In this document: positions 1 through 64,000 of the stretch, piece by piece
Layout: each line of letters opens with the position of its first letter
How positions within the stretch are numbered: position 1 is the first letter of the stretch
Assembly: GCA_049968235.1 (NCBI GenBank)
Contig: JBMFRC010000001.1
Coordinates: 224,001 to 288,000, forward strand
DNA: 64,000 bases
DNA from: Candidatus Hydrogenedens sp.
Lineage (GTDB): Bacteria; Hydrogenedentota; Hydrogenedentia; Hydrogenedentales; Hydrogenedentaceae
Reading direction: 5' to 3'
Notes under the pieces: model-generated
What the model saw: only the letters and a program-made list of their open reading frames with translations
Database searches by the model: none
Told to the model about the DNA's origin: nothing
Position numbers and translations under genes: made by a program

Positions 1-283
1 CTTTCCGGAACTGGCAGAACTAATCGCTTCGCACCACGAATGTTACGATGGAGATGGATACCCTGAAGGACTTGAAGGCGAACAAATACCTTTTTTGTCC
101 CGTATATTAAAAGTGTTAGATGTTTATTGTGCTATGACCTCCCGACGCAATTATCGCACAGGTGTTGCTTCACGTGAAGAAGCCTTAGAATATCTTCTGG
201 AAGAACGAGGGAAACATTTCGACCCACAAATCATTGACGCATTCATGAAAATAAATCTTAGAGAAATCGACGATGACCTATAA
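1..283 (+). CDS. HD-GYP domain phosphodiesterase, C-terminal fragment (5' end outside window)
   Basis: In-frame translation from position 2 gives ...ELAELIASHHECYDGDGYPEGLEGEQIPFLSRILKVLDVYCAMTSRRNYR..., the HD-GYP signature region (HHExxDGxGYP). The ORF runs off the left edge of the window. Confidence 0.6.
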   Translation, partial: FPELAELIASHHECYDGDGYPEGLEGEQIPFLSRILKVLDVYCAMTSRRNYRTGVASREEALEYLLEERGKHFDPQIIDAFMKINLREIDDDL

Positions 284-947
284 TATTTCCCCTATGTGAA
301 GAATGAGACAGACGAGACCAATGGCAAAGAAGACAAAAATATATATCCATTGACATAAATACAGATATTCCTTTAAAGACAGTAATAGAACTATGCCATT
401 GCTGTTAACTATGCACCAGAATCTGTATATTTGATACGAAAGTTATCGTGGCAAATAATTACTCACCCTACATAAACACAAAAATAATTTTTTCATGTAA
501 TACATTGGTTTCCAGCCAAACCCTTCCTCTGTTCCAGAAATTCCTTTTCCAAAAATATCACAGATTGTAGGGACGAAATATTTTCCGCTCTAACACAATG
601 GGTAAAATATCTACGACAGTATTACAAATACAAACATAATTTGATATTAAAAATATTCATGATATTTAAACTGATTGTTAATAAACTATTGAACATAAAT
701 TTCTATTATTTGTTCGGATGAAATTATATTTTACACATAGATTTTCAACAGTTGTATTTAGGTATAAAAAAGAAATCGAGTAAATTATTTATATATAATA
801 GGAAGAGAAAAATCTTGACGAGTTAGATAAAATTGTGTTAATTTTGTTAAAAAAATTGTATAATGCTTATTATAGGATGAAGTAGCGTATATAATTATAT
901 AATATAGTGTATTATTACAAATAACCGTGTAATATGGAGTGTTAACG

Positions 948-2639
948 ATGGGAAAAAAGACACAAAGGTTCGTTCTTACAATAGGATTAATTGCTATCTT
1001 ATTGTTATCCATTTCGCCTGCTTATGCATGGGGACCACGAGCCAGACAGGCGTTGACTACTATGGCAATTCAAATGATACAATCTGAATTCCCATATGTA
1101 TTTCGTCCAGCGGGTTCCGCAGGTATAGGTTATGAAAAGGAAGCAATACAAGGTTCTACAGATAGCTGGCAAACCATAGCAGAATTTTATTCTTTTGAAA
1201 ATGAGAAAGCAGTATTGACAGCCATCAGTTCTGAAATACAATTACTCCGTGATATACGCAAGTTCGGACCGACATCTTACTATGCATATCGTTTAGGTGT
1301 TCTATCTGCTTTGGTTGCAGAAGTAATGATTCCGTATGGTTTTGCATGGACTAAAGAAGAGAAACAGTTGCAAAATCAGGTAAATGCGGATATCGATAAA
1401 AGACTTGACTCTTATGCATATCAGGCATCAAAGACACAGCGGTTTTTTGTAACAGATATAAACAAATTTTTTTCTGAACGACGCCCATATTTTTTAGAAA
1501 ATAAAAAATTAATTGCTGATGATTACCGACTGGGTAAAGGCTATAATGGGTTACTTGCAAAGGCAGGTTTGGATTATTTTGTAAGAACGGTTCGGACGAT
1601 TTCAGATGTATGGTATACCGTACTTCGTCCTGAGGATGATGGAATTTGGATAAGCCCTCCTTCGGACAGGACCCGTGCTTGGTACTTTGTAAAAGAGATT
1701 GAATATTTACTGGATGTCAAGAAAAATATGTATCAAGCAGATAAAATCTATGAAAATTTTACAAAACTTAGTGTAAATCCTCCGGAAGCAGTAAATCGTA
1801 TTGGTGATGCTTTTTATCGTTTAAATGACCCACAAGCCAAAAGCAGGGTTGTTCAACTTTGGCGGAGTGCTTATGCCAATTCTGTAGGTGAACTTCGCAA
1901 TTCTATTGCCAAAAAATTAGGAACCTATTATTTTGAAGAAGGACAGACGAAGTTTGCTCGTGCAGGACAACCCGGTGGGAGAGAAGAAGATTTAAATGAC
2001 GCTTTATACAATTTCCAGCAGGCTATAGAATTTGACCGCGATAATAAACAAATTATTGATATGATACAAGCAACTTACCAGGAGATAAAAGAACGAACAG
2101 AATACAGAAATATGCTGGTGGCTATCATTTCGCAGGCAGAAAAGACACAGGAAGAAGCAGAGAAGTATCGGCTTGCAGGTGATTATGGAAATGCTATACT
2201 AACATACCGTATCGCAGTAAGTTTATATAATTCAGTAGATGACCGATTCAAGGATTTAGAAAACAACGCAAAAAGTGGACTCCGCCGTGTGAAGAAGAGT
2301 ATTTCCGATGTAATAAATGAGATTTTAGACCGTGCCAGTGATGCCATTGACCAGGGAGACCAGCATAAGGAAAATAACCGATTTGAAGAAGCCATATCTT
2401 CGTATGCAAAAGTGGATAGCATTGTAAGTGTAATTCCGGATGATGAAAATCCTACCCTAACACAGCAGAAACAAAATGTAATCGATTTGTCGAAAAAACG
2501 CATAGAAGAGGCAAAAATAGCAAAAGTCCGTTATGAACAGGCTTTACAGGAAGCACAACAACGGGCTGCACAAAGTGGAGGTGGCACACCGCGTCAGGTC
2601 GCTCCACCTCCTGCACCTGTTCCTCCGCCTGCTAAATGA
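948..2639 (+). CDS. Secreted hypothetical protein, helical repeat-rich, Pro-rich C-terminus
   Basis: The ORF track starts at GTG 939, but an ATG at 948 gives MGKKTQRFVLTIGLIAILLLSISPAYA, a signal peptide with an AxA cleavage site. Long low-complexity helical stretches follow. The C-terminus is APPPAPVPPPAK. I recognise no family. Confidence 0.5.
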   Translation: MGKKTQRFVLTIGLIAILLLSISPAYAWGPRARQALTTMAIQMIQSEFPYVFRPAGSAGIGYEKEAIQGSTDSWQTIAEFYSFENEKAVLTAISSEIQLLRDIRKFGPTSYYAYRLGVLSALVAEVMIPYGFAWTKEEKQLQNQVNADIDKRLDSYAYQASKTQRFFVTDINKFFSERRPYFLENKKLIADDYRLGKGYNGLLAKAGLDYFVRTVRTISDVWYTVLRPEDDGIWISPPSDRTRAWYFVKEIEYLLDVKKNMYQADKIYENFTKLSVNPPEAVNRIGDAFYRLNDPQAKSRVVQLWRSAYANSVGELRNSIAKKLGTYYFEEGQTKFARAGQPGGREEDLNDALYNFQQAIEFDRDNKQIIDMIQATYQEIKERTEYRNMLVAIISQAEKTQEEAEKYRLAGDYGNAILTYRIAVSLYNSVDDRFKDLENNAKSGLRRVKKSISDVINEILDRASDAIDQGDQHKENNRFEEAISSYAKVDSIVSVIPDDENPTLTQQKQNVIDLSKKRIEEAKIAKVRYEQALQEAQQRAAQSGGGTPRQVAPPPAPVPPPAK

Positions 2640-2655
2640 TTTTTAAATATATAGG

Positions 2656-3399
2656 ATGAAAATGATATTTGTTCGAGCAAAAAATAGTTATTTTTGGTGC
2701 GTTTCCGTCTTTTGTATCTTCATTTTTTCCTACAATCTTTGCTTTGCTCAGACGAGTAGAGATACATCCGAAGGTTGTGGTCCTTATCATTCAAGATATA
2801 ATGTGCAACCACCAGCTAAAGAGATAGAAAAACCCCCGACTCGTTCTCCACTTTCTAATCCCCCAGCAACTTCTATCAAAGCACCTCTCCCTAAAAAATC
2901 TTTGTCAAATCCTCCTGCAGAGGCTAAATCTGCACCGTCTGAAAAAAAACCTGTCGTAAATCCACCGGCTGTCTCTATAAAACAACCACCGAGGAAACTA
3001 TCCGTTTACAATCCTCCTGCAAAACCTATTTCCGCACCTAAACCGAGAAGGTCATTACAATCCCCTCCTGCTCAAGCGAAGTCCGCTCCTCCCCCTAAAA
3101 AACCGATAGAAAATCCACCTACTACCCCTGTTTCTGCCCCGTCAAAGAGGCAACCGTTGTCCGCTCCTCCTGCTCAAGCAAAGTCCGCTCCTCCCCCTAA
3201 AAAACCGATAGAAAATCCACCTACTACCCCTGTTTCTGCCCCGTCAAAGAGGCAACCGTTGTCCGCTCCTCCTGCTCAAGCAAAGTCCACTCCTCCCCCT
3301 AAAATTCCAGTAGGGAAAGAAGACATTTCACGAATTCGTCCTTATTGTGTTGGAGTAAAAGAACCGGGTTCAAAAGATGAAAAGCGGTTTATGCATTAA
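2656..3399 (+). CDS. Secreted proline-rich tandem-repeat protein
   Basis: N-terminal signal peptide (…SYNLCFAQTS). The body consists of degenerate NPPA/SAP(P)K repeats and ends in two perfect 34-aa repeats (SAPPAQAKSAPPPKKPIENPPTTPVSAPSKRQPL). Confidence 0.5.
   Translation: MKMIFVRAKNSYFWCVSVFCIFIFSYNLCFAQTSRDTSEGCGPYHSRYNVQPPAKEIEKPPTRSPLSNPPATSIKAPLPKKSLSNPPAEAKSAPSEKKPVVNPPAVSIKQPPRKLSVYNPPAKPISAPKPRRSLQSPPAQAKSAPPPKKPIENPPTTPVSAPSKRQPLSAPPAQAKSAPPPKKPIENPPTTPVSAPSKRQPLSAPPAQAKSTPPPKIPVGKEDISRIRPYCVGVKEPGSKDEKRFMH
3070..3300. repeat. Tandem 102-bp direct repeat (about 2.3 copies) inside the proline-rich CDS
   Basis: The 102-bp unit gctcaagc(g/a)aagtccgctcctccccctaaaaaaccgatagaaaatccacctactacccctgtttctgccccgtcaaagaggcaaccgttgtccgctcctcct recurs at 3070, 3172 and 3274 (third copy partial), differing only by single substitutions. 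Confidence 0.8.
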
Positions 3400-3402
3400 A
3401 GA

Positions 3403-4233
3403 TTAACTCTTACTTCTTTTAACAATCATAGGTTCCGTAAAGAGAATATCTTCATTTAAAAATTCATGGGTAAGCCAGAACATAAGCAAGGTAGTATGAA
3501 TATTCACCCCATCAGATGGGATTCCTGTCCCTGAAAAAGCACCATCATCTCTCTGGAAAGAAAGTAGATGATATATTTCCTCAGGGTTGATGATTTTTTT
3601 CTTACCAAGGTAGCAAATAAATGCCAGTGCTTCAATTTTTAAATCAGAAGGGAATGAAATTGAAAGAGTTATCGAATAAATTTGATGTATTACTTCATTT
3701 ATCAATTGTTGCACATCATTATCACTGGTAGATAAACATTCCTGCTCGATGAACCAGGATAATGCCAGTGCAGAATGTGTAGTTTTATATCCTCCCTGTT
3801 TGGATTGCTCTTTGATTTGTCGGATTAATGTTATTTTATCTGGGCAGTCCTCCCGTCTGTCAATAAAAAGGGCTTTTAATTCGAGCCAGATATAACTCTC
3901 CGCCTGGTTTGGCTTCTTCCAATGAATACCTGTGTAATTTATTAGTCTTCCGTATATTTCCAGAGATTTTATATCCTGTGAAGTGGGAATCCGAACAAAC
4001 GACCTATTGAAAGAAAATTCGTCGGGTAGATTAAATCGGCGTTGTAAATAATCTAATAGAATCAGGTCTTCAACTCTAAAATAGAGTTTGTTTTTTCGGA
4101 TATAATCCAGTATTTTATTTCGTGTTTTTTCCAATTCCTGTTTTTGTAACGATTTGCTTCCTGGAAATGCTAAAGAAAGAAAAGGAGTAATAAGGAATAA
4201 CAATAGTAAAATGAAAGCAAAAACTTTTTTCAT
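3403..4233 (-). CDS. Hypothetical secreted protein
   Basis: The N-terminus MKKVFAFILLLLFLITPFLSLAFPG is a signal peptide. I recognise no catalytic motifs. Confidence 0.45.
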   Translation of the reverse strand: MKKVFAFILLLLFLITPFLSLAFPGSKSLQKQELEKTRNKILDYIRKNKLYFRVEDLILLDYLQRRFNLPDEFSFNRSFVRIPTSQDIKSLEIYGRLINYTGIHWKKPNQAESYIWLELKALFIDRREDCPDKITLIRQIKEQSKQGGYKTTHSALALSWFIEQECLSTSDNDVQQLINEVIHQIYSITLSISFPSDLKIEALAFICYLGKKKIINPEEIYHLLSFQRDDGAFSGTGIPSDGVNIHTTLLMFWLTHEFLNEDILFTEPMIVKRSKS

Positions 4234-5228
4234 GATTCTTGCTGTTCTTTTAAGTTCCCTTGTAATTTATCTACCAGCACCGCAGATAGAATAACAAGTC
4301 CTAATGTTATCTGTTGTCCAAAGGTCTCAATACCAATCCAGTTAAGACCACTGTTTAATGTGAAGACGACACACAATCCTAATAAAGTCCCCCACAATGA
4401 GCCTTTTCCTCCACTCAAACTTGTCCCTCCAATTACGACACTGGCGATAACGGCTAATTCATCGCCGATACCTACTTTAGGGCTTCCAGAACCCATACGT
4501 GATGCAAGTATTACACCCGCCAGAGCAGAAAAGGTACTACACAATATATAAACAAATAATTTTATCCGTTTGATAGGGACACCACTTAATCGGGCTGATT
4601 CTTCATTCCCTCCAATAGCAAGTGTGTGTCTTCCGGCAGAGGTATAATGTAAAACAATAAGCCCCGATAAAAATATGAGTCCAAAGATAACAATACTTAC
4701 AGGAATAAAATGAAAACATATCCCTCGCCCTATAACTAAAAACTCTTCAGGCACAGGACTTATAGGTTTGCCATTTGTAATAATGTTTGCCAGACCTCGC
4801 AATAGACTCATAAACGCAAGTGTTACAATGAAAGGTGGAATATCCCATAGAGTTATAATGCTTCCCATAATAATACCGAATAAAAGTCCTATCATAACTC
4901 CGGCAAGGAAAGACAAGGGTACGAAATATCCCGAAATGGAAGCAAGATAAACAGATAACATAGCCGATACAACCCCTGCCATGGCTCCGATGGAACCAAT
5001 GGATAAATCAATTCCCCCGGACATAATGACAAAAGTCATTCCTACCGCCATAATTCCAAAAATGGAAAGTTGATTTAAAATAAGGATGATAGTAGAAAGG
5101 GAAGCAAAGCCGGGCTGTCCTTGATTTCTGCCTATAATTTCAAAAATAAAAAATTCAAGAATTAAAGTAATCGTTAAAGGAACCCAGGAACGATAGAAAA
5201 GTGTCTTGATACTCTGATTAAGCCACAT
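4230..5228 (-). CDS. Sugar ABC transporter permease (CUT2 / RbsC-like)
   Basis: The product is a multi-pass membrane protein with RbsC/branched-chain-type permease composition. I moved the start to the internal Met (MWLNQSIK…), 5 nt after the ATPase stop. The tracked ORF would overlap the ATPase by 118 nt. Alternative start at 5282. Confidence 0.7.
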   Translation of the reverse strand: MWLNQSIKTLFYRSWVPLTITLILEFFIFEIIGRNQGQPGFASLSTIILILNQLSIFGIMAVGMTFVIMSGGIDLSIGSIGAMAGVVSAMLSVYLASISGYFVPLSFLAGVMIGLLFGIIMGSIITLWDIPPFIVTLAFMSLLRGLANIITNGKPISPVPEEFLVIGRGICFHFIPVSIVIFGLIFLSGLIVLHYTSAGRHTLAIGGNEESARLSGVPIKRIKLFVYILCSTFSALAGVILASRMGSGSPKVGIGDELAVIASVVIGGTSLSGGKGSLWGTLLGLCVVFTLNSGLNWIGIETFGQQITLGLVILSAVLVDKLQGNLKEQQES

Positions 5229-6726
5229 TCTGTTTTTTATATCCTGTGGCAAACTGCATAATTTTTTCCTGAGTGGCTTCATTACGAGATAATTCACCGA
5301 CAAGGTGTCCTTCATGCATAACAAGAATACGGTCACACATACCTAAGACCTCCGGCAACTCACTGGAAATCATAAGGATTGCGACCCCTTCTTCCAGAAG
5401 TCGGTTCATAAGTTTGAATATTTCCGATTTTGCACCCACATCAATTCCGCGTGTCGGTTCATCAAAAATTAAAATTCGAGATTGAGTAAAGAGCCATTTT
5501 GCAAGAACCACCTTTTGTTGATTTCCACCACTCAAATTCTGTGCAATTTGTTCGATAGATGGAGTTCGTATTTGTAGGTCATGCACATATTTTTCGGCTA
5601 CCTCCCGTTCTTTTGCAAGATTGAGGAAAATTCCCCTTGTAATTTCTTTTAAGTTTGCCAGGGTTGTATTTTCGCGAATGGTCATACCTAAAACCAGTCC
5701 TTGATTTTTTCGGTCTTCCGTAAGTAGTCCAATACCATTTTTAATGGCTTCCTGCGGGGAACGGATTTTTACTTCCTGTCCATCAATAAAAATTTTGCCG
5801 GCATCAATAGGGTCCGCACCAAATATAGCACGTGCTACTTCTGTTCTACCGGCTCCAACCAGACCTGTAAGACCTACAATTTCCCCGCAATATACGGAGA
5901 AATTAATATCAAAAAAAGCACCTTTACGGGTAAATCCTTCCACTCGTAATCGTTCCTTACCACGAGGAAGAAATATTTTGGGATATTCATCTGTAAGTTC
6001 ACGACCAACCATCATTTTAATAACATCTTCACGACTTACATCGCAAACATTATGGGTTCCTACATACTGACCGTCCCGCATCACTGTAACACGGTTCCCT
6101 ATTTCATAAAGTTCTTCAAGCCGATGTGAAATATAGATAATTCCGATATCCTGCCGTCTTAATACTTTGATAAGTTCAAACAAAGTCTTTAATTCATGGT
6201 CTGTCAAAGTTGCCGAAGGTTCATCCATTACTATTATTTTTGCCTTTATGCTCAAAGCCTTAGCAATCTCTACCATTTGTTGTTGAGCAATACTCAATTC
6301 CGCCACGGGAAGTCGTACATCCAATTTTAATCCAACACGCTCTAATACTTCCTGTGCCCCTGCATACATCTGTTGCCAATTAATAAACGGTGTTTTAGGA
6401 ATACGCGGTTCTCTACCCAGGAAGATATTTTCCGCAACGCTTAAATAGGGAATAAGATTAAATTCCTGATATATCATGCTAATTCCCAATTGCTGGGCAT
6501 GGTAGGGAGAGGTAATTTGTATTGGTTGCCCTTCGAGAAAAATTTGCCCCGAATCCATAGCAACCGCACCTGCTAATATTTTCATGAGTGTTGATTTCCC
6601 GGCTCCATTTTCTCCTACAAGACAATGAACTTCTCCATAACGAACCTCTAATTGCACCTTATCTAATGCCAGGACACCCGGGAACCGTTTCGTTATATCT
6701 CGCATTTCAAGTAATACATCACTCAT
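5218..6726 (-). CDS. Sugar ABC transporter ATP-binding protein, two fused ABC domains (RbsA/MglA/XylG-like)
   Basis: Two Walker A motifs (GENGAGKST, GLVGAGRTE), LSGGNQQK and LSIAQQQM signatures, and Walker B motifs (IIVMDEPS, ILIFDEPT). Confidence 0.85.
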   Translation of the reverse strand: MSDVLLEMRDITKRFPGVLALDKVQLEVRYGEVHCLVGENGAGKSTLMKILAGAVAMDSGQIFLEGQPIQITSPYHAQQLGISMIYQEFNLIPYLSVAENIFLGREPRIPKTPFINWQQMYAGAQEVLERVGLKLDVRLPVAELSIAQQQMVEIAKALSIKAKIIVMDEPSATLTDHELKTLFELIKVLRRQDIGIIYISHRLEELYEIGNRVTVMRDGQYVGTHNVCDVSREDVIKMMVGRELTDEYPKIFLPRGKERLRVEGFTRKGAFFDINFSVYCGEIVGLTGLVGAGRTEVARAIFGADPIDAGKIFIDGQEVKIRSPQEAIKNGIGLLTEDRKNQGLVLGMTIRENTTLANLKEITRGIFLNLAKEREVAEKYVHDLQIRTPSIEQIAQNLSGGNQQKVVLAKWLFTQSRILIFDEPTRGIDVGAKSEIFKLMNRLLEEGVAILMISSELPEVLGMCDRILVMHEGHLVGELSRNEATQEKIMQFATGYKKQNVA

Positions 6727-7729
6727 TTTTTTGCCCTTCTAATAATGTTTCACGGGTAATTAATTTTACAGGGATATATTTTACAGAGGGAATATTTTTC
6801 CCCTGAAAAAACTCTGCAATAGTTTCACTTGCTGTTTTACCTATTTCTCTGGGAAACTGGGCAATGTCAGCAATCAATGCTTTACCCTCACTTATTGCTT
6901 TACATGCTTCCGGTGTTGCATCAAATCCGACAATTTTAATCTTCTCCTGTAATCCAGCAGATTCTACTGCAGCCAGAGCACCTAAAGCGGAATCATCGTT
7001 AATTCCAAAGATAGCATCTAAATCAGAGCGGGAAGCAATTAAATCCTGAGCAGAACGCATGGCTTTATCTCGTTGCCCTTCTCCCGGCACTTTTTGAACT
7101 ATACGAATTCCGGGATATTTCCCAATCGCATCTTCAAAACCTTTAACCCGTTCCTGAACAGAAGTAACCATAGGATGGTCAATAATAGCAACTTTTCCCT
7201 GTCCTTTTAATTCCTCTGCCAGGAATTCTCCTAATAAACTCCCTCCCTGATAATTGTCTGATGCTATATGACAAATTACATCGGTGTCCTTAACAGCAAT
7301 ATCTACAGTGAACACAGGGATTTTTTTTTCCATAGCCTGTTTTATAATTGGAGCCATTCCACTGGAATCAGTAGGGGCTACTACCAGTGCCTGAACCCCC
7401 TGGAGAATGAACATTTCTATCTGGTCATTTTGTTTGCGTGGGTCAAATTCTGCATATTGAATTTTTACCTGGATATTCTTTTGTTCCGCAGTCTCTTTCA
7501 TTGCCCCTGCCAGGTCTTGATAAAAAACATGTGTCTGGGTCAATAAAGAAGCACCTACAACTATCCGATTTGTTATTTCCGCTCCTGTTGTTTCTTTCTT
7601 TCCCGAACAAGAAATGATTAAAATAAATAGAAAAATGGCTATTAAACTTGAATAGAAATGTTTTAATTTTAAAATACACATACCTCTAAATTTTCCTTTT
7701 TTACATATCACCATTTTAATATACATCAA
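6719..7729 (-). CDS. Sugar ABC transporter substrate-binding lipoprotein (periplasmic-binding-protein fold, RbsB-like)
   Basis: Lipoprotein signal peptide with lipobox (…FLFILIISCSGKK). PBP type-I composition. The ORF overlaps the ATPase start by 8 nt, consistent with an operon. Confidence 0.8.
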   Translation of the reverse strand: MMYIKMVICKKGKFRGMCILKLKHFYSSLIAIFLFILIISCSGKKETTGAEITNRIVVGASLLTQTHVFYQDLAGAMKETAEQKNIQVKIQYAEFDPRKQNDQIEMFILQGVQALVVAPTDSSGMAPIIKQAMEKKIPVFTVDIAVKDTDVICHIASDNYQGGSLLGEFLAEELKGQGKVAIIDHPMVTSVQERVKGFEDAIGKYPGIRIVQKVPGEGQRDKAMRSAQDLIASRSDLDAIFGINDDSALGALAAVESAGLQEKIKIVGFDATPEACKAISEGKALIADIAQFPREIGKTASETIAEFFQGKNIPSVKYIPVKLITRETLLEGQKNE

Positions 7730-7762
7730 AACAATTAATCCAATCAGTTGCGAATTAAAATC

Positions 7763-9490
7763 TTATTTGTCGTATCCAGTAGTATACCAGCGATTATATA
7801 AAAAGGGTAGAGAAAACACTTCTTTCTTTATAGGTAGATTGTCAATAATAGACGCTCCTTCTCCATTCCAGTCCACATTGATTCCGTCAAACCATGCCCC
7901 ACTAAACGAGCCTTCTTCATTCCCACACCAAACCCCCAACATGATTAACATAGTATTGGGAGACAGAGATTGAAAAGTCATACCGGGCGATAAGGAATGG
8001 ACAAGTTCGGGTATATTAAGTGTTATATGATGGGAACGATAACCATAATCGGGCAACATCATAGTGATAAATTTTCCTTCTTCTCTGTATTTTTCTAAAT
8101 ATTGAGGTTTTGCAGGTATTCCATCATGATACGCCCAAATTTTTGGGATATGTTTAACCCGCTCTTCGCGTGCTCCCCAATGGCCTACCCACATCCAGCA
8201 GAAATTTCTATCTTTAAACAAAGCAACTCGTATAAACCCACCTCCCAAAAAACTTTTCTCACTGTTCGGAATGTAATATCGTATTTTAACAACGGGACTT
8301 GCACTGCTATCGGGTATTTGCAAAACCTGATAAGCGTCGATACTTTCATCATATTGCCATGCATGCCCTTTGAATCGGGTAAATAAGTGCAGGGATTGCT
8401 CCCCCGGTAATAAGCCGCATTTTCGTATTTCGTGTATAAACCCCGGTTCCTGTTCTGATGTATAGCGTATAGGAAATAACCAGTCGGTTAAACCTCGTTC
8501 AAAATCACCATTTTTAATTTCCTTATACGATGGCATCTCGCTCCAGTGCAGAAATGAACGGGGGTCCATATCTTTCGTAAATATCGGGAAATGGGAAGGA
8601 TATTCATGCTTTGCATCAACTTCTAATTGCCGACCTACCAATTTCATATCAGAACCGTTAAGAACCGCTTCCACAAAATATCCCCGGTCTTTCTGCGTAT
8701 TAAACTCCGGATACTCTTCGCCAAAGGCTCTTCCGGGAACTAATGTGGGCAGAACAACAAATTTTGTCCCTTGATATTCCCATGCTGTCCGAACAGATGC
8801 TTTAATACCGTTATGAACATGCCCCATAAACACATATTGAACATTACCATATCGCACTATTGTGTCTAATAATTTGTTTTTTCTGTCCTTAGGATAAGTG
8901 TAATACTCTAACTGGGACAGTCCTACGGGTAATAAATGATAATGTAAAAATACCATTACAGGACTTCGCCATACTTCATGAAGTTCGTTATCCAACCATG
9001 CTATCTGTTCATCAAAATTATTGTTTTCCAATAAATCAGGTGTGGATAGAACGACAATTCGCCATGCACCACAGTTAAAGGCATAATTAGGCAAACGGAA
9101 CCCACATAACCGTTCTTGCATGGATAAAAACAATCCATCGTCATATTTCCCGTCATGATTCCCATGCACTAATGCCATAGGTATTTTTAGAGGTCGAACT
9201 GCATTTTCAAATGCTGAAAAATAATCGGGACGGGGAAAAGCAACAAGGTCACCATTAAAAACAATCAAATCTACCTGTTCCTGATTTGCTGTATTTACCA
9301 TCTTCTGCAGTGTTTGTTCCAATTCCCGTTCAAATCCAACAGGACTATCAGCAGGACCTATTTGTGGGTCTGCGATAAGAAAAATGCGGAGATTTTCTGT
9401 TTTCCCAGCAAGAGAAGCATAGTAATCTATCATGGGTTTGTTTGCACCATCCTGAGCCAATAAAATAAAGTAAAAAAAAATAGAAAGCAT
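7763..9490 (-). CDS. Calcineurin-like metallophosphoesterase with long C-terminal extension
   Basis: Motifs LIADPQIG (D-x-H-like), GDLVAF, GNHD and GHVHNG match the metallophosphatase signature. Short N-terminal signal-like segment. Confidence 0.7.
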   Translation of the reverse strand: MLSIFFYFILLAQDGANKPMIDYYASLAGKTENLRIFLIADPQIGPADSPVGFERELEQTLQKMVNTANQEQVDLIVFNGDLVAFPRPDYFSAFENAVRPLKIPMALVHGNHDGKYDDGLFLSMQERLCGFRLPNYAFNCGAWRIVVLSTPDLLENNNFDEQIAWLDNELHEVWRSPVMVFLHYHLLPVGLSQLEYYTYPKDRKNKLLDTIVRYGNVQYVFMGHVHNGIKASVRTAWEYQGTKFVVLPTLVPGRAFGEEYPEFNTQKDRGYFVEAVLNGSDMKLVGRQLEVDAKHEYPSHFPIFTKDMDPRSFLHWSEMPSYKEIKNGDFERGLTDWLFPIRYTSEQEPGFIHEIRKCGLLPGEQSLHLFTRFKGHAWQYDESIDAYQVLQIPDSSASPVVKIRYYIPNSEKSFLGGGFIRVALFKDRNFCWMWVGHWGAREERVKHIPKIWAYHDGIPAKPQYLEKYREEGKFITMMLPDYGYRSHHITLNIPELVHSLSPGMTFQSLSPNTMLIMLGVWCGNEEGSFSGAWFDGINVDWNGEGASIIDNLPIKKEVFSLPFLYNRWYTTGYDK

Positions 9491-9668
9491 AACACCTCCT
9501 GATATGTATCCTTTTTATGATTATACGAATTTATCTTTGACTGGACAACATGAATGTCCGACGGGTCTGACTGAACCAACTTGTCGGAGCGACATACTTT
9601 ACTAGGAATGTTTTTAATGGGCTTAATACGATATAATCTGTATTTGTATAATAAAGGAGATATGGAAT

Positions 9669-10223
9669 ATGAAAAAAGTTCTGGTATTGCTTGCACAAGG
9701 ATGCGAAGAGGTTGAAGCGGTAACGGTAATTGATTTGCTGAATCGAGCAGGCCTTGAAGTAACCACAGCATGTCTGGATAATGAAAAAGTAATACATGCC
9801 AGTCATGGTGCAATATTAATGGCACAAAAAACTTTAAATGAGGTATTGGATGAAGAATTTGATATGGTTGTTTTACCCGGAGGGCTTCCAGGTGCAGACC
9901 ACTTAGCAAATGATACAAGAGTAGTCAATCTTATAAAAAATATGGCAAATGCGGGAAAATATGTTTCTGCAATCTGCGCTGCACCACATATATTAGCTCA
10001 AATTGGTTTGCTTGATGGAAAGAAAGCCACAGCATACCCGGGCTTTATAAAAAAAGAAAATTTTCCTCAAATAGATATTTGCGACGAAAAGGTCGTTGTA
10101 AGTGGGAATATAATCACGGGTAGAGGTCCAGGGGTTGCTATGGATTTTGCACTCACACTTATCGAGGTCTTATGTGGAAAGAAATTACGGGATAAGGTAG
10201 AAAAGACACTTGTCCGTTACTAA
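9669..10223 (+). CDS. DJ-1/PfpI (ThiJ/YajL) family protein
   Basis: MKKVLVLLAQGCEEVEAVTVIDLLNRAG… and the nucleophile elbow AICAAP are typical of DJ-1/YajL. Confidence 0.8.
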   Translation: MKKVLVLLAQGCEEVEAVTVIDLLNRAGLEVTTACLDNEKVIHASHGAILMAQKTLNEVLDEEFDMVVLPGGLPGADHLANDTRVVNLIKNMANAGKYVSAICAAPHILAQIGLLDGKKATAYPGFIKKENFPQIDICDEKVVVSGNIITGRGPGVAMDFALTLIEVLCGKKLRDKVEKTLVRY

Positions 10224-10285
10224 AATAGTGTCTTTTATCAGGCTCAAAATTATTCATAGTTCACACCCAAAAAAATATTATCAGA

Positions 10286-11194
10286 TTATTCCGGGAAAGA
10301 TGTAAGAGATTTTTCGGCGGATTTTACAGTGTTTTTCATAAGCATGGCAATAGTCATAGGTCCAACCCCACCGGGAACCGGTGTAATGGCTCTTGCTTTT
10401 TTGGAAACACTGGGGAAATGAACATCACCCGTCAAACGATAACCTGATTTCCTGGTATTGTCAGGAATACGATTCATTCCCACATCAATAACCACACATC
10501 CTTCACTTACCATTCTACCTTGAATAAATTCGGGGACTCCCATCGCTGCAACCAGTATATCTGCACTTTGGGTAATGTTGCTTAAATTTCGTGTGTGCGA
10601 GTGACAAATCGTAACGGTAGCATCAGCACCTTCCGATTTTTGAACTAATAATGCAGATAAAGGCTTCCCTACAATATTGGAACGACCTACAATAACGACA
10701 TGCTTCCCCTGTATTTTATATCCATATCGTATAAGCAATTCCTGTATACCGGCAGGGGTACATGCCACAAAGCAGTCCTGCCCATTAAGCAATTTGCCCT
10801 TATTAACAGGATGAAATCCATCAACATCTTTACTCGGGTCAATTGCTTCCAGGATTTTTTCTTCATTGATATGTTTAGGCAGAGGGCTCTGGATAAGTAT
10901 TCCATGCACTTCTCTATTACAATTCAGTTTATCTACCAATTTAAGTAAATCTGACTCGGAAGTCTGTTGGGGCAAGTCGTATGCAAAGGAGCGAATTCCT
11001 AATTCTTCGCATGTTTTTCTTTTATTACGAACGTAAATCTGACTGGCAGGATTGTCTCCTACTAAAACTACTGCCAAACCGGGAATAACCCCTTTTTGTC
11101 TTAATCCTTCAATTCTATTTTTTAATTCTAACTTTATAATTTCGCTAAGTTTGACCCCATCTAATAATTTAGGTTTTCTGGGTGCAGGCATCAT
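10286..11194 (-). CDS. folD: Bifunctional 5,10-methylene-THF dehydrogenase / methenyl-THF cyclohydrolase
   Basis: Conserved FolD blocks: YVRNKRKTCEELGI, VVIVGRSNIVGKPLSALL and TPVPGGVGPMTIAMLM. Confidence 0.9.
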   Translation of the reverse strand: MMPAPRKPKLLDGVKLSEIIKLELKNRIEGLRQKGVIPGLAVVLVGDNPASQIYVRNKRKTCEELGIRSFAYDLPQQTSESDLLKLVDKLNCNREVHGILIQSPLPKHINEEKILEAIDPSKDVDGFHPVNKGKLLNGQDCFVACTPAGIQELLIRYGYKIQGKHVVIVGRSNIVGKPLSALLVQKSEGADATVTICHSHTRNLSNITQSADILVAAMGVPEFIQGRMVSEGCVVIDVGMNRIPDNTRKSGYRLTGDVHFPSVSKKARAITPVPGGVGPMTIAMLMKNTVKSAEKSLTSFPE

Positions 11195-11209
11195 TGTCTC
11201 CTTCTTTAT

Positions 11210-12667
11210 TTATATTCTGGACGCATTTAACGGGCGGACAACATTAAGTTCCTTAGCCGCTTTAACTTCATCTAACCGTTGAACGGGCGTAGTTACAGGT
11301 GCTTTTCTCAATTCATTCGGGTTGTTTTTTGCCAGTTCTGATAATTCCAGCATCGTATCACAAAACCGGTCCAGAGTTTCCTTTGTTTCTGTCTCTGTGG
11401 GTTCAATCATTAATGCTTCTTTTACAGTTAATGGGAAATAGACTGTTGGTGCATGAAATCCACGGTCAAGCAATGCTTTGGCAAAATCTAAAGCCCTTAT
11501 TTCCCAATCATGATAAGGCATAGCGGTAAGCACACATTCATGCATACATAAACGGTCATAAGCAGGTGGAAAAGCAGAACGAAGTCGTGATAACACATAA
11601 TTGGCATTGAGAACTGCCTTTCGGCTGACTTCCTTCAGTCCTTCATTCCCTTGCATCAAAATATAGACATAAGCACGTACTGCAACTACAAAATGACCCA
11701 AAAAGGGTGCCGACTTACCAATGCTATTTCTGGGGTATTCAAGGCTAAAACCATTACCGTCATTCTTTATTACTCTGGGACCCGGCAAGAACTCCATTAA
11801 TCGTTCATTAACTCCAACGGGACCCGAACCAGGACCACCCATTCCGTGAGGAGTTGCAAAAGTCTTATGAAGATTAAAATGCATCACATCAAACCCCAAA
11901 TCTCCGGGTCGGCATTGTCCTATAATAGCGTTTAGATTGGCACCATCGTAATAAAGCAGTGCATCGTGTTTATGAGCAAGGTCAGCAATCTCATGAATAT
12001 CTTTTTCAAATAAGCCATGTGTATTCGGGCAGGTCAACATAATACCAGCAACCTCATCGTTCATAACTTCACGGAAATGATTTAAATCTAAAGTCCCTTG
12101 TGAATTAGAGGGAACCTCCTGCACCTGAAAGCCCGCTATCGCCGCACTGGCAGGATTTGTCCCATGAGCAGAGTCGGGTATAAGTATTATTTTTTTGTGC
12201 GTATTTTTATGGTATTTATGATAAGCGGACATCATCAATACGCCGGTCAATTCCCCATGTGCCCCTGCCATAGGTTGGAGAGAAACAGCACACATACCTG
12301 AAATTTCACTTAATAATTGTTCCAGATGATACACCAATTCCAGAGCACCTTGAATACAGTCAAGATATACTTCCGAATAGAGTAATTGTGGATGTAATTG
12401 GGTAAATCCTGCAAGGGATGAAACTACATCTGCAATTTTAGGATTGTATTTCATTGTGCAGGAACCTAAGGGATAAAAGTTTGTATCTATCCCCATATTT
12501 CTCTGTGAGAGATGTGTAAAATGACGGACAACATCCAATTCTGAAACTTCAGGAAGTTCTGCGGATTTTTGTCGCTTTAATTCTTGAGGAAATGGAACAT
12601 TCAGTTCCTTTTTGTTGCGAAAAGAGAACGCCTGCCGATGATTGCATTTTTCATAAATCAAATCCAT
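11210..12667 (-). CDS. gcvPB: Glycine dehydrogenase (decarboxylating) subunit 2
   Basis: PLP-lysine region NLHKTFATPHGMGGPG. Length and order match gcvPB. Confidence 0.9.
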   Translation of the reverse strand: MDLIYEKCNHRQAFSFRNKKELNVPFPQELKRQKSAELPEVSELDVVRHFTHLSQRNMGIDTNFYPLGSCTMKYNPKIADVVSSLAGFTQLHPQLLYSEVYLDCIQGALELVYHLEQLLSEISGMCAVSLQPMAGAHGELTGVLMMSAYHKYHKNTHKKIILIPDSAHGTNPASAAIAGFQVQEVPSNSQGTLDLNHFREVMNDEVAGIMLTCPNTHGLFEKDIHEIADLAHKHDALLYYDGANLNAIIGQCRPGDLGFDVMHFNLHKTFATPHGMGGPGSGPVGVNERLMEFLPGPRVIKNDGNGFSLEYPRNSIGKSAPFLGHFVVAVRAYVYILMQGNEGLKEVSRKAVLNANYVLSRLRSAFPPAYDRLCMHECVLTAMPYHDWEIRALDFAKALLDRGFHAPTVYFPLTVKEALMIEPTETETKETLDRFCDTMLELSELAKNNPNELRKAPVTTPVQRLDEVKAAKELNVVRPLNASRI

Positions 12668-12680
12668 ACAATAATTACTC

Positions 12681-14017
12681 CTATGAAATATTTATCTGAA
12701 TAAGTTCGGCGAGCCTGTCTAATTCTTTTTGTGTCCTTTTCTCCGTTACCGCTATAAGCAAATCGCCCTCTTCTCCATAACTATTTCCATTTATATCTTT
12801 ATAAGTCATTTGTTGTTTACAATGTTTTAATAAAGGTTTCAAAGGTATACCGGGCAATATCCCGCTTTCCTTAATTTTTGCAATAACTTTTTCCGCCGGG
12901 ATAGGAAGACGTACAACAAATTCATTGAAAGTAGGTTGAGAATTTACTATCGGTACAAATACACTTAATTTCTTTTTCAGATATTCTGTTTTGGAGTAGC
13001 AATCCTGAGCCACTTCTATCAATCCCTGCTTTCCTACTTCACATAGATAAATCAAAGCACGCAAAGCACATAATGCTTGATTGGAACACACATTTGACAT
13101 GGCTTTTTCGCGTCGGATATGTTGTTCCCTTGCCTGTAAAGTGAGAACAAAACCGCGTTTCCCTTGTTTATCAACTGTCATCGCACATATACGCCCGGGC
13201 ATCTTTCGGATATACTCCTTCTTTGCTGTAAACAATCCTAAATAAGGCCCTCCAAACCCTAAGGGTAATCCTAAACTCTGTCCCTCACCCACAGCAATAT
13301 CTGCCTCCATCTCACCGGGTGTCTTCATAATGCCTAGGGCAATAGGATAAAATTGGATTATCATAAGGGCAGATGCGGAATGGCATTTCTGGGCAAGGGC
13401 AGTGAAATCATGTATGTTTCCAAAAAAATCAGGCGTCGCACCAACAACACAAGCACAACCTTCAGGTTCATCTCCATATTCTAATTCCAATTCAAGGTTT
13501 GCCGTGTGGGTGCGTATCATCTGTTCGTAAATGGGATTTAACCCCGGTATGATTTTTACTTTTCGTTTGCCGGTAACACGAACTGCAAGCATAATTGCTT
13601 CAAATAGGGCTGTTCCGCCGTCATACAAAGAAGCATTTGCTACTTCCATATCTGTCAACCGGCACAAAGCAGTCTGATATTCATAAATGGCTTGAAGTGT
13701 TCCCTGTGAACATTCCGGCTGATAGGGAGTATAGGCTGTAGAAAATTCTCCCCGTTGAGCAAGGTAATCAACTACCGCAGGGATATAGTGGTCATAAAAA
13801 CCACCACCGATAAAAGAAATACAATCCGTCTCATTTTTTTTACTTAATACTTCCAGATGTTGATATGCTTCTATTTCTGATAAACCTTCGGGGATGTTCC
13901 AGGATTGTAATCTAAGGGATGGAGGTATATCTTCAAATAATGAATCAACCGACGAAACACCAATGGTTTGCAACATTTCTTGTTCATCTTTTTGAGTTAC
14001 AGGAATCCACGCCATAA
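12681..14017 (-). CDS. gcvPA: Glycine dehydrogenase (decarboxylating) subunit 1
   Basis: I trimmed the start to MAWIPVTQKDEQEMLQTIGVSS… (ATG at 14015), which is typical of the GcvPA N-terminus. The tracked ORF began 13 codons earlier. Confidence 0.88.
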
Positions 14018-14109
14018 TATATTCCTCAAACCATATTAACTTTAATAAAAACAAATTTCCTTCTGGATGAAAATATCAAGATTCAAATGTGATAATTTTA
14101 AACAACAGA

Positions 14110-14490
14110 TTATAATGATTTGAGATATTTCTCGTATGCTTCACGGTTCATCAATCGGCGATACTGAGCGATGTCAATATCATCCATCTTGAAGCACCAA
14201 CCTTTACCATAGGGGTCAAGATTAATGAGTTCAGGTTCCCCTTCTAATGCCTCATTAACCTCTACGATTACACCTGTAACAGGGGCATAAATATCCTCTG
14301 CCGCCTTTACAGATTCTACCTGTGCCACAGGTTCCTTTTGTCGAACATGTCTGCCCACTTCGGGTAATTCGACATAAGTAACATCGCCCAATTGCTCCTG
14401 TGCATACTCCGAGATACCTACAATATACAATCCATCTTCTTCCCCAATCCATTCATGATTTTCTGTATAGCGAACATCCTCTGGATACAT
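14110..14490 (-). CDS. gcvH: Glycine cleavage system H protein
   Basis: Lipoyl-lysine motif (…AQVESVKAAEDIYAPVTG). 126 aa. Confidence 0.9.
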   Translation of the reverse strand: MYPEDVRYTENHEWIGEEDGLYIVGISEYAQEQLGDVTYVELPEVGRHVRQKEPVAQVESVKAAEDIYAPVTGVIVEVNEALEGEPELINLDPYGKGWCFKMDDIDIAQYRRLMNREAYEKYLKSL

Positions 14491-14553
14491 AGCATGTTCT
14501 CCTTATTTGTTGTTTGGGGCGTTAAATTTTTTTACATTTACACAACACATTTA

Positions 14554-15639
14554 TTATAAGACCTTTTTTCGGGCAGTTCCGTTTGGATAAATGGGGACAT
14601 TACATACCTCAACCTGTAAAGGACGTCCTGCAACCTGCAGAACTGTTCCGGGGATAGCGACCTGTTTATCTAACATAGCTAAACCGACACCAACTCCAAC
14701 ACTGGGGCCATAGGTACCACTGGTAACCTCTCCTACCTCGCTACCTTGAAAGACAAGTTTCTGATTGTGCCGGGGTGCCTGTCGCGTATGCGTTTTTATT
14801 CCCATTAGAACACGATAGTCGCCCCTGTTTTTTTGTTGCAAAAGAAAATCTTTGCCAATAAAATCGTGTTCCCAATCAATGAATCGGTCCATAGAAGCCA
14901 TTAATGGAGTTGTGCCGGGAAGGATATCCTGCCCATTTAAGGGATAACCCATCTCTGTTCGTAATGTATCACGGGCTCCCAGTCCACACGGCTTTACCTC
15001 TGAATGGGATACTAACTTTTCCCAGATGTCAGCACCTATGGATAGGGGAAGATAAAGTTCATAACCTAACTCGCCGGTATAGCCTGCACGTGTTATTATG
15101 ATATTTTCATCTTTCCATTTTAATCTCCCACCTGTCCAATACTTTAATTCTTTAATTTGTGAATTGAAATCTGATTGAAGCAGAACATCTAAGCTTTTAG
15201 GTCCCTGAATATCTATTTTCACAGTGCGTTGACTAATATCTTCTGCATGAACATCAGAATTACATAATAAAGCAGATACCTCTTCTAAAGGTCCCGCATT
15301 AGTTATCACAAATAAAGTTTCATCATCTAATTTAATCCCCACACAGTCATCAAGGATAGAACCGTCAGGGTTTAATAGTGCAGTATATCGGCATTTTCCT
15401 ACAGGAAGAGGTAAAAAATCACCACAAGTGAGAAATGAAAAATGAGCAATTTTATCCCGACCATGGATAATAAATTCTCCCATGTGAGAACAATCAAAAA
15501 TACCCGCGTGGGAACGGACATGTAGGTGTTCCGCAATAATTCCTTCAAATTGAATGGGTAAATACCAGCCATGAAAATCTACAAACCGCCCGCCTGATTT
15601 TTCACAACACTCAAAAAGTGGAGTCTTCTTCAAATCCAA
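14554..15639 (-). CDS. gcvT: Aminomethyltransferase (glycine cleavage T protein)
   Basis: The full-length GcvT fold is recognisable. The start is TTG, preceded by AGGAGA 6 nt upstream. Confidence 0.9.
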   Translation of the reverse strand: MDLKKTPLFECCEKSGGRFVDFHGWYLPIQFEGIIAEHLHVRSHAGIFDCSHMGEFIIHGRDKIAHFSFLTCGDFLPLPVGKCRYTALLNPDGSILDDCVGIKLDDETLFVITNAGPLEEVSALLCNSDVHAEDISQRTVKIDIQGPKSLDVLLQSDFNSQIKELKYWTGGRLKWKDENIIITRAGYTGELGYELYLPLSIGADIWEKLVSHSEVKPCGLGARDTLRTEMGYPLNGQDILPGTTPLMASMDRFIDWEHDFIGKDFLLQQKNRGDYRVLMGIKTHTRQAPRHNQKLVFQGSEVGEVTSGTYGPSVGVGVGLAMLDKQVAIPGTVLQVAGRPLQVEVCNVPIYPNGTARKKVL

Positions 15640-15699
15640 TGAACTTCTCCTATGAGTGACAACACATTTAATTATATGTTATTATGGTATTCAATTATG

Positions 15700-15800
15700 A
15701 TTAAATAAACGAATTTTACGCCCAGGCGAACGGCGCCTTTTATGGTTTTGTCGCTCCCTTGTGGTTTATTCCACTTAAATCGCCAGTTGCGACACATAAA
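15700..15800 (-). promoter_or_regulatory. GC-rich structured 5' leader of gcvT, candidate (single-aptamer?) glycine riboswitch
   Basis: The minus-strand RNA is …CAACUGGCGAUUUAAGUGGAAUAAACCACAAGGGAGCGACAAAACCAUAAAAGGCGCCGUUCGCCUGGGCGUAAAAUUCG…. It contains a P2-like hairpin GUGG…CCAC, then AAGGGAGC (compare CGAAGGAGCAA), then GGCGCCG…CGCC, then CUGGGCGUAAAA (compare CUCAGGCAAAAGGAC). This GC-rich island lies 80-160 nt upstream of a gcv operon in an otherwise AT-rich spacer. Confidence 0.35.
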
Positions 15801-15990
15801 CATAATCTATTATATCAAAATATAACCTTAAACTTCAAGAATTAGTTCTCATAACAAAATTTTATAGTGAAAAAATATAAAATTAAAGTTTTATATGGCA
15901 AATAATTTTATAAAAAATCTTTAAATCTTATAAAAAGCAGGATTTACGGATAATCAAAGAATACTCTATCTAATTTAATAAGAGGAAGTT

Positions 15991-16752
15991 ATGATTAAAC
16001 AACAAGAAAAGAATAATAACCATAACCCTGAAATGGATTTACGACAAAGGGGAGAAATTTTCCGACTGTTTAATCGAATTGCTCGTAAATATGATATAAC
16101 AAACCATTTATTATCTTTTGGTCAGGATGCTCATTGGCGAAGGGAACTTGTTCGTCAAATTCAGATAGAAAAAGGACAGGATTTTTTTTTATTAGACCTT
16201 GCAACAGGGACAGGAGAGGTTATAAAAACTTTTCGAGAATTCTTTCCTGATTTGGGTTGTGTTATTGGAATAGACCTTTCCGTAGGGATGATACGGGAAG
16301 GGATGGAGAAACTTCCGAATAATACACAGAAGCACTTATTTGCTGTTATGGATGTTCTATATCCGGGCATCAAATCCGAGACCATCAATGTAGTAACAAT
16401 GGCTTTCGGAATACGCAATGTATCAGAAGTTTCTCTGTCATTGAAAGAAATCTACCGTGTATTGAAACCCGGAGGACAGGTATTAATTCTTGAATTTGGT
16501 CTTCCCCAAAAAGGGTTATGGAGAACGATATACCTATTTTACTTGCGATATTTGCTCCCATATATAGGTGGTTTCTGGACAGGTTGCCCTTCTGCATACC
16601 GATATTTAAGCGAAACAATATGCAAATTTCCTTCTCATAATCACTTTTCTTTATTATTAGAAGAAGTAGGTTTTACAAATGCAAAATGGACAGAATTCAA
16701 CCGCGGTGCTGTATTGTTATACACTGCCAGTAAACCCGGTAAAAGCGAATAA
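15991..16752 (+). CDS. ubiE: Demethylmenaquinone / ubiquinone-menaquinone biosynthesis C-methyltransferase
   Basis: FNRIARKYDITNHLLSFGQDAHWRR matches the UbiE/MenG N-terminal signature. SAM motif I LDLATGTGEV. Post-I motif LKPGG. Confidence 0.8.
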   Translation: MIKQQEKNNNHNPEMDLRQRGEIFRLFNRIARKYDITNHLLSFGQDAHWRRELVRQIQIEKGQDFFLLDLATGTGEVIKTFREFFPDLGCVIGIDLSVGMIREGMEKLPNNTQKHLFAVMDVLYPGIKSETINVVTMAFGIRNVSEVSLSLKEIYRVLKPGGQVLILEFGLPQKGLWRTIYLFYLRYLLPYIGGFWTGCPSAYRYLSETICKFPSHNHFSLLLEEVGFTNAKWTEFNRGAVLLYTASKPGKSE

Positions 16753-16928
16753 CTACATATTAAAATTTCTAAATAAACACATCATCTTTTAGAAAACTGT
16801 TCCCAATTTACTCGATAATAAAATGGATAATATTACAACATTTATCCTCCTGACGCATATAAATTGATTTCTTTTATAATTAATTAGGTACAATTTCTGA
16901 ATTACTTCGCAAAAAAATCTTTGTTAAT

Positions 16929-17684
16929 TTAGAATTTTGGCGTTTCTATAGATAAAAATGGCAATAACTCCTGTCGTGTTTCCTCAATGGTATGTAATTT
17001 CCCGTTATGTGCACATAAGAAATCCTGACATTTCTTAAAATAATCTGGATTTTCAATATAATTATTAATCAAATTTACTTGTTTTTTTGCATCATAAATC
17101 AACTCATGTGCAATATTCCCTTGAGAGAAATATACCTTATCTATTCTTCTTCGGTATCCTGAAAGAACACGGATATAGAACATTAAATTAATTCGACGAA
17201 AATAACCATCAGGAACCCGATTTTGAATACATATCTGGTCATATGCTTCGTCTATATCATCCGCATGGAGATTGGTAGCAAGAATATGACCGTAATCTAA
17301 TAGTACAAAATAGTTTTGCAATGCGGAACCCCAGAGGTATGCAAACCAATGTCCTGCTCCAATCTCATGACATATATAACATTTTTTCTTATTAGTAATC
17401 CCCTGTTTTATTCCTTGTTTAATTTCTTGTTCTGAGGCAGATACAAGTTGGACATCTATCGGAACAAAATTCAGTAAAGCACCCATTATTGTTGTTTTTC
17501 CTGCTCCCCCCGGATTGGCGCCTACAAGGAACGATGCCCCCTGACTAATTCGATAAAGGGCAAAACTGGCTAATTCTATATTTAGTGTTTCTCGTTCTAA
17601 CAGGTCAAAAATGGAGAACATTCGTCCTCCTCGTTGATTACACCGATTAATTTCATTACAATGCAAAATAACTTCTGCTTGCAT
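16929..17684 (-). CDS. Hypothetical P-loop NTPase
   Basis: Walker A GANPGGAGKTT and a downstream hydrophobic-Asp segment (VLLDYGH). The ATG is preceded by GAGG. The family is not recognised. The motif spacing is reminiscent of a truncated CpaF/GspE-type ATPase. Confidence 0.45.
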   Translation of the reverse strand: MQAEVILHCNEINRCNQRGGRMFSIFDLLERETLNIELASFALYRISQGASFLVGANPGGAGKTTIMGALLNFVPIDVQLVSASEQEIKQGIKQGITNKKKCYICHEIGAGHWFAYLWGSALQNYFVLLDYGHILATNLHADDIDEAYDQICIQNRVPDGYFRRINLMFYIRVLSGYRRRIDKVYFSQGNIAHELIYDAKKQVNLINNYIENPDYFKKCQDFLCAHNGKLHTIEETRQELLPFLSIETPKF

Positions 17685-17933
17685 AATAACCTCTTCTATC
17701 TATATCTATGTTTATTTTTCAGGATATTTTACTAAAATTTAATATCATGTTAATGATTTCTTAAAAAACTATAACAGAATAACTTTTAAAATACCTTATT
17801 TTTTTAGAATAAATTATGAAAAGAAAAAAGTTTCAACAAAAGAGGTTTTATCATATTTTTGTTTTTATCAGCTATAATTTATTATTTTATTATTATTCTA
17901 TTTTTATTAACATTAAAATAAGGATTAACTAAA

Positions 17934-19727
17934 GTGAAAAATTCTATGCTATTTAAAGGTTTTCAAGGAAAACTATTGTTCGGAGTAATTTTAACATACA
18001 TAATATTAATTATTATTCAGAGTATCTTGTTCTTTTACGGTAAAAATTTGGCTGAGTCTCTTTCAAAAAATATAAATACATCGGCAGAGGCGAGTCACCA
18101 ATTTAACGAGTTCTGGACAGTAATAGATAGTTTTATATCTAATAGGACTCCGATTTCAGAAATAGAAAACAAAAAAGAACTTATAATAAAAAATGATTTC
18201 TTCATCCCTTTCAAGAAAGAAATTGAAGATATACTACAACTCTGTTCGGAAATTGACACAATACGGAATAATAATTTACAGATAAAAGCTGATGTCAAGA
18301 AAACGGCTGATGAAAATATATTGCAATCTGATACTTACATTAATGAAGTGGTAAAAAGACTTACAGACCCGGCAGAAGAAGGTAAAGTAACCACATTAGA
18401 AAAGTTGGTTATTGTTGGGGCTTTAATAAATACAACCACTAATTACAAATTACTCAATATATCCGAAAGATTATCTTATGACTTTACCGCCCGAGAAGAG
18501 ATTATGAACTTTTTCAAAGTTTTGTTTGAAAATGTGGATAGAGATATAGAGAGATTAAAGAATACAGATTTTGCACAACTACCTGTAAATGCCAAAAAAG
18601 CAGGATTATTAATGAATGAACTAACGGTCAAATATATTGGTAATTTAGAAATTTTAGACCAGAAAATATCTTCCTTAAATCTCATAGGTCGAGATACTTT
18701 TACAAAAATTGAATCTGCTCCTATTCAGTTGGGGAAAGAGAGTATGCTAAAAATCATTAGAACTACGAGAAATAATATTATAATAAGCGTAAGTATCATT
18801 CTTATATCCGCTTTCATTATTTTGTATGTTATTCGAAAAGTAGCAAAAGATATATATGAAATTACAGATACTCTTCGGGAATCTGCATTATCTGTTTTAT
18901 CCGTGGTTCAGGAGTTAACAGGAGGAAGTCAAATCCTTGCGGAATCTACTTCTGAACAGGCAGCATCCATTGAAGAAATAACCTCTACACTCGAAGAACT
19001 TTCCTCTATCGGGAAGAAAAGTGCAGACAATTCTTTCAAAGCAAATCAAATAATCCAGAACGAATTAGTAGAGATTAAAAAAGTGGAAGATTCCATTAAG
19101 AGTTTGAGCACATATATGAAAGAAGTGGAGAATGTCAGTTTTGAGACATCTAAGGTTATAAAAACAATTGATGAGATTGCATTTCAGACAAATCTTCTTG
19201 CATTAAATGCGGCTGTTGAAGCGGCAAGAGCGGGTGAAGCAGGTGCAGGTTTTGCCGTAGTTGCAGATGAAGTTCGACATTTAGCAATGAAGGCTGGTGA
19301 GGCGGCTCAATTAACATCATCTCTTATTGGACAGACTGTAGATAAAGTTAAACAAGGTAGTGCCATTACCAATAATGCATCTGAAAATTTCCAAAAAATG
19401 GTGGAAGGGGTTCTTGTGGCTTCAAATATAATGGAAGAAATAACAAATACTTCCGCATCTGCCTCTAACGGGATTGCTCAGGTCACGAAGGCAATAACAG
19501 AAATTGATAAAGGGACACAGCAAAATGCCGGTGTTGCAGAAGAAAGTTCTTCAACGGTTGAGAACTTAAAATCAGAAGTTCAGATACTCTACCAATCTAT
19601 GGGAAAACTGGCACAATTAATAGGTCAAAAAATAGAACAAAAACAATCTGTCAATATTAAAAGAAAAACTTCCTCATCAACTATCGATGCTTTGATTTCT
19701 CTACCTAAAAATGACACGAGTAAATAG
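17934..19727 (+). CDS. Methyl-accepting chemotaxis protein
   Basis: N-terminal TM segment, a second TM near residue 285, and the highly conserved MCP signalling domain (…[37 protein letters not shown]…). Confidence 0.85.
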
Positions 19728-19838
19728 CACAATATCCTTCGATTTTTTTTCGTAAAGAATGGTTTCTGTCCTATAGTCCTGATTATTTCTCTGATACAAT
19801 AGAAATATCCAGTGTTAATTACAATAAAGTGCTTTTAT

Positions 19839-20585
19839 ATGGGTTTCAATCGTATTGCTAAGTTTTATCCACTGCTATTTGATGAAAAGGCTCGATTAAC
19901 ACGAGAAGGCCCCTTGTTGCTGGAAATCCTAAAACAATATAGACGACCTGTACATGTGTTAGACCTTGCCTGTGGTTCGGGTGTACATTCTCGATTCTTT
20001 GCAGAACAGGGAGCAGATGTTATCGGGGTAGATGTTAGTCCTGACATGTTAAAATATGCAAAAAAGCAAAGCCAATCGGAAAGTATTCATTATATTGTAG
20101 GCAATATTGTTAAATTACCCCTTATCGGGCATTGGGATTTTATTCTATGTCTTGGCAATTCTCTATGTCTGTTGCCTGACAGGAAACATGTCTATGATTT
20201 CTTTGCTCAAATAAAAAACTTACTATCATCTCATGGAACATTTATTTTACAAATTCTCAATTACAGTCATCCCGATATAAAAGAAATACAAACAAAATGT
20301 ATGCAAAAAGAAATAGATGGTAAAAAAGTAACTATTATCAAGACATTAACCCCGGACAATGATGTAGTTTTCCTTTCTATTAATTATTTTGCCCAGGTTC
20401 AAGGGAAGTATGAATTATTCAGTGAATCAAATATATTATTAAAACTTTCATTATCCGAATTGTTAAATTACTCTAATGAAGTTGGTTTATCCGTTCTATC
20501 TACTTATGGAGATTTTCAAAAATCAACTTTTAATTCCACAACGAGTAAGGATGTAATAATTATTTTTTCCAGGAAATTCTATTGA
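19839..20585 (+). CDS. Class I SAM-dependent methyltransferase
   Basis: Motif I VLDLACGSGVHSRFF, post-I DVIGVDVSPDM, and a conserved acidic/aromatic region. The start may instead be GTG 19812. Confidence 0.7.
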   Translation: MGFNRIAKFYPLLFDEKARLTREGPLLLEILKQYRRPVHVLDLACGSGVHSRFFAEQGADVIGVDVSPDMLKYAKKQSQSESIHYIVGNIVKLPLIGHWDFILCLGNSLCLLPDRKHVYDFFAQIKNLLSSHGTFILQILNYSHPDIKEIQTKCMQKEIDGKKVTIIKTLTPDNDVVFLSINYFAQVQGKYELFSESNILLKLSLSELLNYSNEVGLSVLSTYGDFQKSTFNSTTSKDVIIIFSRKFY

Positions 20586-20667
20586 AAAAGTGAATTTATT
20601 TTAATTGTTTTTGATATACTACTTTCTTTAATAAATAGCAAAGTGAAGTAATAAAAGGAAATAGCCT

Positions 20668-22575
20668 ATGCGTAAGGTAGAAAAAAACTGGAAAAGTATC
20701 AAAATACCTGAACAAATAAAGAACATTTTATTGAAATCTAAAAAAGTCTCCATTGCAACAACTATCAATGAATTAATTGAAATAGCCTGTGGCTCCTCAG
20801 AACCTGACGCCCAATTTAAGGTTGAATATGATGTGCCGGGAATGGGTAAATATCATGAAGTTACAGTAAATCGGGTTCGGAATGGTGTCTGTGTCAATTA
20901 CACGGAACCGTATATGAGAAGAAGGGACCCCGATTGCACATTTATAGGAGATAAATATCCAACAGATAAACCTTACTTTGAAGATGTATTTGGCTATCCT
21001 TTTGAAAAACTTGCTAAAGAGACTTTCGTCTGGCTACAAAATCAGGAATTAATAATGTTTGGTTTTATGGCAGGTGGAGATGCATTAGGGAAACATGCTC
21101 TTGCAATTGCCCCTGCTAATGCTGGTTTCTTTGCTTTAGGTCTGGCACTACTGCAAGGAATTGTATCGTGGGATGTGTTAACTACTAAATTTGACCCGAA
21201 ATTAATTATGTATGTCGCACCTGTGTTCCGTCATACTCATTTTAATAAAAAACAGGTTGTCGTGCATCGCCGGGGGAAAGAATATTACGAAATTTTTTCC
21301 TATAACCTGTATCCGGGTCCCAGTGCAAAGAAAGGAGTTTATGGGTATCTACTTCATTTAGGAGAACAGGAAGGCTGGTTGACAACACATAGTTCCACGG
21401 TTCAGGTAATTACCCCCTATGATAATGTGGTAACAATTTTGCATGAAGGTGCCAGTGGCGGTGGAAAAAGTGAAATGCTTGAATCAATTCATCGTGAAGA
21501 AGATGGACGTATTTTAATAGGCACAAATATCCAAACAGAAGAGCAGATTTTATTAGAATTGCCTCGTGCCTGTGCTTTGAGACCCGTTAGCGATGATATG
21601 GCACTTTGCCACCCCTCTCTCCAGCGAGGAGATGGCAAAATTACGGTAACTGATGCAGAAAAGGGTTGGTTTATTCGTGTAAACCATATAGGTAGATATG
21701 GAATGGACCTCACCTTTGAAGCACTTACCGCGCAACCCCCAGAACCTTTGTTATTCCTGAATATTAATGCGGTCCCGAATTCTCGTGCTATGATATGGGA
21801 ACATACAGAAGATGAACCCGGCATACCCTGTCCCAACCCCCGAGTAATCGTCCCTCGTCGTATTATGCCAAATGTGGTTAATAAACCTGTTCCTGTTGAT
21901 ATTCGTAGTTTTGGTGTACGAACACCTCCATGCACAAAAGAAAAACCTACTTATGGCATTATTGGAATGTTTCACCTTTTGCCATCTGCATTAGGCTGGT
22001 TATGGCGTTTAGTAGCACCACGTGGACACGATAATCCATCCATTATCAAGACAGAAGGAATGACTTCCGAAGGTGTTGGCTCCTACTGGCCCTTTGCTAC
22101 AGGAAAGTATGTAAACCATGCCAATCTACTCCTTGAACAGATATTAGCCAGTCCTCGTGTTTATCATATCCTTTGCCCTAACCAACATATAGGAGCATGG
22201 AAAGTGGGATTTGCACCCCAATGGTTAGCACGCGAATATCTCGCACGAAGAGGTATTGCCCGTTTAAAACCCAGTCAATTGGTCACTTCTCGCTGTCCCT
22301 TATTAGGACATACATTAAAAATGGTAAGAATTGAAGGAGAAGTTTTACCAAACTTTTTGTTTGAAACTTACCTCCAGCCGGAAGTAGGTGAAGAGGCTTA
22401 TGACGAAGGTGCCGAAATTCTTTACAACTTTTTTCATAAGGAATTAAAGAAATATCTTATTCCAGATTTACACCCATTAGGGAAGACAATTATCGAATGC
22501 TTTTTGGATCGCGGTTTCCTTAACGATTATATGACACTTTTGCCGACACCCTATATTGATACATCCCAGGATTAA
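20668..22575 (+). CDS. Conserved hypothetical protein with Walker-A-like loop (resembles DUF4914 family)
   Basis: 635 aa. HEGASGGGKSEM, a P-loop of HprK/PEPCK-like style, lies mid-protein. The DUF4914 assignment is from memory and not certain. Confidence 0.45.
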   Translation: MRKVEKNWKSIKIPEQIKNILLKSKKVSIATTINELIEIACGSSEPDAQFKVEYDVPGMGKYHEVTVNRVRNGVCVNYTEPYMRRRDPDCTFIGDKYPTDKPYFEDVFGYPFEKLAKETFVWLQNQELIMFGFMAGGDALGKHALAIAPANAGFFALGLALLQGIVSWDVLTTKFDPKLIMYVAPVFRHTHFNKKQVVVHRRGKEYYEIFSYNLYPGPSAKKGVYGYLLHLGEQEGWLTTHSSTVQVITPYDNVVTILHEGASGGGKSEMLESIHREEDGRILIGTNIQTEEQILLELPRACALRPVSDDMALCHPSLQRGDGKITVTDAEKGWFIRVNHIGRYGMDLTFEALTAQPPEPLLFLNINAVPNSRAMIWEHTEDEPGIPCPNPRVIVPRRIMPNVVNKPVPVDIRSFGVRTPPCTKEKPTYGIIGMFHLLPSALGWLWRLVAPRGHDNPSIIKTEGMTSEGVGSYWPFATGKYVNHANLLLEQILASPRVYHILCPNQHIGAWKVGFAPQWLAREYLARRGIARLKPSQLVTSRCPLLGHTLKMVRIEGEVLPNFLFETYLQPEVGEEAYDEGAEILYNFFHKELKKYLIPDLHPLGKTIIECFLDRGFLNDYMTLLPTPYIDTSQD

Positions 22576-23266
22576 AATCTTTCAAACATAAATAACACTT
22601 CTAAAAAGCAATACTATCTGTAATTTGTAGCAGAAGTTAGATCTGAATGTACGAAAAGAAGGATAGTATAAACAAAGCAAATACATTCATCTATTTATAT
22701 ATGTGTTGGAATTCATATAATTTGTGAGTAAAAAATCTTGCATGCAAAAAAACATCAATAGTGAAAAAATATAATTTATTCACAAGACACGAAGTTCGTA
22801 TAATACTCACAAAGATTATTTATAACAAGTGAAAAAATTTTATATTTTTATATACTACACATTTCTAATTGCTCTATGGGTTATTTTAATTTGTCTCTCC
22901 CTGGAAGTTGGGACACATATATGCCTAAAATTAGCAAATTATGTATATAAACCTTATTTCGATATGCAAAATCGAAAAGTCTATCGAATGATAGACCCTC
23001 GAAGAGCAAAAGAAACAATTTTCCTCAAAAGTTAATATATCACCAAAAAATGAACTTATAATCCCTGAAATAATAAATAATGCATACACACAAACGGGCA
23101 ATTTTTCTTATTCATGTAAAAAAGAATATGAGTTAGCTTTAGATGGAATAATGGAAGCCCAATTTGATAAAAATGGGAATCTAATTGAATCCTGTGGTGA
23201 ACCTCTGATTGAAAGGGCTGTTATTGACCTGCTTCAAGGCACTCCCTTCGGTTATTATGACCCTGA

Positions 23267-23680
23267 TTGGGGTGTATTAAAAGAAAAATTAAAACATCCA
23301 CCCGAAGAACCTTTTTCCATGCGATTAAATATATGATGATTTACAATCTGCAATATAATATAGACATTAGACCTAACAATGATGGTTTTACTCTTCTTGC
23401 AAGATTAATAAAAGACGATTTCCCATACTCATTAAATCATCCTTCAACTCCCATAACGGACGAAACACAATGGCTTGTTCATTGGTATGCATACAAACCT
23501 AACTTCAAAGCACACCCGACAGCACCTTCCACAAACAATTTCGGTTTAAACCATTTCTGCGATGTATGTCATACCACTCGTCTGGGGATTGAAGAAAAAT
23601 CCAATATAATTGCCCAATATATCGCTCAATGGCTCGAAAGGAAAAACATTTTCCCCAAAAAATACATGGGAAATAATTAA
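23267..23680 (+). CDS. Hypothetical protein (low confidence ORF in AT-rich island)
   Basis: An open frame only, with no recognisable motifs. Confidence 0.2.
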   Translation: MGCIKRKIKTSTRRTFFHAIKYMMIYNLQYNIDIRPNNDGFTLLARLIKDDFPYSLNHPSTPITDETQWLVHWYAYKPNFKAHPTAPSTNNFGLNHFCDVCHTTRLGIEEKSNIIAQYIAQWLERKNIFPKKYMGNN

Positions 23681-23710
23681 CATTCAATACCTTGCCTCTT
23701 ACAACCCTTA

Positions 23711-25533
23711 TCAAGGTTTTATCATCGCAATACCTACCAGCGGTAATTCTGCAATATGGAATGTAAGGTATGTATTAGTATCGCTTAATTTTGTTATTTC
23801 ATAATTCACAATGTCCTGTTCCTTCTCAGGTGTGGATAGTAATACCTTACCGATAGAAGGATTAGAAACTTGAACAGAAATAGAAATATCTTGTGCAGGT
23901 ATTACCTTATCTTCATAGGAGGAAATGCGTTCAATATTTAAATTATAAAGTAGAACGAAAATAGCATCTGGTGATTCGCGTACTACACCCCGTACCACTC
24001 CATTCCCCGTTATTTTTAAAAATGGGAGAGGAAGATGTAAATATAATTCCTTTAGAAAGGAAGATTGACCTGCATCTATAAATACCTTATTACTGCTCTT
24101 ACACAGTTCAGATATTGATATGGAACACGAGGGTGGAATATATCCCGGTTCAGAGGCAAGTATGATATTTGCTTCCGAAAAATATTTTTCAAAATTACTT
24201 TCCGAGGCAACTATATAAAGAACATTCAATTGAGTTAGTCGTTTTGCTATATTTAATTCCTTGCAATCTTCATGTTTAATCCATTCTTCAAAGGGAAAAT
24301 ACAACAACACATCATATCTCTGTTTTGAAGTAATTATTGGGGGAGCATTCTTTTTAAGCCACTGCACAAAGGGGCGAATTACCTGAATCATTTTTCCGCG
24401 TTGAGATTCTTCCCTTGTAGGCCAGAGCATATAATTTGTATTTCGAGTAAAGCATTCGAATATCGCCAGATTTGTAAGATGGGGTGGAGTATGATAATCC
24501 CCATTCGCTATAGTTACAGATACTAACGGTTTCGGTCCGAAAATAGAATGTACCAAATCGTATACAAAACTACACTCTATCGTTTTTCCCCGTGAAGTGC
24601 AACGCGGAGTTGACCCCATATCCTCAATAACAACAAAATCCTGAGATTTGCTCATTTTTTATATATTATATGCATATCTATGACATTGAGAAAATATCAC
24701 TTCGGGAGTATTAAGACTATTATTTGCAGTAATCAGGGCTTTGGGATTTATCTCCCGTGCATAATTCTTTATCTCTAAGAGAAAATCACGAGCAATGGTG
24801 CAACGAAACTTTTTGAATTCAATAGGTTTCTTTTGTGCTAATTCTCTCAAGGCATGTAACGAGGTGTCTTCAACCTTTTCCCCTTCGGATTCAAGAAACT
24901 GTAAAAACTTCTGCATGCAATAAGGGCAATAACATCCTTGTTGATGAACCGTCGGATTATCAAAAAAATACCATCTAATCCAATTTCTAATGAGGTCTTT
25001 ACGAGATATTTTTCATATTTTCGCCAATCCGGATGGTTCATACACGCGGGGTGATACTCTCCTCCATACCAGGAACGAAGGGGTGCACCTTTCACATCTT
25101 GTTGAAGCCATTTTTCCGGTGGGCTCGAGAATTGTTGTTTAAATTCAGGTTGTCAATACCGGTCAAAGGTCTCTAAACCGACAATAGAAGTAGAACATAA
25201 ATAACCCAGGAGTATAGGAATGCCTAAAGATTTTGTATGCTGAACATATTCATGGACATCCCGTTTAGTGTTCTCCCATTGTTCAGCGGGAGGAATACCC
25301 ATATATCCACAGACTCCTAAACCTGTAGCATAGATAACCGATACCCCGCATTGATATGCAGGTTCCGCTTGCTTATCAAACTTATCCAGATGGTCAAACG
25401 CATGCAAAGCGAAAAAATCGCATGCTTCATCGGAGAAACAAGAACCATATGCTCCAAATATAAACAATATTATCAATAATCTAAGAGAATGAATATGGTC
25501 CATTTTATAAATCTTTTTAGTAAAAACCATCAT
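23711..25533 (-). pseudogene. Disrupted gene for a secreted protein (four consecutive ORFs 126+82+85+314 aa separated by stops/frameshift)
   Basis: The 25153..25533 ORF opens with a signal peptide (…LRLLIILFIFGAYGSCFSDEA). The ORFs 24847..25095, 24659..24916 and 23711..24655 follow head-to-tail on the same strand. The last two are in the same frame, separated only by a TAA. The first pair differ by a frame shift. Confidence 0.35.
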
Positions 25534-25647
25534 TTTTATTTTATAAAGATACTAACCTGTTTGATAATATCACATAACATTATAATAATGGTTTCCCCTC
25601 CTTTACATCATTTGAAAACGCATAAATCATAATAAATGAAGAACCAT

Positions 25648-26583
25648 TTATAAACCGGCTCTTTTCTTAAAATCGAATAGTTGAGGAGCATGAAATTCTG
25701 AAGAAAATTCTTGAATCCTTTTATTTGCTAAATTTACATAACTTTCGTTTATGTCATATCCGACATAATGTCGGGCAGTTCTTATTGCTGCAATTGCTGT
25801 CTGTCCACTTCCAATAAACGGGTCTAAAATAACTTCCCCTTCAAAGGTATAAAGTTGAATTAATCTGTAAGGTAGTTCTATAGGGAAAGGAGCGGGATGC
25901 CCCACCTTCGTTGCTTGTTCAGCAGAGAAAGACCAAACACTTTTTGTAAACTCGAGGAATTCTTCTTTTGAAATAGTATCTTTCCTATTTAGATTTCCTC
26001 TGCTGAATGTACCTTTGGAAAAAACCAGGATATACTCATGAATATCTCTAAGTGTCGGATTTTTTGCTGAAAGCCAACTTCCCCATGCAGTTGAAGGGCT
26101 ACCACTGGAATTTTTATTCCAAATAATTTCACCCCGCATTAAAAATCCCAAATCAAGCATATCTTCAATGATAAAAGTGTGTAATGGGATATATGGCTTT
26201 CTCCCAAGATTGGCAATATTAATACATACTCTACCTCCAGGAACCAATACCCTTTTAACTTCTTGCCATACCCTTTTTAAGAATTGTCTATATTCCCTTA
26301 AGGTAAGATTTTTGTCATATTCTTTACCAACATTATAGGGAGGAGAAGTAACCATCAAATGGATACTATTTTCTGGTAACTCCTCCATGTTTTCACTTGA
26401 TTTACAAAATATTTTATCTATAACTTCAATGGGAACGGAATTCTCAATATATTCAGATTTTTTTTCTTTAGGCAGTCCTTCATACAATTTACTTGCATAA
26501 AACGAAGTAGCATCATGATTTATTCTTCCGGGCGAACCGAAAGCACTTGTTTTTGTGCCATTTTTCCTTCGGTTAATTTCCAT
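25648..26583 (-). CDS. DNA methyltransferase, N4/N6 family, beta-class (SPPY motif, likely N4-cytosine or N6-adenine)
   Basis: Catalytic motif IV LMVTSPPYNV precedes the SAM motif I ILDPFIGSGQTAIAA, which is the beta-class order. Confidence 0.8.
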   Translation of the reverse strand: MEINRRKNGTKTSAFGSPGRINHDATSFYASKLYEGLPKEKKSEYIENSVPIEVIDKIFCKSSENMEELPENSIHLMVTSPPYNVGKEYDKNLTLREYRQFLKRVWQEVKRVLVPGGRVCINIANLGRKPYIPLHTFIIEDMLDLGFLMRGEIIWNKNSSGSPSTAWGSWLSAKNPTLRDIHEYILVFSKGTFSRGNLNRKDTISKEEFLEFTKSVWSFSAEQATKVGHPAPFPIELPYRLIQLYTFEGEVILDPFIGSGQTAIAAIRTARHYVGYDINESYVNLANKRIQEFSSEFHAPQLFDFKKRAGL

Positions 26584-26787
26584 CTATTCCTCCTTCCACA
26601 TGTCAATCCACCTTTTATATGAATTATACTTTATCGCTATCTTTTGCCAATGTATTTCAATCTTTTTGGTTTGTTTATGGTAAAGTAATTTTGACAGTGC
26701 CTCTTTAGAAAGTTCAACCCCTCTTGGATTAGTTCCAGGTTTCGGAAGTTTAATATAATTTTTTCTCCCCATTTCATCAAAAATCAT
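26584..26787 (-). CDS. Small ORF translationally coupled to the methyltransferase (possible 3' part of a split restriction enzyme or controller)
   Basis: Its TAG stop abuts the MTase ATG (…TAGATG…). The 67-aa product is basic. Confidence 0.3.
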   Translation of the reverse strand: MIFDEMGRKNYIKLPKPGTNPRGVELSKEALSKLLYHKQTKKIEIHWQKIAIKYNSYKRWIDMWKEE

Positions 26788-26798
26788 TCTTTGAACAC

Positions 26799-27215
26799 TT
26801 AATGGAATATAGTAAAACCACCTTCAGCATTCCAATTAATTTGAACAAGTAGCATATCGCAGTAAGGATAATATTTGTTAAGGAATTCTTTTGCTTTCTC
26901 AGAATCAACTGTCCATACAAGTTTAACTCCTCCTAAATTCTTTCCTGTAATCGTTTTCATAGATATCGGCTCACCAAACAATTTGACATCTACTTCTGGC
27001 TCAGTAACAGGAATTTCAGTCTCTACATTATTCTCCCCAAATTTATAAATAAGTAAAGCCACTATTATTTTTTCTCTAACCGAGCCAACCTCCATCCCAA
27101 TTTTACCCGCTCTTGAACTTTCCATATCTGCAATTTGAAATAAGTGAGGTAATCTTTTCTTTATCTTTTCTACAAGTATTTTATCTTCAAAAAGTTTTAA
27201 TAATTGTTCTGACAT
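26799..27215 (-). CDS. Hypothetical protein, candidate restriction endonuclease (N-terminal part?)
   Basis: 138 aa, directly upstream and co-directional with the MTase. It contains an E…D-x-K-like stretch (TEPEVDVKLFGEPISMK). It is in a different frame from the following 67-aa ORF, separated by an 11-nt gap. Confidence 0.3.
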   Translation of the reverse strand: MSEQLLKLFEDKILVEKIKKRLPHLFQIADMESSRAGKIGMEVGSVREKIIVALLIYKFGENNVETEIPVTEPEVDVKLFGEPISMKTITGKNLGGVKLVWTVDSEKAKEFLNKYYPYCDMLLVQINWNAEGGFTIFH

Positions 27216-27584
27216 ATCATGCCTTTGAATATTTAATATAAATAAAAAGATTTATCAAATCCGCCTTAATAAAATCATAATTGAATATTAGTTAAAATTT
27301 AATTCTTTCAACTATAACTATAATACGACTTTATTTTATCTTTATTATATTATAAATATAAGATTTTTTTGTCTAATTTTACATATCTATATCTTTACTG
27401 TATTTGTATAATTCCATTTTCCTATCTATCCCTTAATTTACTTTGAAATACAAAAATGACGATGTTTATTAATTCGTTTTTATTTTTCTGTCCGTTTGGG
27501 AATTAATTATTTATATCTTTTCTTTGACTGGTTGCAATCTATGACCCGGCGGATTGGGTATAATTTTGAAGGTATTGTGCCTTT

Positions 27585-29042
27585 TTAGCCTTTTTCTATA
27601 CGATGGATTTCTTCTAACTGTTTTTGTATCTTCATCTCCGCTTTTTGTGTTTCTATAATAGGGTCGCAGATAGAATGCAGGTAATCATTAAGTTCGTGGA
27701 CAACAGATGGGGCATTAACCTTACTGTCTTTTATCAAATTGTTAAGTTCTTCCGTGTCCTCATCTAAATTGAACAATTGATGAGGTGCATCCGAGTTCCA
27801 GATAAATTTCCATCCACCTTTACGAACCATAAAACTACTACCGCGTGTCCCATGCCCATGATATTCTGCAAATACGAAACGGTCTGGATTCTCTTCCTGT
27901 AATTTTTGTAAAGCGGTTCCTTTCCAATTTTTTGGTCGTTGCCGTTTCGTAGCATGGAAGAACTCCGCCTGTGCATCCAAAGTGGTTATTGGTGTTCGGA
28001 TGCGTCGTCCCTTTTCAAATCCGGGTCCACAGGCAAGCAATGGTACGCGGGCAGAGTCTTCAAACATGGAGCATTTCCACCACATACCAAATTTGCCTAA
28101 CATCTCTCCATGGTCAGATGTGTATATAAATATCGTATTCTTATTTAGTCCTGTTTGTTCCAGTGTGTCTAAAATCTTTCCTATCATCGTATCTACAAAA
28201 CTGACACAGCCATAATATCCCTGTCTCAATCTTTTTACATCTTCTCCCTGAATTTGGTCTGTTTCGAAATGATTTCGCAAATCAACCGCATAGGGATGTT
28301 GTGCGGAAGGCTGGTCTGGTCCATACTGTGGAATATCGCCCTTCCCCTCATACATTCCCCAGAAGTTCGGCTCCGTAAAATGAGGGAAATGTGGTGCAAC
28401 AACATTGACCCATAGAACAAATGGTTTATCTAATTGTGTTCCTTTCGTTTTAAGCCAATCTACCGCAGTATCGACCATTAACTGGTCATGACGATGTGCT
28501 TTCTCTCGTGGTCCCCAACCTTTGGCTCGTTCCTGCCCAGTCCCTTTGCGGATACATAACGGTTTTCGCTGAATAAAAGTATCCCCGGGGGTTCCACGAT
28601 TCCAACCATAATAAACCTCATTAAATCCCATTTCTTCTATCTTTCGATACACATCTGCCTTGCCAATATATACCGTATGCACTCCTTGTTCCGCCAGAAT
28701 AGAACCATAATTAGGGAAATTATCCAGAAATAATGTGCAATTGCTATAACACTGCGTTTCATGATTGTATAATCCACTTATCACTGAACTTCGACTTGGG
28801 AGACATAATGGCGATGGGCAATATACATTCTCAAAAACAACACCATTTTTTGCTATTCGTTCCATATTCGGAGTTTGCACAAAAGGATGTCCATATACCG
28901 ATGTATATCGTGGATTATGTTCATCTGACATCAGCATAACCACATTATATTCCTTATGCTCCGTCTCGCAGAACGGAACTTTTGACAATAACAAACTTGT
29001 CGCAATTGTTCCCTGTAAAAATTCCCTTCGATTCATTGACAT
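27585..29042 (-). CDS. Tat-exported sulfatase (Cys-type, formylglycine-dependent)
   Basis: Twin-arginine signal MSMNRREFLQGTIATSLLL. Sulfatase signature C-L-P-S-R-S (SPLCLPSRSSVISG). Metal-binding region TSDHGEMLG. Confidence 0.85.
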   Translation of the reverse strand: MSMNRREFLQGTIATSLLLSKVPFCETEHKEYNVVMLMSDEHNPRYTSVYGHPFVQTPNMERIAKNGVVFENVYCPSPLCLPSRSSVISGLYNHETQCYSNCTLFLDNFPNYGSILAEQGVHTVYIGKADVYRKIEEMGFNEVYYGWNRGTPGDTFIQRKPLCIRKGTGQERAKGWGPREKAHRHDQLMVDTAVDWLKTKGTQLDKPFVLWVNVVAPHFPHFTEPNFWGMYEGKGDIPQYGPDQPSAQHPYAVDLRNHFETDQIQGEDVKRLRQGYYGCVSFVDTMIGKILDTLEQTGLNKNTIFIYTSDHGEMLGKFGMWWKCSMFEDSARVPLLACGPGFEKGRRIRTPITTLDAQAEFFHATKRQRPKNWKGTALQKLQEENPDRFVFAEYHGHGTRGSSFMVRKGGWKFIWNSDAPHQLFNLDEDTEELNNLIKDSKVNAPSVVHELNDYLHSICDPIIETQKAEMKIQKQLEEIHRIEKG

Positions 29043-29139
29043 AACGGATTCCTTTCAATAGGACAACTCACAATTACTATTTTTGCAACCATTTTGCTAT
29101 TATAATAAAAGCATCTAAAAAAGAAAAGCGAGTACTCCC

Positions 29140-29532
29140 ATGCTTTGCCCAAATTGTAAAAAACAAATACTTCTTATCATGGAATACAATCAGATTGAAC
29201 TGGATTTTTGTCCGGAATGTTTAGGTGTCTGGCTCGATGCAGAAGAATTGCAATGGATATTAGGTGCCAATTTTGACGAACAAAGTTTATTCACAACATC
29301 TACAATTAACGAAGTAAAGAAAAAATGTCCCCGTTGCAGAAGCAATATGCATAAAGTTTTCCTTCCCGAAAATAATCAGGTCATTTACGATACCTGCCCC
29401 AATCAACATGGTTTCTGGTTTGACCGTGGCGAATTAGAAATACTCATTCATAGCCTTTCCGAATTTCCCGGTACACATTCCTTTCTTCAATGGCTCACTG
29501 AAGTTTTTGCCTACTCCAAAAAGGAAAAATAA
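29140..29532 (+). CDS. Double zinc-ribbon protein (zf-TFIIB/YfgJ-like)
   Basis: Two repeats of CPxC…(17 aa)…CPxC…W(L/F)D…EL (MLCPNCKK…CPECLGVWLDAEEL and CPRCRS…CPNQHGFWFDRGEL). Confidence 0.6.
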   Translation: MLCPNCKKQILLIMEYNQIELDFCPECLGVWLDAEELQWILGANFDEQSLFTTSTINEVKKKCPRCRSNMHKVFLPENNQVIYDTCPNQHGFWFDRGELEILIHSLSEFPGTHSFLQWLTEVFAYSKKEK

Positions 29533-29789
29533 TCTGATTCCTTTGAGTAAAACAACAAAAGAAATCTTCTTGTAAAATTAAAATAACTGCCTCTTCCCTA
29601 TCTCCATCATTTTAATTCTAATCCTATTCATCCTGTTACTTATTTTTATCCATCTTAACGAAGTTTTGCACACTGAATATCAAGATAAAATTTGTGTATA
29701 AAGAAAACCCGTTTTACACATTGTTTTTTAATAAAAATAAGAAACGATTTGCATGGAAAACTATAGATTTTTTGTAACTTTTCCCCTAT

Positions 29790-29866
29790 TTATCCACAGA
29801 TTATCCACAGGTTTTCAAAAGCATTATCCACGATATTCTGAACAATTTTTCCACATTTTATTCACC
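29790..29866 (+). promoter_or_regulatory. Cluster of 4-5 same-orientation DnaA boxes
   Basis: TTATCCACA at 29790-29798 and 29801-29809 (both perfect). TTATCCACg at 29824-29832. TTtTCCACA at 29847-29855. Weak TTATtCACc at 29858-29866. Confidence 0.55.
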
Positions 29867-29871
29867 TAATA

Positions 29872-29887
29872 TTACTATATATTGTAT
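29872..29887 (+). promoter_or_regulatory. Possible NrdR box
   Basis: ttaCtAtATaTtGtat matches the acaCwAtATaTwGtgt palindrome core at 12/12. It lies between the DnaA boxes and the -35 element. Confidence 0.3.
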
Positions 29888-29906
29888 ATTGGGAATAAAA
29901 TTCTAC

Positions 29907-29935
29907 TTGACATTGTGTCCTGTTTGTTATAAAAT
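29907..29935 (+). promoter_or_regulatory. Sigma-70-type promoter for nrdD (TTGACA-17-TAAAAT)
   Basis: cTTGACAttgtgtcctgtttgttaTAAAATag. Perfect -35 hexamer, 17-nt spacer, 5/6 -10 hexamer. About 165 nt upstream of the nrdD ATG. Confidence 0.5.
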
Positions 29936-30098
29936 AGTTTTATCTTTTTTGTTTTCTATGAAAATTTAATCAAACAGTAGTTAGCCCTCCTAAATCTTAC
30001 CCGAAGGCAAAAAATAACCTTATTTTTTGGGGATATTAGATTTGGGTGATAAAATTAAAGTTTAAATGAATAAAAGTTTAATTTAGGGAGCGTAGGCT

Positions 30099-32237
30099 AT
30101 GCAGAATTGGGAAATAAGTTCGGCTGAGATTTTTACAGACTTGGTTCCGTTCACGCATGTATTGAAGAGAGATGGGCGAAAGGTTCCTTTCTCTGCAGGA
30201 AAAATAACCCAAGCCATCTTAAAGGCAGGAAAAGCCACCGGTGAATTTGGGATAGATATTGCCCGTCGTTTAACTCTTCGTGTATTGGCACTTTTGCAAA
30301 CTATGCCATTAGAAGGACATCCCACTGTTGAAGAAATTCAGGACGCGGTGGAAGAGATTTTATTAATGTCACCATTTAAGAAAACCGCTAAGGCATATAT
30401 TCTTTATCGTGACCAGCATGCTCGCATCCGTGAGATGGTCAATAAAGCGGATGTAGATTTGATTGACCGCTATCTTGAAAAGATGGACTGGAAAGTTCAG
30501 GAAAACAGTAATATGGCATATTCCCTCCAGGGTTTGAACAATTATATTTCCAGTGAAATTAGCAAGGTATATTGGCTTAACAAAATCTATACACCAGAAG
30601 TACGAGAAGCACATCGTTCGGGAGACTTGCATCTACATGACCTTGGTTTGCTATCGGTATATTGTGTAGGCTGGGATTTGCAAGATTTGCTATTAAATGG
30701 CTTTCAGGGAGCACCGGGAAAAGCAGAGAGCAAGCCTGCCAAACATTTCCATACAGCATTAGGGCAGGTTGTTAATTTCTTTTATACCTTACAGGGTGAA
30801 GCGGCAGGGGCACAGGCTTTTAGCAACTTTGACACTCTTTTAGCACCTTTTATCCGTTATGATGGTTTAAATTATCGTGAGGTAAAGCAAGCACTACAAG
30901 AGTTTATTTTTAATTTGAATGTAGCAACACGGGTTGGTTTCCAAACTCCATTTACGAATGTTACATTGGACTTACAACCACCTGCCAATTTAGCCAATCA
31001 GCCTGTTATCATTGGTGGGGAATATCAAGATGCCACATATGGTGAGTTCGCAAACGAAATGAAACTATTTAATTCGGCGTTTCTTGAGGTTCTTTCCGAA
31101 GGAGATGCAAAAGGACGAGTATTTAGTTTTCCAATACCTACTTACAATATTACTAAAGATTTTAACTGGGATGACCCGGACCTTGTCCGTTTATGGGAAG
31201 TAACGGCAAAATATGGCATTCCGTATTTTGCCAATTTTATCCATTCCGATATGTCCCCTTGTGATGCCCGTTCGATGTGTTGTCGTTTACGGCTGGATTT
31301 GCGTGCATTAGAACGAAGAGGCGGTGGGCTTTTCGGGGCAAATCCATTAACAGGGTCCATCGGTGTTGTTACCATCAATATGCCTCGAATTGGCTACTTA
31401 TCTGCGAATGAGGATGAATTTTTTGAACGATTTGATAATTTGATAAATATTGCCCGCACCAGTCTCGAAACGAAGCGGAAGGTGCTTGAACAATTAACAG
31501 ATAACGATTTATATCCATACACGAAATTCTACCTGCGTAATGTATATCAACGATATAACCATTACTGGAACAATCATTTCTCTACTATTGGTCTGATTGG
31601 TATGAATGAAGCATGCCTGAATCTCCTTGGAAAGGATATTGGCACTTCAGAAGGCTTAGAATTTGCAATCCGAGTACTGTACCATGCCCGAAACCGGTTA
31701 AGAGAATTCCAACAGGAAACAGGTAATTTGTATAACCTTGAAGCAACTCCTGCTGAAGGGACCAGTTATCGTCTTGCTCGTCTGGATTATGAACGCTATC
31801 CGGATGCCCATTTTGCGAATACGGAACAACTCCGAAATGGTAGTGTCCCATTTTATACCAATTCTACACAATTACCTGTAAATTATACCGATGATATTTT
31901 CAAAGTGCTTGAGTTACAGGACCCACTACAGACACAATATACCGGTGGTACGGTTCTGCACATCTTTTTAGGGGAATCGGTAGCCAATCCTAATGCGGTC
32001 AAGGCATTTGTAAAAAAGGTATGTGAAGGGTATAAACTTCCTTATTTTACTTTAAGCCCCAGTTTTACAGTGTGCCCACAGGATGGATACATTCATGGCG
32101 AATTTCCATCATGTCCCAAATGTGGAAAAGAAACAGAGGTTTATTCGCGTGTTGTGGGTTACTTGCGACCTATAAGTCAATGGAATGAAGGGAAACGGGC
32201 AGAATTTGAACTGCGAGTAAGATATAAAATTGATTAA
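30099..32237 (+). CDS. nrdD: Anaerobic ribonucleoside-triphosphate reductase
   Basis: N-terminal ATP-cone-like region. C-terminal Zn site CPKCGK. Glycyl-radical motif (…SRVVGYLRP…). 712 aa. Confidence 0.92.
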   Translation: MQNWEISSAEIFTDLVPFTHVLKRDGRKVPFSAGKITQAILKAGKATGEFGIDIARRLTLRVLALLQTMPLEGHPTVEEIQDAVEEILLMSPFKKTAKAYILYRDQHARIREMVNKADVDLIDRYLEKMDWKVQENSNMAYSLQGLNNYISSEISKVYWLNKIYTPEVREAHRSGDLHLHDLGLLSVYCVGWDLQDLLLNGFQGAPGKAESKPAKHFHTALGQVVNFFYTLQGEAAGAQAFSNFDTLLAPFIRYDGLNYREVKQALQEFIFNLNVATRVGFQTPFTNVTLDLQPPANLANQPVIIGGEYQDATYGEFANEMKLFNSAFLEVLSEGDAKGRVFSFPIPTYNITKDFNWDDPDLVRLWEVTAKYGIPYFANFIHSDMSPCDARSMCCRLRLDLRALERRGGGLFGANPLTGSIGVVTINMPRIGYLSANEDEFFERFDNLINIARTSLETKRKVLEQLTDNDLYPYTKFYLRNVYQRYNHYWNNHFSTIGLIGMNEACLNLLGKDIGTSEGLEFAIRVLYHARNRLREFQQETGNLYNLEATPAEGTSYRLARLDYERYPDAHFANTEQLRNGSVPFYTNSTQLPVNYTDDIFKVLELQDPLQTQYTGGTVLHIFLGESVANPNAVKAFVKKVCEGYKLPYFTLSPSFTVCPQDGYIHGEFPSCPKCGKETEVYSRVVGYLRPISQWNEGKRAEFELRVRYKID

Positions 32238-32275
32238 GACCCTTAATTGTTAACCTGATGTAGAATATTAACCTT

Positions 32276-32887
32276 ATGAAAATTGGTGGTTTTCAGCCAT
32301 TTTCCTTATCCGATTTTCCCAATTGTGTATCTGCAATTGTTTTTACTCAAGGTTGTAATTTCCGTTGCCCTTTTTGTCATAACCCATCATTAGTACTGCC
32401 TGAGTTATTCTTACCGCCTATTCCTGAAGAAACGCTGATTGCATTTTTAAATGAACGAAAAGGAAAGTTAGATGGAGTTGTAATTACAGGTGGAGAACCC
32501 ACAATACAATCAGATTTGATGAAGTTCGTGAGTGAAATTAAGGGATTGGGTTATAAAGTAAAACTTGATACAAACGGTTCAAATCCCCAACTGATAGAGG
32601 AATTAATTCACAATAATCTCATTGACTATTTCGCTATGGACATTAAAGCACCGTGGCACAAATATACAGATTTAACAGGAGTAGATGCTAATATCGATTT
32701 GATAAAGAAAACTATGATGATATTATTACATAGTTCTATCCCTTGTGATTTTCGTTTAACCTATGCAAAACCTTTGTTGAACGAAAACGATATTCAAGAA
32801 GTGCAATCCTACCTCCCCCAAAATTGCTCTTTAATCATTCAAAATTTTATCAAGGAAAGAGCATTAAATCCCACTATTTTTGAGTAA
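32276..32887 (+). CDS. nrdG: Anaerobic ribonucleotide reductase activating protein (radical SAM)
   Basis: CxxxCxxC cluster (GCNFRCPFCHN). Glycine-rich SAM motif VVITGGEP. Sits immediately downstream of nrdD. Confidence 0.85.
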   Translation: MKIGGFQPFSLSDFPNCVSAIVFTQGCNFRCPFCHNPSLVLPELFLPPIPEETLIAFLNERKGKLDGVVITGGEPTIQSDLMKFVSEIKGLGYKVKLDTNGSNPQLIEELIHNNLIDYFAMDIKAPWHKYTDLTGVDANIDLIKKTMMILLHSSIPCDFRLTYAKPLLNENDIQEVQSYLPQNCSLIIQNFIKERALNPTIFE

Positions 32888-32950
32888 AAGTTCTTTCATG
32901 GATTCCTTGCTTTTTCCCCTCGTTTCTCCCATCCATTGCATCCTTTTTCG

Positions 32951-33967
32951 TTAGGCAATCCAATCTTTGCGGAAAAACTCAAACATTTTATCTGTAAACC
33001 CGGGATAAACCTCATGGGCAAAATCGGGGTATATAACTGCTTCTTTTTTCGACTTTATTTTGTTAAATGCAGAAAACTGTGTGGAAGGTGGACAAATCTG
33101 GTCCATTAGTCCAATTGCCATGAGGACTTCTCCCTGAATACGTTCTGCTAAAAATTGACAATCAATATATCCCAACTTTGTGAAGATTTCATTTTCTCTT
33201 TCATGTCTTGGGTCGAATAGACGAAAGTAGGTTCGAAGTTCCTCATAGGCTTCTAAAGCAAGGTCCATTTCCCAGACCCGTTTATAATCACACAAGAACG
33301 GACACATAGGTGCCAACTTTTTTATCTGCGGATGAAGCCCTGCACATGCCAGAGTTAATGCACCACCCTGTGACATTCCATATGCACCAAGGCGTTGCTC
33401 ATCTACCTCTTCAAAACCACTAACAATATTTACTAATTGCACTGTGTCCAGAAAAATATGCCGGTAAAGCAAATTATCAGGCTCATCATCCAGACCACGG
33501 ATAATATGCCCTTTCAATGTATTTCCGACAACACTACCCGTTTCTGTAGATTTTCCTCCCTGTCCGCGAACATCCATGGCACACACACAGAAGCCTTCTC
33601 CCACAAAACCTAATTTTTCATACCAATCACCTGAGTTTCCACCGTAACCGTGAAATCGAAACAAGGTAGGACAGGGCTTATTCCTTTTTCTGGGTCTAAG
33701 GTATTGAGCATGTATTCTTGCACCACGGACACCTGTAAAATACAAATCAAAACAATCCGCAACCTCACTTTGAAATGGAGATGGAATTCGCTTCACCTTC
33801 GGGTCAATAGACTCTAATTCCAATAATGCCTTTCTCCAATATTCATCAAAATCAGCAGGTCTTGGATTTCTACCCTGATATTTCCACAATTCCTCTAAAG
33901 GAAGTTCAAATACAAGCATACAACAACTCCTTCTATTATCTTTGTCATGTTCCGGATAAATGGTCAA
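32951..33967 (-). CDS. Acetyl xylan esterase / cephalosporin-C deacetylase family (CE7) hydrolase
   Basis: AXE1-family N-terminal region. Nucleophile elbow GMSQGG. A C-terminal His-containing block. Confidence 0.75.
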   Translation of the reverse strand: MTIYPEHDKDNRRSCCMLVFELPLEELWKYQGRNPRPADFDEYWRKALLELESIDPKVKRIPSPFQSEVADCFDLYFTGVRGARIHAQYLRPRKRNKPCPTLFRFHGYGGNSGDWYEKLGFVGEGFCVCAMDVRGQGGKSTETGSVVGNTLKGHIIRGLDDEPDNLLYRHIFLDTVQLVNIVSGFEEVDEQRLGAYGMSQGGALTLACAGLHPQIKKLAPMCPFLCDYKRVWEMDLALEAYEELRTYFRLFDPRHERENEIFTKLGYIDCQFLAERIQGEVLMAIGLMDQICPPSTQFSAFNKIKSKKEAVIYPDFAHEVYPGFTDKMFEFFRKDWIA

Positions 33968-34535
33968 TAAGTATTTTTATGCCAATTATAAACAATAATA
34001 TTGCACCGATAATTTCCATGCTTTTGCCAAATTTCTTACCGACATAACTGCCTAATTGCATTCCTATCAATGTCAAAAATCCTGCGGTAATACCTATCCA
34101 GAATGAAGGAAACCATATTGAGACACCTATAAAAGCAAAACTTAATCCGACAGCATACGCATCAATACTGGTTGCTATAGATAGCATAACTAATGATAAA
34201 CCTCGTGTTGGGTCATTCTTTTTTGGCTCTGTGGCTATTTGTTTTTCCTCCTCTTTAATATCCGATATGGATTGATATACAATTTTCCCACCAATCGCCC
34301 AGAGAATAAAAAAGGCTATCCAGTGGTCATAAGCCAGAAACCATTGTCCCACAAGATTCCCTGTATACCATCCCAGTACAGGCATCAATGCCTGAAATAA
34401 GCCAAAATGAAAAGACAAACGAAAGGTTTGTCGCGGTTGCACATTTTTTAGCAGAGCACTGATACTAATGGACACTGCAAACGCATCCATTGCAAGAGCC
34501 ACAGCAATTCCTGCAAGGACATATGGGTCTAACAT
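33945..34535 (-). CDS. mntP: Manganese efflux pump MntP
   Basis: N-terminal repeat LAMDAFAVSI…, second repeat SIDAYAVG…, six TM segments, about 190 aa. Confidence 0.8.
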   Translation of the reverse strand: MLDPYVLAGIAVALAMDAFAVSISISALLKNVQPRQTFRLSFHFGLFQALMPVLGWYTGNLVGQWFLAYDHWIAFFILWAIGGKIVYQSISDIKEEEKQIATEPKKNDPTRGLSLVMLSIATSIDAYAVGLSFAFIGVSIWFPSFWIGITAGFLTLIGMQLGSYVGKKFGKSMEIIGAILLFIIGIKILIDHLSGT

Positions 34536-34762
34536 TTACTTTTCTCTTCATAGAAAGATTTTTATTACATTAACAGAATGGCAATAATAATAACCTATTT
34601 ATAATCCTATCTGACAAGTCCACCATATCCGATGGGGTAGAGAAGTCCAGACGATTTTGAGAAGTCAGACCTGCCTAATCCCTTATCTTTAAGTTTGTTT
34701 TTAGATAAAAGATAAAATACAATAGAGGTATATAAATAATAATAACTGAAAAGGAATATTTT

Positions 34763-36346
34763 ATGACACAGGAGAACAAACATCAACACCATTCCTGCTG
34801 TGGCTGTATTCACGATTTAGGGAAACTCAATATGGCACGGAGAACCTTCCTCGCTGCAGTAGGAGGAACAACCATAGGTGCGAGTGCTATCTTATCTACA
34901 AATGCAGACACGGCTTTAGCAAATGCTTCATCGGAATATTTGAGCAAGCCCATTCCTTCTGCGAAAAAGAAACCTCTGGTTGTTCAGCCCGTCTTTACAT
35001 ACCATTTATACAAACGACAGGAACAGGCAAGTTGGCGTCCCTGGGGTGGTTTCCATACACAAGAAGATGTTCAGAAAGAATGTAAACAAATAGAAAAAGA
35101 ACTATCAGAAATGAAACAAAAAGCAGAATTCCCGCTGGAAATTCTACCTCTGTTGGCGGTCTCTTCCCCTTCTGAAGAGAAACAAGCACGAGAAGCCAAT
35201 GCGGATGTAACACTTATTTACGGAGCCACAGGTGAGATAGCACCTATTTTTAGTGATAACAAGCAACATATCGTTTTTGTTCGTCATCGGTCCGGACCTG
35301 CCTATCTTTGGTATGAAATTGTCAGTCCTCGATTTTTAAGAAAAACAGTAGATGAGTTATGCGAACCGCGTCTTACTCCACAGGATGTCGTTGTTGACGA
35401 ATATGATGATATTTTATGGCGGTTGCGTTCTCTATATGCATTAAAAAATACAGTCGGTAGTAAAATTGTTTGTATCGGTGGTCCTTCAGGTTGGGGTATG
35501 GGTGGTCAAAAAGCGCCGGAACGGACAAAAGAAAAGTTTAAGATGGAACTGATTGATTATCCCTATTCGGAATTAGATAAGCGGATAAATTCTGCTCTCA
35601 ATGATAACAAACTTCGAGAGCAAGCAAAAATATGGACGAAACAATATTTAAATCTACCCAGGACCTCAATGGAAACAGAGATACCTTTCCTCGAAAATGC
35701 ATTTATACTTACAGAAATATTTGAACAAATTATGAATGAGTTTGATGCTCCTGCCATTACAGTTAACGAATGTATGACAACCATTATACCCAAAGCAAAG
35801 ACAACAGCATGTATGACATTAAGTTTGATTAATGACCGCGGTGCTATGGCATTTTGCGAATCCGATTTCGCAGTAATTCCTTCCGGTGTCCTGTTACATT
35901 ATCTTAGTTCAAAACCGGTCTTCCTTCAAGACCCAACCTATCCTCATCATGGGGTTGTAACCATTGCACACTGCACCGCTCCGCGTAAGATGGATGGGAC
36001 AAATCTTGAACCGGTACACATTTTGACCCATTACGAATCCGATTATGGTGCAGCGCCGAAAGTAGATATGCGAATTGGGGAGACCGTTACTGTGATTGAC
36101 CCCGATTTCGAGTTCAAAAAGTGGATTGGCTTTCGTGGAAAAGTTCAAGCAAATCCATTCCTTGATATCTGCAGGTCTCAAACAGATATTGAAATTGAAG
36201 GAGATTGCAATCGCCTGGCAAATGATATGGTCGGTTTCCACTGGATGATGTGCTATGGCGATTATCTAAAAGAGACAGGATATGCACTTCGTAAATTAGG
36301 CATCGGTTGGTATAACCTCACACACGACCGCACATTAGAAGCATAA
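34763..36346 (+). CDS. Tat-signal-bearing conserved hypothetical protein
   Basis: The twin-arginine motif MARRTFLAAVGGTTIGASA begins at residue 24. A His/Cys-rich leader precedes it, so the true start may be 34832. No family is recognised. Confidence 0.5.
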   Translation: MTQENKHQHHSCCGCIHDLGKLNMARRTFLAAVGGTTIGASAILSTNADTALANASSEYLSKPIPSAKKKPLVVQPVFTYHLYKRQEQASWRPWGGFHTQEDVQKECKQIEKELSEMKQKAEFPLEILPLLAVSSPSEEKQAREANADVTLIYGATGEIAPIFSDNKQHIVFVRHRSGPAYLWYEIVSPRFLRKTVDELCEPRLTPQDVVVDEYDDILWRLRSLYALKNTVGSKIVCIGGPSGWGMGGQKAPERTKEKFKMELIDYPYSELDKRINSALNDNKLREQAKIWTKQYLNLPRTSMETEIPFLENAFILTEIFEQIMNEFDAPAITVNECMTTIIPKAKTTACMTLSLINDRGAMAFCESDFAVIPSGVLLHYLSSKPVFLQDPTYPHHGVVTIAHCTAPRKMDGTNLEPVHILTHYESDYGAAPKVDMRIGETVTVIDPDFEFKKWIGFRGKVQANPFLDICRSQTDIEIEGDCNRLANDMVGFHWMMCYGDYLKETGYALRKLGIGWYNLTHDRTLEA

Positions 36347-36726
36347 ATAAACAACAAAAATAACTCGGTAAATTCATCAAATATTAACATATTCTTAGTG
36401 TTCTCTGGACAACATTACCATTTTGCACAGAGAACAGAAAGGTGGGGAAATCGTAACGATTCGCATAATGCCTGTAAACAATGAGAATATTTCATCGTGA
36501 TATTGAATTAGTTTCTCCTTTCCCGCCTGTTCCTTTTTATTGGTAAGCAACCGAATCAGGGGGTAAATACATTTGAGGCATAGTAAGGTGTAGAGTAGTT
36601 ATAATATAGTAATAAAAAGATACTTTGATACTTTCGTTATTCAATTATTTATTTGATGCGTTGTATATAAAATAAAGACACGAATATTGAATAGAATAAG
36701 TGGTTTGAAAATAAGGAAAAGTTGTT

Positions 36727-39474
36727 GTGATATTTAAATTAATCGAATGGGTTTTTGGTTCCAGTAAAGAACGAGCCGTTCGCAAATTGTTGCCTTTTCT
36801 GGATGCAGTTCGTGAAGAGGAATCACGCATTGTTAAAATGTCCAATGCGGAACTGCGTTTACAGACGGCAATATTGAAAGAAAAATTATCTCAGGGAGCA
36901 ACTTTAGATGATGTCCTTCCTCATGCTTTTGCAGTAGTTCGTGAAACAGCAAAACGTGTTGTCGGACTCCGACCTTTTGATGTCCAGATAATAGGCGGTA
37001 TTGTCCTTCATCAAGGGGGCATCGCAGAAATGGTCACCGGCGAAGGGAAAACATTAGTAGCCACAATGCCTGTATATTTGAATGCATTGACAGGAGAAGG
37101 GGTGCATGTTGTAACGGTAAATGATTATTTAGCACGGCGTGATGCAGAATGGATGGGACCTATATATCAGTTTTTAGGTTTAAGTGTAGGACTTATACAG
37201 CATGACATGGATTTATATGAACGGCAGGTAGGGTACCGTGCTGATATTACTTATGGGACAAATAATGAATTTGGGTTTGACTATCTCCGCGATAATATGG
37301 CTGTGCGTAAAGATATGCAGGTTCAACGCGGATTAAATTATGCCATCGTTGACGAAGTCGACTCTATACTCATTGATGAAGCACGGACACCTCTTATCAT
37401 CTCCGGTCGTCCTGAACGGAGTTCCGATATTTATGTTAAAGTAGATGAAGTAGTTCGACGACTTCGTAAGGGGGAACATTATGAAGTAGATGAGAAACAA
37501 CGCTATGTGCTTATAACAGATGAGGGAATGGAACAAGCAGAACGACTTTTAGGTGTAGATGATTTATTCACAGATACAAATATCGGTATTGTCCATATTC
37601 TTGAACAGTCTATACGAGCCCATAATTTATACCATAGGGATAAAGATTATATCGTTCGTGATGGAGAGGTGCTTATTGTAGATGAGTTTACCGGTCGTGC
37701 TTTAGAAGGACGTCGCTATTCTGACGGACTTCATCAAGCCATAGAAGCCAAGGAGCGTGTGCCTATACGGTTTGAATCACAGACCATTGCTACTATTACC
37801 TATCAAAACTATTTCCGAATGTATAAAAAATTGGCTGGTATGACAGGAACCGCCATAACAGAGGCTCTGGAATTTAGTAAAATATACGGGCTTGAAGTAA
37901 CTCAAATCCCTACGAACTTACCCTTAATCCGTGAAGACTTAAACGATCTTATTTTTGCAACAGAAGATGGTAAATTTCATTATGTTGTAAAAGAAATTAA
38001 AAAAATCCATGAAACAGGTCGTCCTATTCTGGTAGGTACGGTCAGCATTGAGAAGTCCGAAAAGTTAGCCCAATTATTAGAGAATATAGGTATTGATGAT
38101 TACCAGGTATTAAATGCAAAACACCATGAACGTGAAGCAGTAATTATTGCCAACGCAGGGAAAAAATCCGCCATTACAATCGCTACAAATATGGCAGGTC
38201 GTGGAACAGATATTAAATTAGCAGAAGGAGTTCGTGAATTAGGTGGATTATATATTATTGGAACAGAACGACATGAAGCACGACGTATTGATAACCAATT
38301 ACGAGGTCGTGCTGGCAGACAGGGAGACCCGGGAACCACTCGATTTTATGTAAGTCTTGAAGATGAAGTAGCACGACTCTTTGGTGGAGACCGTGTTAAA
38401 AGACTGCTGGATATGTTCGGTAGTAATAGTGAAATGGATGAACAACCCTTAAGCCAGCGTATGGTCTCACGCTCCATTGAACGAGCACAAAGGCAGGTAG
38501 AAGAATACAACTACGAGATTCGAAAGCACTTGCTTGAATACGACGAGGTTATGGATAAACAAAGAAAATATATCTATTCCATGAGGCAAGAAGTTCTGGA
38601 AGATAAAGATGTAACAGAACGTTTACAAGAAATGATTCAAAACATCATTTCCGATGCAATTGACCAGTTTGCACCTGAAGACCATCTTCCGGAAGAGTGG
38701 GACATGGAAGGTCTACAAAAACAATTGAAAAAAATATTCAATACTGATTTCAATTTAAGTGGCGATAATGAAGAAGAGCCGATTTCTTTGCGTGAAAGTA
38801 TTTTTAAACAGGTGTTAAGAGAATATGAACGACGACACACCTTGCTTGAAGAAGAACTCCAAAAGCAATATGAGCAACAAACAAAAGAAGGTCACTCTCT
38901 ACCGCCCGTAAACTTTAAAAAGTTAGCCCGAAAACGCATTCACGATTTAGAACTCATGGTACTATTGCGGGCAGTAGATGAAAAGTGGATTGAACATTTA
39001 TATGAAATGGATTATCTACGAGAATCGGTGCGACTTCGTGCTTATGGGCAGAGAGACCCCTTATTGGAATACAAACAGGAAGCATTTGAACTGTTCCAGA
39101 ATTTAATACAGTCCATCGAATTAAATGTCATTCAATCGCTATTCCGTATTACAGACCCGGAATACCGCAAAAAGCGAAGTATTCCTTCTCGCTCTACAGG
39201 GGGAACTATAGAGGATGACCCCTTTGCTCATTTACAACGGTATAGTTACATTGCGGCGGATAAAGAAGCCGACCGCAGTTTCTCTGCTTTTGATACAAGA
39301 AGATTTGCCCTCGGAGGACAATCTGTTTCAGGAGGTGGAACAACAGAAGAAGCAGAAGAAGAAAAACCTAAACGTGTGCCTATTCGCGTAGGACCTAAAG
39401 TAGGACCCAATGACCCCTGCCCCTGCGGAAGTGGAAAGAAATATAAGAAATGCTGCGGAAAACAACTCGTATAA
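36727..39474 (+). CDS. secA: Preprotein translocase ATPase SecA
   Basis: GTG start. DEAD motor motifs (MVTGEGKTLVATMP, VDEVDSILIDEARTPLIISG). The C-terminal zinc-binding tail CPCGSGKKYKKCCG is diagnostic. Confidence 0.95.
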   Translation: MIFKLIEWVFGSSKERAVRKLLPFLDAVREEESRIVKMSNAELRLQTAILKEKLSQGATLDDVLPHAFAVVRETAKRVVGLRPFDVQIIGGIVLHQGGIAEMVTGEGKTLVATMPVYLNALTGEGVHVVTVNDYLARRDAEWMGPIYQFLGLSVGLIQHDMDLYERQVGYRADITYGTNNEFGFDYLRDNMAVRKDMQVQRGLNYAIVDEVDSILIDEARTPLIISGRPERSSDIYVKVDEVVRRLRKGEHYEVDEKQRYVLITDEGMEQAERLLGVDDLFTDTNIGIVHILEQSIRAHNLYHRDKDYIVRDGEVLIVDEFTGRALEGRRYSDGLHQAIEAKERVPIRFESQTIATITYQNYFRMYKKLAGMTGTAITEALEFSKIYGLEVTQIPTNLPLIREDLNDLIFATEDGKFHYVVKEIKKIHETGRPILVGTVSIEKSEKLAQLLENIGIDDYQVLNAKHHEREAVIIANAGKKSAITIATNMAGRGTDIKLAEGVRELGGLYIIGTERHEARRIDNQLRGRAGRQGDPGTTRFYVSLEDEVARLFGGDRVKRLLDMFGSNSEMDEQPLSQRMVSRSIERAQRQVEEYNYEIRKHLLEYDEVMDKQRKYIYSMRQEVLEDKDVTERLQEMIQNIISDAIDQFAPEDHLPEEWDMEGLQKQLKKIFNTDFNLSGDNEEEPISLRESIFKQVLREYERRHTLLEEELQKQYEQQTKEGHSLPPVNFKKLARKRIHDLELMVLLRAVDEKWIEHLYEMDYLRESVRLRAYGQRDPLLEYKQEAFELFQNLIQSIELNVIQSLFRITDPEYRKKRSIPSRSTGGTIEDDPFAHLQRYSYIAADKEADRSFSAFDTRRFALGGQSVSGGGTTEEAEEEKPKRVPIRVGPKVGPNDPCPCGSGKKYKKCCGKQLV

Positions 39475-40940
39475 TCACTTTGCTTTCTATTGTTCTTTTT
39501 TGGGTCATTATGATGACCTTATTGTTTATCCGGGAAGGATATTTTACGAAATCCACATGGAGTTTTCCCGAAACACGATGGGAACAATATAAAGATTGGC
39601 GGGTAGGTGTATATACAAACAATGATAAAAAAGTAGGATATATACAGATTACAACCAATCCCGAACCGATGAGTCCTTTCGGACCTGCATTTAAAATGAC
39701 TATTACATTCCGATTGGATACAGTCATTTTCTCATTTCCTGTAAATTTATCTATTCGAGGCTTTGCATGGTTTAGTCAGAAGAAAGGACTGGAAAATTTT
39801 CAATTATCACTCCGTTCCGACAAGAGCGATATTAAAATATCTGGTGAATATGATGGATATCAATTAAAAGGAGATGTAATAACAGGAAAAGAAACCGTTC
39901 CTTATACATTACCTGTTGGCAGAAACTTTTTACTTACTGCAGGTCCTGCTTTACCCCTGATGGATACCCCTATTTTAGAACCCGGACAGAGTATTACAGT
40001 AGATGTGTTCGACCCACTTTCCAGATCCGTGCAGAAATCAATTATCACTTCGCAGAGCAAAGAGACCCTACAAATTGCAGGAGAAACTATTGATACTTAT
40101 CGGATGACAGTAACCTTAAATGGGCTCACATCAACGGTATGGGTTACTCCCGACCAGGAAATTGTCCAGGTAACAACTCCTTTCGGATTAAAACTCAAGA
40201 AAATAAGTCTTACGGAAACAACAGCACATATTCCGGATAGCGAAAAAGGAGATATAATCAGTGCAACAGCCATAAAACCTAAAGGTATAAAGCCTTTTCG
40301 CGGAGCAAAACAAATGTGGGTAAAGATTGATGGATTAACGAATATCAATCAACCTCCGGTATCCACATACCAGGTAAGAACATCTCAAGGATACTTTATC
40401 AATCCTCCTGCAGAACCTAAATCCATTCCACTAACAGAAAGAATCATGCGGACAATCCCGGAGAATACGCTTATAGGGGATGCTTTAATCCAGTCGGAAC
40501 ATCCCAAAATCCAGAAAATAGCAAAAGAAATTGTTGGAACAGAGCAAGACCTCTGGAAACAGAGTCAGAAAATTTATGATTGGGTTTTTAAAAATATTGA
40601 AAAGAAAATATCCCCGAATATCCCTTCTGCTCTAACTGTCCTCGAAACTCGTCAGGGGGATTGTAATGAACATTCAGTCCTTTTCACCGCACTTGCCCGT
40701 GCAGTTGGAATACCCACAAGAATATGTATCGGATTGGTATGGAGTGAAGAATTACAAGCCTTTGGTTATCATGCATGGGTGGAAGTATTCATCGGAGAAT
40801 GGACACCGATAGACCCCACATTAGGGCAACCTATCGCAGATGCTACACATATTGCACTGATTTATGGAAATATTGAACAATGGTTCCGCCTCACTTCCTA
40901 TGTGAACCAGATACAACTCGAAATAGTAAATGTGGAGTAA
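39450..40940 (+). CDS. Membrane-anchored transglutaminase-like cysteine protease superfamily protein
   Basis: N-terminal TM segment. C-terminal transglutaminase core TRQGDCNEHSVLFTALARAVGIPTRI…GYHAWVEV…IDPT (Cys-His-Asp triad). Overlaps the secA end by 25 nt. Confidence 0.7.
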   Translation: MLRKTTRIITLLSIVLFWVIMMTLLFIREGYFTKSTWSFPETRWEQYKDWRVGVYTNNDKKVGYIQITTNPEPMSPFGPAFKMTITFRLDTVIFSFPVNLSIRGFAWFSQKKGLENFQLSLRSDKSDIKISGEYDGYQLKGDVITGKETVPYTLPVGRNFLLTAGPALPLMDTPILEPGQSITVDVFDPLSRSVQKSIITSQSKETLQIAGETIDTYRMTVTLNGLTSTVWVTPDQEIVQVTTPFGLKLKKISLTETTAHIPDSEKGDIISATAIKPKGIKPFRGAKQMWVKIDGLTNINQPPVSTYQVRTSQGYFINPPAEPKSIPLTERIMRTIPENTLIGDALIQSEHPKIQKIAKEIVGTEQDLWKQSQKIYDWVFKNIEKKISPNIPSALTVLETRQGDCNEHSVLFTALARAVGIPTRICIGLVWSEELQAFGYHAWVEVFIGEWTPIDPTLGQPIADATHIALIYGNIEQWFRLTSYVNQIQLEIVNVE

Positions 40941-41034
40941 CACCTTTCCTTATAGAAAATCGGTCCGATTATTTATCCACTTTATACCATCGTATAACAG
41001 TCGTAAAAAAGTATCTACTTTATTCAAAACAAAC

Positions 41035-61925: not shown

Positions 61926-62417
61926 TTAGCAAACGGGAGGGGCATGACAGAGAAAGCCTGTTAGAAAGTAAGGTTCTGTTTTAAGTCTGCGACCTCTATC
62001 CTCCGGGATAGGGGACAAACGAGTGGCTTTGTACTCTGTTTCTTTGACAAAACCTGAATAAGGCTTGAAAATGTTACCTTTGCAAAAATTGGATATTGAT
62101 TGGCTATTAACTTGAACAAAAGCGACAGGAACCTGTGACCTCTTTCCCTGCCATTTCTTTTCCAACCGATTAAATAAAATCTGTAAATCTATAACATCAA
62201 TCTTATTGTCTCCATTCTGGTCTCCTATAGAAGCAAGAGAATTTCTCTGGAGTAGGGAATGCTGAAGTAAATTCAGGTCCAGAATGTCAATTTTCCCATC
62301 AAGATTTAAATCACCCGTTTTGTAATCACAAACATTTTGATTGGATAAACAAAAGGCGAACAACACCCCGCAGGAAAGAAGTAAATAAAATATTTTCTTG
62401 CCAATTAAAAACATCAT
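61926..62417 (-). CDS. Small secreted dockerin-domain protein
   Basis: Signal peptide, then GDLNLDGKIDILDLNLLQHSLL…GDQNGDNKIDVIDLQILFNRL (two dockerin repeats). Confidence 0.6.
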   Translation of the reverse strand: MMFLIGKKIFYLLLSCGVLFAFCLSNQNVCDYKTGDLNLDGKIDILDLNLLQHSLLQRNSLASIGDQNGDNKIDVIDLQILFNRLEKKWQGKRSQVPVAFVQVNSQSISNFCKGNIFKPYSGFVKETEYKATRLSPIPEDRGRRLKTEPYFLTGFLCHAPPVC

Positions 62418-62437
62418 TTGAGTCTTTTTATATTTGA

Positions 62438-62483
62438 CATATCACTAATTTTCTTATTTACATATCACTAATTTTCTTATTTA
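62438..62483. repeat. Perfect tandem duplication of a 23-bp unit (catatcactaattttcttattta x2)
   Basis: Copy 1 at 62438-62460. Copy 2 at 62461-62483. Lies in the leader/promoter region immediately upstream of the minus-strand dockerin/cohesin cluster. Confidence 0.8.
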
Positions 62484-62667
62484 ATTATACACTATTTAAA
62501 TAACATTTTGAAATTTTTTTGTAACATTTTTCGTTCATATTAGTAAAATAATAGAGAATAGGTTCTTTGAAAATTGAATATTAAGGTAATGAAGCAAGAG
62601 TTTTTAATATCCCTTCCTTACCTCTCTCCTTATAAATAAATCTTCCCTTAAACTCTCTTCATATCCT

Positions 62668-62750
62668 GGGCGTCATCGTTTCCCTTCCACAATCGCCAAG
62701 TAGAATTACATGCAAAAAATGCATACTCATTAAATTACATGATGACGCCC
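62668..62750. repeat. 83-bp element bounded by perfect 10-bp inverted repeats (GGGCGTCATC … GATGACGCCC) with internal AATTACATG direct repeats, followed by a T-tract
   Basis: Arms at 62668-62677 and 62741-62750. Internal repeat aattacatg occurs twice. Followed by ttcctttttc. Confidence 0.5.
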
Positions 62751-63066
62751 TTCCTTTTTCAACTTTCGAAACATTCCATTCGCCAACATCAATGTTTTAT
62801 ATTTCTACGGTGTCATTTATACTAATACTATATTAAACCTTTTAGGTTTCGTATTCGTATTTGTATCATTACATCAAAAGATAAAAATGTATTTTTTGTG
62901 TCATGTAGGGGGTAAATCATCATTCGCCTAAAAAAATATAATATTGGCATGAACCTGTTTTAAAAGATTAGGGAAATAAATGGTAACATTGAATCACATG
63001 GATGAATAATAACCCGTAACTTTTCCATAGTAGGGATAAAGTATTGGGGTTTATCGATTGTATTCT

Positions 63067-64000
63067 TTATTTATCTGTTTGTGGGGTATAACGGAAAGGA
63101 ATAATTGTAAATGCCATGTCGGATTGAGGAAGTAAATCCGCAAAGAAAATACCGTGTGCTTCTTTTATCAGTAATCGTCGTCCACATACATGACACATAT
63201 ATTCGGAGCCTGGTTCAATATCCTCTGCAATCTTGATATGGGTACTACAGAATGGGCAAGCAAGACTGCGACTATCTCGTTTGTGGTAATCTTGAAGTAG
63301 CGAATGAATTTTTCCCATGTTATATGCTTCTATCAGGGCATCTACCATTTCAGGGTCTAATTGGCTACTCTTTGCGGATATAATTTTTTCGATAGCAATT
63401 TCCGGGTCTAACCCTTTTCGGTAAGGACGATTGCTGGTCATGGCATCCAGCGTATCTGCAACCGCTATTAATCGTCCTTCAGGTGGAATTTCTTTACTCT
63501 TCAACCCATAAGGGTAGCCTTTCCCATCGTATCGTTCATGGTGATATAGACAGTAAGGAATAATCGGCTGGAATAATGCAATGTCTCTCAGTAAATCGGC
63601 TCCTCGTAGGGGATGTATTTTCATTTTTTCAAATTCTTCATCAGTCAATTGCCCTGGTTTTCTCAGGATAGCATCATCTACTGCAATTTTACCGACATCA
63701 TGTAGCACACCTCCCATATATACTTCTTCTATTTTTTCTTCGGACCAACCTAATACTTTCGCTATCTCTATAGCGAAATTTGTTACCCGCCATGTGTGTC
63801 CTATTGTGTAATGGTCTCGCAATTCTACTGCATTAGCAATAGTTGTCAATGTGTCTTTATAACTTTGCTTTATCATTTCGATATATTGTGCGTTACGAAG
63901 GGCTATTGATGCGGGTCCTGCTATAGCCACCAGCATCTCAAGGTCTTCTTGACTGAAAGCACGAGAGGTCCCTCGCGTATCTACATAAATTACACCTAAA
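63067..64000 (-). CDS. HD-GYP phosphodiesterase with C-terminal zinc-ribbon, N-terminal part outside window
   Basis: HD domain (HTWRVTNFA…GGVLHDVGK…) and HHERYDGKGYP (the GYP signature). C-terminal CPFC…CHVCG zinc ribbon. The reading frame continues to the window edge. Confidence 0.75.
   Translation of the reverse strand, partial: LGVIYVDTRGTSRAFSQEDLEMLVAIAGPASIALRNAQYIEMIKQSYKDTLTTIANAVELRDHYTIGHTWRVTNFAIEIAKVLGWSEEKIEEVYMGGVLHDVGKIAVDDAILRKPGQLTDEEFEKMKIHPLRGADLLRDIALFQPIIPYCLYHHERYDGKGYPYGLKSKEIPPEGRLIAVADTLDAMTSNRPYRKGLDPEIAIEKIISAKSSQLDPEMVDALIEAYNMGKIHSLLQDYHKRDSRSLACPFCSTHIKIAEDIEPGSEYMCHVCGRRLLIKEAHGIFFADLLPQSDMAFTIIPFRYTPQTDK

What the first reader, a model, noticed from the sequence alone, without database searches (positions are those of the whole stretch)
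15700..15800. Structured GC-rich leader upstream of the gcvT-H-PA-PB-folD operon resembling a glycine riboswitch aptamer
The intergenic spacer is about 25% GC, but an 80-nt island is about 55% GC. The minus-strand RNA contains, in order: CUGGCGA, a hairpin GUGGAAUAAACCAC, AAGGGAGCGAC, a hairpin AGGCGCCGUUCGCCU, and CUGGGCGUAAAA. These echo the P1-GGAGAG / P2 / CGAAGGAGCAA / P3 / CUCAGGCAAAAGGAC order of glycine aptamers, which classically control gcvT. Only one aptamer-like unit is visible, making this a singlet, and several conserved positions deviate. It could therefore be a divergent variant.
Basis: partly seen in the sequence, partly recalled or inferred. Interest (0 to 1): 0.5.

Follow-up and report, generated by a model that had tools for sequence, protein, structure and literature searches.

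The report
ZTP riboswitch, not glycine, before gcvT
The GC-rich island upstream of the glycine-cleavage/folD operon is an ordinary ZMP/ZTP ("pfl") riboswitch that senses folate shortage, not a glycine riboswitch; it is a known RNA class, seen here in an uncultured Hydrogenedens bacterium.

Summary
Rfam places a full-length ZMP/ZTP (pfl, RF01750) aptamer at 15713-15800(-), scoring 64.6 bits against a gathering score of 39. The glycine model RF00504 does not appear even at E<=10. The same aptamer sits upstream of gcvT in every Hydrogenedentota relative with enough upstream DNA, except L026 and L028 (lineage unknown). That gives 19 non-redundant copies, down to 51% GcvT identity. P1 covaries strongly. 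A conserved extended -10 promoter puts the transcription start about 2 nt before the aptamer. The downstream genes gcvT-H-PA-PB-folD convert glycine to 10-formyl-THF, the cofactor whose shortage raises ZMP, so an ON switch makes sense. No terminator follows the aptamer. Translational control through pairing of the pseudoknot/P3 strand with the ribosome-binding site is the likeliest platform. It is clear in GC-rich relatives but weak in this window. A conserved AU-rich block in the leader looks like an antisense promoter facing the gcvT promoter. Verdict: a new member of a known class, of low interest.

The parts
15809..15838 (-). gcvT operon promoter: -35 TTGAAG (15838-15833), 18-nt spacer with TG (15817-15816), -10 TATAAT (15814-15809). 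Predicted transcription start about 15802.
   Evidence: The consensus scan scores it 10/12 with TG. The hexamers are conserved in all close relatives (A1). Coordinates verified. The start site is inferred, not measured.
15713..15800 (-). ZMP/ZTP (pfl) riboswitch aptamer, full length
   Evidence: RF01750 scores 64.6 bits (gathering score 39), covers model positions 1-86 of 86, and has E=3.5e-08.
15789..15798 (-). P1 5' strand UAUGUGUCGC. The inner 6 pairs (plus one further U-A) are canonical in this copy.
   Evidence: cmscan alignment. Eight of 12 P1/P1b pairs show changes on both sides across 19 sequences.
15745..15754 (-). P1 3' strand GCGACAAAAC
15781..15784 (-).
   Evidence: Complementary to CGCC at 15728-15725 and invariant in 19/19 sequences. 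The pseudoknot assignment comes from the published ZTP architecture (my own knowledge). It is not in the Rfam structure line.
15761..15774 (-). P2 hairpin GUGG-AAUAAA-CCAC
   Evidence: 96% of cells paired, almost invariant.
15718..15736 (-). 3' subdomain: P3 (GCGCC 15736-15732 / GGCGU 15722-15718) with loop GUUCGCCUG, which carries the pseudoknot strand CGCC (15728-15725)
   Evidence: The second pair from the outer end of P3 (A3 columns 76/92) takes the forms UA, CG, UG and AU across relatives.
15721..15730 (-). Candidate switching strand UUCGCCUGGG (proposed anti-Shine-Dalgarno in the ligand-free state)
   Evidence: It can form 8 of 10 pairs with CAUAGGAGAA at 15654-15645. The equivalent pairing is strong in L020, L021, L023 and L025 but not above background in this window (fraction 0.47). 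Inferred.
15637..15651 (-). Ribosome-binding site AGGAGA (15651-15646) and the UUG start codon of gcvT (15639-15637)
   Evidence: Invariant AGGAGA and UUG in the close clade. The GcvT profile match starts at residue 2.
14554..15639 (-). gcvT (aminomethyltransferase)
   Evidence: NCBIfam NF001567, 337.6 bits.
14110..14490 (-). gcvH
   Evidence: NCBIfam NF002270, 162.5 bits.
12681..14054 (-). gcvPA
   Evidence: NCBIfam NF001696, 542.4 bits.
11210..12667 (-). gcvPB
   Evidence: NCBIfam NF003346, 681.3 bits.
10286..11194 (-). folD (methylene-THF dehydrogenase/cyclohydrolase), last gene of the operon
   Evidence: NCBIfam FolD models at about 350-390 bits. There is a 15-nt gap after gcvPB and a convergent DJ-1 gene beyond folD.
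15656..15685 (+). Side feature: antisense promoter-like element inside the gcvT leader (GTGACA, 18-nt spacer, TGT-TATTAT), pointing toward ubiE/menG
   Evidence: scores it 10/12 with TG. It is one of only two exact matches to TGA-N17-TGNTANNAT in the 64-kb window; the other is the gcvT promoter. It is kept at the same position in all close-clade loci. Not shown to be active.

Best explanation
The island is the aptamer of a ZMP/ZTP (pfl) riboswitch at the 5' end of the gcvT-gcvH-gcvPA-gcvPB-folD mRNA of a Candidatus Hydrogenedens bacterium. When 10-formyl-THF is short, the purine intermediate ZMP (AICAR monophosphate) and its triphosphate ZTP build up. Binding locks together the 5' subdomain (P1/P2) and the 3' subdomain (P3) through the GGCG/CGCC pseudoknot, and expression of the operon rises. 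The operon converts glycine to 5,10-methylene-THF (glycine cleavage system) and then to 10-formyl-THF (FolD), which relieves the shortage. Shown here: family membership, the fold, conservation, position in the 5' UTR, and gene content. Inferred from what is known of the family: the ligand and the ON direction. Inferred here, and only moderately likely (about 0.55): the output is translational. On that view, without ligand the pseudoknot/P3 strand UUCGCCUGGG pairs with the Shine-Dalgarno region CAUAGGAGAA, and ligand binding withdraws that strand and frees the ribosome-binding site.
For: RF01750 matches at 64.6 bits (gathering score 39) over the full model length. The same aptamer at 55-68 bits lies upstream of gcvT in all 5 GTDB relatives, in 7 of the 8 metagenome loci, where the eighth (L012) starts inside the aptamer tail, and in 10 of 12 more distant GcvT homologs at 51-64% identity. 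In the covariation count on 19 non-redundant copies, 86.8% of cells are paired against 38-48% for the slid controls. Eight of 12 P1 pairs change on both sides, and 0 of 500 shuffles reach the observed covariation score. The pseudoknot strands are complementary and invariant. A conserved promoter places the start site about 2 nt before the aptamer. The downstream genes are confirmed. folD is a classic pfl/ZTP target, and pfl RNAs are associated with formyl-THF and purine genes (PMC2864571; PMC7266159). No terminator follows the aptamer on the minus strand. For the translational platform: L020 has AUC-G-CCUGGG x CCCAGG-A-GAU over the SD (background fraction 0.010). L021 has AUCGCCUG x CAGGCGAU over the AUG (0.035). 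L023 has UCGCCU x AGGCGA within GGGAGGCGA, and L025 matches L020. Seventeen of 19 loci fall below 0.5, and the rough Fisher p is 0.005-0.013. The P3-loop base and the base after AGGAGA change together: U/A in the window clade, A/U in L020 and L025.
Against: Ligand binding and the ON direction were not tested here. In this window the proposed anti-SD duplex is only -7.3 kcal/mol and no better than the locus background (fraction 0.47), and shuffled SD regions pair about as well. The window's minimum-free-energy fold pairs the SD with CUCC at codons 7-8 instead. The L012/L017-L019 clade uses a different, local anti-SD hairpin (UUCCUCG...GGAGG) whose link to the aptamer I could not work out. The Fisher combination treats related sequences as independent.
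Confidence: 0.9

Rival explanations
1. It is a divergent singlet glycine riboswitch. Glycine would bind a P1-P2-P3 three-way junction and turn on the glycine cleavage operon.
For: Only context supports this. gcvT operons are the classic glycine-riboswitch targets (PMC7266159), and there is a loose resemblance in the order of purine-rich motifs.
Against: RF00504 is absent even at E<=10 on 501 nt and absent at the gathering score in all 28 loci. The same bases match ZTP end to end. Covariation supports the ZTP helices.
Confidence: 0.01
2. It is a ZTP riboswitch, but the output is not translational. Ligand binding would control transcription elongation (Rho-dependent or an atypical terminator) or mRNA stability (exposure of AU-rich RNase sites in the 80-nt leader).
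For: Most characterised ZTP riboswitches are transcriptional (PMC2864571; PMC7484762). The anti-SD pairing in this window is not above background. The leader after the aptamer is long (80 nt) and very AU-rich.
Against: There is no hairpin plus U-tract on the minus strand between the aptamer and gcvT (sequence read). The stretch just after the aptamer is the least conserved part of the leader. The leader is C-poor, which is unlike a Rho loading site. GC-rich relatives show clear complementarity between the pseudoknot strand and the start region.
Confidence: 0.25
3. The conserved island serves the opposite strand, for example as a structured 5' UTR or antisense RNA of the divergent ubiE/menG gene, and the minus-strand ZTP match is incidental.
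For: A conserved promoter-like element at 15656-15685(+) would transcribe through the island toward ubiE.
Against: The covariance-model match is on the minus strand only. The aptamer persists upstream of gcvT in relatives with other upstream neighbours and no antisense element (L013, L017-L025, L027).
Confidence: 0.02

Closest known systems
ZMP/ZTP riboswitch (pfl motif, Rfam RF01750); studied examples include Fusobacterium ulcerans and the Clostridium beijerinckii pfl riboswitch
   Same: The two-subdomain architecture (P1/P2, a variable linker, P3), the GGCG/CGCC pseudoknot and all strongly conserved core nucleotides. It lies in the 5' UTR of one-carbon metabolism genes that include folD. The expected ON logic is the same.
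   Different: No intrinsic terminator overlaps the 3' strand, and the output is probably translational. The first controlled gene is gcvT, which the papers I could read do not name among the common targets (purH, fhs, pfl, glyA, folD in PMC2864571). The host is the candidate phylum Hydrogenedentota, where the ZTP-gcvT arrangement is widespread.
Glycine riboswitch (gcvT motif, Rfam RF00504)
   Same: The genomic context is the same: a leader of a glycine cleavage operon. Both would be ON switches for gcvT.
   Different: The fold, the conserved core and the ligand all differ, and the sequence shows no match to the model at E<=10.
Translationally acting riboswitches in which the 3' strand of the aptamer doubles as the anti-Shine-Dalgarno sequence (general design; established knowledge)
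   Same: The strand that closes the aptamer (here the pseudoknot/P3 strand) is complementary to the ribosome-binding region. This is clearest in L020, L021, L023 and L025.
   Different: In this window the complementarity is imperfect (8 of 10 pairs, 2 mismatches), lies about 65 nt away, and is statistically indistinguishable from background.

Membership tests
ZMP/ZTP riboswitch (RF01750) | Covariance-model score at or above Rfam's gathering score (39 bits), over the full model | tested here: met
   64.6 bits, model positions 1-86 of 86, E=3.5e-08 on 64 kb. Homologs score 55-68 bits.
ZMP/ZTP riboswitch (RF01750) | 5' subdomain with P1 and P2, 3' subdomain with the P3 hairpin, joined by a variable linker | tested here: met
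   cmscan alignment. On 19 sequences, 8 of 12 P1 pairs change on both sides, P3 has one covarying pair, and linker length varies. 86.8% of cells are paired against 38-48% in the slid controls.
ZMP/ZTP riboswitch (RF01750) | Pseudoknot between GGCG in the P1/P2 junction and CGCC in the P3 loop | tested here: met
   Both strands are present (15784-15781 and 15728-15725), complementary and invariant in 19/19 sequences. Invariance means there is no covariation evidence either way.
ZMP/ZTP riboswitch (RF01750) | Conserved core nucleotides ACUGGCG, GUGGA...ACCAC, GgGgAgC, GCCG..CGCCUGGGC | tested here: met
   All the upper-case consensus positions in these blocks match; the only upper-case mismatch is the unpaired G just after P2 (consensus cG, AA in the window clade), and relatives vary there (AA, CG, GG).
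ZMP/ZTP riboswitch (RF01750) | Located in the 5' UTR of purine or one-carbon (formyl-THF) metabolism genes | tested here: met
   Promoter at 15838-15809, aptamer, then gcvT...folD. Gene associations of the family are from PMC2864571.
ZMP/ZTP riboswitch (RF01750) | Binds ZMP/ZTP selectively | not testable with these tools
   This needs in-line probing or ITC.
ZMP/ZTP riboswitch (RF01750) | Expression platform that competes for the 3' pseudoknot/P3 strand | tested here: inconclusive
   No terminator is present. Pairing between the switching strand and the start region is strong in L020 and L021 (background fractions 0.010 and 0.035) but scores 0.47 in the window.
Glycine riboswitch (RF00504) | Covariance-model score at or above the gathering score | tested here: not met
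   No RF00504 match at E<=10 in 15550-16050, none at the gathering score in the window, and none in any related locus.
Glycine riboswitch (RF00504) | Conserved helices consistent with the glycine aptamer fold | tested here: not met
The helices supported by covariation are those of ZTP.
Glycine riboswitch (RF00504) | Upstream of glycine catabolism or transport genes | tested here: met
   gcvT-H-PA-PB lie downstream. This is context only and does not define the RNA class.

The most novel reading that the evidence does not exclude
In the Hydrogenedens clade the riboswitch sits between two face-to-face promoters: the gcvT promoter and a strictly conserved antisense promoter inside the gcvT 5' UTR (15656-15685, + strand) that abuts the Shine-Dalgarno region. 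If active, the antisense promoter would make an RNA complementary to the whole ZTP aptamer. That RNA would be either a long ubiE/menG leader or a short antisense RNA ending at the terminator-like antisense of P3 (15724-15738 plus a T-run). Riboswitch output and expression of the divergent SAM-dependent quinone methyltransferase would then be coupled by transcriptional interference or RNA-RNA pairing. Separately, ZTP rather than glycine appears to be the usual controller of the glycine cleavage operon across the sampled Hydrogenedentota, using translational platforms.
Probability: 0.2. Interest if true: 0.45.

Novelty: new member of a known kind. Interest (0 to 1): 0.2.

Why it matters
It corrects an annotation: the operon responds to folate/one-carbon stress (ZMP/ZTP), not to glycine. 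This changes how glycine catabolism in these uncultured anaerobic-digester bacteria should be read. Here the glycine cleavage system is wired as a supplier of 10-formyl-THF together with FolD. It also shows that the ZTP class extends, with a stable gene association and non-terminator platforms, across a candidate phylum for which I found no riboswitch literature. Beyond that, it is a textbook member of a curated Rfam family that a standard Rfam scan detects at its gathering threshold.

Tried and rejected
1. **Glycine model.** No hit at E<=10.

2. **Intrinsic terminator after the aptamer.** None on the minus strand and none seen by eye in the AU-rich tail.

3. **Duplex energy of the P3 region against the SD region, compared with shuffled SD.** This did not discriminate (fractions 0.03-0.73).

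4. **SD accessibility, unconstrained against aptamer-locked.** The SD stays mostly paired in both states. Only L003, L004 and L011 show clear opening.

5. **Ranked duplex test against the within-locus background.** There is only a weak overall trend, and the window scores 0.47.

6. **RNA hairpin AUAACAUAU/AUGUGUUGU in the conserved leader block.** RNAalifold does not recover it, and L004, L005 and L014 break 2-3 of its 9 pairs with no compensation. I rejected it in favour of a DNA-level reading.

7. **Leader peptide in the block.** AUG-UGU-UGU-CAC-UCA-UAG exists in the window, but the frame and the AUG are not conserved (L005 lacks the AUG; sequences).

8. **Block as a recurring operator.** It is unique in the window, and the inverted-repeat pattern is not enriched.

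9. **Hairpin enclosing the start codon** (SD x codons 7-8; CACUCA x UGAGUG). There is no consensus across clades, and the synonymous GAG>GAA change in five relatives is not compensated.

10. **Literature.** I found no paper linking pfl/ZTP to glycine cleavage operons or to Hydrogenedentes. The Kim et al. 2015 validation paper is not held, so I cannot exclude that it lists gcvT.

11. **First promoter-format pattern.** It had the wrong spacing and was corrected.

Full report
**Observation.** The 351-nt gcvT-ubiE intergenic region is 27.1% GC. The 88-nt element is 46.6% GC, the best 80 nt reach 51%, and the remainder is 20.5%. NCBIfam confirms the downstream minus-strand genes: gcvT (14554-15639), gcvH (14110-14490), gcvPA (12681-14054), gcvPB (11210-12667) and folD (10286-11194). 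The divergent plus-strand gene at 15991-16752 is a UbiE/MenG methyltransferase.

**What it is.** A scan of the whole window against Rfam at gathering thresholds gives one hit: RF01750, the ZMP/ZTP riboswitch (pfl motif). It lies at 15713-15800(-), scores 64.6 bits against a gathering score of 39, and covers model positions 1-86 of 86. A permissive scan (E<=10) of 15550-16050 again finds ZTP (E=2.7e-10) and only noise otherwise. The glycine family RF00504 is not listed at all.

- CUGGCGA holds the 5' pseudoknot strand GGCG (15784-15781).
- GUGG-AAUAAA-CCAC is P2 (15774-15761).
- AAGGGAGCGAC holds the GG that pairs with the CU of CUGGCGA (the inner end of P1) and the start of the main P1 3' strand, which in full is GCGACAAAAC (15754-15745).
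- GCGCC/GGCGU is P3 (15736-15732 / 15722-15718).
- The P3 loop GUUCGCCUG carries the 3' pseudoknot strand CGCC (15728-15725).

**Source and conservation.**
- **Source.** GcvT is 100% identical to a partial NCBI protein from Candidatus Hydrogenedens sp. (P0009). Its nearest genomes are Ca. Hydrogenedens MAGs at 76-88% identity.
- **Where the aptamer is found.** RF01750 aptamers lie just upstream of gcvT in all five of those genomes. They are also in seven of eight metagenome loci, where the eighth contig (L012) begins inside the aptamer tail CTGGGCA. Ten of twelve more distant homologs at 51-64% GcvT identity carry one as well, several of them labelled Hydrogenedentes.
- **Exceptions.** The two loci without it are L026, whose gcvT is not followed by gcvH/P, and L028.
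- **Covariation.** On 19 non-redundant aptamers (A3) I counted pairs for the ZTP structure including the pseudoknot. 86.8% of cells pair, against 38-48% when partners are slid by 1-3 columns. Eight of 12 P1 pairs change on both sides (for example GC:15/AU:4, UA:10/CG:7, CG:15/GC:3). No shuffle out of 500 reaches the observed covariation score. P2 and the pseudoknot are invariant, which says nothing for or against those pairs.

**Transcript.** A promoter TTGAAG-N18(TG)-TATAAT at 15838-15809(-) is conserved in the close clade. It predicts a start near 15802, about 2 nt before the aptamer. This is inferred and not measured.

**Physiological logic** (established biochemistry; family properties from PMC2864571 and PMC7266159). 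ZMP/ZTP accumulates when 10-formyl-THF is limiting. The glycine cleavage system makes 5,10-methylene-THF from glycine, and FolD converts that to 10-formyl-THF. An ON switch on gcvT-H-PA-PB-folD is therefore coherent, and folD is a classic pfl/ZTP target. [quoted passage not shown] I found none that mentions a ZTP-controlled gcvT operon or Hydrogenedentes. The 2015 validation paper is not held.

**Expression platform.**
- **No terminator.** No hairpin plus U-tract follows the aptamer on the minus strand, and the 15-20 nt just after the aptamer are the least conserved part of the leader.
- **GC-rich relatives.** Here the strand that forms the pseudoknot and closes P3 is clearly complementary to the translation start region:
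  - L020: AUC-G-CCUGGG x CCCAGG-A-GAU, covering the SD.
  - L025: the same design as L020.
  - L021: AUCGCCUG x CAGGCGAU, overlapping the AUG.
  - L023: UCGCCU x AGGCGA, inside GGGAGGCGA.
  - L022: P3 strands against the SD and codons 1-3.
- **This window.** The equivalent pairing is UUCGCCUGGG (15730-15721) x CAUAGGAGAA (15654-15645), with 8 of 10 pairs.
- **One co-varying position.** The P3-loop base and the base after AGGAGA change together: U/A in the window clade, A/U in L020 and L025.
- **Statistics are weak.** Against all other windows of the same locus, the start region is an outstanding partner only in L020 (0.010), L021 (0.035) and nearly L011 (0.052). Seventeen of 19 loci fall below 0.5 (rough Fisher p 0.005-0.013, with non-independent data), and the window itself scores 0.47.
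- **Other tests.** Shuffle controls and accessibility modelling were also inconclusive.
- **Competing fold.** The window's minimum-free-energy fold instead pairs the SD with CUCC at codons 7-8. That hairpin has no comparative support.
- **A different design elsewhere.** The L012/L017-L019 clade has a local anti-SD hairpin, UUCCUCG...GGAGG.
- **Conclusion.** I rate translational ON control through the pseudoknot/P3 strand as the most likely mechanism (about 0.55), with a non-translational output as the main rival (about 0.25).

**The conserved AU-rich block (15655-15697).** This roughly 45-nt stretch of the leader is nearly invariant in the close clade and unique in the window. An RNA hairpin reading fails (and uncompensated mismatches in L004, L005 and L014). 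Read on the plus strand, it is GTGAYA-N18-TGT-TATTAT. The two islands and the 18-nt spacing are invariant, while the spacer sequence diverges in L014. The format TGA-N17-TGNTANNAT has only two exact matches in the 64-kb window: this element and the gcvT promoter, facing each other across the riboswitch. The element is kept at the same place in all close-clade loci and is missing from L013, which also lacks the ubiE neighbour within its 1.5 kb of upstream flank. It is probably an antisense promoter directed toward ubiE/menG. Its activity, and any interplay with the riboswitch, are untested. ubiE also has a conserved proximal -10-like GATAAT at 15949-15954.

**Verdict.** This is a canonical ZMP/ZTP riboswitch, so the glycine reading is refuted while the more general 'riboswitch leader of this operon' reading stands. 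It is a new member of a known family, with a slightly unusual first target gene and a probable translational platform, and of low interest overall. The face-to-face promoter arrangement is the only feature that might repay follow-up.

Noticed in passing
window 15656-15685 (+), within the conserved block 15655-15697: Promoter-like element GTGACA-N18-TGT-TATTAT inside the gcvT 5' UTR, antisense to it and facing the gcvT promoter. It is one of only two matches to this promoter format in 64 kb. It is strictly conserved in all close relatives that have ubiE as neighbour, and absent in L013. Its transcript would be complementary to the whole ZTP aptamer.
   Followed up: partly
window 15724-15738 (+) plus the following T-run: The antisense of P3 forms a terminator-like hairpin, AGGCG-AACGG-CGCCT followed by TTTTATGGTTT. 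Together with the antisense promoter this could define a roughly 55-nt antisense RNA. L009 has a 7-T run at the same place.
   Followed up: no
window 15934-15954 (+): Conserved AAAAAGCAGGATTT...(G/T)ATAAT about 35-40 nt upstream of the ubiE/menG ATG. It is a likely proximal ubiE promoter or regulator site.
   Followed up: no
window 15637-15639 (-) and homologous positions in L001-L005, L009, L011-L013, L017-L019: gcvT uses a UUG start codon in every AT-rich Hydrogenedens-type relative. The GC-rich relatives use AUG, or GUG in L020, where the called AUG start looks 27 nt too far upstream.
   Followed up: partly
L012 (46-70), L017, L018, L019 (about 1160-1200): This clade (60-64% GcvT identity) has a different leader, with a local anti-SD hairpin UUCCUCG-N6-9-GGAGG. 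The same UUCCUCG is also complementary to CGAGGAA at codons 10-12. I could not work out how it connects to the ZTP aptamer.
   Followed up: partly
L021 2299-2775 and L023 2301-2777: A PilZ-domain gene (158 aa) is inserted between gcvT and gcvH in two GC-rich relatives, downstream of the ZTP riboswitch.
   Followed up: no
L024 988-1200: An unusually long (220-nt) leader lies between the ZTP aptamer and gcvT, with two hairpin-plus-U-run elements. It may be a transcriptional platform or a second element.
   Followed up: no
L026, L028: Two GcvT homologs at 51% identity have no ZTP or glycine riboswitch at the gathering score. L026's gcvT is followed by ABC-transporter permease genes rather than gcvH/P.
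   Followed up: no
window 62425-62494: An AT-rich 23-nt tandem repeat, TATTTACATATCACTAATTTTCT, in about 2.7 copies, in the intergenic region between ORFs ending at 61844 and 63067.
   Followed up: no
window 3064-3304: A 102-nt tandem repeat in 2.4 copies at 98% identity, inside ORF 2656-3399. It is proline/serine-rich coding repeat sequence.
   Followed up: no

What the first reader, a model, noticed from the sequence alone, without database searches (positions are those of the whole stretch)
25648..27215. Beta-class DNA methyltransferase translationally coupled (TAGATG) to small ORFs: an R-M system, possibly with a frameshifted endonuclease
The MTase has the SPPY motif before the FxGxG motif. 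It is preceded on the same strand by a 138-aa ORF and a 67-aa ORF. Those two are in different frames with only an 11-nt gap, and the second ORF's stop overlaps the MTase start codon. Together they would make a type-II endonuclease of about 205 aa. A split gene would indicate a decaying or phase-variable R-M system. The genes lie in a conspicuously AT-rich stretch (about 22.6-27.6 kb) that also holds a multiply disrupted gene, which suggests horizontally acquired DNA.
Basis: partly seen in the sequence, partly recalled or inferred. Interest (0 to 1): 0.5.

Follow-up and report, generated by a model that had tools for sequence, protein, structure and literature searches.

The report
ThaI-type restriction-modification cassette, nuclease gene broken
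This is an ordinary two-gene bacterial restriction-modification cassette of the well-studied ThaI (CGCG) family, in which a one-base deletion has broken the DNA-cutting gene while the protective methylase gene stays intact.

Summary
On the minus strand, the 138-aa ORF (26799-27215) and the 67-aa ORF (26584-26787) are the two halves of one ThaI-family type II restriction endonuclease (Pfam PF15514). Restoring one T in the run at 26814-26817 gives a 210-aa protein. It is 70-74% identical over its full length to more than 100 intact 210-aa homologues and 59% identical to crystallised ThaI (PDB 3NDH, cuts CG/CG).

The 311-aa gene directly downstream (25648-26583) is an intact beta-class SPPY methyltransferase. 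It is 69-84% identical to the methylases that follow intact ThaI homologues in 80 of 80 genomes.

The source is a Candidatus Hydrogenedens MAG. Related genomes lack the pair between the same sulfatase and GHL15 genes, so it is a ~2 kb insertion. A second MAG has the same deletion. A third has a TAC>TAA stop at the next codon, but that call lies near a contig end.

Phase variation and programmed frameshifting are not supported. Losing R while keeping M is common in this family (about 29% of 66 loci). This is a degraded member of a known system, of low interest.

The parts
26584..27215 (-). ThaI-family type II restriction endonuclease pseudogene (R); 210 codons once one T is restored
   Evidence: The repaired product matches PF15514 positions 1-203 of 203 at 330.6 bits. 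It is 70-74% identical at 100% coverage to more than 100 intact 210-aa proteins. Against PDB 3NDH ThaI it gives E 2e-89 and 59% identity. PADLOC classes it as REase_II at 7e-92.
26799..27215 (-). N-terminal R fragment (138-aa ORF; the last 4 residues, TIFH, are out of frame)
   Evidence: It matches PF15514 positions 1-128, E 5e-64. It carries the equivalents of ThaI Met47, Glu48, Glu54, Asp82, Ser91, Lys93, Lys104 and Trp107, which here are M41, E42, E48, D76, S85, K87, K98 and W101.
26814..26817 (-). Site of the lesion: a T4 run where intact homologues need TTT-TAC/T (Phe134-Tyr135); a 1-nt deletion
   Evidence: GGFYYIPL is invariant in the family. One homologue has exactly GGTGGTTTTTACTAT. 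L001 shares the deletion, and L002 reads T5 followed by TAA.
26584..26813 (-). C-terminal R fragment in the -1 frame; the listed 67-aa ORF starts at ATG 26787, but homology runs from Tyr135
   Evidence: It matches PF15514 positions 139-203, E 2e-25. It contains N163 and R165, the equivalents of ThaI Asn169 and Arg171 that make major-groove base contacts, and the C-terminal helices that are domain-swapped in the ThaI dimer.
25648..26583 (-). Intact beta-class DNA methyltransferase (M), predicted to make N4-methylcytosine at CGCG
   Evidence: It matches PF01555 at E 2e-48. SPPY is at residues 80-83 and FIGSG at 256-260. PADLOC classes it as MTase_II at 3e-138 over its full length. It is 69-84% identical to MTases downstream of intact ThaI homologues. 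Only 1 of 126 highly conserved columns is changed. The protein is identical in three MAGs.
26581..26594 (-). R-stop/M-start junction: AGGAGG (26589-26594), 5 nt, TAG (26584-26586) abutting ATG (26581-26583)
   Evidence: This is read directly from the sequence. In 70 of 80 homologous loci the M start lies within -11 to +4 nt of the R stop, and the last R codons (W-x-E-D/E, TGGAGGGAGGAT) form the Shine-Dalgarno sequence.
27216..27584 (-). 369-bp, 23% GC intergenic region upstream of R; part of the lineage-specific insert, presumed to hold the promoter
   Evidence: GC content is. The region has no counterpart in syntenic relatives. Only weak consensus promoter matches were found, no more than chance would give.
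25534..25647 (-). 114-bp, 25% GC spacer between the M stop and the GHL15 pseudogene start; the other end of the insert
23711..25533 (-). Neighbouring GHL15-like glycoside-hydrolase pseudogene (context only, not part of the R-M system)
   Evidence: It is 79% identical to intact 584-609-aa genes in relatives. It carries TGG>TGA at 25150-25152 and AAA>TAA at 24656-24658, both shared with L001. A T8>T7 change at about 24961 occurs only in the window.

Best explanation
A ~2 kb ThaI-type type IIP restriction-modification cassette (R then M, same strand) was inserted between a sulfatase gene and a GHL15-like gene in one lineage of Candidatus Hydrogenedens.

In its intact form, the 210-aa R protein would be a homodimeric PD-(D/E)XK endonuclease that cuts CG/CG. 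The M protein would be a beta-class methylase that protects host CGCG sites by N4-cytosine methylation.

In this genome a single T has been lost from a T5 run at codons 134-135 of R. Translation therefore ends after 138 residues. That fragment keeps the catalytic residues but lacks the major-groove recognition residues (equivalents of Asn169 and Arg171) and the domain-swapped C-terminal dimerisation helices, so it should be inactive.

M is intact and has its own strong Shine-Dalgarno sequence. The locus therefore now acts as a solitary methylase and no longer as a restriction barrier.

Shown here: the homology, the exact lesion, the conserved R-M architecture, the insertion, and the integrity of M. 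Inferred: CGCG specificity, the m4C chemistry, the inactivity of the R fragment, and continued expression of M.
For: - **Identity of R.** The two fragments cover PF15514 positions 1-128 and 139-203. The repaired protein covers positions 1-203 at 330 bits. It is 70-74% identical over 100% of its length to more than 100 intact 210-aa proteins and 59% identical to ThaI 3NDH, E 2e-89.
- **Functional residues.** All catalytic, intercalating and base-contacting residues described for ThaI in PMC3025569 are conserved. N163 and R165 and the C-terminal helices lie downstream of the frameshift.
- **The lesion.** The GGFYYIPL motif is invariant, and a single restored T regenerates it.
- **Independent confirmation.** A separately assembled MAG contig (L001) differs from the window at 11 SNPs in 16.4 kb and has the same deletion. 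The rest of the window is packed with long unbroken ORFs of up to 1822 aa, so indel errors are not rampant.
- **M is the cognate partner and is intact.** It is 69-84% identical to the MTase downstream of R in 80 of 80 genomes. Only 1 of 126 conserved columns is changed. Its best solved relatives include N4-cytosine MTases. M.ThaI is reported to be an m4C CGCG enzyme.
- **Insertion.** Relatives have the sulfatase, then 60 nt, then GHL15 (L016), or a different 320-aa ORF in the same slot (L012).
- **R decay is common in this family.** Of 66 loci found through M, 14 have a disrupted or remnant R and 5 have none.
- **Relaxed constraint on R.** The ratio of R divergence to M divergence is 1.39 here, against 1.10 +/- 0.12 in homologues.
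- **No long history of CGCG restriction.** CGCG is not avoided in the window (O/E 0.89), while seven other palindromes are strongly avoided.
Against: - No reads or coverage are available. A homopolymer miscall reproduced in two assemblies cannot be excluded absolutely.
- Specificity and methylation type are inferred from 59% identity to ThaI and from conserved contact residues. They were not measured.
- R has only one lesion, and only 2 of 90 highly conserved columns are changed. Inactivation must therefore be recent, or low-level read-through is conceivable.
- The cassette contains none of the six palindromes the host avoids, whereas 75 homologous cassettes have a mean of 10.3 and a minimum of 1. 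This fits either long residence or a donor with the same avoidance profile. It sits uneasily with a very recent arrival.
Confidence: 0.86

Rival explanations
1. The frameshift is an assembly or sequencing artefact. The organism actually carries an intact, working ThaI-type R-M system.
For: The difference is a single base in a homopolymer. The window also differs from both related MAG contigs by one base in another T run, T7 versus T8 at 24961. Apart from the frameshift, R looks fully functional. The source is a metagenome-assembled genome.
Against: The same deletion is present in a second, independently assembled MAG contig that differs at 11 SNPs. T4 versus T5 is a short run. Another genome from the same accession batch has SPAdes-style contig names, which hints at short-read data. 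Long ORFs are unbroken across the remaining 60 kb of the window. The neighbouring gene is broken by nonsense substitutions, which are not homopolymer errors.
Confidence: 0.08
2. The split is a regulatory device. Either programmed -1 ribosomal frameshifting or transcriptional slippage on the T run, or phase variation, keeps R at a low or switchable level.
For: The shift needed is -1, and tRNA-Phe could re-pair on T-TTT. The two frames overlap for only about 25 nt. The C-terminal frame is still fully open and conserved up to the M start. A sister MAG differs in tract length, T5.
Against: There is no X XXY YYZ heptamer in the zero frame (T GGT TTT A). T4/T5 is far shorter than tracts known to slip or phase-vary. 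None of the 80 genomic homologues or the 120 database homologues is split at this site. The T5 allele in L002 has a TAA stop at the very next codon, which frameshifting cannot rescue. Simple decay of R is frequent in this family.
Confidence: 0.04
3. Recurrent, selected inactivation. The common ancestor of the three MAGs had an active R. It was knocked out independently at least twice, by delta-T in the window and L001 and by TAC>TAA in L002, because an active CGCG nuclease is costly in a genome that does not avoid CGCG.
For: Two different lesions lie within 2 nt of each other in genomes about 99.9% identical. The most parsimonious ancestor is the intact GGTGGTTTTTACTAT. The window has 52 CGCG sites in 64 kb, O/E 0.89. 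This refines the best explanation and does not contradict it.
Against: The L002 allele lies 31-33 nt from a contig end. In that MAG the assembly breaks on both sides of the N-terminal part of R, so the call is unreliable. There are only three genomes. No intact allele from this lineage was found.
Confidence: 0.3

Closest known systems
ThaI restriction endonuclease of Thermoplasma acidophilum (PDB 3NDH; Pfam PF15514), with its partner M.ThaI (m4C, CGCG)
   Same: The two proteins align over their full length at 59% identity. The residues equivalent to ThaI's catalytic Glu54, Asp82 and Lys93, the intercalating Met47, and the base-contacting Glu48, Lys104, Trp107, Asn169 and Arg171 are all conserved. 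The length is the same (210 versus 216 aa). A beta-class SPPY methylase follows as partner.
   Different: The gene is interrupted by a 1-nt deletion at codons 134-135. The host is a mesophile-type bacterial candidate phylum (Hydrogenedens) and not a thermoacidophilic archaeon. No activity was measured.
Intact ThaI-family R-M cassettes annotated in MAGs and isolates (for example Thermodesulfovibrio sp. N1, Candidatus Methanoliparum, Elusimicrobia UBA5214)
   Same: The gene order R then M is the same. The R stop abuts the M start, and the Shine-Dalgarno sequence is built from the last R codons. R is 70-74% identical and M 78-81% identical.
   Different: Those R genes are uninterrupted. The Hydrogenedens R is relatively more diverged than its M: dR/dM is 1.39 against 1.10.
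Solitary (orphan) methylases left behind by R-M decay, including ThaI-family loci with only a 3' remnant of R (L128, L132)
   Same: M is intact while R is non-functional or partial. The 3' end of R is retained directly upstream of M.
   Different: Here R is still full-length apart from one base, which is an earlier stage of decay. Those remnants have lost the first ~130-150 codons.

Membership tests
ThaI family type II restriction endonuclease (PF15514, PD-(D/E)XK) | Sequence match to the family profile above the curated cut-off, over the whole profile | tested here: met
   The fragments score 216.2 and 90.2 bits. The repaired protein scores 330.6 bits over positions 1-203 of 203, against a cut-off of 25.
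ThaI family type II restriction endonuclease (PF15514, PD-(D/E)XK) | Catalytic residues Glu54, Asp82 and Lys93 (ThaI numbering), with Ser91 in place of the acidic residue | tested here: met
   The equivalents are E48, D76, S85 and K87, and they are invariant in the alignment. The residue roles come from PMC3025569.
ThaI family type II restriction endonuclease (PF15514, PD-(D/E)XK) | CGCG-recognition apparatus: intercalating Met47 and base contacts by Glu48, Lys104, Trp107, Asn169 and Arg171 | tested here: met
N163 and R165 lie after the frameshift.
ThaI family type II restriction endonuclease (PF15514, PD-(D/E)XK) | A single uninterrupted reading frame of about 210 codons | tested here: not met
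   A 1-nt deletion at 26814-26817 splits the gene into 138-aa and 67-aa ORFs. It belongs to the family as a pseudogene.
ThaI family type II restriction endonuclease (PF15514, PD-(D/E)XK) | Blunt cleavage of CG/CG | not testable with these tools
   This needs an enzyme assay.
Beta-class N4-cytosine DNA methyltransferase, M.ThaI-like (PF01555) | PF01555 match above the cut-off, with the permuted motif order: catalytic motif IV (SPPY) before the AdoMet motif I (FxGxG) | tested here: met
   The match is 165.6 bits against a cut-off of 26.7. SPPY is at residues 80-83 and FIGSG at 256-260.
Beta-class N4-cytosine DNA methyltransferase, M.ThaI-like (PF01555) | Orthology with the methylases that partner intact ThaI-family endonucleases | tested here: met
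   It is 69-84% identical to the MTase downstream of R in 80 of 80 loci and 78-81% identical to four aligned examples. The M.ThaI sequence itself was not compared.
Beta-class N4-cytosine DNA methyltransferase, M.ThaI-like (PF01555) | Produces N4-methylcytosine at CGCG | not testable with these tools
   This is inferred from the Ser-Pro-Pro-Tyr motif, from N4C enzymes among the best PDB matches, and from published M.ThaI data. It needs a methylome.
Functional type II R-M defence system | Both an intact endonuclease and an intact cognate methylase | tested here: not met
   M is intact. R is frameshifted.
Phase-variable R-M system (simple-sequence-repeat switching) | A long homopolymer or short tandem repeat in the coding sequence, with close relatives differing only in repeat number | tested here: not met
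   The tract is T4, and T5 when intact. The only T5 relative also has a nonsense codon. No tandem repeat is present in the locus.
Programmed -1 ribosomal frameshift gene | A slippery X XXY YYZ heptamer in the zero frame, and conservation of the split among homologues | tested here: not met
   The sequence is T GGT TTT A. None of the 80 genomic homologues or the 120 database homologues is split there.

The most novel reading that the evidence does not exclude
The same codon (Tyr135) of the endonuclease gene was knocked out twice independently in sister Hydrogenedens populations that are about 99.9% identical: by a 1-nt deletion in two MAGs and by TAC>TAA in a third. This would capture, in natural populations, rapid and repeated selection against a newly acquired CGCG nuclease in a genome that has not purged CGCG sites. 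Meanwhile the methylase, and the 3' end of R that drives its translation, are preserved.
Probability: 0.2. Interest if true: 0.35.

Novelty: new member of a known kind. Interest (0 to 1): 0.15.

Why it matters
The finding matters little beyond correct annotation. It tells an annotator three things:
- The two small ORFs should be merged into one ThaI-family pseudogene.
- The methylase is probably a solitary m4C CGCG enzyme.
- This Hydrogenedens lineage should carry m4C at CGCG sites but should not restrict unmethylated CGCG DNA.

As one data point it illustrates the usual route from an R-M system to an orphan methylase. It also shows how mobile and how strongly conserved this cassette is across bacteria and archaea. 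The strong avoidance of seven other palindromic tetramers in the host genome is the more striking biology. It suggests heavy long-term restriction pressure in this candidate phylum.

Tried and rejected
- **Search for an intact allele from the same lineage.** All three attempts failed, so within-lineage polymorphism could not be assessed beyond the three NCBI MAGs.
  - An exact-pattern scan of JGI metagenomes across the lesion found nothing.
  - An exact look-up of the 74-aa C-terminal product found nothing.
  - A methylase-anchored metagenome scan found nothing closer than 84% identity.
- **Mobile-element signatures around the insert.** Direct and inverted repeats in 25300-27700 were only short AT-rich chance matches. 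The two intergenic arms match nothing in any fetched locus or elsewhere in the window.
- **Promoter and terminator scan.** It gave 12 promoter-like sites against 11.5 expected, so it is uninformative. The best site (26650-26623, 11 of 12 matches), inside the 3' end of R, is noted only as a possible M promoter.
- **NCBIfam.** It has no model that matches R. For M it gave only sub-threshold adenine-methylase models, so it did not help with specificity.
- **Structure prediction of the joined protein.** This was judged unnecessary, because the protein is 59% identical to a solved structure.
- **Controller (C) protein.** No ORF or family hit was found upstream of R.
- **Stop-codon reassignment as a cause of the in-frame stops.** This was rejected. 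The stops replace Trp, Lys and Tyr with different stop codons (TGA, TAA, TAA), and all other genes in the window use standard stops.
Full report
**What is in the sequence**

On the minus strand there are three ORFs:
- a 138-aa ORF at 26799-27215;
- a 67-aa ORF at 26584-26787, after an 11-nt gap and in another frame;
- a 311-aa ORF at 25648-26583.

The stop of the 67-aa ORF (TAG, 26586-26584) directly abuts the ATG of the 311-aa ORF. An AGGAGG lies 5 nt upstream of that ATG.

**The methylase**

- The 311-aa protein matches Pfam PF01555 (N6_N4_Mtase) at 165.6 bits, E 2e-48.
- It matches a PADLOC type II MTase model over its full length, E 3e-138.
- SPPY lies at residues 80-83 and FIGSG at 256-260, which is the beta-class motif order.
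- Its best solved relatives are TTHA0409 (2ZIE), two chains named DNA cytosine-N4 methyltransferase, and M.PvuII.
- Against 71 orthologues, it differs at only 1 of 126 columns that are at least 97% conserved (K268R). Homologues differ at 0.76 on average. The gene looks intact.

**The endonuclease**

The 138-aa ORF matches Pfam PF15514 (restriction endonuclease ThaI) at profile positions 1-128 of 203, E 5e-64. The 67-aa ORF matches positions 139-203, E 2e-25.

Three-frame translation shows that both frames are open only across about 25 nt around GGTGGTTTTACTATATTCCATTAA. Adding one T to the T4 run at 26814-26817 gives GGT GGT TTT TAC TAT ATT CCA, which reads GGFYYIP, and a 210-aa protein. That protein has these matches:
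- It matches PF15514 over positions 1-203 at 330.6 bits.
- It is 70-74% identical at 100% coverage to more than 100 intact proteins, nearly all exactly 210 aa long. Several of them are named 'ThaI family type II restriction endonuclease' by NCBI.
- GGFYYIPL is invariant in the alignment.
- One homologue has exactly the predicted ancestral DNA, GGTGGTTTTTACTAT.
- Against the PDB it hits only ThaI (3NDH), E 2e-89 over residues 1-209, at 59% identity.

**Link to the ThaI structure**

The ThaI structure paper (PMC3025569) describes a PD-(D/E)XK homodimer that cuts CG/CG, with these features:
- catalytic residues Glu54, Asp82 and Lys93, plus Ser91;
- Met47 intercalating into the CG steps;
- base contacts from Glu48, Lys104, Trp107, Asn169 and Arg171;
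- the most extensive dimer contacts made by domain-swapped C-terminal helices.

The paper's numbering is offset by 6 from the window protein. The equivalents here are M41, E42, E48, D76, S85, K87, K98, W101, N163 and R165, and all are present.

The frameshift falls between W101 and N163. The 138-aa product therefore keeps the catalytic centre but loses two base-reading residues and the dimerisation helices. I infer that it is inactive. The same paper and a review (PMC11033074) state that ThaI's partner methylase makes m4C at CGCG. This is the basis for the predicted specificity and is an inference.

**Is the frameshift real?**

The exact methylase protein occurs on three NCBI MAG contigs, all named Candidatus Hydrogenedens sp..
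- **L001** (GCA_049969095.1) is 99.93% identical to window 20126-36583, with 11 substitutions and 1 indel. It has the same T4.
- **L002** (GCA_049971155.1) begins 30 nt upstream of the site. It reads GGTGGTTTTTAATAT, so the frame is intact but Tyr135 (TAC) has become TAA.
- **Assembly breaks in GCA_049971155.1.** The L002 call lies 31-33 nt from a contig end. Another contig of the same MAG (L100) ends 4 nt before the R start codon. That assembly therefore breaks on both sides of the N-terminal part of R, and I treat the L002 allele with caution.

Elsewhere the 64-kb window is packed with long unbroken ORFs of up to 1822 aa. Another genome of the same accession batch has SPAdes-style contig names. 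A reproduced homopolymer error is therefore unlikely, though it cannot be excluded without reads.

**Conserved architecture**

- Look-ups of three intact homologues show R (210-211 aa) immediately followed by a 307-314-aa PF01555 methylase in Thermodesulfovibrio, Candidatus Methanoliparum and metagenomic contigs.
- A scan of species-representative genomes found 330 with a ThaI relative.
- In the best 80 of these, which span many bacterial and archaeal phyla, a methylase 69-84% identical to the window's lies downstream on the same strand in 80 of 80.
- In 70 of 80 the M start is within -11 to +4 nt of the R stop. The last R codons (TGG AGG GAG GAT and similar) supply the Shine-Dalgarno sequence. 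The window's TAGATG junction is the family norm.

**Horizontal acquisition**

- Related Hydrogenedens contigs align to window 29508-27585 (zinc-ribbon gene and sulfatase, 82-84% identity) and to 25440-23671 (GHL15-like gene, 81-83% identity), but not to the 2.15 kb in between.
- In L016 the sulfatase and GHL15 genes are 60 nt apart. In L012-L015 the slot holds an unrelated 320-aa ORF on the other strand. The R-M pair with its two AT-rich arms (25534-27584) is therefore a lineage-specific insertion in a variable slot.
- The insert is 31.2% GC against 38.5% for the window, at the 1.4th percentile of equal-sized windows.
- Across 73 homologous loci the cassette is lower in GC than its flanks in 78% of cases.
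- No repeats or integrase-type signatures flank the insert.

**How old is the insertion and how old is the decay?**

- R has one lesion. It differs at only 2 of 90 highly conserved columns (E30D, I70V), which is within the homologue range of 0-3.
- However, its divergence from homologues relative to that of M is elevated. The ratio is 1.39, against 1.10 +/- 0.12, and only 1.4% of homologues reach it. This weakly suggests relaxed constraint on R.
- CGCG is not avoided in the window: 52 observed, 58 expected, O/E 0.89.
- In contrast, the seven most under-represented of all 256 tetramers are palindromes: GATC 0.05, CTAG 0.06, GGCC 0.10, AGCT 0.13, GCGC 0.22, ACGT 0.27 and GTAC 0.36. CGCG restriction has therefore left no mark on the host.
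- The cassette's coding DNA contains none of the six most-avoided palindromes. In 75 homologous cassettes the mean is 10.3 and the minimum is 1. The cassette is therefore adapted to this host's restriction regime, or came from a donor that shares it. I cannot decide between these.

**How ordinary is it?**

I took 80 metagenomic loci retrieved through the methylase alone, and so unbiased with respect to R. Of these, 66 had enough upstream sequence to judge:
- 47 had an intact R;
- 14 had a disrupted or partial R;
- 5 had no R.

Several hot-spring contigs keep only a 65-82-aa 3' remnant of R directly upstream of an intact M. Loss of R with retention of M is thus frequent in this family, and the window shows an early stage of it.

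**Rejected readings**

- **Phase variation.** The tract is only T4/T5, and there is no repeat in the locus.
- **Programmed frameshifting.** There is no X XXY YYZ heptamer in frame, no homologue is split, and the T5 relative carries a stop.
- **Stop-codon reassignment.** The neighbouring gene's in-frame stops replace Trp (TGG>TGA) and Lys (AAA>TAA), and other genes use normal stops.

**The neighbouring gene**

The neighbouring gene, at 23711-25533, is a GHL15-like gene that is intact (584-609 aa) in relatives. It carries two nonsense codons shared with L001, plus a T8>T7 frameshift found only in the window.

**Verdict**

This is a degraded member of the known ThaI R-M family in a Candidatus Hydrogenedens MAG. 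Interest is low.

Noticed in passing
window 1-64000: The seven most under-represented of all 256 tetramers are palindromes: GATC (10 observed, 198 expected, O/E 0.05), CTAG 0.06, GGCC 0.10, AGCT 0.13, GCGC 0.22, ACGT 0.27 and GTAC 0.36. CGCG (0.89) is not avoided. This looks like a strong restriction-avoidance signature for this Hydrogenedens genome.
   Followed up: partly
window 25648-27215: The R-M coding DNA contains none of the six most host-avoided palindromes. In 75 homologous cassettes from other organisms the mean is 10.3 and the minimum is 1. The acquired cassette is adapted to the host's avoidance profile, or came from a donor that shares it.
   Followed up: partly
window 23711-25533 (-): This GHL15-like glycoside-hydrolase gene is intact (584-609 aa) in related Hydrogenedens contigs but is a pseudogene here. 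It has TGG>TGA at 25150-25152 and AAA>TAA at 24656-24658, both shared with L001. It also has a T8>T7 frameshift near 24961 that is present only in the window.
   Followed up: yes
L012 9574-10536 (-), also L013-L015: In a sister Hydrogenedens lineage, the same sulfatase/GHL15 slot holds a different 320-aa ORF with no Pfam, NCBIfam or PADLOC match. The slot seems to be a variable insertion site.
   Followed up: partly
L019-L098, R/M junctions; window 26581-26600: Across the ThaI family, the last codons of R (Trp-x-Glu-Asp/Glu, TGGAGGGAGGAT) double as the Shine-Dalgarno sequence for M. M starts 0-2 nt after the R stop in 61 of 80 loci.
   Followed up: yes
L128 2801-2998; L132 1932-2180; similar in L105, L135, L147, L148, L149: Several hot-spring metagenome contigs keep only a 65-82-aa 3' remnant of the ThaI-family R gene directly upstream of an intact methylase. 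This suggests that the 3' end of R is retained because M expression depends on it.
   Followed up: partly
L002 1-33 and L100 end (window 26843 and 27219): In MAG GCA_049971155.1 the assembly breaks 4 nt before the R start and again 30 nt before the lesion. The N-terminal 376 nt of R are therefore on neither contig. This may reflect strain heterogeneity at this gene.
   Followed up: partly
window 15713-15800 (-): A ZMP/ZTP riboswitch (Rfam RF01750, 64.6 bits, full length) lies upstream of the ORF at 14554-15639.
   Followed up: no
window 22576-23710: This stretch is 31.6% GC. It has only small ORFs (61 aa at 23151-23336 and 115-137 aa ending at 23680, both on the plus strand) with no Pfam or PADLOC match. 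Both ORFs are also called in L001.
   Followed up: partly
window 3064-3304 and 62425-62494: There is a 102-nt tandem repeat (2.4 copies, 98% identical, proline-rich coding) inside the ORF at 2656-3399. There is also a 23-nt AT-rich tandem repeat (about 2.5 copies) in an intergenic region.
   Followed up: no
window 42001-43000: This is the lowest-GC kilobase of the window (29.0% GC), with a strong negative GC skew (-0.40). It has no ORF of 110 aa or more between 42428 and 43173. No Rfam or tRNA hit was found there.
   Followed up: no

What the first reader, a model, noticed from the sequence alone, without database searches (positions are those of the whole stretch)
29779..29940. Four tandem consensus DnaA boxes immediately upstream of a near-consensus promoter for nrdD
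Two perfect TTATCCACA nonamers and two one-mismatch boxes lie within 66 bp, all in the same orientation. A fifth, weaker box follows. Next come a 12/12 core match to the NrdR-box palindrome, then TTGACA-17-TAAAAT. This architecture is the one known for DnaA control of aerobic nrdAB in E. coli, but here it is applied to the anaerobic class III reductase. Alternatively, the 540-bp AT-rich spacer could be a replication-origin-like element located away from dnaA.
Basis: partly seen in the sequence, partly recalled or inferred. Interest (0 to 1): 0.6.

Follow-up and report, generated by a model that had tools for sequence, protein, structure and literature searches.

The report
DnaA-box array upstream of nrdDG
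A conserved row of evenly spaced DnaA binding sites, followed by a paired NrdR repressor site and a strong promoter, sits in front of the anaerobic ribonucleotide reductase genes of an uncultured Hydrogenedens bacterium; it looks like an elaborate version of a control already known in E. coli, not a replication origin.

Summary
The four boxes belong to a phased array of eight DnaA-box-like 9-mers (29779-29866, steps of 11-12 bp, all on the + strand). Three more boxes lie 60-115 bp upstream. After the array come a canonical pair of NrdR boxes (29872-29887 and 29903-29918, 15-bp gap; box 2 contains the -35), then TTGACA-17-TAAAAT, a leader of about 155 nt, and nrdD-nrdG.

The layout is conserved in every Hydrogenedens-clade relative I could fetch. 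The conservation profile inside the units matches the known degeneracy of the DnaA box (TTWTNCACA).

The flanking genes differ between genomes. Orientation-corrected GC skew shows no polarity switch at the array in any of six genomes. No dnaA or dnaN lies nearby. The oriC alternative is therefore not supported.

DnaA binding upstream of nrdD is already shown by ChIP-seq in E. coli (PMC11317965), and NrdR control of nrdDG is established, so dual control of a class III reductase is not new. What is new is the phylum and the unusually long, oriC-like phased array upstream of the promoter. No binding or expression data exist. Whether the genome encodes nrdR could not be checked.

Verdict: new member of a known kind, modest interest.

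The parts
29664..29672 (+). Upstream DnaA-like box TTTTGCACA (fits TTWTNCACA)
   Evidence: The TTT.CAC core is invariant across 11 aligned relatives.
29693..29701 (-). Upstream DnaA-like box TTATACACA, the only box in inverted orientation
   Evidence: GTGTATAA is conserved in A2.
29712..29720 (+). Upstream DnaA-like box TTTTACACA
29779..29866 (+). Phased array of eight DnaA-box-like 9-mers separated by 2-3 bp. Starts are 29779 (TTTTCCCCT, weak), 29790 (TTATCCACA), 29801 (TTATCCACA), 29812 (TTTTCAAAA, weak), 29824 (TTATCCACG), 29836 (TTCTGAACA, weak), 29847 (TTTTCCACA) and 29858 (TTATTCACC).
   Evidence: Sequence. TRF finds period 11. Per-unit orthologues and the conservation profile are: box positions 1, 2, 4, 6, 7 and 8 score 0.85-0.93; positions 3, 5 and 9 score 0.68-0.74; spacers score 0.56. 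In relatives the weak units read TTTTCCACA, TTATCAACA, TTATCCTCA and TTTTGAACA.
29872..29887 (.). NrdR box 1, TTACTATATATTGTAT (13/16 to acaCwAtATaTwGtgt; the core is 12/12)
   Evidence: Identity is 0.94 across relatives. L009/L046 (ACTATATGTAGT) and L022/L033 (ACTACATATAGT) carry substitutions that are reverse complements of each other, which indicates a palindromic constraint.
29903..29918 (.). NrdR box 2, CTACTTGACATTGTGT (11/16), exactly 15 bp after box 1. It contains the -35 hexamer.
   Evidence: The pair sum of 24 is the single best pair in 64 kb. Identity is 0.99. The TTGTGT part lies beyond the -35 and is invariant although a sigma-70 promoter does not need it.
29907..29935 (+). Sigma-70-type promoter TTGACA-17-TAAAAT. 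An A/T-rich, UP-like block GGGAATAAAATT lies just upstream (29891-29902).
   Evidence: 11/12. The block is nearly invariant, including L003 and L004 (82-83% NrdD identity).
29943..30098 (+). Predicted 5' leader of nrdDG, about 155 nt. It holds a conserved TGAAAATTTAATC block (29958-29972), lineage-specific GC-rich hairpins, and the conserved Shine-Dalgarno region AGGGAGCGTAGGC.
   Evidence: No Rfam family matches. There is no consensus fold. The fold z-score is -1.0. The transcription start is inferred from the -10, not mapped.
30099..32237 (+). nrdD, class III anaerobic ribonucleoside-triphosphate reductase with an N-terminal ATP-cone
   Evidence: Pfam NRDD 1.3e-199 and ATP-cone 2.2e-22. NCBIfam PRK08270 scores 1050 bits.
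32276..32887 (+). nrdG, radical-SAM activase of NrdD
   Evidence: NCBIfam TIGR02495 (NrdG2), 7.7e-61.

Best explanation
This is the control region of the nrdDG operon of a Candidatus Hydrogenedens-like bacterium.

Proposed mechanism:
1. A sigma-70 promoter (-35 at 29907-12, -10 at 29930-35) is overlapped by a canonical two-box NrdR operator. [quoted passage not shown]
2. Five bp upstream of NrdR box 1 begins an 88-bp array of eight same-oriented DnaA boxes spaced 2-3 bp apart, with strong and weak sites roughly alternating. Three more boxes lie further upstream.
3. DnaA, most likely as a cooperative DnaA-ATP oligomer, would fill this array. That would tie nrdDG transcription to the initiation potential of the cell.

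Shown here: the sequence elements, their non-random clustering, their phasing, their conservation with a DnaA-type information profile, their linkage to nrdDG rather than to a chromosomal position, and the absence of origin signatures.

Inferred: that DnaA and NrdR actually bind, and the sign of the DnaA effect. The proximal box lies at about -85 to -77 from the predicted start. That position favours activation or anti-repression of NrdR over occlusion of the promoter, but this is only a guess.
For: - Cluster statistics.
- Phasing: unit steps of 11, 11, 11, 12, 12, 11, 11 bp, and TRF period 11. A 2-3 bp spacing in direct orientation is what E. coli DnaA requires for stable binding to double boxes and to low-affinity oriC sites (PMC11317965).
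- Conservation: the array is present upstream of nrdD in all 10 distinct close relatives (NrdD 90-96% identity) and in L003 (83%).
- Footprint: the conserved and variable positions within units reproduce TT-W-T-N-CAC-A.
- Specificity: in about 215 kb of clade DNA, the only clusters of >=3 boxes per 200 bp are the ones at nrdD.
- NrdR pair: it is the unique best pair in the window and in each relative's locus. The 15-bp gap and the overlap with the RNA polymerase site match characterised operators (PMC12176259). Orthologous nrdD genes in L003, L007, L036, L038, L039 and L048 carry textbook pairs.
- Precedent: E. coli nrdD binds DnaA in vivo and carries an NrdR pair.
- Independent recurrence: 10 of 16 Patescibacteria-like nrdD loci have a TTWTCCACA box within 250 bp upstream, about 100-fold enriched.
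Against: - There are no binding, expression or transcription-start data for this organism.
- Neither dnaA nor nrdR is in the window or in any fetched locus, by signature-motif scan only. Whether the genome encodes NrdR is untested.
- NrdR box 2 matches only 11/16, and its conservation is confounded with that of the -35.
- Eight to eleven boxes is far more than characterised DnaA-regulated RNR promoters have. The array may therefore have an additional or different role.
- nrdD relatives at 63-71% identity have NrdR pairs but no DnaA boxes. The DnaA input is therefore lineage-specific, not obligatory.
Confidence: 0.65

Rival explanations
1. The AT-rich intergenic region is the chromosomal replication origin (oriC), or an origin-like unwinding element, that happens to lie next to nrdD.
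For: It has up to 11 DnaA boxes in about 200 bp. Eight are phased like the low-affinity arrays of E. coli oriC. Two very AT-rich stretches adjoin the boxes (29721-29778 at 20.7% GC and 29867-29906 at 17.5% GC). A run of four trio-like triplets (3'-GAT TAT AAT GAT-5') starts 10 bp after box 29847-55, which meets the loose BUS search rule of PMC8287927.
Against: - Skew: after correcting for gene orientation there is no GC or GC3 skew step at the array in the window (t=0.6-1.0) or in L031, L032, L033, L044 or L054. The background skew is uniform across the locus and has opposite signs in different genomes (GC3 -0.20 in L031, +0.16 in L032). The locus therefore sits inside a replichore, in either orientation.
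- Synteny: both flanks differ. The window has a Zn-ribbon gene plus a sulfatase; L001 has xseA; L002, L009 and L022 have a GFO/IDH/MocA oxidoreductase. The array stays with nrdDG throughout.
- No dnaA, dnaN or other origin-linked genes occur in 64 kb.
- The trio run occurs in 35% of shuffles and is absent in 7 of 10 relatives.
- The 'DUE' is a conserved palindromic NrdR pair plus a promoter.
Confidence: 0.03
2. The array's main job is to control DnaA itself, not to regulate nrdDG. It would act as a datA-like or B. subtilis DBC-like cluster that titrates or inactivates the initiator, and its position next to nrdDG is secondary.
For: Box number and density resemble datA (five high-affinity boxes) and the six B. 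subtilis clusters outside oriC. Some of those clusters both regulate neighbouring genes and restrain initiation (PMC3245932; PMC4447404). This is the only such cluster in about 215 kb of clade sequence.
Against: The array keeps a fixed distance, orientation and helical phase relative to the nrdDG promoter while everything around it is rearranged. That argues for selection on promoter function. Box number drifts between close relatives: an 11-bp unit is lost in L029 and L044, and L054 has only three good boxes. The two roles are not mutually exclusive, and sequence cannot tell them apart.
Confidence: 0.12
3. The repeats are not DnaA sites. They are either operators for another factor that recognises TCCACA-type repeats, or a tandem repeat with no function that happens to resemble DnaA boxes.
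For: No protein-binding data exist. The 11-bp unit behaves as a slippage-prone tandem repeat (TRF; unit loss). The organism's DnaA specificity is unknown.
Against: A neutral repeat would not keep box positions at 0.85-0.93 identity while the spacers fall to 0.56. It would also not place its variable positions exactly at the W and N of TTWTNCACA. Two units are perfect matches to the near-universal consensus TTATCCACA. The same 9-mer recurs upstream of nrdD in unrelated Patescibacteria-like loci and in E. coli.
Confidence: 0.08

Closest known systems
E. coli nrdDG regulatory region (DnaA + NrdR + FNR)
   Same: It controls the same operon. It has a canonical NrdR pair with a 15-bp gap at the promoter (GCACTATATATAGACT-15-ACCCAATATGTTGTAT). 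It has DnaA boxes, including a double box with a 2-bp spacer, that are bound in vivo (PMC11317965).
   Different: In E. coli the DnaA boxes lie downstream of the promoter in the leader, just before the ATG, in the opposite orientation, and there are only three. Here 8-11 boxes lie upstream of the promoter and none is in the leader. No FNR-type sites were recognised here.
E. coli nrdAB promoter (DnaA boxes upstream of the -35; DnaA-ATP acts as a switch; Augustin 1994 and Olliver 2010, as cited in PMC11317965)
   Same: DnaA boxes lie directly upstream of the core promoter of a ribonucleotide reductase operon that is also under NrdR control.
   Different: It has two closely spaced boxes rather than a phased array of eight. 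It controls a class Ia enzyme. It has additional Fis and IciA inputs (PMC4009431).
B. subtilis DnaA-box clusters outside oriC, e.g. the sda promoter
   Same: These are multi-box arrays outside oriC (seven at sda) that bind DnaA cooperatively. The sda array strongly prefers ATP-DnaA, and DnaA directly activates sda transcription (PMC4447404; PMC3245932).
   Different: The target genes differ. The B. subtilis clusters mostly lie near oriC. Some of them affect initiation, which is untested here.
E. coli datA
   Same: It is a non-origin cluster of high-affinity DnaA boxes.
   Different: datA acts on DnaA (titration, ATP hydrolysis). It is not organised as a phased array abutting a promoter and a second regulator's operator.
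oriC arrays of closely spaced low-affinity DnaA sites / the basal unwinding system (BUS)
   Same: Boxes are same-oriented with 2-3 bp spacers, and strong sites anchor weaker ones. An AT-rich segment lies downstream of the boxes.
   Different: There is no skew switch, no conserved origin synteny and no conserved DnaA-trios.

Membership tests
DnaA-box cluster / DnaA-regulated promoter | Several 9-mers matching TTATCCACA (TTWTNCACA), clustered beyond chance | tested here: met
   Two perfect boxes, two with one mismatch, and six relaxed matches lie within 192 bp. In 100 simulations the largest cluster was 2.
DnaA-box cluster / DnaA-regulated promoter | Boxes arranged as direct repeats 2-3 bp apart (the requirement for stable DnaA binding in E. 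coli, PMC11317965) | tested here: met
   All seven spacers in the eight-unit array are 2 or 3 bp (criterion).
DnaA-box cluster / DnaA-regulated promoter | Purifying selection with the information profile of a DnaA box | tested here: met
   Positions 3, 5 and 9 are variable, positions 1, 2, 4, 6, 7 and 8 are conserved, and the spacers are least conserved, across nine distinct genomes.
DnaA-box cluster / DnaA-regulated promoter | DnaA occupancy and an effect on transcription | not testable with these tools
   This needs EMSA, footprinting, ChIP or reporter assays.
DnaA-box cluster / DnaA-regulated promoter | The genome encodes a DnaA with canonical domain IV | not testable with these tools
   No dnaA was found in the window or in the 87 loci by motif scan.
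NrdR operator | A 16-bp palindromic box matching acaCwAtATaTwGtgt | tested here: met
   Box 1 matches 13/16 with a 12/12 core and ties for the best score in 64 kb. The consensus is as quoted in PMC4009431.
NrdR operator | Two boxes separated by 15-16 bp | tested here: met
   Box 2 (11/16) lies at a gap of exactly 15 bp. The pair sum of 24 is unique in the window. 16-mers scoring >=11 make up 0.14% of the window.
NrdR operator | Overlaps the RNA polymerase binding site of an RNR operon | tested here: met
   Box 2 contains the -35 TTGACA of the nrdDG promoter.
NrdR operator | The genome encodes NrdR (Zn-ribbon plus ATP-cone) | not testable with these tools
   NrdR is not in the window. The upstream Zn-ribbon ORF 29140-29532 has no ATP-cone. 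The motif scan was negative.
Chromosomal origin oriC | A DnaA-box cluster in an AT-rich intergenic region | tested here: met
Chromosomal origin oriC | GC-skew polarity switch (cumulative minimum) at the site | tested here: not met
   There is no orientation-corrected step in the window or in five relatives. The background skew is uniform and its sign differs between genomes. The test is limited to 10-34 kb on each side.
Chromosomal origin oriC | Conserved origin-flanking genes or synteny (dnaA, dnaN and the like) | tested here: not met
   The flanks differ among genomes. There are no replication genes in 64 kb.
Chromosomal origin oriC | DnaA-trios and an unwinding element next to the boxes | tested here: inconclusive
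   A run of four trios is present in the window, but 35% of shuffles do as well and 7 of 10 relatives lack it.
datA / DBC-type DnaA-control locus | A high-affinity multi-box cluster outside oriC | tested here: met
datA / DBC-type DnaA-control locus | Affects initiation frequency or the nucleotide state of DnaA | not testable with these tools
   This needs genetics or biochemistry.

The most novel reading that the evidence does not exclude
The eight-unit, helically phased array of roughly alternating strong and weak boxes is an oriC-like scaffold for DnaA-ATP oligomerisation, transplanted to a promoter. It would serve two roles. As a switch, it would read DnaA-ATP rather than total DnaA, displace or counteract the adjacent NrdR tetramer, and so fire nrdDG at initiation. 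As a datA/DBC-like sink, it would feed back on initiation. If so, dNTP supply and the initiator's activity would be wired together through one DNA element in a candidate phylum, and perhaps more widely, given the DnaA boxes at Patescibacteria-like nrdD genes.
Probability: 0.12. Interest if true: 0.55.

Novelty: new member of a known kind. Interest (0 to 1): 0.3.

Why it matters
It extends the link between the replication initiator and dNTP synthesis to an uncultured phylum (Hydrogenedentota) and, in passing, to Patescibacteria-like genomes. DnaA control of nrdAB is known in E. coli, and DnaA binding upstream of nrdD was shown there by ChIP-seq in 2024. This suggests that DnaA input to ribonucleotide reductase promoters is ancient or arises repeatedly.

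The long phased array is a natural substrate for studying DnaA oligomer formation away from an origin.

There is also a practical point. Box-density criteria alone would flag this region as oriC in fragmented MAGs, so it is a useful cautionary case for origin prediction.

Tried and rejected
- Rfam, whole window at gathering threshold and 29500-30150 at E<=10: nothing in the region.
- nrdD leader as a riboswitch or attenuator: no terminator-like site, z=-1.0, and RNAalifold finds no consensus pairs. It is not claimed as a structure.
- Exact look-up of the window's NrdD in the assembly index: not on record. The source genome could not be extended.
- Signature-motif scans for DnaA (RDHTTV, GKTHL) and NrdR (MxCPxC...DSR) in six frames of the window and of all 87 loci: negative. 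This is a crude test and does not prove absence from the genome.
- The upstream 130-aa Zn-ribbon ORF as an NrdR candidate: rejected, because it has no ATP-cone.
- oriC at 29.8 kb: rejected on skew and synteny.
- DnaA-trio/BUS pattern: met only loosely, not significant and not conserved.
- A possible skew switch near 55 kb was looked at. No DnaA boxes or replication genes are there. It is left unexplained.
- I could not fetch the dnaA/oriC region or an nrdR gene of any Hydrogenedens genome.

Full report
**What is in the sequence.**
The window comes from a Candidatus Hydrogenedens-like genome: its NrdD is 96% identical to that of Ca. Hydrogenedens terephthalaticus. ORF 30099-32237 is a class III ribonucleotide reductase with an ATP-cone, and 32276-32887 is its activase. 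The intergenic region upstream is 566 bp and 27.6% GC, against 38.5% for the window.

- two perfect TTATCCACA boxes (29790, 29801)
- TTATCCACG (29824)
- TTTTCCACA (29847)
- a weaker TTATTCACC (29858)
- the exact NrdR core ACTATATATTGT (29874-29885)
- TTGACA-17-TAAAAT (29907-29935)

**The cluster is larger and more regular than described.**
Reading the sequence in 11-12 bp steps gives eight units. They start at 29779, 29790, 29801, 29812, 29824, 29836, 29847 and 29858, and every spacer is 2 or 3 bp. TRF reports period 11.

Three units are weak in the window: TTTTCCCCT, TTTTCAAAA and TTCTGAACA. Their orthologues in relatives read TTTTCCACA, TTATCAACA or TTATCCTCA, and TTTTGAACA. Three further boxes fitting TTWTNCACA lie at 29664 (+), 29693 (-) and 29712 (+).

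Six of the window's 21 relaxed matches fall within 192 bp. No Markov simulation exceeded two boxes per 200 bp, and Poisson P is about 1e-11.

**Conservation.**
I fetched NrdD relatives from the genome and metagenome collections. All ten distinct loci with 90-96% NrdD identity carry the array at the same distance from nrdD and in the same orientation. So does L003 at 83% identity.

Within the units, positions 1, 2, 4, 6, 7 and 8 are 0.85-0.93 identical, positions 3, 5 and 9 are 0.68-0.74, and the spacers are 0.56. This matches the degeneracy of the classical DnaA box TT(A/T)TNCACA, so selection acts on something with DnaA-box specificity.

L029 and L044 have lost exactly one 11-bp unit. In about 215 kb of clade DNA, the only clusters of three or more boxes per 200 bp are these.

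**The NrdR site is a canonical pair.**
Box 1 (29872-29887) scores 13/16 against acaCwAtATaTwGtgt. Box 2 (29903-29918, CTACTTGACATTGTGT) scores 11/16 and lies exactly 15 bp downstream. The summed score of 24 is the single best pair in 64 kb, and the orthologous pair is the best in every relative's locus.

Two 16-bp boxes 15 bp apart that overlap the polymerase site are what characterised NrdR operators look like (PMC12176259). Box 2 contains the -35. Its TTGTGT half is invariant although the promoter does not need it.

L009/L046 and L022/L033 carry box-1 variants that are reverse complements of each other (ACTATATGTAGT and ACTACATATAGT). That is the signature of a palindromic constraint. More distant nrdD loci (L003, L007, L036, L038, L039, L048) have textbook pairs.

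The block from box 1 to the -10 is 0.94-0.99 identical. The leader is 0.68 identical and the sequence upstream of the array 0.67.

**Is it an origin?**
I regressed per-gene GC and GC3 skew on gene orientation and on the side of the array.
- There is no step at 29.8 kb in the window (t=0.6-1.0), and none in L031, L032, L033, L044 or L054.
- The orientation-independent background skew is uniform across each locus, and its sign differs between genomes (GC3 -0.20 in L031, -0.12 in L044, +0.16 in L032). nrdDG therefore sits inside a replichore, in either orientation.
- The flanking genes differ: a Zn-ribbon gene plus a sulfatase in the window, xseA in L001, and a GFO/IDH/MocA oxidoreductase (plus a hemerythrin in L009) in L002, L009 and L022. 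The downstream genes differ too. The array travels with nrdDG.
- No replication gene occurs in the 64 kb.
- A DnaA-trio-like run (3'-GAT TAT AAT GAT-5') follows box 29847. Runs this long arise in 35% of shuffles, and 7 of 10 relatives lack it (rule from PMC8287927).

The origin reading is therefore not supported. The skew evidence covers only 10-34 kb per side.

**Comparison with what is known.**
DnaA control of RNR is established for E. coli nrdAB. For nrdD, DnaA sites were predicted in 2007, and binding was shown by ChIP-seq in 2024 at a double box, tTTAAGAACAggTTATCCACAg (PMC11317965). The same paper shows that DnaA needs pairs of boxes 2-3 bp apart, as at the low-affinity oriC sites. The array here has that spacing throughout.

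I read the E. coli region directly. Its NrdR pair sits at the promoter, as here. Its three DnaA boxes sit in the leader, next to the ATG, in the opposite orientation. The Hydrogenedens layout (array, then NrdR pair and promoter) is closer to nrdAB. In box number it is closer to B. subtilis clusters such as the sda promoter, which has seven boxes, a strong ATP-DnaA preference and direct activation (PMC4447404). Some such clusters also restrain initiation (PMC3245932).

**Mechanism proposed.**
NrdR would repress by occupying box 1 and the -35-containing box 2 when dATP is high. This is inferred from characterised NrdR.

DnaA would fill the phased array cooperatively, with the weak units probably requiring DnaA-ATP. 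From a position ending about 77 bp upstream of the predicted start and 5 bp from NrdR box 1, it would modulate polymerase recruitment or NrdR binding. Sequence cannot give the sign of this effect.

I put 0.65 on "DnaA-bound array regulating nrdDG together with NrdR", 0.12 on a primarily datA/DBC-like role, 0.08 on a non-DnaA or non-functional repeat, and 0.03 on oriC.

**Novelty and score.**
The phylum is new, and so are the conserved, unusually long phased array upstream of the promoter and the recurrence of DnaA boxes at nrdD in Patescibacteria-like genomes. I rate it a new member of a known kind, interest 0.3.

Noticed in passing
L008, L011, L012, L049-L053, L055-L057, L064, L069, L070 (upstream of nrdD): In Patescibacteria-like nrdD loci (NrdD 56-60% identical to the window's), 10 of 16 distinct loci carry a single TTWTCCACA box within 250 bp upstream of nrdD. 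That is about 100-fold denser than in the other 163 kb of these loci. The box often directly abuts a TTGAC -35, and no NrdR pair is present.
   Followed up: partly
window 54770-55602 and the genes to the right (55603-63936): Orientation-corrected GC skew changes sign near 55.2 kb (side effect +0.077, t=4.3; GC3 +0.099, t=4.1). The 833-bp AT-rich intergenic region there has no DnaA boxes. Its neighbours are an Ig-like surface protein of 1822 aa, an amylase and cohesin/dockerin genes. The cause is unknown: it could be an inversion, an acquired island or chance, because only about 9 kb lies to the right.
   Followed up: partly
window 29943-30098: The leader of nrdD is about 155 nt long. It carries GC-rich hairpins that differ between lineages (window CCUAAAUCU/AGAUUUGGG; L046 CCCGCU..AGAAG/CUUCU..AGCGGG) and a conserved block TGAAAATTTAATC (29958-29972). 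There is no Rfam match, no consensus fold and a z-score of -1.0, so its function is unknown.
   Followed up: partly
window 15713-15800 (-): A ZMP/ZTP riboswitch (Rfam RF01750, 64.6 bits) lies upstream of a gcvT-gcvH-gcvPA-gcvPB-folD gene row (15639 down to 10286, - strand).
   Followed up: no
window 25648-27215 (-): A restriction-modification pair. The N6/N4 DNA methylase (25648-26583) is intact. The ThaI-like endonuclease ORF (26799-27215) covers only profile positions 1-128 of 203 and is followed by a separate 67-aa ORF (26584-26787), so it is probably frameshifted.
   Followed up: no
L029 and L044, aligned to window 29801-29811: These two relatives lack exactly one 11-bp unit (TTATCCACAGG) of the array, as expected from repeat slippage. 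L054 has degenerated to about three good boxes.
   Followed up: yes
L043 and L045, about 300 bp upstream of nrdD: In two MAG contigs an ORF whose C-terminus looks like NrdR (…AYIRFASVYRDFQDVESFEKEV) ends just before nrdD. Their genome-collection counterparts (L005, L006) are labelled 'uncultured archaeon'.
   Followed up: no
window 29140-29532 (+): A 130-aa protein with two TFIIB-type zinc ribbons lies directly upstream of the regulatory region. It has no ATP-cone, so it is not NrdR. It was not seen at this position in the relatives whose upstream ORFs I scanned with Pfam.
   Followed up: partly
L003 2635-2740: The more distant Hydrogenedentota relative (83% NrdD identity) has its own phased run of boxes (ATATCCACA, TTTTCCACA, CTTTCCACA, TTTTCCAAA ... 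AAATCCACA, CATCTCACA, TTATTCACA). Its NrdR pair (TCACAATATATAGTAT-16-ACACCCTATATTGGGA) lies wholly upstream of the -35. The window clade therefore appears to have lost about 20 bp and moved box 2 onto the -35.
   Followed up: partly
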